The translations under genes and the position numbers were made by a program. Positions 1 through 39,711 of a stretch of DNA of 39,711 bases are shown here, piece after piece. The notes under the pieces are model-generated. The model did not search any database. It had not been told where the DNA came from and was given only the letters and a program-made list of their open reading frames with translations. The DNA is from Candidatus Woesearchaeota archaeon (lineage in GTDB: Archaea; Nanobdellota; Nanobdellia; Pacearchaeales; GW2011-AR1), in contig CAYHBQ010000002.1 in the NCBI GenBank assembly GCA_964354995.1, forward strand, positions 1 through 39,711, in the 5' to 3' direction. Positions within the stretch are counted from its first letter, which is position 1. Every line of letters starts with the position of its first letter.

Positions 1-312
1 CTTCCGATCTTTTCACTCGTGCTCGCAACCCAACAACCGGGACAAATTCATCGAGATGTTATGACCCAGTCAGACATAGTCATCTCACACAAAGTGACTT
101 CACAACCCGATGTGCAAGCACTCAACGAAATCATGCAATCATATCTTATCGAAACCATAAAAAAGAAGATGGACGAGCTTCCCAACCTCAAAGGCTCAGC
201 AATTATCCTTGATGACAATTCAGAACGCATTTATGCCATGCGCATGCGTCCTCGATTCACCTGGCACGGTGGAGAAGCGCCTACTGCCATAAAGACCGAA
301 CTCTCGTTATAA
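1..312 (+). CDS. HerA/DUF87-family P-loop ATPase, C-terminal fragment (5' end outside the window)
   Basis: Frame 1 is open from nt 1 (LPIFSLVLATQQPGQI...), so the Met at 19 in the ORF track is internal. The tail matches by eye the conserved C-terminal region of archaeal HerA-like ATPases: ATQ(Q/R)P..I...V.SQ....I, LP.L.G.AI, then RPRFTWHGG. Confidence 0.6.
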   Translation, partial: LPIFSLVLATQQPGQIHRDVMTQSDIVISHKVTSQPDVQALNEIMQSYLIETIKKKMDELPNLKGSAIILDDNSERIYAMRMRPRFTWHGGEAPTAIKTELSL

Positions 313-357
313 AAAAGCAATAGTAAAGCCTAAAAAGCGCAAAAGGATGCCCGAACC

Positions 358-1221
358 ATGAAAATTACTCGCGAGCACGAACGAAAGATAACAAGGATAG
401 TACAAAGAGGAAAAACATCCACTCAACCGCGAGCAATACGACTATTCGGAGCAATAACCGGAGACCCAAACAATATCCATAGAAGGAGAGAATATGCCGA
501 GGCAAGTGGATTGCCCAATACCCCCGTTATGGGGGCACATATAAGCGCTATCGGTCTTGAACGCGCATTAGAAGCCTATTACGTGCTCACCGGTCAAACA
601 CCCACCGAACTGTATCATTCCACAAGATTCAGTTCGCCCCTATTTCCAGGAAGAAAGAAGTTAGGTCCACTCGAGATTGAAGAAATCGATGAAGAAACAG
701 TGCTAAAATTACCCGTGCACAGAGGAAATTTTGTTAAAGCAATCAATGAAACACGCATTGGAAGAATATCAAAAAAAATAGACGCACCTGCAAATCCAGA
801 CGCGGGCCCTATTCTTGCAGAAGTAACGCCAACAAAAAAAGGAGAACAAGCATATGGTCGACTGGTGCGGGCGCAACCAAGAGACTACCTTTCTCCCGGA
901 TGGCTCCAAGCATTATTTCCAGGAACGCTCGTGAGAGTCCTCAATACTGCCTACGAAGGAGAGAATAATGGTGCACCTATGCCGCTGAACCTGCGCATGA
1001 CCACACATATAAAACAGCAAGCGGAAAAAAGCCCGCTCGCCTTGGAGGTTTACATGAATGATAGAGGACGACGAGGAGACCTTTATGTCTACGATTTTTA
1101 TGGCGAAATAAAACAAGGAAATAGAATAATAGAAGTAGCCGAACTTAAAGCGGTGGGCAGAACACCCATAGACCTAGAAAAAATAAAAAGGATTTCCAGA
1201 ATACCCTCTATAACGCTTTAA
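358..1221 (+). CDS. MaoC-like (hot-dog fold) dehydratase-family protein, possibly a double hot-dog
   Basis: ATG at 358, 287 aa. The N-terminal half carries FGAITGDPNNIHRRREYAEASGLPNTPVMGAHISA, resembling the MaoC signature F..lsGD.NPiH.D...A......iaHG. The C-terminal half (LYVYDFYGEIKQGNRIIEVAELKAV) could be a degenerate second hot-dog. Confidence 0.5.
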   Translation: MKITREHERKITRIVQRGKTSTQPRAIRLFGAITGDPNNIHRRREYAEASGLPNTPVMGAHISAIGLERALEAYYVLTGQTPTELYHSTRFSSPLFPGRKKLGPLEIEEIDEETVLKLPVHRGNFVKAINETRIGRISKKIDAPANPDAGPILAEVTPTKKGEQAYGRLVRAQPRDYLSPGWLQALFPGTLVRVLNTAYEGENNGAPMPLNLRMTTHIKQQAEKSPLALEVYMNDRGRRGDLYVYDFYGEIKQGNRIIEVAELKAVGRTPIDLEKIKRISRIPSITL

Positions 1222-1978
1222 TATCAACCCGATATCGATACCGCCGCGTACCAATATCCCCTGCTTTCTTAATACGCATAATTCGCACCTTCTTTTTTGC
1301 CTTCTGTGATTCAGACAAGATAAGAGTGCGCAACGCCTCTTCAGCACCCTCTTCAGGATAAAACCCATAGTAATGAATAGTTCCTCCCCGATTAATTACC
1401 TTAAACGCTACATCAAGAAAACTATCTTCCAAGTTGGGCCGTGCCATCACAATCCGATCGAACGTTCCTTTGAGTGTGGGCACAACTCGTCTAACGTTCC
1501 CCTGTACACACATAACATTAGCAAGTTTATTTCGTTTCACATTCTCAACCGCGTACCGATGCGGCTCCCGTCCCAATTCAACCGATATAATCTCACTAGC
1601 CTTATTCTTCTTCCCCATAACAACAGCAAACGGCCCAACCCCGCCAAACATAACAAGCACGCGATCCCCCTTTTTCACAAGCGAGGCGAGTTCACTACGT
1701 TCAGACGCAAGTCGCGGAGAAAAGTAACAGCTATCTACATTAAGTCGAAACGAACATCCATTCTCCGTATACAACGCCTCTTTCGTTTTCTCGCCAGCAA
1801 TCCACTTCGTGGTCGGCGTTCGTAACCGTCCTTTAATCCGAGCGCTCTTCTCGAGCACCGTCGTAATTTCTCGATGATCTTTCAAAAATCGAGTAGCAAA
1901 TCGTTTCTTCTCAGATGATTTCGCACTTCTGTCAAATTTCACAAGCACTACATTCCCCAGAATATCATATGGCGCCAT
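1208..1978 (-). CDS. trm5: tRNA (guanine37-N1)-methyltransferase Trm5 (Met-10+ family)
   Basis: 256 aa. N-terminal PYDILGNVVLVKF, SAM-binding VLVMFGGVGPFAVV and RIVMARPNL region are typical of archaeal Trm5. An A/T box lies about 25 nt upstream of ATG 1978. It overlaps the convergent 358..1221 gene by 14 nt. Confidence 0.85.
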   Translation of the reverse strand: MAPYDILGNVVLVKFDRSAKSSEKKRFATRFLKDHREITTVLEKSARIKGRLRTPTTKWIAGEKTKEALYTENGCSFRLNVDSCYFSPRLASERSELASLVKKGDRVLVMFGGVGPFAVVMGKKNKASEIISVELGREPHRYAVENVKRNKLANVMCVQGNVRRVVPTLKGTFDRIVMARPNLEDSFLDVAFKVINRGGTIHYYGFYPEEGAEEALRTLILSESQKAKKKVRIMRIKKAGDIGTRRYRYRVDIKAL

Positions 1979-2015
1979 TAGAATAGAAGAGGAAAACGTA
2001 GTTTAAAACCGTTTC

Positions 2016-2780
2016 TTAATTAAGTTCAGCAGTAAGAGTACGATAACGATATTCCAAATGACGAATAAGCGTCTCAACTTCTCGCGAAGGATTCTGAATA
2101 GAACGATATTTCTGAATATCGTGCTCCAAATCGGCAAGTTGTCGTAGTTTACGTCGACGGGTCACAGCAGCTGCACGAGCCGTCCCGAAATAGGCGTGTA
2201 TTGAACCGTCAAAGAATATGGAAAGAAGCACAGCTGCAAACCCTGTCACATACAACCAGTTGGAGGCCATAGAAAGTTCTCCCGAAGGACGCGTCCACCA
2301 AACAAACACAAACACAAGGCCATAGACAATCCACGCAATGCGCCGACCTGAACCTCCATTCACCCCTTGATGCACAAACCAAAAGTAAATCATAAACGGA
2401 ATAAAGGTCGTCAGTGCAATACCCAACGTACTATACGGAAGTAAGATAAATCCCACAAATTCTTCAGGCATATATCTGATAGCCAAAATAGAAACAATGA
2501 GAGAAATAAGAAACGCGACGCGCTTTTCCTTAAACAGTTCGACCTTTTTAAGGACGTTTAAAACAACAATGAGAAGAAGCAAAAACAGAAGTATCTTCGC
2601 AAAGAAGAAGTCATCAAATGAACTCGTGTCCAAAAGCACTTCAAAGATAGGGGTAAAGAACTGTTCAATTGTGTATAGGGCATCTTCCTGTAAAAACTGA
2701 ATATCCCCCCACGGTGCCGCAGAGACTAAAGGTGTGAATGTCAAAAGAATACAAGCAACACAAAAAGCAAACACCTTCAT
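2016..2780 (-). CDS. ORFan polytopic membrane protein (Sec-type signal peptide, several TM helices, charged helical C-tail)
   Basis: MKVFAFCVACILLTFTPLVSA|APW signal, an acidic ectodomain, about 5 hydrophobic segments, and a RRRKLRQLADLEHDIQKY tail. A/T box at 2801-2810 is centred about 25 nt upstream of ATG 2780. Confidence 0.6.
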   Translation of the reverse strand: MKVFAFCVACILLTFTPLVSAAPWGDIQFLQEDALYTIEQFFTPIFEVLLDTSSFDDFFFAKILLFLLLLIVVLNVLKKVELFKEKRVAFLISLIVSILAIRYMPEEFVGFILLPYSTLGIALTTFIPFMIYFWFVHQGVNGGSGRRIAWIVYGLVFVFVWWTRPSGELSMASNWLYVTGFAAVLLSIFFDGSIHAYFGTARAAAVTRRRKLRQLADLEHDIQKYRSIQNPSREVETLIRHLEYRYRTLTAELN

Positions 2781-2893
2781 ACGATACAGCAGTAAGCGAG
2801 GCTTAAAAAGATTTCCTACTCTAAACGCGAAGAAAGAAAGCCCTTGGACCGTTCAGGTATAAACAATAACCAGAGTAAGAACTAACCATTTAC

Positions 2894-3664
2894 CTATGCA
2901 TTTTCTGCCTCTCTTTTTGACTTAAACCACCCCACAAAATTTCCACCTTTAAAGACATTATACCCATCCATAGAATTCCCATCTATTCTTTTATACGCCT
3001 CATCAATAGCCTTGACCGTTGTATCCAAAACATCTTGATTAGTTTTCTGTTTGGACTCGGCGTCTTTTTTAGCGCCCCGAGCACGCGCTTTCTTAATAAT
3101 TCTAAAGACGCGGCGAAATATCACGACTGAAATCAAACAAACTACGACAAAGAGCATCGGACCAAGCCACGACCAAAAACCTTCTTCGGTAAAGAAAAAT
3201 CTGAAAATGCCGTCAGCAAACAGTCGATAAATGCCCAAATGCCCTGATAGAGACCCAAAGATAACTCCCAACGCAATAGAAACGCCTAAGCTAAAGAGCG
3301 AGAAAAGCGCAATGGCGTCGATGAACACAATAGAAAACGTAATCCATAACAAAAGCGTAACAAAAAAGGTCCACGAAAAAGAATAGTCTTGCCCAAACAA
3401 CACAAAGAAAACAGGACTTATAGAAGTCATACGCTCATCAAATGCAAATAATCTAGGAAACCGCGTCTCATTGATAAAATAATTGCGCCACTCACCCGAT
3501 AGATAATCCCACTGTTCTTCCTCGAGCGTGCGTTCAAGTTGCTGTGTCTGATTAGCAAACGGAAGCTGATCAAATCCAGGCGGCTCTTCCGCAAGAACAA
3601 ACGGCAAAAGACTTACAAGCAAAAAGGCAATCAAGCCACATAAAACACCTCGGCTAACATTCAT
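2894..3664 (-). CDS. ORFan polytopic membrane protein, paralogue-like to 3710..4363
   Basis: The ORF-track start at 3667 is GTG and the next codon is ATG (3664). MNVSRGVLCGLIAFLLVSLLPFVLA|EEPP signal, an acidic ectodomain, TM bundle containing TFSIVFIDAIALFSLFS, and a basic or helical tail. A/T box at 3684-3693. Confidence 0.6.
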   Translation of the reverse strand: MNVSRGVLCGLIAFLLVSLLPFVLAEEPPGFDQLPFANQTQQLERTLEEEQWDYLSGEWRNYFINETRFPRLFAFDERMTSISPVFFVLFGQDYSFSWTFFVTLLLWITFSIVFIDAIALFSLFSLGVSIALGVIFGSLSGHLGIYRLFADGIFRFFFTEEGFWSWLGPMLFVVVCLISVVIFRRVFRIIKKARARGAKKDAESKQKTNQDVLDTTVKAIDEAYKRIDGNSMDGYNVFKGGNFVGWFKSKREAENA

Positions 3665-3709
3665 CACACAAGCAAAGAACAGTTATTTAAATACGTTCGC
3701 CAATTAAGT

Positions 3710-4363
3710 TTACTCGTCCTTCTCGGCAGCCCTTTCAATATCCTTCAACGCCTTCAAACCTGCAGCCGCGCGCGTACTCCCCATTGCAGTACGAAGTTCA
3801 AGCTCCCCTTTCTTACGCGCAACAGCCAATTGCTTCAACGGCTGAATTCCTAAGTTAACCCCTAAAAAGAGCACAAATACTATCAAGAGACTTGCAGCGA
3901 CCGAAAACACACCAAACCCTGCCGTGAAGGTCAAGGCCAAAACCGCGATAAGCATAACACCTTTCAAGTTAGCTACAATAACGGCCAAAACAAAACCGCT
4001 TACCCATGCAACAGGTTTAGAGAAAAGACCAAAGACTGCAATAATATCTCCAAACGTCAAGAAAAACATAAGCCAAATACCAAAAACAACAATACCTGCA
4101 CTTTCAGGACTCGTTATATCAACAAGATATTGAGGAATATTTCCCAAGAGATACGAAAGAGGCCTAAAGACAGGAATATTCGGATACTGTTCACCAAAAG
4201 ATTTAAACTCGGTAAGCTTATCTTTTAAGGAATCTGCCGACGCAATGCCTTCAAAATCCCCTGTGAATCCCCCAAACATATAAAGCAAAAGAAACAGAAC
4301 AGCCAAACCAACAACGGACCAAAAAGAGATAAGGGTCCATTCAGTAACACCACGTTTATTCAT
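3710..4363 (-). CDS. ORFan polytopic membrane protein, paralogue-like to 2894..3664
   Basis: The ORF-track start at 4369 is TTG. ATG at 4363 sits about 25 nt downstream of the A/T box at 4384-4393. N-terminal TM, ectodomain, TM bundle containing FFLTFGDIIAVFGLFS, and tail ARKKGELELRTAMG...ERAAEKDE. Confidence 0.6.
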   Translation of the reverse strand: MNKRGVTEWTLISFWSVVGLAVLFLLLYMFGGFTGDFEGIASADSLKDKLTEFKSFGEQYPNIPVFRPLSYLLGNIPQYLVDITSPESAGIVVFGIWLMFFLTFGDIIAVFGLFSKPVAWVSGFVLAVIVANLKGVMLIAVLALTFTAGFGVFSVAASLLIVFVLFLGVNLGIQPLKQLAVARKKGELELRTAMGSTRAAAGLKALKDIERAAEKDE

Positions 4364-4410
4364 TATCAATAGAGAAGGGGTGGATATATAAAGATTTCTG
4401 AAAAATAAAA

Positions 4411-4968
4411 TTACTTAGAAGAACTATCGCTTGCAGAGAATTCGTTTACCAAACCCTCATTAAGGTCTGCAACACCCTGTGAGTATTCTCTTCGCAAGGT
4501 ATCACGAATCGTCGTGCGAGCGCGATTGTAATACGAATTTGATTTTCCAAAGACGTCGTTAGCTTCAGTGCCTATAAGCGTCCCATTTTTAACGTCGTCT
4601 GCATTAAACGTATACGATTTGCCACGGCCAGAAAGCACAACGGTCTCAAGCGCATCATTAAATGTAGGGCATTTATTAGATTCCCAGTCAAGCGGCGTTT
4701 CATCTTCAGAGTCAATAAGTTTGTAAGACACATTTCCCTTGCGAACGGTCATCACATTTGAATTATTGAACAAGCCAACACCTTCACGATAACTAACCCG
4801 AGCATCACCCACAACGCCTGAATAAACTTCATGACCTCGAGCAGTATCAATACCAAGATATCCTGCTCCCAACACACCGACACCTACAACGGCGCCCGCT
4901 ATGCGCTTATGAGCTAATACAAGCTTCCCCGAAGCCTTCAACGTTGATTTGACTACATCAAATTTCAT
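4411..4968 (-). CDS. ORFan single-pass membrane-anchored protein
   Basis: 185 aa. One Gly/Val-rich TM (AGAVVGVGVLGAGYLGI) followed by a soluble domain of about 140 aa. A/T box at 4991-4998 is about 26 nt upstream of ATG 4968. Confidence 0.55.
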   Translation of the reverse strand: MKFDVVKSTLKASGKLVLAHKRIAGAVVGVGVLGAGYLGIDTARGHEVYSGVVGDARVSYREGVGLFNNSNVMTVRKGNVSYKLIDSEDETPLDWESNKCPTFNDALETVVLSGRGKSYTFNADDVKNGTLIGTEANDVFGKSNSYYNRARTTIRDTLRREYSQGVADLNEGLVNEFSASDSSSK

Positions 4969-5007
4969 ATAAAACCCTCCAAATACCTCTATTTAAATCT
5001 TCCTATA

Positions 5008-5028
5008 TGTAACTCCTATTAAGTTACA
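5008..5028 (-). terminator. Perfect 7-bp inverted repeat immediately after the fen stop codon (possible terminator or processing hairpin)
   Basis: tgtaact (5008-5014) / agttaca (5022-5028) with a 7-nt loop, abutting the stop at 5029-5031. Confidence 0.25.
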
Positions 5029-6039
5029 CTAAAAAAGCTTCTTCTGCCCAGCTTCCTTCTTAATAACATGTAATTTCTCCAATTGCTTTTCAACACGCTC
5101 TCGTGAAAACTCGTGTTCGTCAACAAGAATACGAAAAATCTCTATTTCATTTAATTTCGGAAACACAAGTTTCTCGCGATGCACATTCGGCTTCTTGAAT
5201 ATTTCAAAAATAGTCTGCCAGTCAAAATCCATACGACCTTCGACTTCCTTAAAAATAGAAACAGGATGTTTGAACTGTTTAACCAGTGCAAGCGCCTTTT
5301 TAGGACCAATGCCCTTCACGCCTCCCGGATTAAAGTCCGTCCCCACAAGGATAGCCAAACAAATCAACTGATCACCTGTCACGTCCAGCGTATTCAACAC
5401 CCGATCGTACTCAATCAATTCGGGTGCGATGAACACAAAATCCCCATTATTCAGTTTCCGTTTTCGTGCCAGCGTCAAATTCTGAATCAATCGAGTCCCA
5501 CCAACAACCAGCGCATCATAATCCTGTGACGCAACAGCATACGCTTCTCCGTTGCGAACAAGGTCGGCCGCCTGCATTTCACCTTCGCCAGGGGCCTGTA
5601 CAACACAAATGCCCATAGCAATGAGCAACTCCTTGGATTCGTGAATCATCTCCCCATTGAGTTTCATAAATCCCCTCGAATAGCGCCCCATGCCTTCAAT
5701 GTCTTCTTCGTCACGCGCCACAGAATATTTTTCACGCATCGCTTCCTTTGCCGCATCTCGAAGTTCATGCGTCTTGCCCTTTAATTCATGATACGCTCCG
5801 TCAAACACGTACGCCAGCTTAAGACCTTCAGCCATAAGCGCGATGTTCCGATAGAAAAGCCCCGAAAGATGGGACGTGACTCTCTGTTTAGAATCCATCA
5901 ACGGAGTACCATCGGGCTGCCGAATCGACGATAAAAACTGATAGAGCGCGTTAAACGCATCAACTGCAATGATTTTTCCCTGTAAATCCTTAAACTCCAA
6001 AGAAGTACGTGATACAATGTCGCCAATTTGCAAACCCAT
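5029..6039 (-). CDS. fen: Flap endonuclease 1 (FEN-1)
   Basis: MGLQIGDIV...AVDAFNALYQFLSSIRQPDGTPLMDSKQRVTSHLSGLFYR...VFDG...QAPGEGEMQAA...SQDYDAL...GTDFNPGGVKGIGPKKA. The ORF-track start at 6048 is TTG. ATG 6039 gives the canonical Met-Gly N-terminus and lies about 29 nt from the A/T box. Confidence 0.92.
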   Translation of the reverse strand: MGLQIGDIVSRTSLEFKDLQGKIIAVDAFNALYQFLSSIRQPDGTPLMDSKQRVTSHLSGLFYRNIALMAEGLKLAYVFDGAYHELKGKTHELRDAAKEAMREKYSVARDEEDIEGMGRYSRGFMKLNGEMIHESKELLIAMGICVVQAPGEGEMQAADLVRNGEAYAVASQDYDALVVGGTRLIQNLTLARKRKLNNGDFVFIAPELIEYDRVLNTLDVTGDQLICLAILVGTDFNPGGVKGIGPKKALALVKQFKHPVSIFKEVEGRMDFDWQTIFEIFKKPNVHREKLVFPKLNEIEIFRILVDEHEFSRERVEKQLEKLHVIKKEAGQKKLF

Positions 6040-6076
6040 ATATGCCAAAAAAACAAGAACTATAAAAACATGTGCA

Positions 6077-6496
6077 TCAATAGCGACGCTGCAAGTGTAC
6101 TTCGCTTGAGATGCCTGCGGAAATAAATGAAACCTTGTAAAAAGTAGACATTCTGTCTCGAAGCGATTTGAACATACCTTCTAATTGCTCTTCAATTTCC
6201 TTGCCTGCGCTAAACGGCTCTCGGGGGTCACGATCGTCCACAATCTCGGAAAGAGTATATGCACAATCTTTCGTAGGCTCATTCGAACGCACGCGATAAG
6301 AAAACCAGAACGTTCCCTTATACACATCACGTGTTGCCTCGGCGCGAACCCGAGTCATATCGCCTCGAATAACTACTTCGGTTAATCCATCATGAGACTC
6401 AAATATTGTATTTGCCGCAAGGCACGCCTTGTGCAAAAAAGTCGAACAATTTTCAGCCGTATCAAGTACAACAGGACCCGATACTATTCTATTCAT
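6077..6496 (-). CDS. Hypothetical cytoplasmic protein
   Basis: 139-aa ORF starting with ATG, on the same strand and tightly spaced with its neighbours. I recognise no motif. Confidence 0.45.
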   Translation of the reverse strand: MNRIVSGPVVLDTAENCSTFLHKACLAANTIFESHDGLTEVVIRGDMTRVRAEATRDVYKGTFWFSYRVRSNEPTKDCAYTLSEIVDDRDPREPFSAGKEIEEQLEGMFKSLRDRMSTFYKVSFISAGISSEVHLQRRY

Positions 6497-6540
6497 AAAG
6501 ACCGCAGAAACAAATACCTTTTAAACGTTTCGAAAAAAGA

Positions 6541-7389
6541 TTAGTTCTGAATACACATGGCAGTACAAACAATAGCGACACCCGATGCAGATCGATATCC
6601 TTTCAAAGACCATACGCTCCCGCCCTTTTCAATAGAACACCCACCGCCGCCACCCGTAACTCCCGGGTTGACTTCAGTCTGAACCAAGGCACAGAAGCGA
6701 AAACTAAGAAAAACAATCTTATCTTCGCTATAGGGTCCAATTGGCTTCGTAACAATATCGGGTCCAGAACCGGGATTCATAATGATTTGAAGATTAGGAT
6801 TACCTCCGTTGGCAACATCAGCATCTTGCGTTTTTCCCCAGGTACTCTTACAATCGCTTGTCCCGAGACAGAATTTTTGCGCGTTTGTCGTGCCACCCAC
6901 ATCAAACGTAACCGTAGGCACGGACTTGTTCAACCCTACTTTAGTCGCGGCTGCAGAAGGATTTCCATTGATAAGGAATACGCCACCAGCCGCCGAATAA
7001 TCAAGATTAGCTTTTATAGCCCCATCATGAATAAAGTCAATATAAGTAGCGGACTGTCCACTTTGGAGCCCAGTCGAAGAAATGCCAATACCCGAATAAG
7101 CCCCTCCATCATGAACAAACAAATTGCGCGGGCCGCCAGAACCGACCGAAGGATCCGCATTCACACCCGTCGAAACCTTGCCCGGAAAGTAGAAGATATC
7201 ATTTGCAACACCCCCAAAGGTCGAAGACTGTCCATACGTTTGTGGAGCAGCACTTTGACCGGAACCAATCGTGTTCGCGGCATGACCAGGGTTTGGCGTT
7301 ACAGCATACACAAAGAAGGCGCCAACGACAACGAAGAGCAACCCAAGAAAGAAGACCGCACGCTTACCAATCGTCACCTCAATCTTCAT
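6541..7389 (-). CDS. Membrane-anchored or secreted Gly/Ser/Asn-rich surface protein with PNPGH motif and Cys-rich C-terminus
   Basis: MKIEVTIGKRAVFFLGLLFVVVGAFFVYAVTPNPGHAAN..., a low-complexity G/S/N-rich body, and a tail with Cys residues (FCLGTSDC...FRFCAL...GGGGGCSIEKGG...IVCTAMCIQN). Shares the TATA at 7411-7420 with polB. Confidence 0.6.
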   Translation of the reverse strand: MKIEVTIGKRAVFFLGLLFVVVGAFFVYAVTPNPGHAANTIGSGQSAAPQTYGQSSTFGGVANDIFYFPGKVSTGVNADPSVGSGGPRNLFVHDGGAYSGIGISSTGLQSGQSATYIDFIHDGAIKANLDYSAAGGVFLINGNPSAAATKVGLNKSVPTVTFDVGGTTNAQKFCLGTSDCKSTWGKTQDADVANGGNPNLQIIMNPGSGPDIVTKPIGPYSEDKIVFLSFRFCALVQTEVNPGVTGGGGGCSIEKGGSVWSLKGYRSASGVAIVCTAMCIQN

Positions 7390-7410
7390 GCGTTCTAAAG
7401 ATAAAAAGAC

Positions 7411-7420
7411 TATTTAAAGA
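7411..7420. promoter_or_regulatory. Shared near-palindromic TATA box (tatttaaaga) for the divergent leaderless genes 6541..7389 and polB
   Basis: Centre about 26 nt from ATG 7389 (minus strand) and about 25 nt from ATG 7440 (plus strand). The intergenic spacer is exactly 50 bp. Confidence 0.55.
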
Positions 7421-7439
7421 TAACTCTCTATCAAAGGTC

Positions 7440-9764
7440 ATGAAAGCGTTTATTGTATCGGCAGACTGGGACGAAATAGAAAACAAGACAATCATACAAC
7501 TGTTTGGTCGCCTCGAGAATGGACAATCATTCTGTACCATACACACCATCACCCCTTATTTTTTTATCGAAAAAAAGAATCAGACAAAACTCAAAGGTCC
7601 TGAGTTAAAAGCAACCATCGAAGAAACTACCTTGAAAACGTTTGCAGGAGAATCGGTCATAAAAATAAGTCATCCGCTTCAAAGTGAGCTTACAAAACTT
7701 GCAAAATATTGCGCTGCCAAAAAAATTGCCTTGTTTGAAGCAGATATGAAACCGCATCAACGGTTCATGATAGACAACGACCTGAAAGGCTCATTGGACA
7801 TACAAGGTTCCTATGACCGAAGCGATCGTCTCGATCGTCTCTATGTAGAACCGACCATAACCAAAGCAGAATACAAGCCAGAGCTCAACGTCCTCTCGAT
7901 GGATATAGAATCAGACAAAGAAAATGATAAACTATTCTGCGTAGGATTATATGCGAAAGATTACAAAAATGTGTTCATCATCTCGGACAAAAAATTAAAA
8001 AATGCCGTTGCCTGCAGAGACGAATCAGACTGCTTACAGAAAGTAAAAGATAAAATAATCGAGCTAGACCCTGACATAATAACCGGTTGGAATATAGCTG
8101 ACTTCGACTTCCCCTACCTTCGTGAGCGATACGAAAAGCAAGGAATATCGTTTGATATTGGACGTACAAACGGAGCCACACACATGCGAATAAGCAAAGA
8201 TTTCTTCAGAAAATCAACAATTTCAATTCCCGGAAGACAAGTGCTCGATGGTCTCGCACTCCTCAAAGACCCGTTTATTAAAGAAGCGCCTTCAGTAAAG
8301 TACATCGATATTGAAACGTGGACGCTCGAAAACGTGTCGCAAGCAATTCTGGGTGAAGGAAAACTCCTCAAAGGAAAAAACAGGCATCTTGAAATAGAAC
8401 GCCTCTTCAAAGAGAAAGAACACCAAGCATTAGCAGATTATAATCTTCAAGATTGCAAACTTGCGTATGATATTCTTGAAAAAACAAAAACGCTTGAACT
8501 TGCGATAGAGCGCTCACAGCTCACGGGGCTCACGTTTGACAGACTCACCGCTTCAATAGCTGCATTCGACTCGCTATACATACGAGAAGCAAGGAAGAGA
8601 GGCCTCGTTTCACCTTCAACAGAGTATACCAATAAAGAAGAACGTATCAAAGGAGGATACGTAATGAACCCTGTGCCAGGCATATATCACGACGTAATCG
8701 TGCTCGACTTCAAATCGCTCTATCCCTCAATTATAAAAACGTTTAATATTGATCCGGCATCGCACCTCAAGGAAAAAGAAAAGGGAGCGATAGTTGCGCC
8801 CAACGGAGCGGCATTCAAAAATCAAGAGGGAATATTGCCAGGGATTATAACCGAGTTACACACCGCAAGAGAAAAAGCGAAAAAAGAAAAACGAGAATTC
8901 TCAAGCTATGCAATAAAGATTATCATGAATTCATTTTTCGGCGTATTAGCAAGCCCGAATTGCAGATATTTTTCTCTCGATATGGCGAACGCCATTACCC
9001 ATTTCGCACAGTTTATCATTAAACTGACTGCTCAAAAAATAGAAGAAAAAGGATACAAAGTTATTTACTCAGATACGGACTCGGTGTTCATAAACGCAGA
9101 AGGTAAAAAAACAAATCCCGCAGAGCTGCAGAAACATATAAACGAATTCTATAACGAATTTGTAAAAAAAGAATATGCGCGTACATCGTATCTAGATATA
9201 GAATTCAAACGACACTATCTTTCATTTCTGCTCCCGCCTACACGAAACACCAAAGAAGGTGAAGAAAAGGGCTCCAAAAAAAGATACGCGGGATTATACA
9301 AGAAAGAAAACAAAGAGGAATTAGAAATAATCGGCCTCGAAGCCATACGCGGAGACTGGACAGATGCTGCGCAAGACTTCCAGAAAGAACTATTGCTCAA
9401 AATATTTCATCGGGAAGAGTGCATCCCCTTCATAAAATCCTATGTAAAAAAGATACTGGAGGGAAAATTGGATAGTAAGCTCGTTTATCGCAAATCAATC
9501 AGAAAGGAACTTGAAGAATACGTGAAAACCACCCCCCCTCACGTGAAAGCGGCACGTAAATTAGATAAATTAGAAGGAAACCTCATAGAGTACTACATGA
9601 CTGAAGACGGTCCCGAGCCGCTTCAAAAGCTTAAACATAAAATAGATTATGAACACTATATTGAAAAACAAATAAAACCAATAGCTAACACCATCCTCTT
9701 TTTCTTTAATCTGACGTTTGACGACATTTTAAAAGAATCAAAACAGACTAAACTATTCGCATGA
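7440..9764 (+). CDS. polB: Family-B DNA polymerase
   Basis: Exo motifs LSMDIESD and YNLQDCKLAY; polymerase motif A DFKSLYPSII, motif B KIIMNSFFGVLAS, motif C YSDTDSVF. About 774 aa with no intein-sized insertion. Start moved from the ORF-track 7203 to ATG 7440 (MKAFIVSADWDE), because 7203-7389 overlaps the divergent gene and the TATA lies at 7411-7420. Confidence 0.93.
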   Translation: MKAFIVSADWDEIENKTIIQLFGRLENGQSFCTIHTITPYFFIEKKNQTKLKGPELKATIEETTLKTFAGESVIKISHPLQSELTKLAKYCAAKKIALFEADMKPHQRFMIDNDLKGSLDIQGSYDRSDRLDRLYVEPTITKAEYKPELNVLSMDIESDKENDKLFCVGLYAKDYKNVFIISDKKLKNAVACRDESDCLQKVKDKIIELDPDIITGWNIADFDFPYLRERYEKQGISFDIGRTNGATHMRISKDFFRKSTISIPGRQVLDGLALLKDPFIKEAPSVKYIDIETWTLENVSQAILGEGKLLKGKNRHLEIERLFKEKEHQALADYNLQDCKLAYDILEKTKTLELAIERSQLTGLTFDRLTASIAAFDSLYIREARKRGLVSPSTEYTNKEERIKGGYVMNPVPGIYHDVIVLDFKSLYPSIIKTFNIDPASHLKEKEKGAIVAPNGAAFKNQEGILPGIITELHTAREKAKKEKREFSSYAIKIIMNSFFGVLASPNCRYFSLDMANAITHFAQFIIKLTAQKIEEKGYKVIYSDTDSVFINAEGKKTNPAELQKHINEFYNEFVKKEYARTSYLDIEFKRHYLSFLLPPTRNTKEGEEKGSKKRYAGLYKKENKEELEIIGLEAIRGDWTDAAQDFQKELLLKIFHREECIPFIKSYVKKILEGKLDSKLVYRKSIRKELEEYVKTTPPHVKAARKLDKLEGNLIEYYMTEDGPEPLQKLKHKIDYEHYIEKQIKPIANTILFFFNLTFDDILKESKQTKLFA

Positions 9765-10204
9765 ACATTCCCTATTACATACAGGAAAAAGAATGGTATT
9801 GCGGGCCCGCAGTCATGCAAATGGCTCTCGCAGCGTGTGGAATAAAGAAGACACAAGGGCAATTGGCAAAGGCACTAGGTACAAAAAATGATAACATTGG
9901 TACAAAAAACAGCGCAATGGTCGCCGTGGCAAAACAATACGGGCTCTTAGAAACTTCAAAAGAGAAGAAGTCGATTAAAGAACTAACAAAATATCTTGCT
10001 ACAGGGAAAATCATAATTGTAAGTCATTTTTATGAACCGGACCAAACAGGACATTTCGCAGTTGTGAAAAAAATAACGAAAAAAGCCATTATTCTCTTAG
10101 ACCCTGAAGCAGGGCCCAGCAAAACCTACTCATTCGCCAACTTTAAAAAAATATGGCACGATAACGAGGGAACCCGCGGTTGGTTTCTCGTGATAAAACG
10201 CTAA
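9761..10204 (+). CDS. Stand-alone peptidase C39-like (papain-fold Cys peptidase) domain protein
   Basis: IPYYIQEKEWYCGPAVMQMALAACG (Gln...Cys), TGHFAVVKK (His) and ILLDPEAG (Asp-Pro). No signal peptide and no ABC-transporter domain. Its ATG overlaps the polB stop (ATGA at 9761-9764). Confidence 0.65.
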   Translation: MNIPYYIQEKEWYCGPAVMQMALAACGIKKTQGQLAKALGTKNDNIGTKNSAMVAVAKQYGLLETSKEKKSIKELTKYLATGKIIIVSHFYEPDQTGHFAVVKKITKKAIILLDPEAGPSKTYSFANFKKIWHDNEGTRGWFLVIKR

Positions 10205-10411
10205 GGTTTGCACTAAACGTATCGGCAGAGAAAGATTAGAAAAATTCAAGGGCCTGGGCGGAACCGTGCTATTTGTGAGATTAGTCATATTCGGCGCAAA
10301 CTGAAGCGATTCAATTTGTGAAGCAAGCAAACCCAGTGAAAAATAAAAACTGAACAGCGCAAGCAATACAAAAAAAGCAAGATAAAAATAAGAAGGAAGT
10401 TTTATCACCAT
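10130..10411 (-). CDS. Possible small membrane-anchored protein with a cluster of N-glycosylation sequons
   Basis: ATG 10411 lies about 22 nt downstream of the centre of the A/T box gtttatata (10428-10436 on the minus strand). One N-terminal TM, then NMT, NLT, NST, NFS and NLS within about 25 aa. The 3' end overlaps the convergent C39-like gene by 75 nt, which lowers confidence. Confidence 0.3.
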   Translation of the reverse strand: MVIKLPSYFYLAFFVLLALFSFYFSLGLLASQIESLQFAPNMTNLTNSTVPPRPLNFSNLSLPIRLVQTLAFYHEKPTAGSLVIVPYFFKVGE

Positions 10412-10444
10412 AACTAACTAAGAATAAACTGTTATATAAACGTA

Positions 10445-11053
10445 TCAAATATCGATGATAACGCCCTTCTTGCCTACATTGATTACGCGTGTTCCCTCAA
10501 TAAGTTCATCAGCGCCCGCCGCCTCATGAATGTGACCATGGATAAGAATATCAGGTTTAAATTTTTGAATAGCTTTCCGAATAGACTTGCTTCCAGAAAT
10601 GCCTGAAAATTCTGATGCGCTCCCCAAAGGATGCATGTGCGTCACCATTACCTTTTTTTCAATACCTGCAAGTCCGTTATGCGCCTGCTCAAGAGTCTTC
10701 AGAAGTTCTCGCTCAGACAACGAATTAAACGGACCAATATCTGCTCCTCCGGCGCCAAAAAACCCTACACTACCGTAACGAGCCGAATAACCATGAATGT
10801 TCTTCATGCCATAGAACTGCGCTAAAAAATCCGCCGTAGCAAACGAGTCCCAATTACCCGGAAGTAAGAGCACTTTCTGCCCCTTATCTTTAAAAGGCTT
10901 GATTAAATTCGGTGCCTCAACAATGCCCGTGATATCTCCACACAACACGACCACATCAGCCCGTTCTTTCTCCGCACGATCAGCAAGCTTTTTAGTCGCC
11001 CGCGTATCCCCATGAATATCGGAGGCAGCTAAAATACGTATTTTTTTGCTCAT
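10445..11053 (-). CDS. Calcineurin-like metallophosphoesterase (YfcE/MJ0936-like)
   Basis: ILAASDIHGD, VVVLCGDITG, LLPGNWD, VMVTHMHP and ILIHGHIHE metal-ligand motifs in canonical order. Confidence 0.85.
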   Translation of the reverse strand: MSKKIRILAASDIHGDTRATKKLADRAEKERADVVVLCGDITGIVEAPNLIKPFKDKGQKVLLLPGNWDSFATADFLAQFYGMKNIHGYSARYGSVGFFGAGGADIGPFNSLSERELLKTLEQAHNGLAGIEKKVMVTHMHPLGSASEFSGISGSKSIRKAIQKFKPDILIHGHIHEAAGADELIEGTRVINVGKKGVIIDI

Positions 11054-11211
11054 AAAAAACCCAAGGAATGGGGCCTTAAAAGACTATCGTTTATCGACGA
11101 CAAGAGAAAGCATTATGTACGCGTGACAGGGATTAACTACTATGTCAGGTAACAAATAATGAGAAAAGTTTAAAAGCACCCTACTTATCGCACATATAGG
11201 TTCAAACACAT

Positions 11212-11490
11212 ATGTCAGAACATAGCAAAGACAATTTCGATGTATTCTTCAGACGTAAGCCTGCCTTGATGCTCGTTGCATTGAAGAAGCTTACCAAAGC
11301 CAGATACGGCTCTATTTTAGCGAAAGAGGTCGATTGCACCTATAGTCATGCAGTAAAAATCTTGCAAACCTTGGAAAAACTCGGTTTAGTCGTATTTGAA
11401 AAAAAAGGGCGCATGAAACTTATCAAGCTCACCAAGAAAGGCCAAGAAATCGCAGACAACATAGAAAACATTAAACGTGTTGTCGGATAA
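11212..11490 (+). CDS. Small winged-helix (ArsR/MarR-like) DNA-binding protein
   Basis: 92 aa. ...YGSILAKEVDCTYSHAVKILQTLEKLGLVVFEKKGRMKLIKLTKKG is a typical HTH plus wing. First gene of a three-gene unit; the next ATG overlaps its stop (TAATG at 11488-11492). Confidence 0.7.
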   Translation: MSEHSKDNFDVFFRRKPALMLVALKKLTKARYGSILAKEVDCTYSHAVKILQTLEKLGLVVFEKKGRMKLIKLTKKGQEIADNIENIKRVVG

Positions 11491-11774
11491 TGAGCATCAA
11501 AGATTTTTTTACCAAGATAGGTAACGCGTATCATGAAGGACAAGTGTATTCAGCCTGTTTGGAAAATAGAGCATGGGCAACACGTAATGAAGTGCCTCCA
11601 GAGCGATTTTACGAGCTAAGGGATACATGGCAGGATTATGCAGAGGACCTTCATCGCAAACCAAGAAGTCTTCTTGAAAGAGCTGCTTTCGCATTAGGGG
11701 ATGAATCAATTGTTCTAAGTGGAAATATACCTCCTCGATTTAGAGTGTGGAAAATTAAAAATCTTGTTGATTAA
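11490..11774 (+). CDS. Hypothetical protein (94 aa)
   Basis: Start overlaps the stop of the wHTH gene. I recognise no motif. Confidence 0.45.
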   Translation: MSIKDFFTKIGNAYHEGQVYSACLENRAWATRNEVPPERFYELRDTWQDYAEDLHRKPRSLLERAAFALGDESIVLSGNIPPRFRVWKIKNLVD

Positions 11775-11786
11775 GCAGTTAATTCT

Positions 11787-12143
11787 ATGATCCGAATAAA
11801 AAGTCAAAAGACCCCTTTCAACCTCTGGTGTAAGGAAGGAGATGCCGTCGTTCTTGTGCTCGGAGAGGAAACGGTACGCGTGAATACTCGACGCACCCCT
11901 GGAAAAAAAACACTGCTGACAATCGCACAAAGTTCGGGAATTAAGACCCTTGTAGATACAGAAGGAGTATATGTTGCAGAAACACAAAAGGGAGAGTACA
12001 TTGAACTAAAAGGGAAATATAGAGGGAAAAGAGATGACGGTTCTATCCCGTCAAACGATAGAGGCATCGAAATAAATGCGCCTTCTCAAACTGCAAGCTA
12101 TAAGTTTACATCAAGAGAATTCGCGGAAGCCAAAAAACGTTAA
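11787..12143 (+). CDS. Hypothetical protein (118 aa) with weak CsrA-like motifs
   Basis: ATG at 11787. GDAVVLVLGEETVRV and RGIEINAPSQ...SREF are reminiscent of CsrA (GD.V.V.VLG...VRIGI.AP...REE), but the match is weak. The 3' end overlaps the convergent 12140..12742 gene by 4 nt. Confidence 0.45.
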   Translation: MIRIKSQKTPFNLWCKEGDAVVLVLGEETVRVNTRRTPGKKTLLTIAQSSGIKTLVDTEGVYVAETQKGEYIELKGKYRGKRDDGSIPSNDRGIEINAPSQTASYKFTSREFAEAKKR

Positions 12144-12742
12144 CCTTTTTTAGAAATTACAATACAGTCTTCATCGGTGCCTAGACTTTTTCGTGCCCTA
12201 TCGAATAAGGCTCGTTCAATAGGAACAAATGCACGACCATCCTTCGGGCCAGGATTATGCACAAACACATTCCAATCGTCAAATCCCGCAATCGGCACGA
12301 AATGTCCTTGATACTCTGCAACGCCCATAACAACATGCCAATCCAGCAAAACTAACGCAAGAGAATCTTCCTGCACATGTGATAAAAGCTCGCCGAGAGA
12401 AAATGTCTTTTCAGCCAACACAACATGCGCTCTCCGTGCTTCTAAAACAAACGAAGCCATACGATCCTTCGTCATCGAAGAATATTTTTTATAAAAATCC
12501 ATTTCACGATAGGCAGGGTTCAACCCAAGCGATTTCGTAAAAAACTGAACTGAGAATCCCAACCGTGCCGCTGCCAGCGCCAGTTGTATTGTGTGAAGTC
12601 CCTTACCGAGTTCCATCCTCGCAGCATGTTCAATAACGCTCAATTCGGCAGGATTTCCAAAATACGCAAGAATCATCTGCAACGCCGCAGGCCCACAATT
12701 AGTCGTGCTTGTCTGCGGATAAAACGGCACCCCTAATTTCAT
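12140..12742 (-). CDS. Stand-alone peptidase C39-like domain protein (second copy)
   Basis: VPFYPQTSTTNCGPAALQMILAYFG (Gln...Cys), YQGHFVPIAGF (His) and VFVHNPGP. 200 aa with no signal peptide. ATG 12742 lies 4 nt downstream of the tRNA-Lys 3' end on the same strand. Confidence 0.65.
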   Translation of the reverse strand: MKLGVPFYPQTSTTNCGPAALQMILAYFGNPAELSVIEHAARMELGKGLHTIQLALAAARLGFSVQFFTKSLGLNPAYREMDFYKKYSSMTKDRMASFVLEARRAHVVLAEKTFSLGELLSHVQEDSLALVLLDWHVVMGVAEYQGHFVPIAGFDDWNVFVHNPGPKDGRAFVPIERALFDRARKSLGTDEDCIVISKKG

Positions 12743-12746
12743 AAAA

Positions 12747-12881
12747 TGACCCCGATGGGATTTGAACCCACGACACCTGGATTACTTCAACAAAGACTCA
12801 TCGCTCGTGTCTTTTTGAAGAACGACGAAGCGCACTTTGCCGTAAGAGTCCAGTACTCTGACCGGGCTGAGCTACGGGGCC
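12747..12881 (-). tRNA. tRNA-Lys (anticodon CUU) with a 60-nt intron at the canonical 37/38 position (intron 12783..12842)
   Basis: Hand fold of the reverse complement: acceptor GGCCCCG/CGGGGTC, D arm GCTC/GAGT, anticodon stem CTGGA/TCCAG, loop CTCTTA|intron|A, T arm GTGGG-TTCAAAT-CCCAT, discriminator A. No encoded CCA. A/T box gtttttaaac lies about 25 nt upstream. Confidence 0.85.
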
Positions 12882-13210
12882 ACGAAAAACAAACTGGAAT
12901 CCGGTTTAAAAACCTAGTGACGCAGCAGGCAGTACAGAAAAACTTATAAAGAAAAGAATAAAACAAAAATTGTGGCTGAAAAAGAGAGCAGGCATGACTT
13001 ATTAGGAAGACCGATTGAACCTAATTGCTTTTCACAAGAAGGGCTGTGGGGACAACCCCTAAGAAGGCTTCCCCTAGAAGATATAGCGGGAACAACGAGG
13101 GGACTAGACGAAATACAAGTAGAACCCTCTCGTGATATAAACACAGGATACTTATTTAATCAAGGATATTCGAACGGCGTACAAGAAAGGTTATATTCTT
13201 CAGAGAAGAA

Positions 13211-13519
13211 TTAGCGATATACGCGCCACGTATGCTCGCACTTAGTGCACTTGTAAAACTTCGTTTCAGATTCATCCGACGAACGCGTCTGCAACGTCCA
13301 GAAAAAGGCTTCCCCATGTTTACAGCTAGGGCATTTAATCTGCACCTTCGGATACGTATTTAACTGCTTCTCATTGATAACAGCAATACCGGAGGCCTTG
13401 CCCATTTTTTCAGAGGCCTGAATCTTTACCGGCGTTTTAGGTCGATAGCCGCACTTAGCACACGCAGCTTTCTTGTCAACAACAATAATAACGCTTCCAC
13501 ACTTGGGACAAAATTCCAT
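13211..13519 (-). CDS. tfs: Transcription factor S (TFS) / RNA polymerase subunit M family
   Basis: MEFCPKCGS...CAKCG N-terminal Zn ribbon, and a C-terminal Zn ribbon CPSCKH...QTRSSDESETKFYKCTKCEHTW with the acidic hairpin. Start moved to ATG 13519 because the ORF-track extension to 13672 overlaps the divergent gene. Confidence 0.88.
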   Translation of the reverse strand: MEFCPKCGSVIIVVDKKAACAKCGYRPKTPVKIQASEKMGKASGIAVINEKQLNTYPKVQIKCPSCKHGEAFFWTLQTRSSDESETKFYKCTKCEHTWRVYR

Positions 13520-13540
13520 TAGCTCTGATAAATCAAAGAG

Positions 13541-13550
13541 TATATAAATT
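13541..13550. promoter_or_regulatory. Shared TATA box (tatataaatt) for divergent leaderless tfs and the dCMP deaminase gene
   Basis: 49-bp spacer (13520-13568). The TATA centre is about 26 nt from ATG 13519 and about 24 nt from ATG 13569. Confidence 0.55.
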
Positions 13551-13568
13551 TGTTGAAACACAAAAGTC

Positions 13569-14045
13569 ATGCGAACCCTAAAAAAAGAAGAAATTGCACA
13601 TTTTATCGATGAAGCCGTTAAAGTAGCCTCATGCGCAACATGCACTCGAGCACGATGCGGGTGTGTTCTCATACAAAAAAGCGAAATAATCGGAAAGGGA
13701 TATAATAGTCCTCCGAACGAAAGAGAATCTCAAAGGAGATGTTCACAAGATAAATCAAAAATGCACCCAAAAATAACCGATAAAACGTGTTGCGTACACG
13801 CCGAGCAAAGAGCAATTATAGACGCTATAAAGAAGAACCCTGATAAAATAGAAGGATCTCAACTTCTTTTTGTTCGGCTTGACCCAAAAGGAGAAATAGC
13901 TCCCGCAGGAGATCCCTATTGTACGCTATGTAGCAAAATGGCGCTCGACGTAGGAGTAAAGGAATTTATTTTGTTACATACAAAGGGCCCTATTGCCTAT
14001 GATACTGAAGAGTATAACAAACGCTCATATCAGTATGGAAATTAA
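13569..14045 (+). CDS. dCMP / cytidine-deoxycytidylate deaminase family protein
   Basis: Zn-ligand motifs CVHAEQRAI (H-A-E) and DPYCTLCSKMAL (PC..C). Confidence 0.8.
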   Translation: MRTLKKEEIAHFIDEAVKVASCATCTRARCGCVLIQKSEIIGKGYNSPPNERESQRRCSQDKSKMHPKITDKTCCVHAEQRAIIDAIKKNPDKIEGSQLLFVRLDPKGEIAPAGDPYCTLCSKMALDVGVKEFILLHTKGPIAYDTEEYNKRSYQYGN

Positions 14046-14608
14046 CGACAAAACCCTCTCTGCTCTGAAGACTTGAACCCTTCAAAGAAAATCAGCTTCA
14101 ACCACCCAATAGCAGGAATACGCATTATCGACTTTCCCATAATGGCCGTAGCAGGAATATCTTGCTCCTCAGGAAGATAACTGGGATTATGATCTCCCTT
14201 CGTAGCAAACGGATCGGTGCCAACAAGACGATGAATAAGAGGATAGGTGTAACGCGACTGAAACACGATGATATCCCCCTGCTCGTATGAACCGCGTCCT
14301 GAAACAAGAATAATATCTCCCTTATTCAGCCCATTCCTAAACGGAAACCGTTCAACATCGGATTTAAAAATATCGCGTTCGGCCCCGTACCAAAGTGAAT
14401 TCTGTTCCCACCAACTATCAAACCCCTGCTCATGATACATCGAACACGACTCCACTACAACAAGGGGCAGCGGAGATGCAAAGACAAATGAAAGTGCCGG
14501 AAAAAAGAGAAATCGAATAAATACGTACATCAAAAGAAGCGAGACAACCCAAGACTGCCAACTGTCCCTCTTCAAAAAACGCCAAAAACAGTGCAAATAA
14601 GACATCAT
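14042..14608 (-). CDS. Signal peptidase I, archaeal/eukaryal (Sec11, S26B) type
   Basis: N-terminal TM, VVVESCSMYH (catalytic Ser box), GDIIVFQS...PLIHRLV and TKGDHNPS boxes. Its stop codon overlaps that of the convergent deaminase gene. Confidence 0.8.
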   Translation of the reverse strand: MMSYLHCFWRFLKRDSWQSWVVSLLLMYVFIRFLFFPALSFVFASPLPLVVVESCSMYHEQGFDSWWEQNSLWYGAERDIFKSDVERFPFRNGLNKGDIILVSGRGSYEQGDIIVFQSRYTYPLIHRLVGTDPFATKGDHNPSYLPEEQDIPATAIMGKSIMRIPAIGWLKLIFFEGFKSSEQRGFCR

Positions 14609-14628
14609 TAAACTAACGAGAAAAGAAG

Positions 14629-14638
14629 ATATTTAAAC
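14629..14638. promoter_or_regulatory. Shared TATA box (atatttaaac) for the divergent signal peptidase gene and 14659..14991
   Basis: 50-bp spacer (14609-14658). The TATA centre is about 25 nt from each ATG. Confidence 0.5.
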
Positions 14639-14658
14639 CATATGTAAACCGCATACCT

Positions 14659-14991
14659 ATGCACCGCGAAGAACCGCTATGTAACGCACAGGGAAATCCT
14701 CTGGGAACGGGACTTTTTTATTTGGGACCCGATTCAAGATATGACGTACGTGCACAGCTCTATTTTACTAGAGGATGGAAACAAGTAAAAGAATCAACCG
14801 CATTCGTAGCAGAGAATTCGCGCGGAGAAGAATTAGCGCTTGACCCAGCAATGGCACGACAACTCTACGTGGTTAACGACGAAGTAATAAACACAGCACT
14901 CGGCACGGGGCGCATATCAATAGAAGATGAAGGATGGTTCAGAAGAAGGTCAGGAAAAACCCTGCGCAACAATCGAATTGTAGAACCGTAA
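14659..14991 (+). CDS. Hypothetical protein (110 aa)
   Basis: ATG at leaderless distance from the TATA at 14629-14638. I recognise no motif. Confidence 0.45.
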   Translation: MHREEPLCNAQGNPLGTGLFYLGPDSRYDVRAQLYFTRGWKQVKESTAFVAENSRGEELALDPAMARQLYVVNDEVINTALGTGRISIEDEGWFRRRSGKTLRNNRIVEP

Positions 14992-15041
14992 TATTTATAT
15001 ACTGCCGTATACACAAGAAATGTATACAAAAAAGATACACT

Positions 15042-15389
15042 ATGACCGACATCTTCGATACAACCATCCTCTGTAAAAAATGCGGAGAAGAAATGGAACC
15101 TACCGCCGTCCACAAAGCAGGCTATCAACTAAGAGCTGTTGAATGTCCTACGTGCAAAGATACCATCATTCACCCTGCAGACAAAGCCCAATTTGAACAA
15201 TATAGTGGCCTTAAAGGCAAAACCTACCATGTAAAATTACGAATGGTAGGCAATAGCCATGCCGTAAGCATTCCCAAAGAGATTATAACCTTCTTTCAGC
15301 AACAAGAAAAAATGATGGACGATATGGTGCGATTATGTTTTGAAGATATGCACCGATTGCGCTTAGAATTTGGAGACGACGAAAAATGA
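15042..15389 (+). CDS. Zn-ribbon plus AbrB/SpoVT-like domain protein
   Basis: MTDIFDTTILCKKCGEEM...VECPTCKD (CxxC...CxxC), then KLRMVGNSHAVSIPKEIITFF (AbrB/MazE-type swapped-hairpin signature). Start taken at ATG 15042. Its stop overlaps the cdc48 start (ATGA at 15386-15389). Confidence 0.6.
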   Translation: MTDIFDTTILCKKCGEEMEPTAVHKAGYQLRAVECPTCKDTIIHPADKAQFEQYSGLKGKTYHVKLRMVGNSHAVSIPKEIITFFQQQEKMMDDMVRLCFEDMHRLRLEFGDDEK

Positions 15390-17686
15390 CTCCTGACATA
15401 AAAAACCCAAGTGAAATAAAATTGCGCGTATTAGAAGCGCTGCAAGACGACGCGTACAAAGGAGTAGCCCGTATCGATACCGAAGTCATGAAAACCCTCG
15501 GTCTACGTAGGGGAGATATAATCACAATTAAAGGTGAACGAGAAACCGTAGCCATTGTCGATCGCTCTTACCCTGCAGACGTCGGGGAAGGCATCATCCG
15601 AATCGATGGCCTTATCAGAAAAAACGCTAAAACGGGTATCGGAGAAATGGTTATAATTAAAAGGGTAGCCATAAAACCCGCAAAAAAGATAGCCATCGCC
15701 CCCGCACAACCAGGAATTAGCGTGCAAGGCGACCCTGAACTATTCAAAAACGGACTCCTCGGACGAGCAATGGCAAAAGGAGATATTATTTCATTAGGAG
15801 GAACTCAGCGACGTCGAGACCTTATGGGTGGAGGAGATATGTCTGAAATATTCGGAGATCTCAATGAACTCTTTGGAGGTAATTTTGGATTTGCCGGATT
15901 TCAACGCATCAAATTCATCGTTGTTTCAACAACTCCTAATCAGCCCGTAATAGTAACCGAAGAAACTGAAATCGTACTCAATGCGAAAGCAGTCGACATG
16001 ACTGAAGAAAACGTGCCCGATGTTACGTATGAAGACATTGGGGGCCTTACGGACGAAATAAAAAAGATTAGAGAAATGGTCGAGTTACCACTCAAACACC
16101 CCGAAGTATTTGACCGCCTTGGTATTGAACCTCCTAAAGGGGTATTGTTATATGGTCCTCCGGGAACAGGTAAAACGTTACTCGCGAAGGCAGTTGCCAA
16201 CGAATCAGAAGCGAATTTCGTTCTTCTCAACGGACCTGAAATCATGTCAAAGTTTTACGGAGAATCAGAAAAGAAAATACGAGACTTGTTTGAAGATGCC
16301 GAAAAAAACGCGCCCACTATCATATTTATCGATGAAATAGATGCAATAGCTCCAAAAAGAGAAGAAGTGCAAGGCGAAGTTGAGCGACGTGTCGTCTCCC
16401 AACTTTTAACGGCGCTTGATGGTCTTAAAGCACGAGGAAAAGTCGTTGTTATCGGCGCAACGAACCGACCAAACTCACTTGACCCTGCCCTGCGAAGACC
16501 CGGACGTTTTGATAGAGAAATAGAAATCTCCGTACCCGATAAAAAAGCGCGCCTTAACATCCTCAAAATTCACACGAGAAATATGCCGCTACGAAAAGAT
16601 GTTAAACTAGAAGCGATCGCTGCAAAAACACATGGATTTGTAGGTGCAGATATATCGTCGCTTGCAAAAGAGTCGGCAATGGTTGTGCTTCGAAAGAAGC
16701 TGCCGCAAATGGAACTTGAAAAGGACCAAGAGATACCAAAAGAAATACTTGATTCAATGGTAGTCACCAATGAAGATTTCGATGAAGCTCTCAAAGTCGT
16801 AAGGCCGAGCGCCATGCGTGAAGTGCTTGTTGAAACGCCCAATGTCGGCTGGGAAGATATAGGCGGACTCTTAGGTACAAAGCAATCGCTCAAAGAGGCA
16901 GTTGAATGGCCCATCAAATATAGAGAAAACTTCGAACGACTCGGTATTAGACCGCCACGAGGAATTTTGCTGTACGGTCCTCCGGGAACAGGTAAAACGT
17001 TACTCGCGAAGGCCGTCGCTAAAGAGTCAGAAGCAAACTTCATCAGCGTTAAAGGACCTAGTTTATTAAGCATGTGGGTCGGCAAATCAGAAGAAGGTGT
17101 CAGAAAAATATTCGAACGCGCGCGCCAAGTCGCTCCCTGCATCGTGTTCTTCGATGAAATCGATGCGCTTGCAGGAAAGCGAGGCATGGATATGGGGAAC
17201 AAAGTAACCGAACGTGTGCTCAACCAACTGCTCGCAGAAATAGATGGCCTTGAGGGGCTCAAAGATGTAACCATTATCGGCGCAACGAACCGACCTGATA
17301 TGTTAGACCCTGCCATTTTACGACCGGGGAGATTTGATCGAGTCTTGCTCGTTGACGTTCCCGATAAAGAGAGCAGAAGAAAAATACTTGATATCCATTT
17401 GAAAAATACCCCTCTCGATAAATCGGTAAACGTAGAAGCACTCGTAACCAAAACCGAAGGATTTGTTGGAGCAGATATCGAAAGCATCGTACGAGAAGCA
17501 GCACTCGCAGCACTCCGCCGAGACATGAAGGCGGCCGCAGTGACGATGGTTGACTTTGATGAAGCCATGGCGCGCGTGAAACCATCCGTTTCAGAAGACA
17601 CCGCACGCAGATACAAGAAAATAGAAGAACACTACCTCAAGATGGCAAAGGCAGGAGGAATCGACAGCCCCGTCTACGCAGGATAA
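15386..17686 (+). CDS. cdc48: AAA+ ATPase Cdc48/VAT/p97 (N domain plus D1 plus D2)
   Basis: N domain (LRVLEA...[10 protein letters not shown]...), two AAA modules each with [15 protein letters not shown] (Walker A), IIFIDEIDA / IVFFDEIDA (Walker B) and second-region-of-homology Arg residues. 766 aa. Confidence 0.95.
16154..16191. repeat. 38-nt exact intragenic repeat, copy 1 (D1 Walker A region of cdc48)
   Basis: ggtcctccgggaacaggtaaaacgttactcgcgaaggc is identical at 16154-16191 and 16976-17013, including all third-codon positions. Confidence 0.9.
16976..17013. repeat. 38-nt exact intragenic repeat, copy 2 (D2 Walker A region of cdc48)
   Basis: Same 38-mer as 16154-16191. Confidence 0.9.
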
Positions 17687-18063
17687 TGGAACAAAAAATT
17701 CACCATAATATGGATCAGAGTGCGCTCCTCAGTGAAACGTATATGATTCAACATAAAGCTGACCGATTTGTGCTCGACTTCAAAGGCATGAACATTCAAC
17801 ACCTTGACCCCGCAGACCAGATTGCCGTAGTCATCAATCACAAAACGGTAATGCTCGACCCCTGGAAAATGAAGGAATTCGTTGAAAGCGCTCAAGACAA
17901 TCTCAAAAAATACGAAGAAAAGTTCGGAAAGATAAAAGTGCCCGAGCCCATAGAAAAAGAACGGAAAGAGACCAAAAAGAAAAAGAAAGAAAGCGGAAAA
18001 TCAAAAGATAAAACCGCCCCCGCCGTAGACACGATACACCACAAACAGTCCTATTTCGGATAA
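17686..18063 (+). CDS. DUF3467-like small protein with Lys-rich tail
   Basis: ETYMIQHKADRFVLDF...VVINHKTVMLDPWKMKEFVESAQDNLKKYEEKFGKI resembles the DUF3467 pattern (Y.N......eFvLDF ... P..ak.l...L..n...YE..FG.I). C-terminal KERKETKKKKKESGKSKDK. Its ATG overlaps the cdc48 stop (TAATG). Confidence 0.6.
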   Translation: MEQKIHHNMDQSALLSETYMIQHKADRFVLDFKGMNIQHLDPADQIAVVINHKTVMLDPWKMKEFVESAQDNLKKYEEKFGKIKVPEPIEKERKETKKKKKESGKSKDKTAPAVDTIHHKQSYFG

Positions 18064-18064
18064 A

Positions 18065-18940
18065 CTATGTTATCTGCTTCGTTTCTTCCTGAGTAACTAA
18101 AAACGTGTTTTCCGCCTGTGCAACAATACCCTTGCCTGCTTCAATCAACTGATTGTAATGATGCAATAGCCCTGCCTGTTCAATAAATCGTAATGCAATC
18201 AAACCACGCGTCCCAAACTTTGCATGAATCCACCGCGAGCAAAACGGCAAGGTACGATATTCCTCAGCAATAAATTCCAATACAATACGAGCAAAACTAT
18301 CGCGTACATTGCCTTCCTTCATGAGTTGATAAATGCCCGAGGGCTTACCATCAATAACCTTTCCCGCCCCATTAGTCGCAAACGGTTCAATGGCATAGAT
18401 TCCCTCATCAAGGAGCGTCATATCCCCATTATCATAATTAGGGATCGTAACACCCGCGTGTACATCGTACTCTTCAATCGCATGCCCCGATAAATTAACC
18501 ACGGTCGTCATTCCGCGCGAACGAATAGTGGCATCAACGGCCTTTCCCAACGCAGCAAGCGAGACCCCTTTTGTAATAAGCGGCGTTGCGGCATGCAAAC
18601 CTGCTTCGGCAGCCGCAATAAGATTCGTATTAAGTTCAGAGTTTTCCAAATCAATCGAAAACGCCGTGTCAGCAATCGCCCCCGCAACATGCACACCAAT
18701 ATCAACTTTTAACAGTCCATACGCACGCTCGTCAGAGGTATACGCTGGAGTCGCGTGCGCCGCAATTTCATTAATAGATAAATTAACCGGAAACGCGGGC
18801 TTGCCTCCTAATTCGTAGATTTTCCCCTCAATTTTTGTAGCCAACTCAAGCAACAGCATGTCTTTCTTCGAAATCGTGCGCGCATACGCCACCACTTCTT
18901 TTGCAATAGTTCCTGCGCGCTCTAAATCATCAGCAACCAT
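18065..18940 (-). CDS. map: Methionine aminopeptidase, type 2 (archaeal)
   Basis: Pita-bread metal ligands in order: DIGVHVAGAIADTAFS, SGHAIEEY, YAIEPFAT, AQAENTFLVT. Start taken at ATG 18940 (MVADDLERAG), about 28 nt downstream of the A/T box. Confidence 0.9.
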   Translation of the reverse strand: MVADDLERAGTIAKEVVAYARTISKKDMLLLELATKIEGKIYELGGKPAFPVNLSINEIAAHATPAYTSDERAYGLLKVDIGVHVAGAIADTAFSIDLENSELNTNLIAAAEAGLHAATPLITKGVSLAALGKAVDATIRSRGMTTVVNLSGHAIEEYDVHAGVTIPNYDNGDMTLLDEGIYAIEPFATNGAGKVIDGKPSGIYQLMKEGNVRDSFARIVLEFIAEEYRTLPFCSRWIHAKFGTRGLIALRFIEQAGLLHHYNQLIEAGKGIVAQAENTFLVTQEETKQIT

Positions 18941-19236
18941 AGAAATCTTAAAATAGGCGGCTATATAAATAGTAAGGTGATACGAGTAACGCACATAAAT
19001 GAAGTACGAGTAATACGTGAGCCTCTTTCCTTATTCAGTATCTGTTACAATCCCAAAGAAAGAGACCCTGGACAAGAAAAAAGTTATGAATACTGTAGAA
19101 ACCAAATAGATGATGCAAGAAATAAAGAATACATTGATGAAAAACAGCACGATTGGTTTGTGTACAAACTTACCAAGATTCGAGAAGAATATATTTTCTT
19201 TAAAAGATTACTCGAACGCCTCGAACCCGAACTTCC

Positions 19237-19689
19237 CTAACGTTTTTTCAAATGGCGTTCTTTAGGAACATAATTGTACAATTTTCCGTGGCTCGCATAT
19301 CCACTTCCCAAAAAATCTTCTCCATAACGAACCACATACACGCCGGCTTCAAGCTCGCGTACCAACGTCTCACCACGCATCCATAACTCAAACTCTTCGG
19401 AACTAAGTTCAATAACACCTTTAGTAAACCGAGACGAGAGTACATGCGTCATATCAAACGCCAAACGTAGTCCAAACGATTCCTGTCGCGCAAGATATGC
19501 TCCTGCAAATTCAACCCGAGCAAATTCACTCAAAGAAAGGAGTTCTTCGCGACTCAACGTACCTGAGAATGCTCGCACACGTTCTTTCCCGGCCTGTAAG
19601 AAGAGATAATCTCGAAGCTCTATACCAAACCGCGCCTCAATCTCGGCAAGCAACTTCTTTTTATCACTTGAAGAAAGAAACGCAATCAT
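19237..19689 (-). CDS. Possible pre-PUA/PUA-like (Nip7/UPF0113-like) RNA-binding protein
   Basis: MIAFLSSSDKKKLLAEIEARFGI... N-terminus and ...YGEDFLGSGYASHGKLYNYVPKERHLKK C-terminus resemble small archaeal PUA-type proteins. Start taken at ATG 19689, overlapping the Nudix stop (ATGA). The call is tentative. Confidence 0.4.
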   Translation of the reverse strand: MIAFLSSSDKKKLLAEIEARFGIELRDYLFLQAGKERVRAFSGTLSREELLSLSEFARVEFAGAYLARQESFGLRLAFDMTHVLSSRFTKGVIELSSEEFELWMRGETLVRELEAGVYVVRYGEDFLGSGYASHGKLYNYVPKERHLKKR

Positions 19690-20120
19690 CGTTTTCTCCG
19701 CATGACCTTTTTGATAATCTCTTTGTGGGTAAATGCAATATCCGTAGCAAGCGCTTCCTGGAACGAGAACCACTTCCATTCACTTACTTCCCAGTTGGGT
19801 TTAACATTTCCAGAAAAAGAAACATCAAAGACCAATATAAGATTATGTAAATGCAAACGAGGCACAAACTCATCATGGTAAAACAAAAAGCGTGCACGCT
19901 TTCCTACAATCCCAATTTCCTCGCGTACCTCTCGCAACACGCCTGCTTCGGCAGTTTCTCCCTTATCTAAATGTCCTCCTGGCAAACACCATTTACCCCC
20001 TTCAATAAGCGAAGGAGAACGTCGGGTCAAAAGAATCGTATCTCCCTTCAGAATAATGGCGGCCAGACACGGCTGAGGTGAAACTAAATTCAAAAACGAA
20101 CGTATAAACCAATTAGTCAC
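19686..20120 (-). CDS. Nudix hydrolase
   Basis: Nudix box GGHLDKGETAEAGVLREVREEIGI (G.5E.7REUxEExGU). GTG start overlapping the stop of the upstream methyltransferase (GTGA). Confidence 0.85.
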   Translation of the reverse strand: MTNWFIRSFLNLVSPQPCLAAIILKGDTILLTRRSPSLIEGGKWCLPGGHLDKGETAEAGVLREVREEIGIVGKRARFLFYHDEFVPRLHLHNLILVFDVSFSGNVKPNWEVSEWKWFSFQEALATDIAFTHKEIIKKVMRRKR

Positions 20121-21076
20121 GACATCTCCTCCATTAACGTCATTTTCGCCACAAAAAAACCTTCGCTATCATTGTCCTGTGGATAAATACGGCAGGCTTT
20201 GCAAACTTCAGAAGAAAAAGTTTCTTGCTTCCATGACATAACTCCGGGTCGCGTACGAAGTGGTAACCGAATAGTTTCAATCCTAACCGGAAAATTCTGC
20301 ACCGCAAAATCAACAACAGCTTCGTCTTCTTCCGGACCATGCGTACACGTCGAATAAACCAACGTTCCGCCTACTTTCAAACAACCAAGCGCACTTGCAA
20401 GCAACTTTTTCTGCATACGCCCCATATTATCCACAACTTTAGGATTCCACATTAAAAAAGTTTTGGAACTCGAACGCAACGTCCCCTCGCCCGAACACGG
20501 CGCATCAAGTAAAATTTTATCAAAGAGAAATCCGTTATTTTTTAAACGAGAACATAAACCGACCCCATCAAGCCGCGTGACAACACAGTTAGTCACCCCA
20601 CATCGTTCGAGATTAGCGGACAAAATAGCAATTCTGTCAATCTTAATGTCATTGGCAATGAGCGTACCTTTATTTTCCATGCGCGCCGCAATTTGTGTTG
20701 TCTTACTCCCTGGAGAGGCGCATACATCAAGTACGAAATCTCCTGGTCTCGCATCAAGCGCAAGCGCGCTCATCATACTCGAAACTTCCTGAATATAATA
20801 ATAACCCAAGAGGTGTTCGAGTGAATTCCCTAACGCACCTGGTTCAACATCTTGATCGATAAGCATAATCTCGGGCGTTTCTGCAAACGGTACGACAACC
20901 TTCCACCGTTTCCGCAATCGTTTCAAAAGCACATCGGAATCAATCTTTAACGTGTTGCACCGAATAAAATTTCGCGGTGGCGTATGGATGATTTCAGAAA
21001 ACGCTTCGAAGTCCCCCTCGTCAAGCAAAAGATTTCGCATGCGCTGCGCGAATAACGGTTTCATTTCAAGAGCCAT
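20117..21076 (-). CDS. NOL1/NOP2/Sun-family RNA (cytosine-C5) methyltransferase
   Basis: DVCASPGSKTTQIA (SAM motif I), DKILLDAPCSGEGTLR (motif IV, Pro-Cys) and LVYSTCT (motif VI, Thr-Cys). Confidence 0.88.
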   Translation of the reverse strand: MALEMKPLFAQRMRNLLLDEGDFEAFSEIIHTPPRNFIRCNTLKIDSDVLLKRLRKRWKVVVPFAETPEIMLIDQDVEPGALGNSLEHLLGYYYIQEVSSMMSALALDARPGDFVLDVCASPGSKTTQIAARMENKGTLIANDIKIDRIAILSANLERCGVTNCVVTRLDGVGLCSRLKNNGFLFDKILLDAPCSGEGTLRSSSKTFLMWNPKVVDNMGRMQKKLLASALGCLKVGGTLVYSTCTHGPEEDEAVVDFAVQNFPVRIETIRLPLRTRPGVMSWKQETFSSEVCKACRIYPQDNDSEGFFVAKMTLMEEMS

Positions 21077-21110
21077 AGGGAGTAAGAGAAAAAGAGGGTT
21101 TTAAGCCTTG

Positions 21111-21308
21111 TTAATGTGCGTGCGCCATGCGATAAATTCCAACCCCTGTCAAAACAAGCCCCACAAAAAGAGAAAGAAAGAGGAACGGTTCATCATCCAT
21201 GAATGGGACTTTATCCATTAAATGCCATAACCCTCTAAATACCAGCACAGAACCAAGAATAAGCAACGTCTCCCAAAAAACATGCTTTCTCTTCATCATA
21301 CCTCGCAT
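21111..21308 (-). CDS. Possible small 2-TM membrane protein (65 aa)
   Basis: Two hydrophobic segments (WETLLILGSVLVFRGLW, FLFLSLFVGLVLTGVGIY). ATG start. Confidence 0.4.
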   Translation of the reverse strand: MRGMMKRKHVFWETLLILGSVLVFRGLWHLMDKVPFMDDEPFLFLSLFVGLVLTGVGIYRMAHAH

Positions 21309-21381
21309 AAATCAAGACATTATTTAAGACTGTCGTTCGGAATAACTATATACTTTTAAAGCCCCTCTAAATAAGAGAAAA

Positions 21382-23649
21382 ATGGCCGCCGTAGAATCAT
21401 TTTTACCTGCAACAAGCGAACCAAAATTGACTATTGAAAAACAGGTCAAAGAAAAGCCAACCGTAGCCGAGCTGACGACCATCGAGTCGCCTGGCAGACC
21501 GATACCCGCAAACGAACTTGACCAAGACAAAACAAAAAAAAGCAGGAAAAAAACCATACGCCCAAAAAAAGAACCGACGCGCATAAAAGAAAAAAAGGAA
21601 ACCCTTATCAAATTAAACGGAGATGCGATACTCATACTAACCGAAAAACCGCAAGCAGCACTTAAGATTGCATCCGCGCTTGGCAACGCACACAAATACA
21701 GCGAGAACACCGTACCTTTTTATGAACTACAAAGAAACAACAAAACGATTATTGTGGCATCCGCCGTAGGGCATCTATTCAACCTCGCACAGAGCAAAGG
21801 ACAAACAGGGTGGCCTATTTTTGCAATGGAGTGGGTGCCTGCATTTCAAAAAACTGCGTTTACAAAAAGATACTATGACGTTATCAAAAAACTTGCACAC
21901 CGCGCAGAAAGTGTGATCGTTGCAACAGACTATGATATAGAAGGAGAAGTCATCGGATGGAACATTGTTCGTTTTCTGCTCCATCAAAAAGACGCAAAAC
22001 GCATGAAATTCTCAACACTCACCAAACCAGAGCTAGAAAAGGCATACGAACACCCGCTCCCTACGATTGATTGGGGACAAGCCTACGCTGGAGAAACACG
22101 ACATCAAATTGATTGGCTCTATGGAATAAACCTTTCGAGAGCACTCATGGCAGCCATAAAGCGAACAGGAGCGTTTAAGATATTATCAATTGGACGCATC
22201 CAAGGGCCTGCCCTTAAAATCATCGTAGACAGAGAAAAGGAGATTGCAGCATTCACATCGGTACCGTATTGGAACGTGTTCGCCCACATCGGCGAACAAG
22301 CGTTCAAACACCCCAAGGACATTTTTAACAAAGAAGAGTTGAAAGCATTTGAAGATATTCGAGAAGCTGTTGCAGAAACCACAAAAAGGGAGGAGAACGT
22401 CGAACCACCCCACCCGTTTGACCTCACAACGTTACAACGAGAAGCATATGCGTGGCATAAGATAGCTCCCGCGCGAACCTTGCAAATTGCACAAGCACTC
22501 TATCTTGACAGCCTCATATCTTACCCTCGCACGAGCTCTCAAAAAATACCGCAAGAAATCGGACCAAAGGAGATTCTCAAAAAGTTAGAAAAAACATTCC
22601 CTGAAGCAAAAAAAGCATCGCGCCCGCAACCTGTCGAAGGCCCCAAATCCGACCCCGCACACCCTTCTATATACCCCACAGGAGAAATTGCATCGCTGGA
22701 GGGTGATGAAAAAAAGATTTACGAATTAATTGTTAAACGATTTATCAGTGCATTTTCTGACAACGCCTTACTTGCACGAAAAAACGTCACGCTCTCCGCA
22801 GGAGACAAAACATTCACCGCAAATGGAACTAAAATAATGAAAAAGGGATGGATGCAGGTCTACCCTTCTCTAACCGCAGAATCAGAATTAGGAGATTATA
22901 CGGGAAAAGTGATTATCGACAAAATAACCTTTGAAGAAAAAGAAACGCAGCCACCCAAACGATACACGCCAGCTTCACTTATCACGCTCCTTGAAAAGAA
23001 AAATCTCGGCACTAAAACAACACGTTCTATGATTGTTGAAACACTCTTTGACCGAGGCTATCTCGAAGGTACCTCAATAAAGGCAACTCCACTTGGCATA
23101 AAACTCATCGAAGCACTTGAAAAACATTCCCCCATTATAATCGATGAACGGCTCACACAGGATTTAGAAAAAAAAATGGAAGACCTTCAAATCACAAAGG
23201 AAAATAGAGCAGAAAAAGAAAAAGAAATAATTGCCCATGTTGAAAAAATAATTACGGACATCGCACACGGATTCAAAGCCCATGAGCTAGAGATAGGAAA
23301 GGCGCTGCAAGAAGGCAACATTGAACTGCGAGAAATACAAAAAGAACAAGGAAAAATAATGCCCTGCCCCGTTTGTAAAAAGGGCACGCTAAGCATACGA
23401 TACTCAAAAAAAGTCGGACGCTACTTCGTCGCGTGTGATCAATATCCTGCATGCAAAACAACCTTTTCGCTCCCACCCAACGCCCTGATTAAAAAAACAG
23501 AAAAAGTCTCGGAAAACGGCCTCCCACTTCTCATGGCGCTGCGCAAAGGAAAAAAACCTTGGATATTTGAGTTCAATCCCAATTACAAGAAAGATCAAGC
23601 AACAACATCAACTACAGAACCTAAAGAAGATTCTAACGTTCTTCCGTGA
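21382..23649 (+). CDS. topA: Type IA DNA topoisomerase (TopA / Topo III-like) with Lys-rich N-terminal extension and one C-terminal Zn ribbon
   Basis: Toprim LILTEKP...VATDYDIEGE, active-site SYPRTSSQ, C-terminal CPVCKKG...CDQYPACK. The first about 75 aa are K/P/E-rich with no in-frame Met before the Toprim domain. A/T box lies about 25 nt upstream of ATG 21382. Confidence 0.92.
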   Translation: MAAVESFLPATSEPKLTIEKQVKEKPTVAELTTIESPGRPIPANELDQDKTKKSRKKTIRPKKEPTRIKEKKETLIKLNGDAILILTEKPQAALKIASALGNAHKYSENTVPFYELQRNNKTIIVASAVGHLFNLAQSKGQTGWPIFAMEWVPAFQKTAFTKRYYDVIKKLAHRAESVIVATDYDIEGEVIGWNIVRFLLHQKDAKRMKFSTLTKPELEKAYEHPLPTIDWGQAYAGETRHQIDWLYGINLSRALMAAIKRTGAFKILSIGRIQGPALKIIVDREKEIAAFTSVPYWNVFAHIGEQAFKHPKDIFNKEELKAFEDIREAVAETTKREENVEPPHPFDLTTLQREAYAWHKIAPARTLQIAQALYLDSLISYPRTSSQKIPQEIGPKEILKKLEKTFPEAKKASRPQPVEGPKSDPAHPSIYPTGEIASLEGDEKKIYELIVKRFISAFSDNALLARKNVTLSAGDKTFTANGTKIMKKGWMQVYPSLTAESELGDYTGKVIIDKITFEEKETQPPKRYTPASLITLLEKKNLGTKTTRSMIVETLFDRGYLEGTSIKATPLGIKLIEALEKHSPIIIDERLTQDLEKKMEDLQITKENRAEKEKEIIAHVEKIITDIAHGFKAHELEIGKALQEGNIELREIQKEQGKIMPCPVCKKGTLSIRYSKKVGRYFVACDQYPACKTTFSLPPNALIKKTEKVSENGLPLLMALRKGKKPWIFEFNPNYKKDQATTSTTEPKEDSNVLP

Positions 23650-23776
23650 GGACCATAAAGTACCGTAAATCTTCCCGAATAAGAACCACAATCTCTTCTT
23701 CGACGTTCAGGCAACTGATCACCTGAGGCAGACGCACGAAGCACAGGACTCACACGAGAGCCATAAGAAACATCTT

Positions 23777-23809
23777 CAAAAGAATAACCGCGAGTCGCGC
23801 TAAACTCGC
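23777..23809 (-). terminator. Hairpin plus T-rich tract downstream of rpl15e
   Basis: On the minus strand: GCGAGT-ttagcgcg-ACTCGC (23790-23809), followed by ggttattcttttg. Confidence 0.35.
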
Positions 23810-23823
23810 CTACACAAATCATG

Positions 23824-24396
23824 TTACTTGCCTCGCTTATTCCATGCTCCGACACTCGGGCGAACCTTGTAATGGCCTTTACTTCTAAATCCTCGGGACT
23901 TGCGAGCCGCACTAGTAATTCCACGTTCTGCCCGACGACGGTTTTTGCGCGAACCTATCCAAGACATAACCGGATCACGAGCAATTTCAGGACGATGAGG
24001 ATCAACCATGATAACTTCAAAAAAGGCATGCTTGCCATCTTTACCAAGAGGATACGAATTAAGCACTTCAAGATTAGGATATTTGCGAGCAGCACGTATT
24101 TCCGCAACCCACTGATAGCTCATCTTGAGAATCTTACGATGATACTGCTTTCGTGACTTACGACCCTTTACTCCTTGGCGTTCACGCTTTCTGCCTCCTC
24201 GCAACACACGTATACGAACCACAACAAAACCTTTCTTAGCTTTATAGCCCAGCGCTCGTGCCCGATCAAGCCGCAAGGGTTTCTCAACAACGAGTGCAGC
24301 ATCACTACGACGCCACTCAATCATACGTTCCTTAAGTGTCACATTGTCAGGACGTTTCCATGCCTGTGCAATATAATGATACATTCCTTGAGCCAT
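23824..24396 (-). CDS. rpl15e: 50S ribosomal protein L15e
   Basis: MAQGMYHYIAQAWKRPD...RMIEWRR...RLDRARALGYKAKKGFVVVRIRVLRGGRKR... is the diagnostic L15e sequence. Confidence 0.93.
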   Translation of the reverse strand: MAQGMYHYIAQAWKRPDNVTLKERMIEWRRSDAALVVEKPLRLDRARALGYKAKKGFVVVRIRVLRGGRKRERQGVKGRKSRKQYHRKILKMSYQWVAEIRAARKYPNLEVLNSYPLGKDGKHAFFEVIMVDPHRPEIARDPVMSWIGSRKNRRRAERGITSAARKSRGFRSKGHYKVRPSVGAWNKRGK

Positions 24397-24437
24397 CTCG
24401 TTCTGTGCTAAAATGGATTTTTAAACGTTCCTATGGA

Positions 24438-24827
24438 TTAATCATTAACGTACACGAGACCATTAGAACGACGCAAAACGTTAGTCCCAGGGACAAACGT
24501 TCCCGTAACATTCTTAACAAGAACCGAAAGAGCCTGCGAACCATCGAGCGTATGAACGTAGAGCCGACCATCAACAACATCAAGTTCGTAGTCGAGATTA
24601 ACAATTTGCAGAGGTAGCTCAAATGTACGACTGTACCCATCAACAGTGGCATGGGCAAACGCCGTTTCTTCTTGTACCATGCGAGCAACCTGCTGAATAG
24701 TGAGCATCTGACGTTCATATAAACGATCTGAAGAAGAGAGCGCAATCGAAACCAAAAAGGCCACAAAAAAGAACAGAACAAACCCTGTAATAATCATAAA
24801 TTCAACAGAAGACTGTGCACGGTCCAT
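24438..24827 (-). CDS. Class III signal peptide (prepilin-like) protein, Gln(+1)/Glu(+5) type
   Basis: MDRA|QSSVEFMIITGFVLFFFVAFLVSIAL: short basic leader, A/G at -1, Q at +1, E at +5, then a hydrophobic helix of about 20 aa. Lies 2 nt downstream of the preceding prepilin gene. Confidence 0.7.
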   Translation of the reverse strand: MDRAQSSVEFMIITGFVLFFFVAFLVSIALSSSDRLYERQMLTIQQVARMVQEETAFAHATVDGYSRTFELPLQIVNLDYELDVVDGRLYVHTLDGSQALSVLVKNVTGTFVPGTNVLRRSNGLVYVND

Positions 24828-24829
24828 AG

Positions 24830-25279
24830 CTAGCCCTCTTGAATGAGGACGTGATCGTCCTGCGCAATCAATTGTATGCGTTTAACACCTTCGCTAGACG
24901 AAAGCGCCCCTTGTAGAGGAACAGCACTCGAGTAAGAAATAGTATTCGTCCCCGAACGAGAGGCTACCACAAAAAGAAGTTCATCCTCATCAACACTTAC
25001 ACTCGAAACGCCAGAAGGGAGGTATATGCGAAGAAGGATACGAGAAGGCTCTCCAGAATAGAAAACCTCTTCAGAGTTCGTAACAACTGTCTTTGCAAAC
25101 CGATTAAGATTGCTAAATCGTATCTGATCGCCAATACTTGCAGAATAAAAAAGCGCAACCCCCAAAAGTGCAACCACGAGGAGGGTTACAAATGAAACAA
25201 CGATAAGGTATTCAACACTAATTTGCGCTCTTCGTCCGTCGGGCATGGCTTCGGTAGGTTTATAAAATAAATCTGACAT
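24830..25279 (-). CDS. Class III signal peptide (prepilin-like) protein, Gln(+1)/Glu(+5) type
   Basis: ...MPDGRRA|QISVEYLIVVSFVTLLVVALLGVALFY. The ORF-track start at 25321 is TTG. In-frame ATGs occur at 25279 and 25246; the latter gives an 8-aa leader like the other prepilins, so the true start may be 25246. Confidence 0.7.
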   Translation of the reverse strand: MSDLFYKPTEAMPDGRRAQISVEYLIVVSFVTLLVVALLGVALFYSASIGDQIRFSNLNRFAKTVVTNSEEVFYSGEPSRILLRIYLPSGVSSVSVDEDELLFVVASRSGTNTISYSSAVPLQGALSSSEGVKRIQLIAQDDHVLIQEG

Positions 25280-25315
25280 CTTGATGTGAGGCGCGTATTT
25301 AAAAGTTAGTAGCCT

Positions 25316-25834
25316 ATGCAAAAAAGAGGAACAAATAAAGTTGTGAGTGTGTTAATAACGCTGGTTGTCACAGCTGCAGTCCTCCACACAGCCGCCCACT
25401 TCGCTATCTATGGTACGGGAATTCCAAATATTAACGAACAAGGTGTTTCTGGATTTGCAATCGGAAGCATAACGGGAGAGCAAATAAAGACAAATTACTC
25501 AAACGCCTCCTCAACATCAAAAGCGATTATTATAGGTGAATGGGCACTTCTAGTTATTCTTATTGTAATAAGTCTTGTCGGAGAACGTATGCACGTTAAA
25601 AAGCAGCACATCGCGCTTGAAATAAAAAAATCAACCGATAAATCAAAAACGGATATTGATGTATTGTACGACCTTCTTAAGGAAAAAAAGAAAATAGACT
25701 TGAGCACGATTGCTGAAACGTTTAAGATAAGTGAAGAAACCGCAACCGAGTGGGCAAAAATATTGGAAGAAGCTCAATTAGCAAGTCTGCACTATCCTCG
25801 ATTTGGCGAGGCCCAACTAAAAATAAAGGAGTAA
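25316..25834 (+). CDS. Membrane-tethered protein with C-terminal winged-helix-like domain, first gene of the pilus operon
   Basis: Two TM segments (VVSVLITLVVTAAVL, AIIIGEWALLVILIVISLVG), then DIDVLYDLLKEKKKIDLSTIAETFKISEETATEWAKILEE (HTH-like). Confidence 0.55.
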   Translation: MQKRGTNKVVSVLITLVVTAAVLHTAAHFAIYGTGIPNINEQGVSGFAIGSITGEQIKTNYSNASSTSKAIIIGEWALLVILIVISLVGERMHVKKQHIALEIKKSTDKSKTDIDVLYDLLKEKKKIDLSTIAETFKISEETATEWAKILEEAQLASLHYPRFGEAQLKIKE

Positions 25835-25837
25835 ACC

Positions 25838-27655
25838 ATGAACAAAAAAGAAAAAAACAAATACGCACAACATTTTGGATTACCTCCTATAAAGCCAGTC
25901 GCCCCAGCTCCTGCTCAGACAAGAACTCCTGAAAAAAGAAGAGAACAACCATCGCCTCCGCATGTGCACGAGAAGCATCACGTCAAAATAACAATGCACG
26001 AAAAAAAGAAAGAACATCATCAAAATGTGGCGCATGCTTCCGTGCATCAAAAACAACACGCGCATATCAAACCGCATATATCTCATGAGGTCCATGGCGC
26101 TAAAGCCCCGCATGTGCACGAACATCAAGAGCATCATGCACAAGTAGCCACACACGTAAAAAAAGAAGCAAGCGAAGTTGAAAGATATAACATCGAAATG
26201 GATAACACGCAAGTTACCGTAATTATACGAAAAACTCCTGAAGGAAACCTGTATGAACTCCAACTCCCCCAGATAAATGTAGCGACCGCCGCCCTTCTGA
26301 GAGACATGAGAAACGAACTTGTAACCCTTACTTCAGTAAGCATGAAAGAGCTCGTCGACCCTGAAGCGTTTTCCGCAATAAAGAAGCGGTTCACCGAAGA
26401 TGCACGAAAAATGTTAAAACAGAAACTACCGGGAATTGGTCAAGAAGTCGAAAGCTTTCTAGTTGGCGTACTTATTCAAGACATGTTGGGTCTCGGAAAA
26501 CTTGAGTTTCTCATAAACGATTCAGGATTGGAAGAGATTGTAGTGCCATCCGCTCGCGAGCCCGTACGCGTCTATAGCAAGAAATACGGATGGGTCGTAA
26601 CAAACATAACCATTGGTTCGGAAGAAGAAATTGTAAATTACGCCAATATTATCGCACGACGTGTGGGTAGACAGATAACGGTTCTCAATCCGTTGCTTGA
26701 CGCACACCTTATAACTGGCGACCGTATAAATGCGGTGCTCTATCCCATAAATACAAAAGGAAGCACAATTACCGTCAGAAAGTTTGCGCGTGACCCTTAC
26801 ACGATTATAGACTTCATAAACAATAAGACCTGCGACCTTGACACTGCCGCACTTATCTGGTTGGCCATAGAGTATGAAATGAACATTCTCATCTCGGGAG
26901 GCACCGGTTCAGGAAAAACATCTTTTTTGAACGCGTGTATGCCTTTCGTTCCACCCAACCATCGAATCATAAGCATTGAAGATACGCGAGAGCTCATGCT
27001 CCCAGAATATCTCTATTGGACCCCATTATCAACAAGAACACCGAATGCCGAAGGAAAAGGAGAGGTAAACATGCTCGACCTTCTCGTTAACTCGTTAAGA
27101 ATGCGTCCCGACAGAATCATATTAGGGGAAATGAGAAAACATGAAGAGGCAATGGTCCTCTTTGAAGCAATGCACACAGGGCACTCGGTGTATGCAACCG
27201 TGCACGCTGACTCGGCTCCTGAAACCGTCTCTCGCCTCATTAATCCCCCACTCAATATTCCCGCCAACCTCCTGCGTGCAGTACACCTCAATGTAGTCAT
27301 GTTTAGAGACAGAAGACGAGGAATACGTCGTATTCTGCAAATAGCAGAATTTGAAGCAGAAAAAGACACGGCACATGCAAATATTATTTACAGATGGTCT
27401 GCAGAAGAAGACAAAATAGTGAAACATAGTGAAAGTTCACGGTTCTTTGAAAACGTTGCACGTTCAACAGGCATGTCTTCGAAAGAAATGGACGCGGACT
27501 TGGAAGAAAAAAAGAGAATACTCGCATGGGTAGGGAAAAACAATATGCGTAATATTCAACAAGTAGGAAGAGTAATGAATGTTTATTACAAAAACAAGGA
27601 GCTCCTCAAAGAAGCGCTGGCAAAGAACAACCCTTCCCTTATCCAAAACGAGTAA
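25838..27655 (+). CDS. Type IV pilus/secretion ATPase (FlaI/TadA/VirB11 superfamily) with His-rich N-terminal extension
   Basis: Walker A GGTGSGKTSFLNA, IISIEDTRELMLP, Walker B RPDRIILGEMR, His box TGHSVYATVHA. N-terminal residues 42-106 contain 20 His by hand count. AAAGGAG lies 7 nt upstream of the ATG. Confidence 0.9.
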   Translation: MNKKEKNKYAQHFGLPPIKPVAPAPAQTRTPEKRREQPSPPHVHEKHHVKITMHEKKKEHHQNVAHASVHQKQHAHIKPHISHEVHGAKAPHVHEHQEHHAQVATHVKKEASEVERYNIEMDNTQVTVIIRKTPEGNLYELQLPQINVATAALLRDMRNELVTLTSVSMKELVDPEAFSAIKKRFTEDARKMLKQKLPGIGQEVESFLVGVLIQDMLGLGKLEFLINDSGLEEIVVPSAREPVRVYSKKYGWVVTNITIGSEEEIVNYANIIARRVGRQITVLNPLLDAHLITGDRINAVLYPINTKGSTITVRKFARDPYTIIDFINNKTCDLDTAALIWLAIEYEMNILISGGTGSGKTSFLNACMPFVPPNHRIISIEDTRELMLPEYLYWTPLSTRTPNAEGKGEVNMLDLLVNSLRMRPDRIILGEMRKHEEAMVLFEAMHTGHSVYATVHADSAPETVSRLINPPLNIPANLLRAVHLNVVMFRDRRRGIRRILQIAEFEAEKDTAHANIIYRWSAEEDKIVKHSESSRFFENVARSTGMSSKEMDADLEEKKRILAWVGKNNMRNIQQVGRVMNVYYKNKELLKEALAKNNPSLIQNE

Positions 27656-28536
27656 TGGCATTCAAAATACCCTTCACCCGTGGTCCGCTTGAGAAGTTAA
27701 AAAAGAGAGCAGCTTTCGCTTCTTCGCTTATTTCAAGAAAAAAGGACACGTCACTCGCAGAGATTCTAAAGAACAACGAAATACCCCTTACCCGGGAAGA
27801 ATACTTAGGTATATGTGCAACAACAGGTATAAAAAATTTAGTTATAATCTCAATTATAGCGACGACAGGTTTACTGTTAATTGGAACAAGCAAGTTCTGG
27901 CTTTACGGAATTGGATTCGGATTGATGATTTCCTTATTCACCTTTGGACTCCAACAAGCATACCCGTTCATTTACCAAACAAGACGACAAAAGAATATAG
28001 AGCGAAATCTCATACCTGCCTTAGAAGACATAATGGTGCAACTAAATGCAGGCGTACCGCTCTTTAGCATATTAGTAAACATATCTTCTTCAGATTATGG
28101 TGAACTAAGCAATGAATTTAAGAAAGCGGTAAAAAAGATGAATGCGGGCGTGCCTCAAACAGAAGCACTAGACGACCTTGGAAGGAACAACCCTTCAGTA
28201 TACTTTAGAAGAACGCTCTGGCAAATAAGTAATGGTATGAAAGCAGGGAGCGATATTGTGATAGTCATCAAAGAAAGTATGAAGTCACTTAATCAAGAGC
28301 AAGTTCTGCAGATTCAAACGTACGGCAACAAACTAAACCCGCTTATCATGTTCTATATGCTTATATCGGTCATATTGCCCGCACTAGCGGTGACGTTTCT
28401 CACAATCCTTGCTTCGATGGTGAACCTCGATAAAGCAACGACACAGGGGTTATTCATTGGGGTATTCGTGCTTATTTTGATAATCCAAGTTATGTTCTTA
28501 GGCGTCATAAAATCGACCCGCCCCAGCTTGCTATGA
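27655..28536 (+). CDS. Pilus platform membrane protein, single T2SSF domain (TadB/TadC/EpdJ-K-like), half 1
   Basis: LEDIMVQLNAGVPLFSILVN...FKKAVKKMNAGVPQTEALDDL...LWQISNGMKAGSDI flanked by TM helices. Its ATG overlaps the ATPase stop (TAATG). Confidence 0.8.
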   Translation: MAFKIPFTRGPLEKLKKRAAFASSLISRKKDTSLAEILKNNEIPLTREEYLGICATTGIKNLVIISIIATTGLLLIGTSKFWLYGIGFGLMISLFTFGLQQAYPFIYQTRRQKNIERNLIPALEDIMVQLNAGVPLFSILVNISSSDYGELSNEFKKAVKKMNAGVPQTEALDDLGRNNPSVYFRRTLWQISNGMKAGSDIVIVIKESMKSLNQEQVLQIQTYGNKLNPLIMFYMLISVILPALAVTFLTILASMVNLDKATTQGLFIGVFVLILIIQVMFLGVIKSTRPSLL

Positions 28537-29447
28537 TACGAGACAACAGCGCCCAAGAAAAGAGCAAGAGATCGCGCCAGATAGTGTATCTGCTCGTGAT
28601 AGCCTCGATAATTATTGGAATTGGCGCGTATTACATAACCGGAAGTACAAAAACGTCATTGATAACCTTAGTCAGTTCCGTAACCATATTGGGTGTTTCT
28701 TATTACGCCAATGAAAAAATGATTCTTACGAAAAAAATAAAGAAGATGGAAGATGCATTCCCCGACTTCCTTGAGCTCATGGCAAGCAACTTGCGTGCCG
28801 GAATGACGATAGACAAGGCACTACTTGCAAGTTCACGCGAGGAATTTGCTCCGCTTGACCTTGAAATAATGAAGTTAGGTAAAGACATAGCAACAGGGAA
28901 AAACATTGAACGCGCACTTAAAGAAATGGCAGAACGCATTAATTCAGAGAAAATACGAAAAACACTTCTTGTTATAATCTCAGGTATAAAGGCGGGAGGC
29001 AACCTCGCAGCGCTGCTTGAAGAGACCGCAATCCACACGCGTGAAAGAGGATTTGTAGAAAAACGGGCCGCATCAAACGTACTCATGTATGTCATATTCA
29101 TATTCTTCGCACTTGCCGTTGGCGCCCCAGTACTCTTTGGACTATCCGCGGCATTAGTGCAAATAATAACCAACCTGCTTGCAACACTCCCGCCCATAGA
29201 AAGTGCAAATATACAAATGCCCTTCACGCTTACTCAAATATCAATATCAACCACATTTGTCACGTATTTTTCGCTAATATTTCTTATTATGACCAATGTT
29301 TTGGGTTCGTTGGTACTCGGTTCAGTTAGTAAAGGAGAAGAAAAAGCAGGCATAAAATACATTGCCCCATTAATCATTCTGAGTGTAAGCATATTTTTCA
29401 CTGTTAAACAAGTACTATTAACCTACTTTGCAGACTTTTTAGGGTAG
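28533..29447 (+). CDS. Pilus platform membrane protein, single T2SSF domain, half 2
   Basis: PDFLELMASNLRAGMTIDKALL...LGKDIATGKNIERALKEMA...ISGIKAGGNLAALLEE plus TM helices. ATGA overlap with the preceding gene. Confidence 0.8.
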   Translation: MIRDNSAQEKSKRSRQIVYLLVIASIIIGIGAYYITGSTKTSLITLVSSVTILGVSYYANEKMILTKKIKKMEDAFPDFLELMASNLRAGMTIDKALLASSREEFAPLDLEIMKLGKDIATGKNIERALKEMAERINSEKIRKTLLVIISGIKAGGNLAALLEETAIHTRERGFVEKRAASNVLMYVIFIFFALAVGAPVLFGLSAALVQIITNLLATLPPIESANIQMPFTLTQISISTTFVTYFSLIFLIMTNVLGSLVLGSVSKGEEKAGIKYIAPLIILSVSIFFTVKQVLLTYFADFLG

Positions 29448-29481
29448 ATAGCTTTTTATAATAAAATCGGTTCGTAGAGAG

Positions 29482-30273
29482 ATGAAAAAGAGAGAGAAAA
29501 CAAAAAGAGTGAAACACAAGATTTATCATAAGAGCAAAGCGCATTCAAAAAGAGTAAAGCCGAAAAAAACCGAACGAGTGCCAACCGGAATCCCTAACTT
29601 CGATACGCTGATTGAAGGAGGATTTGAAAAAAATTCAACCAATTTGTTAATAGGGGGAGCGGGAAGTGGAAAATCAATTTTTGCCATTCAATTCCTAATG
29701 AAAGGAATCAAAGAAGGAGAACCAGGGCTATATATCACATTTGAAGAAACAAAGGAAGAGTTCTATGCAAACATGGCACGATTCGGATGGGACTTGCGAA
29801 AATATGAAAATGAGGGAATGTTTGTTTTCCTCGAATATACGCCCGAACGAGTAAAGACCATGCTTGAGGAAGGCGGAGGTGCAATTGAGAACATAATTCT
29901 CAAGGGCAAAATAGCCAGAGTAGTAATAGATAGCATAACGTCATTCGAACTACTCTTCGACAACGAGCTTGAAAAACGTGAAGCTGCTTTCGAATTATTT
30001 AATATGATAAGTAAGTGGAACTGTACCGCGGTCGTAACATTTGAAGCAAATATTCGCTCAAGCGATAAACCTGACACGCGTACCATGGAATTTGAAGCAG
30101 ACTCCATCATTGCATTTTACTTTATGCGAACAAAAAACGAAAGAAAACGATATTTAGAAGTGCTTAAAATGCGAGGGACAAAACACTCGACAAAGATATT
30201 TTCGTTTGAAATGACAAGAACGGGAATTGCACTCGGGAAAAAACCATTTACAGGGAAGATAGAAGCCTATTGA
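29482..30273 (+). CDS. KaiC/RecA-superfamily ATPase (FlaH/ArlH-like) with basic N-terminal tail
   Basis: GIPNFDTLIEGGFEKNSTNLLIGGAGSGKSIFAIQFLMKG...GLYITFEE...VVIDSITS. The first about 35 aa are K/R/H-rich. It has its own A/T box (29453-29462) about 25 nt upstream of the ATG. Confidence 0.8.
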   Translation: MKKREKTKRVKHKIYHKSKAHSKRVKPKKTERVPTGIPNFDTLIEGGFEKNSTNLLIGGAGSGKSIFAIQFLMKGIKEGEPGLYITFEETKEEFYANMARFGWDLRKYENEGMFVFLEYTPERVKTMLEEGGGAIENIILKGKIARVVIDSITSFELLFDNELEKREAAFELFNMISKWNCTAVVTFEANIRSSDKPDTRTMEFEADSIIAFYFMRTKNERKRYLEVLKMRGTKHSTKIFSFEMTRTGIALGKKPFTGKIEAY

Positions 30274-30309
30274 CGAGCACTTTAAATAATCGCATTCCGA
30301 ATCTAAAGC

Positions 30310-30795
30310 GTGGTGAAAAAGAGAGGGCAAGCATGGGGTATCGATGTAACACTTGCGGCAATGATATTTGTTGCAGGAATCGTCGTATTCTACTTATACA
30401 CAATTAACTATAAATCAGGAGAAGGTCTCGAAGTTGAAGAAGGGCGTTTTGAGGCAGGGCTCGTGGCTTCAAGCATCCTTTCAGAAGGTGCTCCTGAAGA
30501 CTGGGATCAAGACACGGTAAGCAAGATAGGCATCCTCACACAAGGTCAGATAAACGAAACGAAGTTAGCACGATTTTACAATCTCACCCAAACAGATTAC
30601 GAAAGAACCAGACAGTTATTTGGTATACGATACGACTATTTCGTAAGCCTCTCCGTTCCCCTTGTAATAGAAGGTTCTCTGCGAGAAGGAATAGGCAAAC
30701 AGCCAGACGAAAGCGCGGAAAACACATTAAAGTTAACAAGATTCACTAACTATCAAAACAAGCCAGTAACCATTGAGGTGCTCGCATGGAACTAA
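30310..30795 (+). CDS. Class III signal peptide (prepilin-like) protein
   Basis: MVKKRG|QAWGIDVTLAAMIFVAGIVVFYLY. GTG start (30310 or 30313), with no in-frame ATG upstream of the signal. A/T box at 30280-30289 is about 25 nt upstream. Confidence 0.6.
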   Translation: MVKKRGQAWGIDVTLAAMIFVAGIVVFYLYTINYKSGEGLEVEEGRFEAGLVASSILSEGAPEDWDQDTVSKIGILTQGQINETKLARFYNLTQTDYERTRQLFGIRYDYFVSLSVPLVIEGSLREGIGKQPDESAENTLKLTRFTNYQNKPVTIEVLAWN

Positions 30796-33700
30796 ACAAA
30801 AAGAGAGGGGTGTTTTTTAGCCTTGATGCAATCATTGCATTGGGAATTATTCTTTTAACAATTCTTCTCGCGTACCCTTTTCTCAACGAACCTAAACCAG
30901 AAACAGAATTACAATCAGATATCATACAATCACTTTCCTCACTTAAGATATATGAGTTAGATAGCGCGTATGCGCAAGGACTTATCGCAGATGGAAGCCT
31001 AATAGAAACCAACAAATCGGTTCTAGAAGCGCTTGGAGAGCTCTATGTAAAAAATGTAACCCAAGCGAAACTACTCGCAGAAGAAGTACTCAATGAACTT
31101 GAAACAAAAGAAAATATAGGGTTATGGTATGGAAACACGCTCCTCGCGTCAAAAAATAGTTCTGCCTACGAAAACGCGCAAAAAGTAGAAACCGCACGAC
31201 AGATAATAAGTGGAATTCAAGAAGGAGAAAGTGTGACTGGATTCTCTGCGAGAGCATTTTTACAAAGCAAACGACAAACTAAATATGCCTACATTGGAGG
31301 ATACGTCGGAGAAGGAAACCTTACAATTCCTCTCGAATTCAACGGAGTCGCACTGGGAGCAACACTTGAAGCAACAACAAGTACAAACTTTGACGTATAT
31401 ATTAATGATAATTTCGTAGGAAGTTATCAAAAATCTCCCTCGCAAACAGAACCTCAAAATTATACGCTTGGAGTAACATTCTTTCAAAATGGAACAAATA
31501 ATATAACCCTCCGAGCAGCAAATTTATCTGTTGCAGGAGGATTCGTCAAATTAGTCTATTTAAGTTCCGTTCAGTACAAGCAGCCTGTACGCTATCATTT
31601 TCCAGGAATAGAGGGGGTAGTAAACCTTTATGATGGATTCTACGTACCAGGGACGCTCACCGAACTCGCAATTTCACTGCATTACGACAGCGCATATACC
31701 TCCTTCCTCACCATCGGCAACACAACCGTTTTAAGTAATACCACGACGGGCGAGACTACGGTAATCCTGACAAATAGCGAGCTTAATGCGCTACTCGATT
31801 ATGACTCATTGAGCAATCGGTCAATACCGATACGATTCGGTTTAGAAAACCTCTCGCTTATAGGAGAAGGAATTAAAGATATAGATGTCGTGCTCATCAC
31901 CGATGTATCGGGCAGTATGGCTTGGAGAATGGATAATGACAACAACGGAATAACCAGAAGTTGCACCGACCCGCTTATTAACGACCCTTCAACAAGAAGG
32001 ATTAGTCTAGCAAAATGTTTAGACCGCGATTTCGTCGCAACTATCCTTAACAGCAGCGTGGGAAGCCGAGTCGCGCTCGTTTCATTCTCAGATGATGCAA
32101 ACAACTACGTAAGTTTAACTCACAATCAAACGCTACTTAATAATACCATTTTTTCATACAGTACAGGAGGTGCAACCTGCCTTTCGTGCGCCATAAATAG
32201 AGCATACCAAATTCTTGAAGCCGAAGGCGCGGCAAATCGTACAAAATTCATTATTGCAATGACCGATGGGGTAACCAACCGGCGAAGCACCGAAAGCTGT
32301 AACGATCTCTATGGATCAAGTGGTCCAACAAACGCCTATATACAGGGAAGCGGATTGAACGGACTTTTACTAAAAAGGAACGAGACGACAAAGATATGGG
32401 CCGCGTTACCTCCTCCTGCAAGTAACACGCTCAACGATATCGATTTGCTCAATGAAACCCTCGGATTTGCAGCGGGCGCGAATGGAAAAATACTGAAGTG
32501 GAATGGAAATGTATGGTCAAACGAAACGTCCCCTATCACATCAACACTCTATCGTGTAGATGTGTACAATGGAACCTACGCACTTGCCGTCGGTGCAAGC
32601 GGACGAGTGGTACGATGGAATGGTGCAAGCTGGTCAACATTAGCGACAATTTCAAACGCACCAACGATTTATGGGATAAACATGTATAATCACACCCTTA
32701 TTTTCGCCAGCGGAGCGCGTAGCGGTTCAGGACGCATATTCCGTTCATCCAATGGAGGACAATCATGGAGCGAAATAGAGAGTAGTACTACCGAATATCG
32801 CGCCGTAAAAATAATTAACGCGACCCGAGCATTCGCAGTTGGAAGCGGAGGAAGAATAATGCAATGGTCCTCAGGAAGCACCTGGTCACAAGTCAGTTCA
32901 GGCACTTCAGAGAATCTGTACGGAATAGACTCGTATAACCGCACAAGAGTCTTTGCAGTGGGAGGGAACAATGGCAAGTCAGTTGCAGTAAGTTACAATG
33001 GAGCAAGTTGGAGCTCATCCCTCAACACGGGAGGAGACTCGCTGCGAGACGTAGCAGTGCTCGATAACGCGGTCCGCGCAGTAGGTGAAGGAAGTACTAT
33101 CTATGAAAGAAATGCAACCGCCTGGACAAAAATATATACCGTGCCCCCCGCCTATGGAGGAATCAGCACGTCGGGAGTCTCATGCACTGCGGATTCAGAT
33201 AGTTGTACTGAAATAAACTCTTTTCCTGGTCTAAACGCAAACTACAGCTCATGTCGAGCACGAGAATTGATAAATGCGACTATTTATTCAGTCGGGTTCG
33301 GACCAATTGCAACGTGCGGATTCGCAAACCAATTACTACAATCCATCGCATTGTGCGGAAATGGTACATTTTATGCGAGTAGTGATGCGGAGGAACTAAG
33401 AGAGTTCTATGAGAGCATTGCGCAAGATCTTATTCGATTGTCGTACAGCGAGCAGACTGCAAAAACAGAAGGAAATATTTCAGCAAGGCTTTATCCGGAT
33501 TCTTATTTAGAGTTCAATTACACAGAAACCCCTACCCCCTACGGACTGTTGCTTTCATATGAAAAGTTATTCGATAATAGTACCTCTGCAACATTGAGTC
33601 TGCCAGGAAACGTAACCGTTCTAGACCTTAAAGCCCTTTCATATTCGGGTGCACGTTGGACATCACAGCTTGCAATCAATCAGCAAATAGTGTATAGTCT

Positions 33701-34193
33701 CGCTTCCTACGGGACGGATTTCACAAAACGTGGAGACCCCTTCCAAATACATATTCCTACTGAATATGTGGGACCACAAAATAATATCACGTTAGTTACC
33801 GGACTTTCGCCAACTAACACAAGTGAAGGCTCTCCCCACAACAAACTTGTATACACCTTGCTCAAGAACGCATCCGGATATTCGCCCATCGTTTCAGTTT
33901 CCGAGGGGTGCACCTGGACAATTGATTTTGACAGCGGAGCCAATCTTACAACACGCATTCCAGGAAACTATTCTGAAAGCAGCGTGTGCACATACCAAGC
34001 AACGGGTATTTCTTATAACAACAATGATGCAGCACAAGAAGCAGTTTATCGTTTATTCGATAGTCTTGACCTTAACAAAGATAATAGAGTGGATGTAGAA
34101 TTCACTGAAGACGATCTTGAAATAACCCTCACCGAAGTAACGGGAATCCCATTCACATGGTCGACGGAGGTGCAAGTACGCGCATGGCGCTAA
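30786..34193 (+). CDS. Giant TadG-like pilus-associated protein: class III signal, vWA domain interrupted by a six-repeat propeller-like module
   Basis: MELNKKRG|VFFSLDAIIALGIILLTILLAYPF. MIDAS DVSGSM (31902-31919), IIAMTDG (about 32250-32270), closing ATIYSVGFG...ELREFYESIA (about 33285-33430). Six repeats of (F/V)A(V/A)G..G.i..w.(g)..W(S/T) lie between about 32400 and 33140. 36 N-x-S/T sequons by hand count. Confidence 0.8.
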   Translation: MELNKKRGVFFSLDAIIALGIILLTILLAYPFLNEPKPETELQSDIIQSLSSLKIYELDSAYAQGLIADGSLIETNKSVLEALGELYVKNVTQAKLLAEEVLNELETKENIGLWYGNTLLASKNSSAYENAQKVETARQIISGIQEGESVTGFSARAFLQSKRQTKYAYIGGYVGEGNLTIPLEFNGVALGATLEATTSTNFDVYINDNFVGSYQKSPSQTEPQNYTLGVTFFQNGTNNITLRAANLSVAGGFVKLVYLSSVQYKQPVRYHFPGIEGVVNLYDGFYVPGTLTELAISLHYDSAYTSFLTIGNTTVLSNTTTGETTVILTNSELNALLDYDSLSNRSIPIRFGLENLSLIGEGIKDIDVVLITDVSGSMAWRMDNDNNGITRSCTDPLINDPSTRRISLAKCLDRDFVATILNSSVGSRVALVSFSDDANNYVSLTHNQTLLNNTIFSYSTGGATCLSCAINRAYQILEAEGAANRTKFIIAMTDGVTNRRSTESCNDLYGSSGPTNAYIQGSGLNGLLLKRNETTKIWAALPPPASNTLNDIDLLNETLGFAAGANGKILKWNGNVWSNETSPITSTLYRVDVYNGTYALAVGASGRVVRWNGASWSTLATISNAPTIYGINMYNHTLIFASGARSGSGRIFRSSNGGQSWSEIESSTTEYRAVKIINATRAFAVGSGGRIMQWSSGSTWSQVSSGTSENLYGIDSYNRTRVFAVGGNNGKSVAVSYNGASWSSSLNTGGDSLRDVAVLDNAVRAVGEGSTIYERNATAWTKIYTVPPAYGGISTSGVSCTADSDSCTEINSFPGLNANYSSCRARELINATIYSVGFGPIATCGFANQLLQSIALCGNGTFYASSDAEELREFYESIAQDLIRLSYSEQTAKTEGNISARLYPDSYLEFNYTETPTPYGLLLSYEKLFDNSTSATLSLPGNVTVLDLKALSYSGARWTSQLAINQQIVYSLASYGTDFTKRGDPFQIHIPTEYVGPQNNITLVTGLSPTNTSEGSPHNKLVYTLLKNASGYSPIVSVSEGCTWTIDFDSGANLTTRIPGNYSESSVCTYQATGISYNNNDAAQEAVYRLFDSLDLNKDNRVDVEFTEDDLEITLTEVTGIPFTWSTEVQVRAWR

Positions 34194-35113
34194 TACCTGA
34201 CAAGAGGGGATTCTTTTTTACAATACTTACGATAATAACGCTTTCCTTATTCCTTATAACCTATGGAATCTACAACGAATTTAAAGAACGTTCGTCAGAA
34301 CAGAAACGAGTAAAAACGCTTGATAGCTTCTTAAAAGCAACTGAAGCAGACCTCTCGCGTCAAGCATACATCATGGGTTTTAGGGCAATATTTATCATCG
34401 AAAGTGCAATAAGCGCATCGGGAAGTTATAGTTCAGATGTCAACGCACAGGTCAATGAGATAATACAAAATGGCACGTTGGGCGGAGTACCGCAACCACT
34501 CATGATTGGAGCAACGCTGCCCGAGATAAGTGCGTTCGCGAATGAAAAAGCATCCAAGCTCAACGCAGAACTAACACTCTCGCAACCGACAATACATGTT
34601 TTCCAACGCGACCCTTGGCAGGTAATTGTGCAAATAAATACGACCCTCGTTCTCAACGACAAAAACGATAAAGCTAATTGGACAATCAGCGAATCTATTG
34701 AAGCACCCCTAGAAATAGACAACTTCGAAGATCCACTTTATATTGTGAACACTAACGGTCTCGTAACCAACAAGATAACTCGAACACCCTATGAAGACTT
34801 CACACAGGGCACCGATGTAACCAATTTAATAGATCATGTAACAAACTCGTACTATACGGCAACGTCACTTGCGCCCAGTTTTATGCAAAGGCTTGAAGGA
34901 AACCTAACTCCAAGCGAAGAGGGCATAGAGTCGTTCGTGAACCTCCAAGAGCTCAGCAGTGTAGGTATGACGGTACAAGACAAAAGCGTCGTAGACCATG
35001 TATACTTTTCATCACAAAATCCTCTCGCTTATAGAATCCAAGGAATGCAGTCATGGTTCAAAATCGATGACGCTCATCTGCAAATTTATGGCGTCGAAGA
35101 GCTCATACTCTAA
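34184..35113 (+). CDS. Class III signal peptide (minor pilin-like) protein
   Basis: MALIPDKRG|FFFTILTIITLSLFLITYGIY. Start taken at ATG 34184, a 10-nt overlap with the preceding stop. Confidence 0.6.
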   Translation: MALIPDKRGFFFTILTIITLSLFLITYGIYNEFKERSSEQKRVKTLDSFLKATEADLSRQAYIMGFRAIFIIESAISASGSYSSDVNAQVNEIIQNGTLGGVPQPLMIGATLPEISAFANEKASKLNAELTLSQPTIHVFQRDPWQVIVQINTTLVLNDKNDKANWTISESIEAPLEIDNFEDPLYIVNTNGLVTNKITRTPYEDFTQGTDVTNLIDHVTNSYYTATSLAPSFMQRLEGNLTPSEEGIESFVNLQELSSVGMTVQDKSVVDHVYFSSQNPLAYRIQGMQSWFKIDDAHLQIYGVEELIL

Positions 35114-35170
35114 GACAAGAATGTTTATAAACTCCCTCGATATAACCTTCATATAATCAACAAAAACTAA

Positions 35171-35177
35171 AAGGAGG
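35171..35177 (+). promoter_or_regulatory. Strong Shine-Dalgarno (aaggagg) 8 nt upstream of the major-pilin ATG; TATA gtttataaac at 35123-35132
   Basis: Among the genes checked, this one has the clearest UTR-plus-SD arrangement, whereas most are leaderless. Confidence 0.55.
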
Positions 35178-35185
35178 TGGAAACG

Positions 35186-35641
35186 ATGCACAAAAAAGGA
35201 CAAGCGGCGATGGAATTCTTGATGACCTATGGATGGGCCATTCTTGCAGCCATAATTGCGATTGGTGTTCTTGCATATTTCGGCGTATTCAGCCCAGGGA
35301 AGTACACTACTGGATCAACGGTCGTTAATCCTCCCTTCTATGCAAATTCATGGAACGTTCAAGCAGATGTAGCAGGAAGTTCCGGAATTATTCTCGAGCT
35401 CCGTAACAACGGAGGCGAAGACTTTGAAGTTCAGAGCATAGATGTTACAAATTGCGGAATATTCGCAACGCCAACAACTGTCGCGACAGGAGCGCTTCAA
35501 GCGTTCACCATTGACTGTACTGCGGGAGCATTGACTGAAGGAGATAGCTTCAAAGGAGATATCACCATCACCTATCTAAAAACAGGTAGTTCGGTTGTAT
35601 TAACCTCGACAGGAACAATCGCGGAAAAAGTCACGGCATAA
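35186..35641 (+). CDS. Candidate major pilin (class III signal, Gln+1/Glu+5, DUF361/EppA-substrate-like)
   Basis: MHKKG|QAAMEFLMTYGWAILAAIIAIGVLAYFG. Small (151 aa), with its own TATA, a strong SD and a T-rich terminator. The ORF-track start at 35177 is the GTG inside the SD. Confidence 0.8.
   Translation: MHKKGQAAMEFLMTYGWAILAAIIAIGVLAYFGVFSPGKYTTGSTVVNPPFYANSWNVQADVAGSSGIILELRNNGGEDFEVQSIDVTNCGIFATPTTVATGALQAFTIDCTAGALTEGDSFKGDITITYLKTGSSVVLTSTGTIAEKVTA
35195..35229. repeat. 35-nt exact repeat, copy 1 (prepilin signal-coding segment)
   Basis: aaaggacaagcggcgatggaattcttgatgaccta is identical at 35195-35229 and 36202-36236. Confidence 0.9.
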
Positions 35642-35646
35642 AGCCA

Positions 35647-35676
35647 TTTTTATTTTTTATTTTATCTTTTTCTTTT
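35647..35676 (+). terminator. T-rich archaeal-type terminator after the major pilin gene
   Basis: tttttattttttattttatctttttctttt starts 6 nt after the stop codon. Confidence 0.6.
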
Positions 35677-35719
35677 GAGTACCCCGAGAGGGCGTGGTTT
35701 GAACTAAATTCTTGACGTC

Positions 35720-35743
35720 AAAGATTTTCGGTAGAAAATCTTT
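35720..35743. promoter_or_regulatory. Perfect 10-bp inverted repeat overlapping the tRNA-Ile TATA box
   Basis: aaagattttc-ggta-gaaaatcttt (35720-35743). Its 3' arm overlaps the TATA tttataaag (35741-35749), about 27 nt upstream of tRNA-Ile. It is preceded by the palindrome ttgacgtcaa (35712-35721). Confidence 0.4.
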
Positions 35744-35771
35744 ATAAAGACCCCAGAAGTCCCCTCTACAA

Positions 35772-35933
35772 GATCGCGTAGCTCAGCCTGGTTAGAGCAC
35801 CGCTCTGATACCGTAGCTTCGAAAGAAGCGAGGCGCCACGGACCAAAGTCTGTGTCGACGGGAACTTCAGCAAAAGTTTCCGCACAAAACGTCAGTGAGG
35901 CGGGGGTCCCATGTTCAAATCATGGCGCGATCA
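35772..35933 (+). tRNA. tRNA-Ile (anticodon GAU) with an 87-nt intron at 37/38 (intron 35811..35897)
   Basis: Hand fold: acceptor GATCGCG/CGCGATC, D arm GCTC/GAGC, anticodon stem CCGCT/GGCGG (one U-G pair), loop CTGATA|intron|A, T arm CCATG-TTCAAAT-CATGG, discriminator A. The intron contains a GCTTC-GAAA-GAAGC hairpin. Confidence 0.8.
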
Positions 35934-35985
35934 TCCTACTAAAACCAAAGATTATAAAGGGCTCTGACTAAGAACGTGGAAGAGC

Positions 35986-37098
35986 ATGAAATTAAGAGGG
36001 GAAGTTATCTATAGACGCATACACCTCCTCCTAGGAGTGATATTTTTAGGAGCCTCTCTGGTATTTTTAACGCACTCATTACCTTCCATAACCGGATTCA
36101 GCGTCATAGAAAATATAGGGATCCAAAAAAACTCGCTTGTGGGAAGCGTGTGTCTACTGAACGCAGCGCTTATGTTCCGTCTCGCTACCCGAAACGCAAG
36201 CAAAGGACAAGCGGCGATGGAATTCTTGATGACCTACGGTTGGACTATTCTTGCAGTAATCATTGTCATGGGTGTAGTAGGATATTACTCCTTCTTTAAT
36301 ACGGATAGGTTGCTTCCTGACAGTACGCTCCTAGGCCCCCCCTTCTACGGAGTTGCAGGGAGTGCAGACGAAGATAGCGTTAATTTTGGCATTCGCAACA
36401 ACGGCGACCAAAGTTACACAGTCACTGGAGTCACGGTGCCTGGATGTGGCACTTATACCGATTCATTCACCGTCGCGAGAGGCGCAACTGTCGATCTTTC
36501 AGTGCAATGCGATGAAAATCTCAATCCCGACGATAGATTTGATGGCGACGTAACAATAAACTATCGCTCATCAGGAAGTACCGTAGACAAAACGGCCTCG
36601 GGATCAATTGGTACCCGCGTACAATCAGGAACAGGAACACAATTCTCTCCCCCTCTAGATTCAGGAGATGGCGGTCAACAAAACCCTGATCAAGACGGAG
36701 ACGGAATAACCGATGCATTAGACAACTGCCCTGCAATAGCAAACCCTGCCCAGACCGATAGCGATGGAGATGGAACAGGAGATGCCTGCGATGCTCAAAC
36801 GTGTGGCAATAATATACAAGAAGGGACAGAGATTTGTGATGGTACGGACATAAATGGAGAGTCCTGCACAGGATCCGGAGTCTGCCCTATAACGCTCGCC
36901 TGTCCTTATGAGGGAGGAACACTCGCGTGTGCACTAGACTGTACACAATATAATACAAATCAATGCACGCCCACGCAGTGCAGCGATGGATTAGACAACG
37001 ACTTAGATGGAAAGATAGACTACGGACAAGACACTGAATGCGACAATCAATCAGATGATCAAGAACTAAAAGCGATTGGACCAGGTGGCGCCGTATAA
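35986..37098 (+). CDS. Pilin paralogue with N-terminal 2-TM pro-region, internal class III site and C-terminal TSP3 / Cys-rich modules
   Basis: Residues 73-: KG|QAAMEFLMTYGWTILAVIIVMGVVGYY, and the pilin body is homologous to 35186..35641 (PPFY, RNNG, F.GD(I/V)TI.Y..GS). C-terminus: DQDGDGITDALDNCPAIANPAQTDSDGDGTGDACD (TSP type-3 repeats, about 36685-36795), CGNNIQEGTEICDG and CSDGLDNDLDGKIDYGQDTECD. TATA at 35950-35959 lies about 30 nt upstream of ATG 35986. An alternative ATG at 36172 has no A/T box. Confidence 0.75.
   Translation: MKLRGEVIYRRIHLLLGVIFLGASLVFLTHSLPSITGFSVIENIGIQKNSLVGSVCLLNAALMFRLATRNASKGQAAMEFLMTYGWTILAVIIVMGVVGYYSFFNTDRLLPDSTLLGPPFYGVAGSADEDSVNFGIRNNGDQSYTVTGVTVPGCGTYTDSFTVARGATVDLSVQCDENLNPDDRFDGDVTINYRSSGSTVDKTASGSIGTRVQSGTGTQFSPPLDSGDGGQQNPDQDGDGITDALDNCPAIANPAQTDSDGDGTGDACDAQTCGNNIQEGTEICDGTDINGESCTGSGVCPITLACPYEGGTLACALDCTQYNTNQCTPTQCSDGLDNDLDGKIDYGQDTECDNQSDDQELKAIGPGGAV
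36202..36236. repeat. 35-nt exact repeat, copy 2 (prepilin signal-coding segment)
   Basis: Identical to 35195-35229. Confidence 0.9.
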
Positions 37099-37110
37099 GA
37101 AGACTATTAG

Positions 37111-37725
37111 TTACGCACCAAACTCAAGAGTTAAACCTTTCTCGTGAAGACTGTATCGCTTCAGAGGTAAGTCGACTTGTAAACTGTTAACGTAGACTTT
37201 ATTTTTGCCAATCGCTTTTATTTCATATCCCGATTCAACTTTAGAAACGAATACATCGTCAATCGACCCAATACCTGGCGCACGTAAGTCATAAACGACG
37301 CCATCGCTCAATCGACGAATATCGCTTTTGGCCTCAATACGAGGAACACCCGCCATGCGTTTCATCTGTTCGTCAGTTAATTTGCGCGAACGAGTACGCG
37401 GTTGCTTGGGCGCAGACGCACCAATACTAACCTGTATTCCGTTAGGAAGAGGAGTCATATCTGCGTGAGGCGTGCCCTTCATCTGAGATTCAAGAGACTT
37501 CATAATCTGATTAAAGAGAGAAGCAATAATTTTATCGCTAAATCCAAACCCTGCTCCTCCTCCGCCAATAAGGGGTGTCTGAGAGAATTCATTCTTCCCT
37601 AGAAGTCCAAACTCGTCCAAATCTTTCTCGGGGTTACGTACATCGCATCCACAATGCGGACAAAAATCAAAGTCTGCTTTTATCGTGCTATGGCATTTGG
37701 GACAATCTTGCTTCTTACCAAACAT
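37111..37725 (-). CDS. Zn-ribbon protein with C-terminal alpha-crystallin/Hsp20-like domain
   Basis: MFGKKQDCPKCHS...FCPHCG (CxxC...CxxC), a Gly-rich linker, then EAKSDIRRLSDGVVYDLRAPGIGSIDDVFVSKVESGYEIKAIG...VDLPLKRYSLHEKGLTLEF (ACD-like strand pattern). The ORF-track TTG at 37731 is replaced by ATG 37725, about 26 nt downstream of the A/T box. Confidence 0.55.
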   Translation of the reverse strand: MFGKKQDCPKCHSTIKADFDFCPHCGCDVRNPEKDLDEFGLLGKNEFSQTPLIGGGGAGFGFSDKIIASLFNQIMKSLESQMKGTPHADMTPLPNGIQVSIGASAPKQPRTRSRKLTDEQMKRMAGVPRIEAKSDIRRLSDGVVYDLRAPGIGSIDDVFVSKVESGYEIKAIGKNKVYVNSLQVDLPLKRYSLHEKGLTLEFGA

Positions 37726-37774
37726 AATCAAGGCTAGAAAAACGAACTTATAAACGTTATGTAATCAAAAACAC

Positions 37775-39160
37775 CTATCGTTCATGAACAAATTTCTTAA
37801 ACCACACAACGTCGGAATGCAGCGTCTTAAAGGGATGAAATATATCCCAATGGAGCCCTCGCAGAGACGCGGTCGGCCGCACTTCTTCCAACTGAGGAAC
37901 AAATGAAAAGGCAACAACAAATCTCAAAATCGCAGCAATAAGAAACACAAACAGCGTGGTGTTCATAAACGTCACGTCGAGGTATTGAATCATAAGCCCT
38001 CCGAGAATAGAGCCAAAAAAGATGCCGACTCCACTCAAAATGTTGGAATACGTGAAACACAATCCTCGCTTTTCAGGCTTAACAGAATCGTACATATAGT
38101 TCGTGGCTCCGATAGAAAATGCCGCATTACCAAGGCCTGCCGTAAACCCAGGCAACAAAAAGAGCAAAAACGGATCTTTCAAGAAAATCCAAAGTACAGG
38201 CGTTACAGGGAAAGACCATGCCGCAACATAAAGTAATTTCAAATTTCCGTATCTATCTGAGAATTTTCCTGCGAGAGGCGTCAACAACAAATAGAAGATA
38301 GTTGAACTCAAGCTTACCGCCGTAAAAGTAAACAAGTTGAAATGCAGGTCATTGAGCATATACACTGCAAAAAACGGTGAAGCAACCATCACCGCAAAAT
38401 TAAACAACGCCTGAAAAACAGCAAACTTTCCAAAATTATCGTAGCGTTTCAAGAACGCCAAAAAGGTAAAGTGAGAAGATTTATGCAAAACAAAATGTGG
38501 GCAAAATACCCGTTTCACTTGATAAAGAGAGACTATGCGCAAAAGAATGGAAAAGAGAAATACGCTTGCATAGATCGCAAGCACAAACAGTTTATCCTCA
38601 AACCAGTGAAGAATAAGCCCTCCAACAAGGAATATAAAAACACCCCACCAACCAATAATTCTATTACGACGCGCAAAATAATGTCCACGTTGCTGTTCAG
38701 GAACAAGATCGCCTATCCATGAAAAAGACGGAGGATCTTTAACCGCCGAAAGAAAGATGAAGAGCGAATATAAAACAACAAGCAGAGCAGGAAGGTAGGG
38801 AACCACAAGGTTTTTCGTATAAAGAAACGCAAGCAACACAATAGGTATCCAAACAAACGCAAGCCACCAGGTATACAAGACATGGATGTGTTTACGTGAT
38901 TTGCGCTTTTCCATCAATCGAGCACCCCACAAATTTCCGAGTGGTGCGACAAGACCTGAAAAGGCGCTCAAGAATCCAATGTGAGCTGCGTTCGCACCGA
39001 TTGCCTTAGCAAACGGCACAATAAACGACGAAGAAAGAGAAGTAGACGCTTCAGAAACAGCCCCTTGAGAGATGAGCCTATCCCTTCCTTGTTCTTTCAA
39101 ATGAGCAACACGCGGAGAATCAGACGCATCTTCCTTAATGAGCACACTCTTTTTCACCAT
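37775..39160 (-). CDS. Major facilitator superfamily (MFS) transporter
   Basis: 461 aa, about 12 hydrophobic helices in 6+6 layout with a central basic loop, and loop motifs such as GARLMEKRKSRK between early helices. Confidence 0.7.
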   Translation of the reverse strand: MVKKSVLIKEDASDSPRVAHLKEQGRDRLISQGAVSEASTSLSSSFIVPFAKAIGANAAHIGFLSAFSGLVAPLGNLWGARLMEKRKSRKHIHVLYTWWLAFVWIPIVLLAFLYTKNLVVPYLPALLVVLYSLFIFLSAVKDPPSFSWIGDLVPEQQRGHYFARRNRIIGWWGVFIFLVGGLILHWFEDKLFVLAIYASVFLFSILLRIVSLYQVKRVFCPHFVLHKSSHFTFLAFLKRYDNFGKFAVFQALFNFAVMVASPFFAVYMLNDLHFNLFTFTAVSLSSTIFYLLLTPLAGKFSDRYGNLKLLYVAAWSFPVTPVLWIFLKDPFLLFLLPGFTAGLGNAAFSIGATNYMYDSVKPEKRGLCFTYSNILSGVGIFFGSILGGLMIQYLDVTFMNTTLFVFLIAAILRFVVAFSFVPQLEEVRPTASLRGLHWDIFHPFKTLHSDVVWFKKFVHER

Positions 39161-39194
39161 CTTTCTTTAAAGAAAAAACGATTAATAAAACTAA

Positions 39195-39268
39195 TGGGGC
39201 CGCCCGGATTCGCACCGGGGTCGCGAACCCCCGAAGCTCGAAGGCTAACTAAACTACCCCACGGCCCC
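39195..39268 (-). tRNA. tRNA-Pro (anticodon CGG), no intron
   Basis: Hand fold of the reverse complement: acceptor GGGGCCG/CGGCCCC, D arm GGGT/GCCT, anticodon stem CGAGC/GTTCG, loop TTCGGGG, T arm CCCGG-TGCGAAT-CCGGG, discriminator A. A/T box gtttataat lies about 25 nt upstream. Confidence 0.85.
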
Positions 39269-39377
39269 ATACACAACGTACCTTAAAGCGCATTATAAAC
39301 CTAACGCAGTTCGGTACCCTTTAAACGTCCATGATAGAAGAAGCATTTTTAAAGAGCCCTTGTCTAAGGGAAGAGAG

Positions 39378-39572
39378 ATGATTTTGCAATTCCTCGTCCT
39401 ATTATTTGGAGTATTGCTTGTTGTGGAGGGCAGTTGGATTCTAATCAACCCTATGAAGGCCAAACAAATAACCGTACGATTGCTTAAACATCCCAACACG
39501 CTTCGTACGCTCGGTCTCATTGAATTAATCGGAGGTTTGCTCATAGCCACCTACGCATTCCGAGGACAATGA
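39378..39572 (+). CDS. Small 2-TM membrane protein (64 aa)
   Basis: The ORF-track start at 39360 is TTG. ATG 39378 lies about 29 nt downstream of the A/T box atttttaaag (39344-39353). MILQFLVLLFGVLLVVEGSWILINP...LGLIELIGGLLIATYAF. Confidence 0.45.
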   Translation: MILQFLVLLFGVLLVVEGSWILINPMKAKQITVRLLKHPNTLRTLGLIELIGGLLIATYAFRGQ

Positions 39573-39711
39573 CCCTCGTTCAAACAATTTTCATAGTTAT
39601 TGCATCACTCATGCTCGTAAAGGGGGTAATAATCTGTCTTATCCCTCGTCAGATGATAGCCCTTACAAAACCCTTTGTGAAAAACGAAAAAGCCATGCGC
39701 AGAGGCGGACT
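39569..39711 (+). CDS. Small membrane protein, tandem paralogue of 39378..39572 (3' end outside the window)
   Basis: ATGA overlap with the preceding stop. MTLVQTIFIVIASLMLVKGVIICLIPRQMIALTKPFVKNEKAMR parallels ILQFLVLLFGVLLVVEGSWILINPMKAKQITVRLLKHPNTLR. Confidence 0.4.
   Translation, partial: MTLVQTIFIVIASLMLVKGVIICLIPRQMIALTKPFVKNEKAMRRGG

Follow-up and report, generated by a model that had tools for sequence, protein, structure and literature searches.

Adhesins that carry a vWA domain and are borne on pili are already known, and several proteins can be compared with the one described here. TadG of bacterial Tad (type IVc) pili has a hydrophobic pilin-like N-terminal segment followed by a vWA domain, its gene lies alongside the small pseudopilin-like genes of TadE/TadF, and Tad loci also encode a secondary ATPase and a platform split over two single-domain genes. 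PilY1/PilC of bacterial type IVa pili combines a vWA domain, a seven-bladed propeller and an EF-hand-like Ca loop, partners minor pilins at the pilus tip, and functions in adhesion. In Streptococcus sanguinis PilB, a type IV pilin N-terminus is joined directly to a MIDAS-containing vWA adhesion module. Mfa5 of P. gingivalis (6tnj) and a streptococcal cell-wall-anchored surface protein (3tw0/3tvy), which we take to be the GBS104 pilus adhesin, are MIDAS-dependent adhesins displayed on bacterial type V or sortase-assembled pili, and RrgA is another pilus adhesin whose vWA domain has inserts. In integrin α subunits, a vWA/MIDAS domain and a seven-bladed propeller are combined by domain insertion into an adhesion head.

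Here we describe a protein of 1135 aa that is encoded in a window of 39,711 nucleotides (the whole stretch of DNA analyzed). The window is archaeal by content, with intron-containing tRNAs and genes for FEN1, PolB, Cdc48, and L15e, and the named relatives of the protein all come from Nanoarchaeota/Woesearchaeota/Pacearchaeota MAGs. The host is a DPANN archaeon of the Nanoarchaeota/Woesearchaeota lineage. With moderate confidence, we propose that an Epd-like archaeal type IV pilus has this protein as its large, MIDAS-dependent adhesin subunit, with an exchangeable head. The open reading frame lies where the initial annotation had placed it, and all eleven peptides quoted there were found at their positions. 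The protein is organized as follows.

30786..34193, + strand: gene for the pilin-like vWA/propeller protein, 1135 aa, stop codon included (ORF list)
30786..30884, + strand: class III (archaeal prepilin-type) signal peptide (conserved motif; AF2 helix 13-33)
30909..31844, + strand: N-module, a helical stalk and β-rich jelly-roll/CBM-like domains (AF2 secondary structure)
31872..32300, + strand: vWA N-terminal part, β1-α1-β2-β3-α2-α3-β4, residues 363-505 (Pfam VWA_2/VWA; AF2)
31902-31916, 32175-32177, and 32265-32267, + strand: MIDAS residues D373, S375, and S377; T464; and D494
32301..33161, + strand: seven-bladed Ycf48/BNR-type β-propeller insert, residues 506-792 (AF2; Foldseek; Pfam; repeat alignment), with blades at residues 506-546, 547-586, 587-625, 626-669, 670-709, 710-751, and 752-792
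33162..33443, + strand: return linker (Cys-containing, residues 793-812) and vWA C-terminal part (AF2; spliced Pfam match)
33444..34190, + strand: C-module, β-rich, residues 887-1135 (AF2)
34068-34094, + strand: EF-hand-like loop D1095-x-[DN]-x-[ND]-x-x-x-D1103 in the C-module

The presence of a vWA domain with an intact MIDAS is supported by Pfam, where VWA_2 (6e-11) and VWA (5e-10) both exceed the gathering score, by the complete vWA fold in the AlphaFold2 model (mean pLDDT 89.6, pTM only 0.59 for the whole protein), and by conservation, as D373, S375, S377, T464, and D494 are each kept in 114 to 119 of 120 homologues. DVSGSM (residues 373-378; 31902-31919) and IIAMTDG (489-495; 32250-32270) precede the insert; ATIYSVGFG (831-839) and AEELREFYESIAQDL (868-882) follow it, within the C-terminal elements α4 (813-829), β5 (831-838), α5, β6, and α6 (868-885). 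When residues 506-805 were removed in silico, PF00092 aligned over profile positions 33-173 of 174 rather than 33-117, and its score rose from 40.3 to 50.8 bits. The insert is flanked by two cysteines, C505 and C823, that hardly vary within the family. Among the closest solved vWA domains in a profile search are those of Mfa5 (5e-11) and the streptococcal protein 3tw0/3tvy (8e-7). In Mfa5, about 100 aa are inserted at this point of the vWA domain too, after the (S/T)DG strand, but the inserts of these bacterial adhesins are arms or loops, whereas here it is an autonomous seven-bladed propeller, and they lack a class III signal peptide.

In the AlphaFold2 model, 28 strands (508-783; pLDDT 93-98) lie between β4 (486-493) and α4, and the propeller is predicted to be closed and nested within the vWA domain, directly behind IIAMTDG. 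The prediction and Foldseek search proposed in the initial annotation thus returned a closed propeller between vWA secondary-structure elements and a MIDAS region that folds as a vWA domain. The nesting claimed there stands, but the blade number does not, as AlphaFold2, Foldseek, and repeat alignment all give seven blades instead of six. The six quoted repeats begin at residues 559, 598, 638, 681, 721, and 762; six were counted because blade 1 (506-546, AYIQGSGLNGLLLKRNETTKIWAAL), which the repeat alignment matches to the other six, was overlooked. The assignment to the Ycf48/BNR type was correct: Foldseek likens the insert to seven-bladed propellers, including Ycf48 (E about 5e-12 to 9e-10; TM-score on target 0.66-0.71), and the insert on its own reaches 28.6 bits with Pfam PSII_BNR, whose gathering score is 27. 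Ycf48/HCF136 (PSII_BNR, PF14870) is also seven-bladed but shares only 13-15% identity with the insert, which is an inserted extracellular module in a nonphotosynthetic organism, and the NCBIfam Ycf48 equivalog gives 27 bits against a cut-off of 326. The nearest relatives of the propeller are propellers of bacterial surface proteins.

The leader MELNKKRG (residues 1-8) is followed by a hydrophobic helix, VFFSLDAIIALGIILLTILLAYPFL (residues 9-33; residues 5-24 read KKRGVFFSLDAIIALGIILL), and cleavage is predicted after G8. Members of the family share the conserved motif [KR][GA]-xFF[ST]xDA[LI]IA, and the prepilin-like anchor noted earlier is indeed of the pilin type. Pfam Class_IIIsignal gave no significant score on the protein, the TadE/TadG N-terminal families did not match it even at E<=10, and the window holds no prepilin peptidase gene. 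The approximately 335 N-terminal and 270 C-terminal residues previously left unassigned both proved to be conserved family modules. The N-module consists of a stalk (residues 42-103) and jelly-roll/CBM-like β-sandwiches (110-353) in the AlphaFold2 model. Foldseek with the isolated module (model pLDDT only 72.7) found BcsB carbohydrate-binding domains, GH2 sugar-binding jelly rolls, and CBM36/CBM29 at E values of 1e-5 to 1e-3 with low TM-scores, and a profile search gave weak matches to the sialate O-acetylesterase jelly roll. No solved relative of the C-module was found in a sequence search; the positions of its EF-hand-like loop are kept in 106 to 119 of 120 homologues, and Pfam EF-hand_5 matches weakly (E 0.07). 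The hand count of 36 N-x-S/T sequons was exact, compared to 17.1±3.6 expected from 2000 composition-preserving shuffles (maximum 29). This excess extends across the family (median z-score 4.0), and many sequons are positionally conserved, with five of the blades having one each. Sequons are not in excess in cytoplasmic neighbors, and the putative major pilin has none. Heavy N-glycosylation of the exposed protein is probable.

The gene is the middle one of three cotranscribed pilin-like genes within a larger locus, listed below (a slash marks the predicted signal-peptide cut).

24438..25321, - strand: two divergent small pilin-like genes (N-terminal sequences)
25316..30273, + strand: pilus machinery block (Pfam, NCBIfam; synteny across loci), comprising the next four lines
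25316-25834, + strand: wHTH regulator
25838-27655, + strand: FlaI/TadA-type ATPase
27655-28536 and 28533-29447, + strand: two single-T2SSF platform genes
29482-30273, + strand: KaiC/FlaH-like ATPase
30310..30795, + strand: upstream partner, 161 aa, class III signal peptide KKRG/QAWGIDV (synteny; conserved N-terminal motif)
34157..35113, + strand: downstream partner, 318-aa ORF, class III signal peptide DKRG/FFFTIL (synteny; N-termini)
35177..37098, + strand: block of putative major pilins
35177-35641, + strand: putative major pilin, 154 aa, KKG/QAAMEFLMTYGWAIL
35772-35933: intron-containing tRNA between the two putative major pilin genes
35986-37098, probable start 36172, + strand: its paralogue, likewise a putative major pilin, which has thrombospondin type 3 repeats and a tail rich in Cys

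The 3' end of the upstream partner gene overlaps the start of the vWA gene by 10 nt, and the downstream ORF overlaps its 3' end; this partner likely starts at ATG 34184 (MALIPDKRG), which gives about 309 aa. In nearly all of 83 loci, orthologs of the two partners directly border the vWA gene on either side, and the triad adjoins the pilus machinery, with genes that abut or overlap. An 85-nt repeat spans the signal-peptide regions of both putative major pilins. The divergent genes encode products of 129 aa (RAQ/SSVEFMII) and 163 aa (RRAQ/ISVEYLIV), and genes of 130 and 138 aa sit in their place in a syntenic locus (L001). Class III signal-peptide-like N-termini are common to all four pilin-like protein families of the locus. 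The locus itself is conserved and represents an Epd-like operon for an archaeal type IV pilus. Its Epd-like/Tad-like hallmarks agree with the work of Denise et al. 2019 (PMC6668835), who trace bacterial Tad systems to the Epd-like systems, their archaeal sister.

The TadG-like label is therefore apt as an analogy, given the Epd-like operon, and the 161-aa and ~309-aa partners can be compared with TadE/TadF. Identity with bacterial TadG is ruled out by the archaeal window, the class III signal peptide, and the absence of a TadE/TadG family match; what the proteins have in common is a hydrophobic pilin-like N-terminal segment followed by the generic vWA fold. Unlike the Tad systems, the locus lacks a secretin, TadZ, and TadV, and unlike TadG, the protein is much larger and has a jelly-roll N-module, a C-module, and a nested propeller. 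PilY1 shares the domain vocabulary, but its vWA domain (N-terminal) and propeller (C-terminal) are sequential instead of nested, it is not itself pilin-like, and the PilC/PilY1 Pfam family does not match the 1135-aa protein, whose propeller is of the Ycf48/BNR type. PilB is much smaller, bacterial, and without a nested domain, jelly-roll stalk, or C-module. The integrin α topology is inverted, with αI/vWA inside a propeller of a different type, and no evolutionary link is implied. A limited literature search found no papers on the vWA/propeller protein family.

A globular subunit of 1135 aa fits only at the filament end or at the cell surface. It is possible, although we consider it unlikely, that the protein is membrane anchored outside the filament, with its N-terminal helix uncleaved or cleaved but unextracted, and acts at the pilus base as an anchor or stabilizer or as a short-range surface adhesin or coreceptor. 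One N-terminal TM helix with a large ectodomain would fit this, Makarova et al. can be counted in its favor, an anchoring/stabilizing role has already been hypothesized for bacterial TadG, and in a few loci (e.g., L002/L031) the triad lies apart from the ATPase genes. Yet the conserved [KR][GA]/hydrophobic N-terminus is that of the neighboring pilin-like genes, close translational coupling to two small pilin-like partners typifies minor-pilin tip/priming complexes, and a distal tip better explains variable lectin-type heads. Such heads also bear on the rather improbable reading as mainly an assembly or regulatory factor (PilY1-like priming, anti-retraction, or surface sensing), in which the vWA domain and Ca-binding loop would control filament dynamics: their fast turnover suggests selection on ligand specificity and not on assembly, and Pfam and NCBIfam revealed no PilT-like retraction ATPase in the locus. 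The universally conserved core operon position, the vWA-plus-propeller domain set of PilY1, and the conserved EF-hand-like loop, which presumably resembles the Ca site tuning PilY1 function, speak for this role, but adhesin and assembly roles can coexist.

A type II secretion-like pseudopilus or bindosome-like structure, with the vWA protein as a surface binding/uptake component for substrate capture, seems very improbable. The ATPase does match the model of the bindosome assembly ATPase BasE (2e-37), and soluble or polymeric glycans are possible ligands of CBM/lectin-type modules; however, the ATPase scores far higher on the FlaI and TadA models, adjacent substrate-binding proteins or transporters are absent, and the short pilins with highly conserved Epd-type N-termini are consistent with a true filament. 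We give hardly any credence to a surface enzyme with a catalytic propeller (a BNR/sialidase- or GH74-like glycosidase). Its blades carry degenerate Asp-box-like motifs (S-x-N-G-x-x-W), and a glycosylhydrolase family, F510_1955, is hit weakly (E 0.003, with 16.8 bits where the cut-off is 175), but noncatalytic Ycf48-type propellers match best, no glycosidase family reaches its threshold, and most orthologues have no propeller.

Indeed, the propeller is one among several alternative inserts and not a fixed feature of the family. The protein has 36 full-length homologues (41-73% identity), and a 91% identical copy is present in the Nanoarchaeota MAG H43-bin084_1. The scaffold family comprises at least 430 clusters at 50% identity; with the N-module profile, 430 clusters are detected at E<=1e-30, and every match lies at residues ~35-365. 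When we asked whether homologues keep the insertion point, as suggested initially, about one sixth were found to carry the propeller at the same site, whereas most members have no insert at all. In another sixth, a second site in the vWA domain is occupied by ConA-like lectin or CBM modules. The carbohydrate-binding modules that serve as alternative inserts are Laminin_G_3, a sialidase-like CBM, and DUF4215, and some loci hold tandem paralogues with differing heads. As relatives have other modules or none, the head would be an exchangeable specificity module, which suggests a swappable attachment head.

For the adhesin that we favor, the 1135-aa protein would be synthesized with a class III signal peptide alongside its two coexpressed partners, with which it most likely assembles into a priming/tip complex. 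This complex would be built by the FlaI-like ATPase and the split platform before the major pilins, leaving the protein at the distal end of the filament with its N-terminal helix held in the filament core. The jelly-roll-like stalk would lift a head formed by the vWA domain with its complete MIDAS metal site. Based on canonical vWA topology, the propeller would sit in the β4-α4 loop directly after the MIDAS aspartate and therefore on or beside the ligand-binding face, as a second or modified binding surface. The earlier description as an exposed glycosylated tip adhesin is thus reasonable as to adhesin and sequon enrichment; tip incorporation and glycosylation we infer, like signal-peptide processing, adhesion, and the ligand. 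The exchangeable head is plausibly tuned to the host-cell or substrate surface where these small symbionts attach.

The 1135-residue protein encoded by the ORF at 30786-34193 (+), which is present in the ORF list, contains a vWA domain that is predicted to carry a complete seven-bladed propeller in one of its loops. The peptides quoted for it in the initial annotation all lie where they had been placed: basic leader plus hydrophobic helix over residues 5-24, the MIDAS motif DVSGSM at 373-378 (31902-31919), IIAMTDG at 489-495, ATIYSVGFG at 831-839, AEELREFYESIAQDL at 868-882, and six listed repeats within 559-781. The full protein matches the Pfam families VWA_2 (43.3 bits, GA 27) and VWA (40.3 bits, GA 23.8), and when residues 506-805 were cut out in silico, a contiguous match to PF00092 (VWA) appeared over profile positions 33-173 of 174, with 50.8 bits. 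AlphaFold2, with a 78-sequence family alignment as input, gave a model (mean pLDDT 89.6, pTM 0.59) in which the vWA domain has an α/β Rossmann-like fold with the canonical order of strands and helices and a pLDDT mostly above 90. In the prediction, the repeats make up a propeller, this propeller lies between β4 and α4 of the vWA domain, and the MIDAS region is vWA-folded, so that the nesting claimed initially stands as a structural prediction.

Predicted features of the vWA protein (ORF 30786-34193, forward strand; positions are residues; AlphaFold2, except the blades, which are repeats that align well)
13-33, TM helix
42-103, helical stalk
110-353, N-module, β-rich
366-373, vWA β1
405-423, vWA α1
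428-434, vWA β2
440-445, vWA β3
448-456, vWA α2
466-480, vWA α3
486-493, vWA β4
508-783, 28 β-strands of the insert, pLDDT 93-98
506-546, propeller blade 1
547-586, propeller blade 2
587-625, propeller blade 3
626-669, propeller blade 4
670-709, propeller blade 5
710-751, propeller blade 6
752-792, propeller blade 7
813-829, vWA α4
831-838, vWA β5
845-857, vWA α5
862-865, vWA β6
868-885, vWA α6
900-1134, C-module, β-rich

The number of blades had been given as six, which is wrong, as blade 1 was overlooked. The 28 predicted strands make up seven four-stranded blades, and a Foldseek search of the PDB has seven-bladed propellers at the top, a designed 7-blade protein reaching a TM-score on target of 0.81. 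Together with the repeat alignment, these results argue for a closed propeller. Ycf48 entries were found at E-values of about 5e-12 to 9e-10 (TM-score on target 0.66-0.71, identity 13-15%), and PSII_BNR (PF14870; GA 27) scores 21.7 bits in the full protein and 28.6 bits for the insert by itself. That the propeller is an orthologue of the photosystem II assembly factor Ycf48 was rejected, since the NCBIfam equivalog NF010237 gives 27.3 bits against a cut-off of 326 and the host is a non-photosynthetic DPANN archaeon. The nearest relatives of the propeller outside the family are PF14870-type propellers with 23-35% identity, several of which also match domains of bacterial secreted or surface proteins (Big_2, the WxL cell-wall-binding domain, and one more that we take to be the Por secretion tail). 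The GC content of the propeller is 0.48 compared to 0.43 for the window; as GC3 does not deviate, a recent horizontal acquisition is not clearly indicated.

The MIDAS motif DxSxS...T...D, the predicted metal site of the vWA domain, is complete (D373, S375, S377, T464, and D494) and is kept in 114-119 of 120 homologues. The insert begins 12 residues past D494, directly after the nearly invariant C505, and re-enters just ahead of α4, which bears the nearly invariant C823. As canonical vWA topology puts this loop on the MIDAS face, the propeller is expected to sit there as well. With a family profile, from which the propeller columns drop out, the closest solved vWA structure is that of a BatA-like membrane protein (4rck, 1e-11), then that of the Porphyromonas gingivalis minor fimbrium subunit Mfa5 (6tnj, 5e-11), and further that of a streptococcal cell-wall-anchored surface protein (3tw0/3tvy, 8e-7), presumably the pilus adhesin GBS104. 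In the alignment, Mfa5 has about 100 extra residues at the same point as the propeller, after the SDG strand, so that a pilus-borne vWA adhesin with an insert on this loop has a precedent. The inserts in solved vWA structures found with the profile are only arm- or loop-sized. We know of no complete propeller in the β4-α4 loop of any vWA domain, nor of a whole seven-bladed one on that loop of a pilus-borne vWA adhesin. The protein is an unusual case of domain insertion in protein architecture.

A protein search returned 347 relatives, the best 120 of which were analysed. Among these the scaffold lengths are very constant, with a leader and helix of about 40 aa, an N-module of about 325 aa, the vWA domain, and a C-module of about 250 aa. 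The insertion point is kept in part: 36 of the best 120 (41-73% identical) have a propeller of about 290 aa at the β4-α4 site (site B), whereas most others have only a short loop there and are 810-890 aa long. A third group of 1000-1106 aa (up to 1497 aa in the genome loci) carries its insert at another place, roughly the α3-β4 loop (site A), which maps between PF00092 positions ~90 and ~102. The site-A inserts contain Laminin_G_3/ConA-like lectin, sialidase-like CBM, and DUF4215 modules. Of the 166 members whose anchor motifs could be recognised, 110 are insert-free, 29 have an insert at site A, 27 have the propeller at site B, and none has both. The history of the inserts was followed on a rough neighbour-joining tree of 788 scaffold columns with bootstrap resamplings. 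The propeller falls mostly, not strictly, into one clade, and the site-A inserts are scattered; 3-6 gain or loss events for the former and 8-10 changes for the latter across the resamplings speak against a strictly single origin of the inserts. With a profile of the N-module, at least 430 clusters at 50% identity were found in a set of 1.84 billion representatives (E<=1e-30); the match always lies at about residues 35-365, and the proteins reach up to 1727 aa.

Four loci contain tandem vWA-scaffold paralogues (L051 5998-11983, L068 5908-12049, L077 3667-10949, and L078 1867-8010), which sit between the 161-aa and ~310-aa partner genes. In the one pair that was typed, that of L051, an insert-free copy of 820 aa accompanies a Laminin_G_3 copy of 1172 aa, showing that tandem copies can differ in their head. 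Another locus, L055, encodes at 6007-10500 a 1497-aa member in which the α3-β4 site is occupied by about 670-700 aa with no detected Pfam domain. Throughout the family, the head, which is likely to bind a ligand, is evolutionarily exchangeable. Compared with the known pilus-borne vWA adhesins, the family-wide exchange of head modules and the complete propeller nested in the vWA domain stand out here.

The count of 36 N-x-S/T sequons (x not P) made by hand in the initial annotation is exact. Shuffling the same residues 2000 times gave 17.1±3.6 sequons and never more than 29, and the cytoplasmic neighbours (the ATPase and the KaiC-like protein) show no excess. The family has a median of 28 sequons per protein and a median z-score of 4.0 relative to shuffles. 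Many positions are conserved; sequons at N124, N178, N312, and N1011, for instance, occur in more than 100 of 120 members. In blades 2-6, one sequon recurs at an equivalent place, and at least 27 of the 36 propeller-bearing members have it. A composition artefact was rejected, since shuffles that keep the composition reach about half of the observed number and the positions are conserved across the family. The excess fits archaeal N-glycosylation of an exposed protein.

The N-module has no Pfam match, and the full protein gave only a marginal jelly-roll match when compared with the PDB by sequence. Modelled by itself, the N-module has a pLDDT of 72.7, poorer than inside the full protein; Foldseek then points to BcsB carbohydrate-binding, GH2 sugar-binding, CBM36, and CBM29 domains (E-values of 1e-5 to 1e-3, low TM-scores), and weak profile matches to the jelly roll of sialate O-acetylesterases agree with this. 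For the C-module no solved relative was found by sequence, a likeness to the Tctex dynein light chain (E 0.006) was judged spurious, and the two modules are not duplicates of each other (hhalign probability 0.2%). After a helix, the C-module has a loop D1095-x-[DN]-x-[ND]-x-x-x-D1103 (34068-34094) that is conserved in about 106-119 of 120 homologues. Because this pattern is EF-hand-like and EF-hand_5 matches weakly (E 0.07), the loop is probably a Ca2+ site and may be regarded as a candidate for one.

The framing of the protein as a bacterial TadG had to be dropped, as the window is archaeal by its intron-containing tRNAs, its archaeal genes, and the taxonomy of the relatives. Rfam detects tRNAs of 135 nt (12747-12881, -) and 162 nt (35772-35933, +), which from their lengths presumably contain introns; ARAGORN missed both and reported solely a tRNA-Pro at 39194-39269. 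The genes include those for FEN1, a family B DNA polymerase, Cdc48, ribosomal protein L15e, and a TYW2/Trm5-type enzyme. When one genome per species was scanned, 228 relatives of the vWA protein were found, the closest 91% identical. With one exception, the best 80 of these 228 loci come from MAGs labelled Nanoarchaeota, Woesearchaeota, Pacearchaeota, Nanoarchaeia, or 'archaeon'. The exception, a 5-kb 'Elusimicrobia' contig (L039, MNXB01000016.1), has the same 161/1086/309-aa triad as a Pacearchaeota UBA92 contig (L040) and, given these equal ORF lengths, is probably a mis-binned archaeal contig. Elsewhere in the window, Peptidase C39-like/guanylyl-cyclase-like (PF09778) proteins are encoded at 9761-10204 (+) and 12140-12742 (-), in a DPANN chromosomal setting; the 147-aa ORF of this pair opens with MNIPYYIQEKEWYCGPAV, a start similar to a papain-like peptidase motif of the C39 type.

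Upstream of the vWA gene, on the same strand, are genes for a small wHTH regulator, a T2SSE ATPase of the FlaI/TadA type, two platform proteins with one T2SSF domain apiece (27655-28536 and 28533-29447), a KaiC/FlaH-like ATPase (29482-30273), and the 161-aa partner. Downstream lie a 318-aa ORF, a 154-aa pilin (35177-35641, +), an intron-containing tRNA, and a second pilin. The tRNA at 35772-35933 (+) is thus placed between both pilin genes of the operon. ORFs were called in 83 related loci and searched with the window proteins. The 161-aa, vWA, and ~310-aa genes abut or overlap in nearly all of these loci, the regulator-ATPase-platform-platform-KaiC block adjoins them either co-directionally or divergently, and a 154-aa-type pilin is usually next. 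The Epd-like pili of archaea and the Tad pili of bacteria are defined by a pair of adjacent platform genes, each with one T2SSF domain, together with a secondary ATPase (FlaH or TadZ), and the study that set this definition concluded that Tad arose by transfer of an Epd-like system of archaea (Denise et al. 2019, PMC6668835). As the locus has the paired platforms, the ATPase, and the FlaH-like secondary ATPase, its gene content by the same definition is that of an Epd-like archaeal type IV pilus system, which makes 'TadG-like' a fair analogy. The bacterial tad context (TadZ, RcpA secretin, TadV, Flp) was not found, the locus being without a secretin. No TadE/TadG-like domain (PF07811/PF13400-type) was found at E<=0.01 in the whole protein or at E<=10 in residues 1-100; on this and on the taxonomy, a bacterial Tad identity was rejected. 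Of vWA proteins in the biology of archaeal pili, Makarova et al. 2016 (PMC4858521) treat only cytoplasmic regulators of the ArnB type, and they cite TadG as a bacterial case. The window contains no reverse transcriptase and no template/variable repeat pair of the kind expected for a diversity-generating retroelement or repeat-mediated variation; the repeats found are limited to the signal-peptide paralogy of the pilins and the two AAA domains of Cdc48.

The prepilin-like anchor proposed initially is borne out: the N-terminus, MELNKKRG|VFFSLDAIIALGIILLTILLAYPF, has a short basic leader, a [KR]-[GA] motif, and a hydrophobic helix of about 20 residues. As expected for an archaeal type IV pilin-like protein, it is encoded in a locus with an ATPase of FlaI/PilB type and a platform of FlaJ/TadC type, both here and among the 83 related loci. 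The N-terminal pattern is conserved across the vWA family and in three neighbouring gene families, and the N-termini of all four extracytoplasmic families are predicted archaeal class III (prepilin) signals.

N-terminal patterns of the four families (window genes on the forward strand)
30310-30795 (+), 161-aa family: [KR][GA]|Q[AIV]W[GS]xDL
30786-34193 (+), vWA family: [KR][GA]|xFF[ST]xDA[LI]IA
34157-35113 (+), ~310-aa family: [KR][GA]|xxFT
35177-35641 (+), pilin: KG|QAAMEFLMTYGWAILAA

The curated class III signal model PF04021 gave no match at the N-terminus of the vWA protein and E=1.1 for the 154-aa pilin, and no prepilin peptidase (peptidase A24) gene was found in the window. The listed start of the 318-aa ORF falls within the vWA gene, in its conserved 3' end (34157-34193). 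The apparent conservation of the N-terminal extension of this ORF (MVNRG..M) in orthologues is explained by overlap, in another frame, with the conserved coding sequence for TWSTEVQVRxW, and the ATG at 34184 is the likelier start, by translational coupling. The second pilin paralogue (35986-37098, +) has Ca-binding repeats of the thrombospondin type 3 kind and an acidic tail rich in Cys; its 62-residue N-terminal extension is probably untranslated, with a likely start at 36172, MFRLATRNASKG|QAAMEF. Both pilin genes share an 85-nt stretch of 84% identity (35195-35279 and 36202-36286). Two small divergent genes at 24438-24827 (-) and 24830-25321 (-) have Epd/DUF361-like class III signal peptides (RAQ|SSVEFMII and RRAQ|ISVEYLIV); they probably encode additional minor pilins and have counterparts at the equal position in a related locus (L001). 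Far from the pilus operon, a 282-aa ORF (6541-7389, -) without a Pfam match begins with GKRA|VFFLGLLFVVVGAFF, like the class III pattern of the vWA family.

The vWA protein is most likely an adhesin with an archaeal class III signal that belongs to an Epd-like pilus of DPANN archaea, a reading that replaces that of a bacterial TadG. We infer that its signal peptide is processed and that the pilin-like, glycosylated adhesin, with its two small partners, would form a priming or tip complex on the pilus. A ligand would be bound via the MIDAS-containing head, the inserted domain would set or modify specificity, and the protein may serve in attachment to the host. A membrane-anchored surface or base protein, for which the predicted TM helix might serve, is an unlikely alternative next to the class III pattern and the conserved pilus operon. 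That the protein is a PilY1-like assembly or sensing factor appears quite improbable. The EF-hand-like loop of the C-module recalls the PilY1 calcium switch; in PilY1/PilC, however, vWA and propeller stand in series with the propeller C-terminal, whereas here they are nested, and the PilC-family Pfam domain has no match in the vWA protein. We consider a component of a bindosome or pseudopilus very improbable at a locus with this gene content, and hardly any weight falls on a catalytic propeller, which would make the protein a surface enzyme.

Starting from the pilus adhesin, a more far-reaching joint reading may be put forward, which we hold as doubtful though worth stating. The family would be a host- or surface-recognition device of Nanoarchaeota/Woese-/Pacearchaeota episymbionts, a pilus-tip adhesin of constant scaffold in which two hot spots of the vWA domain take up whole autonomous domains (seven-bladed propeller, ConA-like lectin, sialidase-type CBM), and the inserted head would decide which partner can be attached to. 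The propeller-in-vWA form would be an 'inside-out integrin', with the MIDAS and the propeller face as one composite binding site, and the family would be the archaeal ancestor of bacterial TadG.

DPANN archaea are assumed to live in attachment to other cells, and little is known of the molecules that establish this contact and give it its specificity. Pili of DPANN have been proposed to mediate cell-cell contact (PMC9938205; PMC6642349). The vWA family is mentioned neither in these two papers nor in a vWA-directed search of the DPANN literature, which, with its limited coverage, gives weak support for the absence of a prior description. A large uncharacterised family, a fixed component of the main DPANN pilus operon, now has a confident predicted architecture, and it adds an archaeal case to a recurring pattern, in which vWA adhesins are used by four types of pili that are unrelated or only distantly related. 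For binding studies, residues 363-886 offer the head as a defined fragment, and the type of head could be correlated with co-occurring hosts in metagenomes. The exchangeable head is thus a concrete and testable candidate for the determinants of host specificity.

What the first reader, a model, noticed from the sequence alone, without database searches (positions are those of the whole stretch)
35986..37098. Pilin paralogue with a cleavable-looking 2-TM pro-region and a Ca-binding/Cys-rich C-terminal cargo
The class III motif KG|QAAMEFLMTYGW lies 73 residues into the ORF instead of at the N-terminus. It is preceded by two hydrophobic segments (IHLLLGVIFLGASLVFL, LVGSVCLLNAALMF). The only A/T box (35950-35959) is about 30 nt upstream of ATG 35986, and none precedes the internal ATG at 36172, which would give a normal 12-aa leader (MFRLATRNASKG|Q). 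After a pilin body clearly homologous to the major pilin come thrombospondin type-3-like Asp repeats (DQDGDGITDALDNCP...DSDGDGTGDACD) and Cys-rich modules (CGNNIQEGTEICDG, CSDGLDNDLDGKIDYGQDTECD). The 35-nt signal-coding segment is identical to that of the major pilin gene about 1 kb upstream (35195-35229 = 36202-36236), while flanking codons have diverged. This implies gene conversion or very strong constraint. The protein could be a pilus-incorporated adhesin module or a terminator subunit.
Basis: partly seen in the sequence, partly recalled or inferred. Interest (0 to 1): 0.65.

Follow-up and report, generated by a model that had tools for sequence, protein, structure and literature searches.

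The report
Archaeal pilin behind a two-helix membrane hairpin
This gene from a tiny groundwater (DPANN) archaeon encodes a pilus subunit with a sticky-looking calcium-binding tail, and its normal cleavage signal sits behind a conserved two-helix membrane hairpin instead of at the very start, an arrangement I did not find described for any type IV pilin.

Summary
ORF 35986-37098 (+, 370 aa) has three parts:
- a two-TM hairpin (aa 1-72);
- an intact class III cleavage site K73-G74|Q75, followed by a pilin helix and a beta-sandwich that is 41% identical to the adjacent major pilin;
- an acidic cargo with 12 Cys that contains thrombospondin type 3 repeats.

The extension is real. Every relative retrieved keeps it. 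It evolves under purifying selection (pN 0.14-0.36 against pS 0.62-0.81). A TATA-like box lies 31-46 nt before the long start in all four orthologous loci. The internal Met63 is not conserved.

About a quarter of the best hits are pilins. The others carry cytoplasmic domains (HicA-like in 8 of 79) or are stand-alone proteins of 60-90 aa. That composition and the charge pattern place the hairpin's C-terminus in the cytoplasm, where prepilin peptidases cut. In 42 of 42 hairpin-pilins the residue at -1 is G, A or S.

The most likely mechanism is cleavage that releases a cargo-bearing minor pilin. This is inferred: no RNA or protein data exist, and no peptidase gene lies in the window. I class it as a new variant of a known kind.

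The parts
35186..35641 (+). Major pilin gene (151 aa from ATG 35186; leader MHKKG|QAAMEFLMTYGW) with a Shine-Dalgarno sequence GGAGGTG at 35173-35179. It is the paralogue and the probable donor of the 35-nt identical tract.
   Evidence: 41% identity to the target ORF, E 1e-34
35195..35229 (+). 35-nt tract identical to 36202-36236 (major-pilin copy)
   Evidence: exact; the identity ends on both sides; comparison with orthologues
35772..35933 (+). tRNA-Ile(GAU) with an 87-nt intron. It separates the major pilin gene from the target gene, so the target needs its own promoter.
   Evidence: Rfam tRNA, 47.9 bits; aragorn run with its intron option
35951..35958 (+). TATA-like box ATTATAAA, 35 nt before ATG 35986. 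An equivalent box lies 31-46 nt before the long-ORF ATG in L001, L002 and L003.
35986..37098 (+). Whole gene: 370-aa hairpin-pilin-cargo precursor
35986..36201 (+). N-terminal two-TM hairpin module (aa 1-72): basic N-terminus, TM1 (aa 12-28), outer loop, TM2 (aa 51-64), basic tail
   Evidence: helices 2-31 and 46-68; profile of relatives finds 424 clusters; charge pattern; purifying selection
36088..36111 (+). Conserved outer-loop motif I35-T-G-F-S-V-I-E42 (family consensus NSxxG-ITGF-x-V-x-E). G37 is invariant across 16 diverse pilin-fused members; T and G are invariant across 79 non-pilin members.
36202..36210 (+). Predicted class III signal peptidase site K73-G74|Q75
   Evidence: 42 hairpin-pilins: -1 is G/A/S in 42; -2 is K/R in 40; +1 is Q in 40; +5 is E in 41
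36202..36236 (+). 35-nt tract identical to 35195-35229 (target copy)
36208..36294 (+). Pilin alpha-1 helix (aa 75-103), hydrophobic. Its first 12 residues are identical to those of the mature major pilin.
36322..36624 (+). Pilin beta-sandwich domain (aa 113-213; Cys154 and Cys175 align with the two Cys of the major pilin)
   Evidence: pLDDT above 95; Foldseek best hits 8fk7 Pyrobaculum type IV pilus, E 1.9e-5, and 8q30 Sulfolobus AAP pilin, E 9e-4
36682..36795 (+). Thrombospondin type 3 (Asp-rich, Ca-binding type) repeats, aa 233-270
   Evidence: PF02412, 28-31 bits, gathering score 25
36796..37053 (+). Acidic Cys-rich repeats (aa 271-356), including CGNNIQEGTEICDG and CSDGLDNDLDGKIDYGQDTEC
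   Evidence: NF033662 acid_disulf_rpt, E 0.0063 here; in orthologue P0002 TIGR02232 scores 49 bits and NF033662 E 6e-8; DUF4215 and MopE-like hits in P0002; Cys positions

Best explanation
The gene encodes a three-part precursor of a modular minor pilin in a DPANN archaeon from groundwater. The nearest named relatives are Nanoarchaeota and Woesearchaeota.

Shown:
- The gene has its own TATA-type promoter downstream of an intron-bearing tRNA-Ile.
- It is read from ATG 35986.
- Its first 72 residues form a conserved two-helix membrane hairpin.
- That hairpin is a member of a large, unannotated family of N-terminal modules.
- An intact Epd/EppA-type class III site (K-G|Q...E+5) follows.
- The pilin body is a paralogue of the neighbouring major pilin.
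- The C-terminus carries TSP3 and acidic disulfide-rich repeats.

Inferred:
1. The precursor inserts with three membrane spans: N-terminus inside, loop outside, and the KG|Q site back at the cytoplasmic face.
2. The class III signal peptidase cuts after G74.
3. The 74-residue hairpin stays in the membrane. It resembles the stand-alone 60-90-aa hairpin proteins encoded elsewhere.
4. The mature pilin has a helix start identical to that of the major pilin. The adjacent pilus machinery (ATPase, two platform proteins, KaiC-like protein) incorporates it, most likely at the tip.
5. There its Ca-binding, Cys-rich cargo mediates attachment.

The hairpin's own role is unknown. It is enriched on cargo-bearing pilins, so the best guess is that it helps target or hold back bulky subunits before assembly.
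For: The extension is translated and conserved:
- All full-length relatives keep it.
- In L002 the gene caller used the internal Met, but the long frame is open and conserved.
- Across six orthologue pairs the extension has pN 0.14-0.36 against pS 0.62-0.81. The pilin body (pN 0.20-0.30) and the cargo (pN 0.24-0.39) behave alike.
- Met63 is Ile in P0003 and absent in P0076, P0121 and P0129.
- A TATA-like box lies 31-46 nt upstream of the long start in four loci. L003 has GAGGGTGA shortly before that ATG.

The topology fits cleavage:
- The N-terminus is basic, the loop is net acidic, and the 10 residues before the site hold a mean of 4.1 K/R.
- In non-pilin members the hairpin is followed by cytoplasmic-type domains: HicA_toxin in 8 of 79, plus single weak hits to PIN, DUF4258 and nSTAND3.
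- The review PMC4471445 states that prepilin peptidases cut on the cytoplasmic side.

The site is under selection. In 42 hairpin-pilins, -1 is G, A or S in 42, +1 is Q in 40 and +5 is E in 41. This matches EppA-type substrates, which end in Gly and carry +1 Q and +5 E (PMC3875500).

Pilin identity and context:
- BLASTP to the major pilin gives 41% identity.
- AlphaFold2 gives pLDDT above 95 for aa 113-213.
- Foldseek's best hits are archaeal type IV pilins.
- The pilus locus lies at 25838-35641.

Cargo: TSP_3 scores above the Pfam cut-off.

Link between hairpin and cargo: 23 of 42 hairpin-pilin representatives are at least 270 aa. Only 7 of 84 plain pilins have a mature length of at least 220 aa. 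Fisher p = 2e-8. The two thresholds are roughly equivalent once the ~70-aa hairpin is subtracted.
Against: - There is no direct evidence of transcription, translation start or cleavage. No RNA run holds the gene.
- No class III signal peptidase gene was found in the window. Pfam scans of most larger ORFs and a crude motif scan found none, and five ORFs between 17686 and 21076 were not scanned.
- A 74-residue leader containing two TM helices has no precedent. Described leaders are hydrophilic and 6-26 aa long. Whether a peptidase accepts such a substrate is unknown.
- Conservation of G-1, Q+1 and E+5 could partly reflect constraints on the pilin helix rather than on cleavage.
- The cargo model has pLDDT below 50, so its fold and its Ca binding are inferred from repeat signatures only.
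- The association between hairpin and cargo rests on cluster representatives, some of which are fragments.
Confidence: 0.55

Rival explanations
1. The hairpin is not removed. The protein stays in the membrane with three spans and displays its pilin-like stalk and cargo on the cell surface. Alternatively it enters the filament only as the last, basal subunit and so anchors or terminates the pilus.
For: - An uncleaved pilin cannot bury a 74-residue extension in the filament core, so it could only sit at the base. This is inference from pilus architecture as described in PMC4471445.
- The hairpin acts as a permanent membrane anchor for HicA-like and other domains in most family members.
- No peptidase gene was found in the window.
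Against: - The small -1 residue, +1 Q and +5 E are kept in 40-42 of 42 diverged hairpin-pilins. An anchor that is never cut would have little reason to preserve them.
- Bulky modular pilins are modelled at the tip, not the base (PMC8179133).
- An adhesive cargo at the membrane-proximal end of a filament would be poorly placed.
Confidence: 0.2
2. Polyprotein reading. Cleavage yields two functional products: the pilin and a free two-TM micro-protein. The micro-protein has its own job, for example marking or organising the assembly site, or sensing through its conserved outer loop. Fusion would ensure matched amounts or co-localisation of the two.
For: - Stand-alone hairpin proteins of 60-90 aa with complete basic tails exist (P0260, P0266, P0294, P0340).
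- The outer-loop motif NSxxGITGFxVxE is the best-conserved part of the module and faces outward.
- 424 clusters match the module.
Against: - No function is known for any member, and no Pfam, NCBIfam or PADLOC family covers it.
- No hairpin genes were found next to pilus genes in about 777 kb of DPANN pilin loci, other than the fusions themselves.
Confidence: 0.15
3. The extension is an annotation artefact. Translation starts at Met63 (36172) and gives an ordinary prepilin with a 12-residue leader.
For: - MFRLATRNASKG|Q would be a normal leader.
- One gene caller chose this start for orthologue P0004.
- A/T-rich runs exist upstream, inside the ORF.
Against: - Met63 is not conserved: Ile (ATA) in L003, and absent in P0076, P0121 and P0129.
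- The upstream 62 codons are under purifying selection, and a profile of them finds hundreds of homologues.
- No Shine-Dalgarno sequence precedes 36172.
- The conserved promoter box precedes the long start.
Confidence: 0.04

Closest known systems
Archaeal Epd-type (EppA-processed) type IV pilins of Methanococcus maripaludis
   Same: - The cleavage motif ends in Gly and has +1 Gln and +5 Glu (PMC3875500).
- The hydrophobic alpha-1 helix is present.
- The locus has one ATPase and two platform-protein genes, as in 'system 1' of the 2026 survey of archaeal type IV filament systems.
   Different: Epd leaders are 5-13 hydrophilic residues at the extreme N-terminus. Here the site follows 72 residues that hold two TM helices. 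The globular domain is a larger beta-sandwich, closer in fold to the Pyrobaculum and Sulfolobus AAP pilins.
Modular type IV pilins (Streptococcus sanguinis PilB and PilC; Pelicic laboratory)
   Same: A pilin module carries a C-terminal functional module that is not specific to pili, is metal-dependent or adhesive, and is expected at the filament tip (PMC8179133). The same locus also encodes a pilin-like protein with a VWA domain (30786-34193).
   Different: Those pilins are bacterial and have short leaders. The cargo here is TSP3 plus acidic disulfide repeats rather than VWA or lectin. The N-terminal hairpin has no counterpart.
Type IVb and Flp/Tad prepilins with long leaders
   Same: They are the longest leaders on record, 15-30 aa.
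   Different: Those leaders are hydrophilic and cytoplasmic. None contains a TM segment, and the longest is about a third of the length seen here.
Thrombospondin type 3 repeat proteins and myxobacterial cysteine-rich acidic repeat proteins (e.g. MtsC)
   Same: The cargo hits PF02412 above its cut-off. The orthologue hits TIGR02232 and NF033662, and the window protein gives a partial hit to NF047638 MtsC.
   Different: The hits cover repeats only: 34 bits against a cut-off of 350 for MtsC. There is no MYXO-CTERM. The host is archaeal and the repeats are attached to a pilin.

Membership tests
Type IV pilin / class III signal peptide protein | Short (about 6-26 aa), mainly hydrophilic leader at the extreme N-terminus | tested here: not met
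   The leader would be 74 aa with two predicted TM helices. The definition is taken from PMC4471445.
Type IV pilin / class III signal peptide protein | Small residue (Gly/Ala/Ser) at -1, preceded by basic residues | tested here: met
   K73-G74 in the window. Across 42 hairpin-pilins, -1 is G in 37, A in 4 and S in 1; -2 is K/R in 40.
Type IV pilin / class III signal peptide protein | About 20 hydrophobic residues after the site that form alpha-1, with Glu at +5 (and Gln at +1 in the EppA type) | tested here: met
   QAAMEFLMTYGWTILAVIIVMGVVGYY; AlphaFold2 helix 71-103; +1 Q in 40 of 42 and +5 E in 41 of 42; PMC3875500.
Type IV pilin / class III signal peptide protein | Globular domain with a pilin fold and homology to a bona fide pilin | tested here: met
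   41% identity to the adjacent major pilin. Foldseek best hits are 8fk7 (E 1.9e-5) and 8q30 (E 9e-4), both archaeal type IV pilus subunits. The profile search against PDB sequences gives the same two, weakly (E 0.018 and 0.055).
Type IV pilin / class III signal peptide protein | Match to the Pfam model Class_IIIsignal (PF04021) | tested here: not met
   Neither this ORF nor the major pilin hits it at E <= 0.1. JGI names relatives 'UPF0333 family'. The model appears not to cover this DPANN pilin family.
Type IV pilin / class III signal peptide protein | Encoded with the assembly machinery (ATPase, platform protein) | tested here: met
   T2SSE ATPase at 25838-27655, two T2SSF genes at 27655-29447 and a KaiC-like gene at 29482-30273, all upstream on the same strand.
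Type IV pilin / class III signal peptide protein | Cleaved by a dedicated prepilin (class III signal) peptidase; peptidase encoded in the genome | not testable with these tools
   No peptidase gene was found in the 39.7-kb window: Pfam scans of most larger ORFs and a crude GxGD motif scan were negative, and five ORFs (17686-21076) were not scanned. The rest of the genome is not available, and no proteomic data exist.
Modular pilins | N-terminal pilin module fused to a C-terminal domain that is defined independently of pilus biology | tested here: met
   TSP_3 (PF02412) scores above its gathering score at aa 233-256, downstream of the pilin domain. The definition is taken from PMC8179133.
Thrombospondin type 3 repeat proteins | Pfam PF02412 match above the gathering score; Ca binding by the Asp-rich loops | tested here: met
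   The sequence criterion is met (28-31 bits against 25). Ca binding itself was not tested.
DPANN N-terminal two-TM hairpin module (undescribed; defined here) | Basic N-terminus, TM1, loop NSxxG-[IVL]-T-G-[FYL]-x-[VI]-x-[ED], TM2, basic tail, always at the protein N-terminus | tested here: met
   The window protein has all elements. The near-identical P0001 scores E 5e-16 against the profile, but the window sequence was one of the 16 used to build that profile, so this is partly circular. Independent members P0253-P0391 show the same layout.

The most novel reading that the evidence does not exclude
The two-TM hairpin is an autonomous sorting or parking module of DPANN archaea. It takes whatever is fused to it (cargo-bearing pilins, HicA-type toxins, other cytoplasmic domains) to a particular membrane site. 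In the pilin fusions, the class III signal peptidase is used as a maturase that splits one precursor into a free membrane micro-protein and an assembly-competent pilin. This would be a mode of pilin biogenesis and of prepilin-peptidase use that I did not find described, and motif-based pilin finders that require the signal within the first ~30 residues could miss it.
Probability: 0.15. Interest if true: 0.8.

Novelty: new variant of a known kind. Interest (0 to 1): 0.62.

Why it matters
Type IV pilins are defined by a short hydrophilic leader at the extreme N-terminus. [quoted passage not shown]

- Here at least 42 diverged protein clusters across DPANN archaea place an intact cleavage site behind a membrane hairpin, preferentially on pilins that carry extra domains.
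- If the site is cut, prepilin peptidases accept a much wider range of substrates than described, and pilin biogenesis can include a membrane-embedded pro-region.
- If it is not cut, these would be membrane-anchored pilin subunits, which I also did not find described.
- DPANN archaea depend on contact with host cells, and pili with adhesive tips are prime candidates for making that contact.
- The hairpin module itself (424 clusters, no family assigned, also found on HicA-like toxins) is a new object for study.

Tried and rejected
1. Start at Met63: rejected, because the Met is not conserved and the upstream codons are under selection.
2. Nucleotide-level constraint as the cause of the 35-nt identity: rejected, because orthologues differ at 4-10 of 42 positions, all synonymous.
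3. The hairpin as a degenerate duplicate of the pilin N-terminus. This was suggested by 'SPGKY-ITG-xAIV' after alpha-1 in plain pilins. hhalign of the hairpin profile against the plain-pilin profile finds nothing (probability 0.1).
4. ORF 25316-25834 (two TM helices, then a weak wHTH, next to the ATPase gene) as a second hairpin member: rejected, profile score about 0.
5. The hairpin as a known family: no Pfam or NCBIfam model covers it, only stray weak hits to TM families. PADLOC gives nothing.
6. Assembly chimera: rejected. The same architecture appears in independent assemblies from several samples.
7. RNA evidence: no run holds the gene.
8. Searching genomes with the hairpin alignment failed because no stretch was conserved enough.
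9. A crude GxGD motif scan for a prepilin peptidase in the window and 83 loci found nothing convincing.
10. Literature searches found no description of a TM-containing pilin leader or of this hairpin.
Full report
**Setting**

The window is a complete 39.7-kb contig also held by NCBI. It comes from groundwater metagenomes. Its pilus ATPase falls in a 90%-identity cluster with a protein named 'Nanoarchaeota archaeon'.

Positions 25838-35641 hold an archaeal type IV pilus locus on the + strand:
- a T2SSE ATPase;
- two T2SSF platform genes;
- a KaiC-like ATPase;
- three pilin-like genes, including a 1135-aa protein with a VWA domain;
- a 151-aa major pilin (35186-35641, leader MHKKG|QAAMEFLMTYGW) with a strong Shine-Dalgarno sequence.

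A tRNA-Ile(GAU) with an 87-nt intron follows at 35772-35933. The target ORF comes next, at 35986-37098.

**Checking the observation**

- The ORF is 370 aa. ATG 35986 is the first start codon after an in-frame stop at 35965.
- The class III motif is K73-G74|Q75-AAMEFLMTYGW.
- Two hydrophobic stretches precede it. AlphaFold2, run on a 43-sequence alignment, models them as helices 2-31 and 46-68. It then gives the pilin helix 71-103 and a beta-sandwich at 113-213 with pLDDT above 95.
- The pilin part is 41% identical to the major pilin over that protein's whole length (E 1e-34).
- Its best structural matches are the Pyrobaculum type IV pilus subunit 8fk7 (E 1.9e-5) and the Sulfolobus AAP pilin 8q30 (E 9e-4).
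- The C-terminal 155 residues are strongly acidic (30 D/E, 2 K/R) and hold 12 Cys.
- They contain a TSP_3 repeat above the Pfam cut-off and weaker matches to acidic disulfide repeats. Those matches are clear in orthologue P0002 (TIGR02232, 49 bits).
- This cargo region is modelled with pLDDT below 50, so its fold is unknown.
- The 35-nt identity with the major pilin gene is exact.

One detail is wrong. A/T-rich runs also occur inside the ORF at 36040-36070 and 36110. They have no counterpart at those positions in the orthologous loci.

**Is the 72-residue extension real?**

Four lines of evidence say yes.

1. Every full-length relative retains it. These include a 98%-identical protein, three orthologues at 46-52% identity, and distant relatives with quite different C-termini (P0057, P0076, P0121-P0131). 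Orthologue P0004 was called from the internal Met, but the DNA of L002 shows an open, conserved long frame.
2. Across six pairs of the four orthologous genes, the extension has pN 0.14-0.36 against pS 0.62-0.81. This is the same regime as the pilin domain (pN 0.20-0.30) and the cargo (pN 0.24-0.39).
3. Met63 is not conserved. It is Ile (ATA) in L003 and absent in more distant members. The short form therefore cannot be the general product.
4. The order major pilin, tRNA-Ile, target gene is conserved. In all four loci a TATA-like box (ATTATAAA or TATTTAAA) lies 31-46 nt before the long-ORF ATG. L003 has GAGGGTGA shortly before that ATG. The spacing in the window (35 nt) suggests a very short or absent 5' leader.

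No RNA-seq run contains the gene, so transcript ends were not checked.

**What the extension is**

I built a profile from the extension alone, using 16 sequences, and searched 1.84 billion cluster representatives. It found 424 clusters at E <= 1e-3 and 45 at E <= 1e-10. The match lies at the N-terminus in nearly all of the listed proteins.

The layout is constant: a basic N-terminus, TM1, a loop with the motif NSxxG-ITGF-x-V-x-E, TM2, and a basic tail.

Of the 155 best proteins:
- 42 continue directly into G|QAAMEFLMTYGW-type pilins;
- 113 do not. Some of these are stand-alone proteins of 60-90 aa with complete basic tails. The others carry soluble domains.

Of 79 non-pilin members of at least 120 aa, 8 hit HicA_toxin (best E 1e-6). 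Single members give weak hits to DUF4258, PIN_12 and nSTAND3. No Pfam, NCBIfam or PADLOC family describes the hairpin.

The 'pro-region' is therefore a promiscuous N-terminal membrane module, so far unannotated, that has been joined to pilins among other things.

**Topology and cleavability**

Among the hairpin-pilins the N-terminus carries a mean of 1.9 K/R. The loop is net acidic (2.05 D/E against 0.9 K/R). The ten residues before the site carry 4.1 K/R. By the positive-inside rule this gives N-in, loop-out, C-in.

The cytoplasmic-type domains that follow the hairpin in the non-pilin members agree with this. The KG|Q site is therefore expected at the cytoplasmic face, which is where prepilin peptidases act (PMC4471445).

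The site is strongly preserved in 42 diverged hairpin-pilins:

| Position | Residue | Count |
|---|---|---|
| -1 | G / A / S | 37 / 4 / 1 |
| -2 | K or R | 40 |
| +1 | Q | 40 |
| +5 | E | 41 |

This is the signature of EppA-type substrates in Methanococcus, which end in Gly and have +1 Q and +5 E (PMC3875500). The distance from the loop motif to the site is fixed at 36-43 residues.

I take this as good but indirect evidence that the site is used. Described leaders are hydrophilic and 6-26 residues long. A 74-residue leader with two membrane helices is outside anything I could find in the literature.

**Link to cargo**

I examined 84 plain pilins of this family in 80 DPANN genome loci plus the window and its orthologous loci. 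The genomes are named Woese-, Pace-, Nano-, Micr- and Aenigmarchaeota. The median mature length is 156 aa, and only 7 exceed 220 aa.

Of the 42 hairpin-pilin representatives, 23 are at least 270 aa, although many of the 42 are fragments. Fisher p = 2e-8. The two thresholds are roughly equivalent once the ~70-aa hairpin is subtracted.

The cargoes differ between members. They include TSP3 with Cys-rich repeats, a Pro/Ser linker followed by an unknown domain in L006, and lectin-like domains in P0076. Hairpin-pilins without cargo also exist, for example P0129.

Pilins with grafted modules are known in bacteria as modular pilins and are modelled at the filament tip (PMC8179133).

**The 35-nt identity**

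In the 42 nt that encode KGQAAMEFLMTYGW, the window's two paralogues differ at 2 positions. The target differs from its orthologues at 4-8 positions, all synonymous. In the next 54 nt it is no closer to the major pilin (18 differences) than to its orthologues (14-20).

Orthologues vary freely at synonymous sites, so there is no nucleotide-level constraint. A short gene-conversion tract from the major pilin is the simplest reading, although the segment is short.

**Mechanism**

The best-supported reading is as follows.
1. The precursor inserts with three membrane spans.
2. The class III peptidase cuts after G74.
3. The hairpin remains in the membrane.
4. The mature pilin, whose first 12 residues are identical to those of the major pilin, is assembled by the adjacent machinery as a minor subunit, probably at the tip.
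5. There it displays a Ca-binding, disulfide-rich adhesive module.

Steps 1-5 are all inferred. The gene structure, conservation, homologies and motif statistics are shown.

The rivals are:
- an uncleaved, membrane-anchored or basal subunit;
- a polyprotein in which the released hairpin has a function of its own;
- a start at Met63, which is largely excluded.

**Novelty**

The pilin, the locus and the repeat cargo are members of known kinds. Two things I did not find described: a class III signal placed behind a membrane hairpin, and the hairpin family itself. I rate the finding a new variant of a known kind, of real interest to people who work on type IV filaments and on DPANN cell biology. 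The central step, cleavage, remains untested.

Noticed in passing
window 35772-35933 (+); L001 about 970-1076; L002 about 280-352: tRNA-Ile(GAU) with an 87-nt intron at the canonical 37/38 position. The orthologous tRNA has an intron of about 33 nt in L001 and none in L002, so intron length turns over quickly between close relatives. ARAGORN with default settings misses the gene.
   Followed up: partly
window 12746-12882 (-): A second intron-bearing tRNA, tRNA-Lys(CUU), with a 60-nt intron (Rfam 51.2 bits). Default ARAGORN also misses it.
   Followed up: partly
proteins P0253-P0391 (not in the window): The same two-TM hairpin module sits in front of HicA-like toxin domains (8 of 79 members). 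Single members give weak hits to DUF4258, PIN and nSTAND3, and the module also occurs as stand-alone 60-90-aa proteins. Membrane-tethered toxin-like proteins in DPANN archaea appear to be undescribed.
   Followed up: partly
window 30786-34193 (+): A 1135-aa protein with a pilin-like N-terminus (MELNKKRG|VFFSLDAII), a VWA domain and a weak sub-threshold match to the BNR/Ycf48-like family (PSII_BNR). It resembles bacterial PilB/PilY1-type tip adhesins and lies in the same operon. Its start overlaps the preceding pilin-like gene by 10 nt.
   Followed up: no
window 25316-25834 (+): A 172-aa protein with two TM helices, an outer loop containing GVSGFAIGSITGE, and a weak C-terminal winged-helix match (Lrs14/MarR). 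It ends 4 nt before the pilus ATPase gene. It looks like the hairpin family but scores about 0 against the profile.
   Followed up: yes
window 24438-24827 (-) and 24830-25321 (-): Two further pilin-like genes on the opposite strand, with different class III motifs (MDRA|QSSVEFMI and RRA|QISVEYLI). They lie divergent from the pilus operon.
   Followed up: no
L002 402-1619 (protein P0004): The gene caller started this orthologue at the internal Met (345 aa) although the long frame is open and conserved. Automatic annotation of this family is inconsistent about the hairpin.
   Followed up: yes
window 9761-10204 (+) and 12140-12742 (-): Two small Peptidase_C39-like cysteine protease genes. The second also matches Guanylate_cyc_2. 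Neither is next to an evident ABC exporter.
   Followed up: no
window 37111-37731 (-): A convergent 206-aa gene with an N-terminal zinc ribbon starts its stop codon 13 nt after the target's stop. Together with the next gene (an MFS transporter) it keeps the same position in L001, and a 202-aa counterpart is present in L003.
   Followed up: no
plain pilins in L005, L011, L016-L018 and others: Plain DPANN pilins carry a conserved SPGKY-[IV]TG-x-A-[IV]V segment just after alpha-1. It resembles the hairpin loop motif GITGFxV by eye, but profile-profile comparison shows no relationship.
   Followed up: yes
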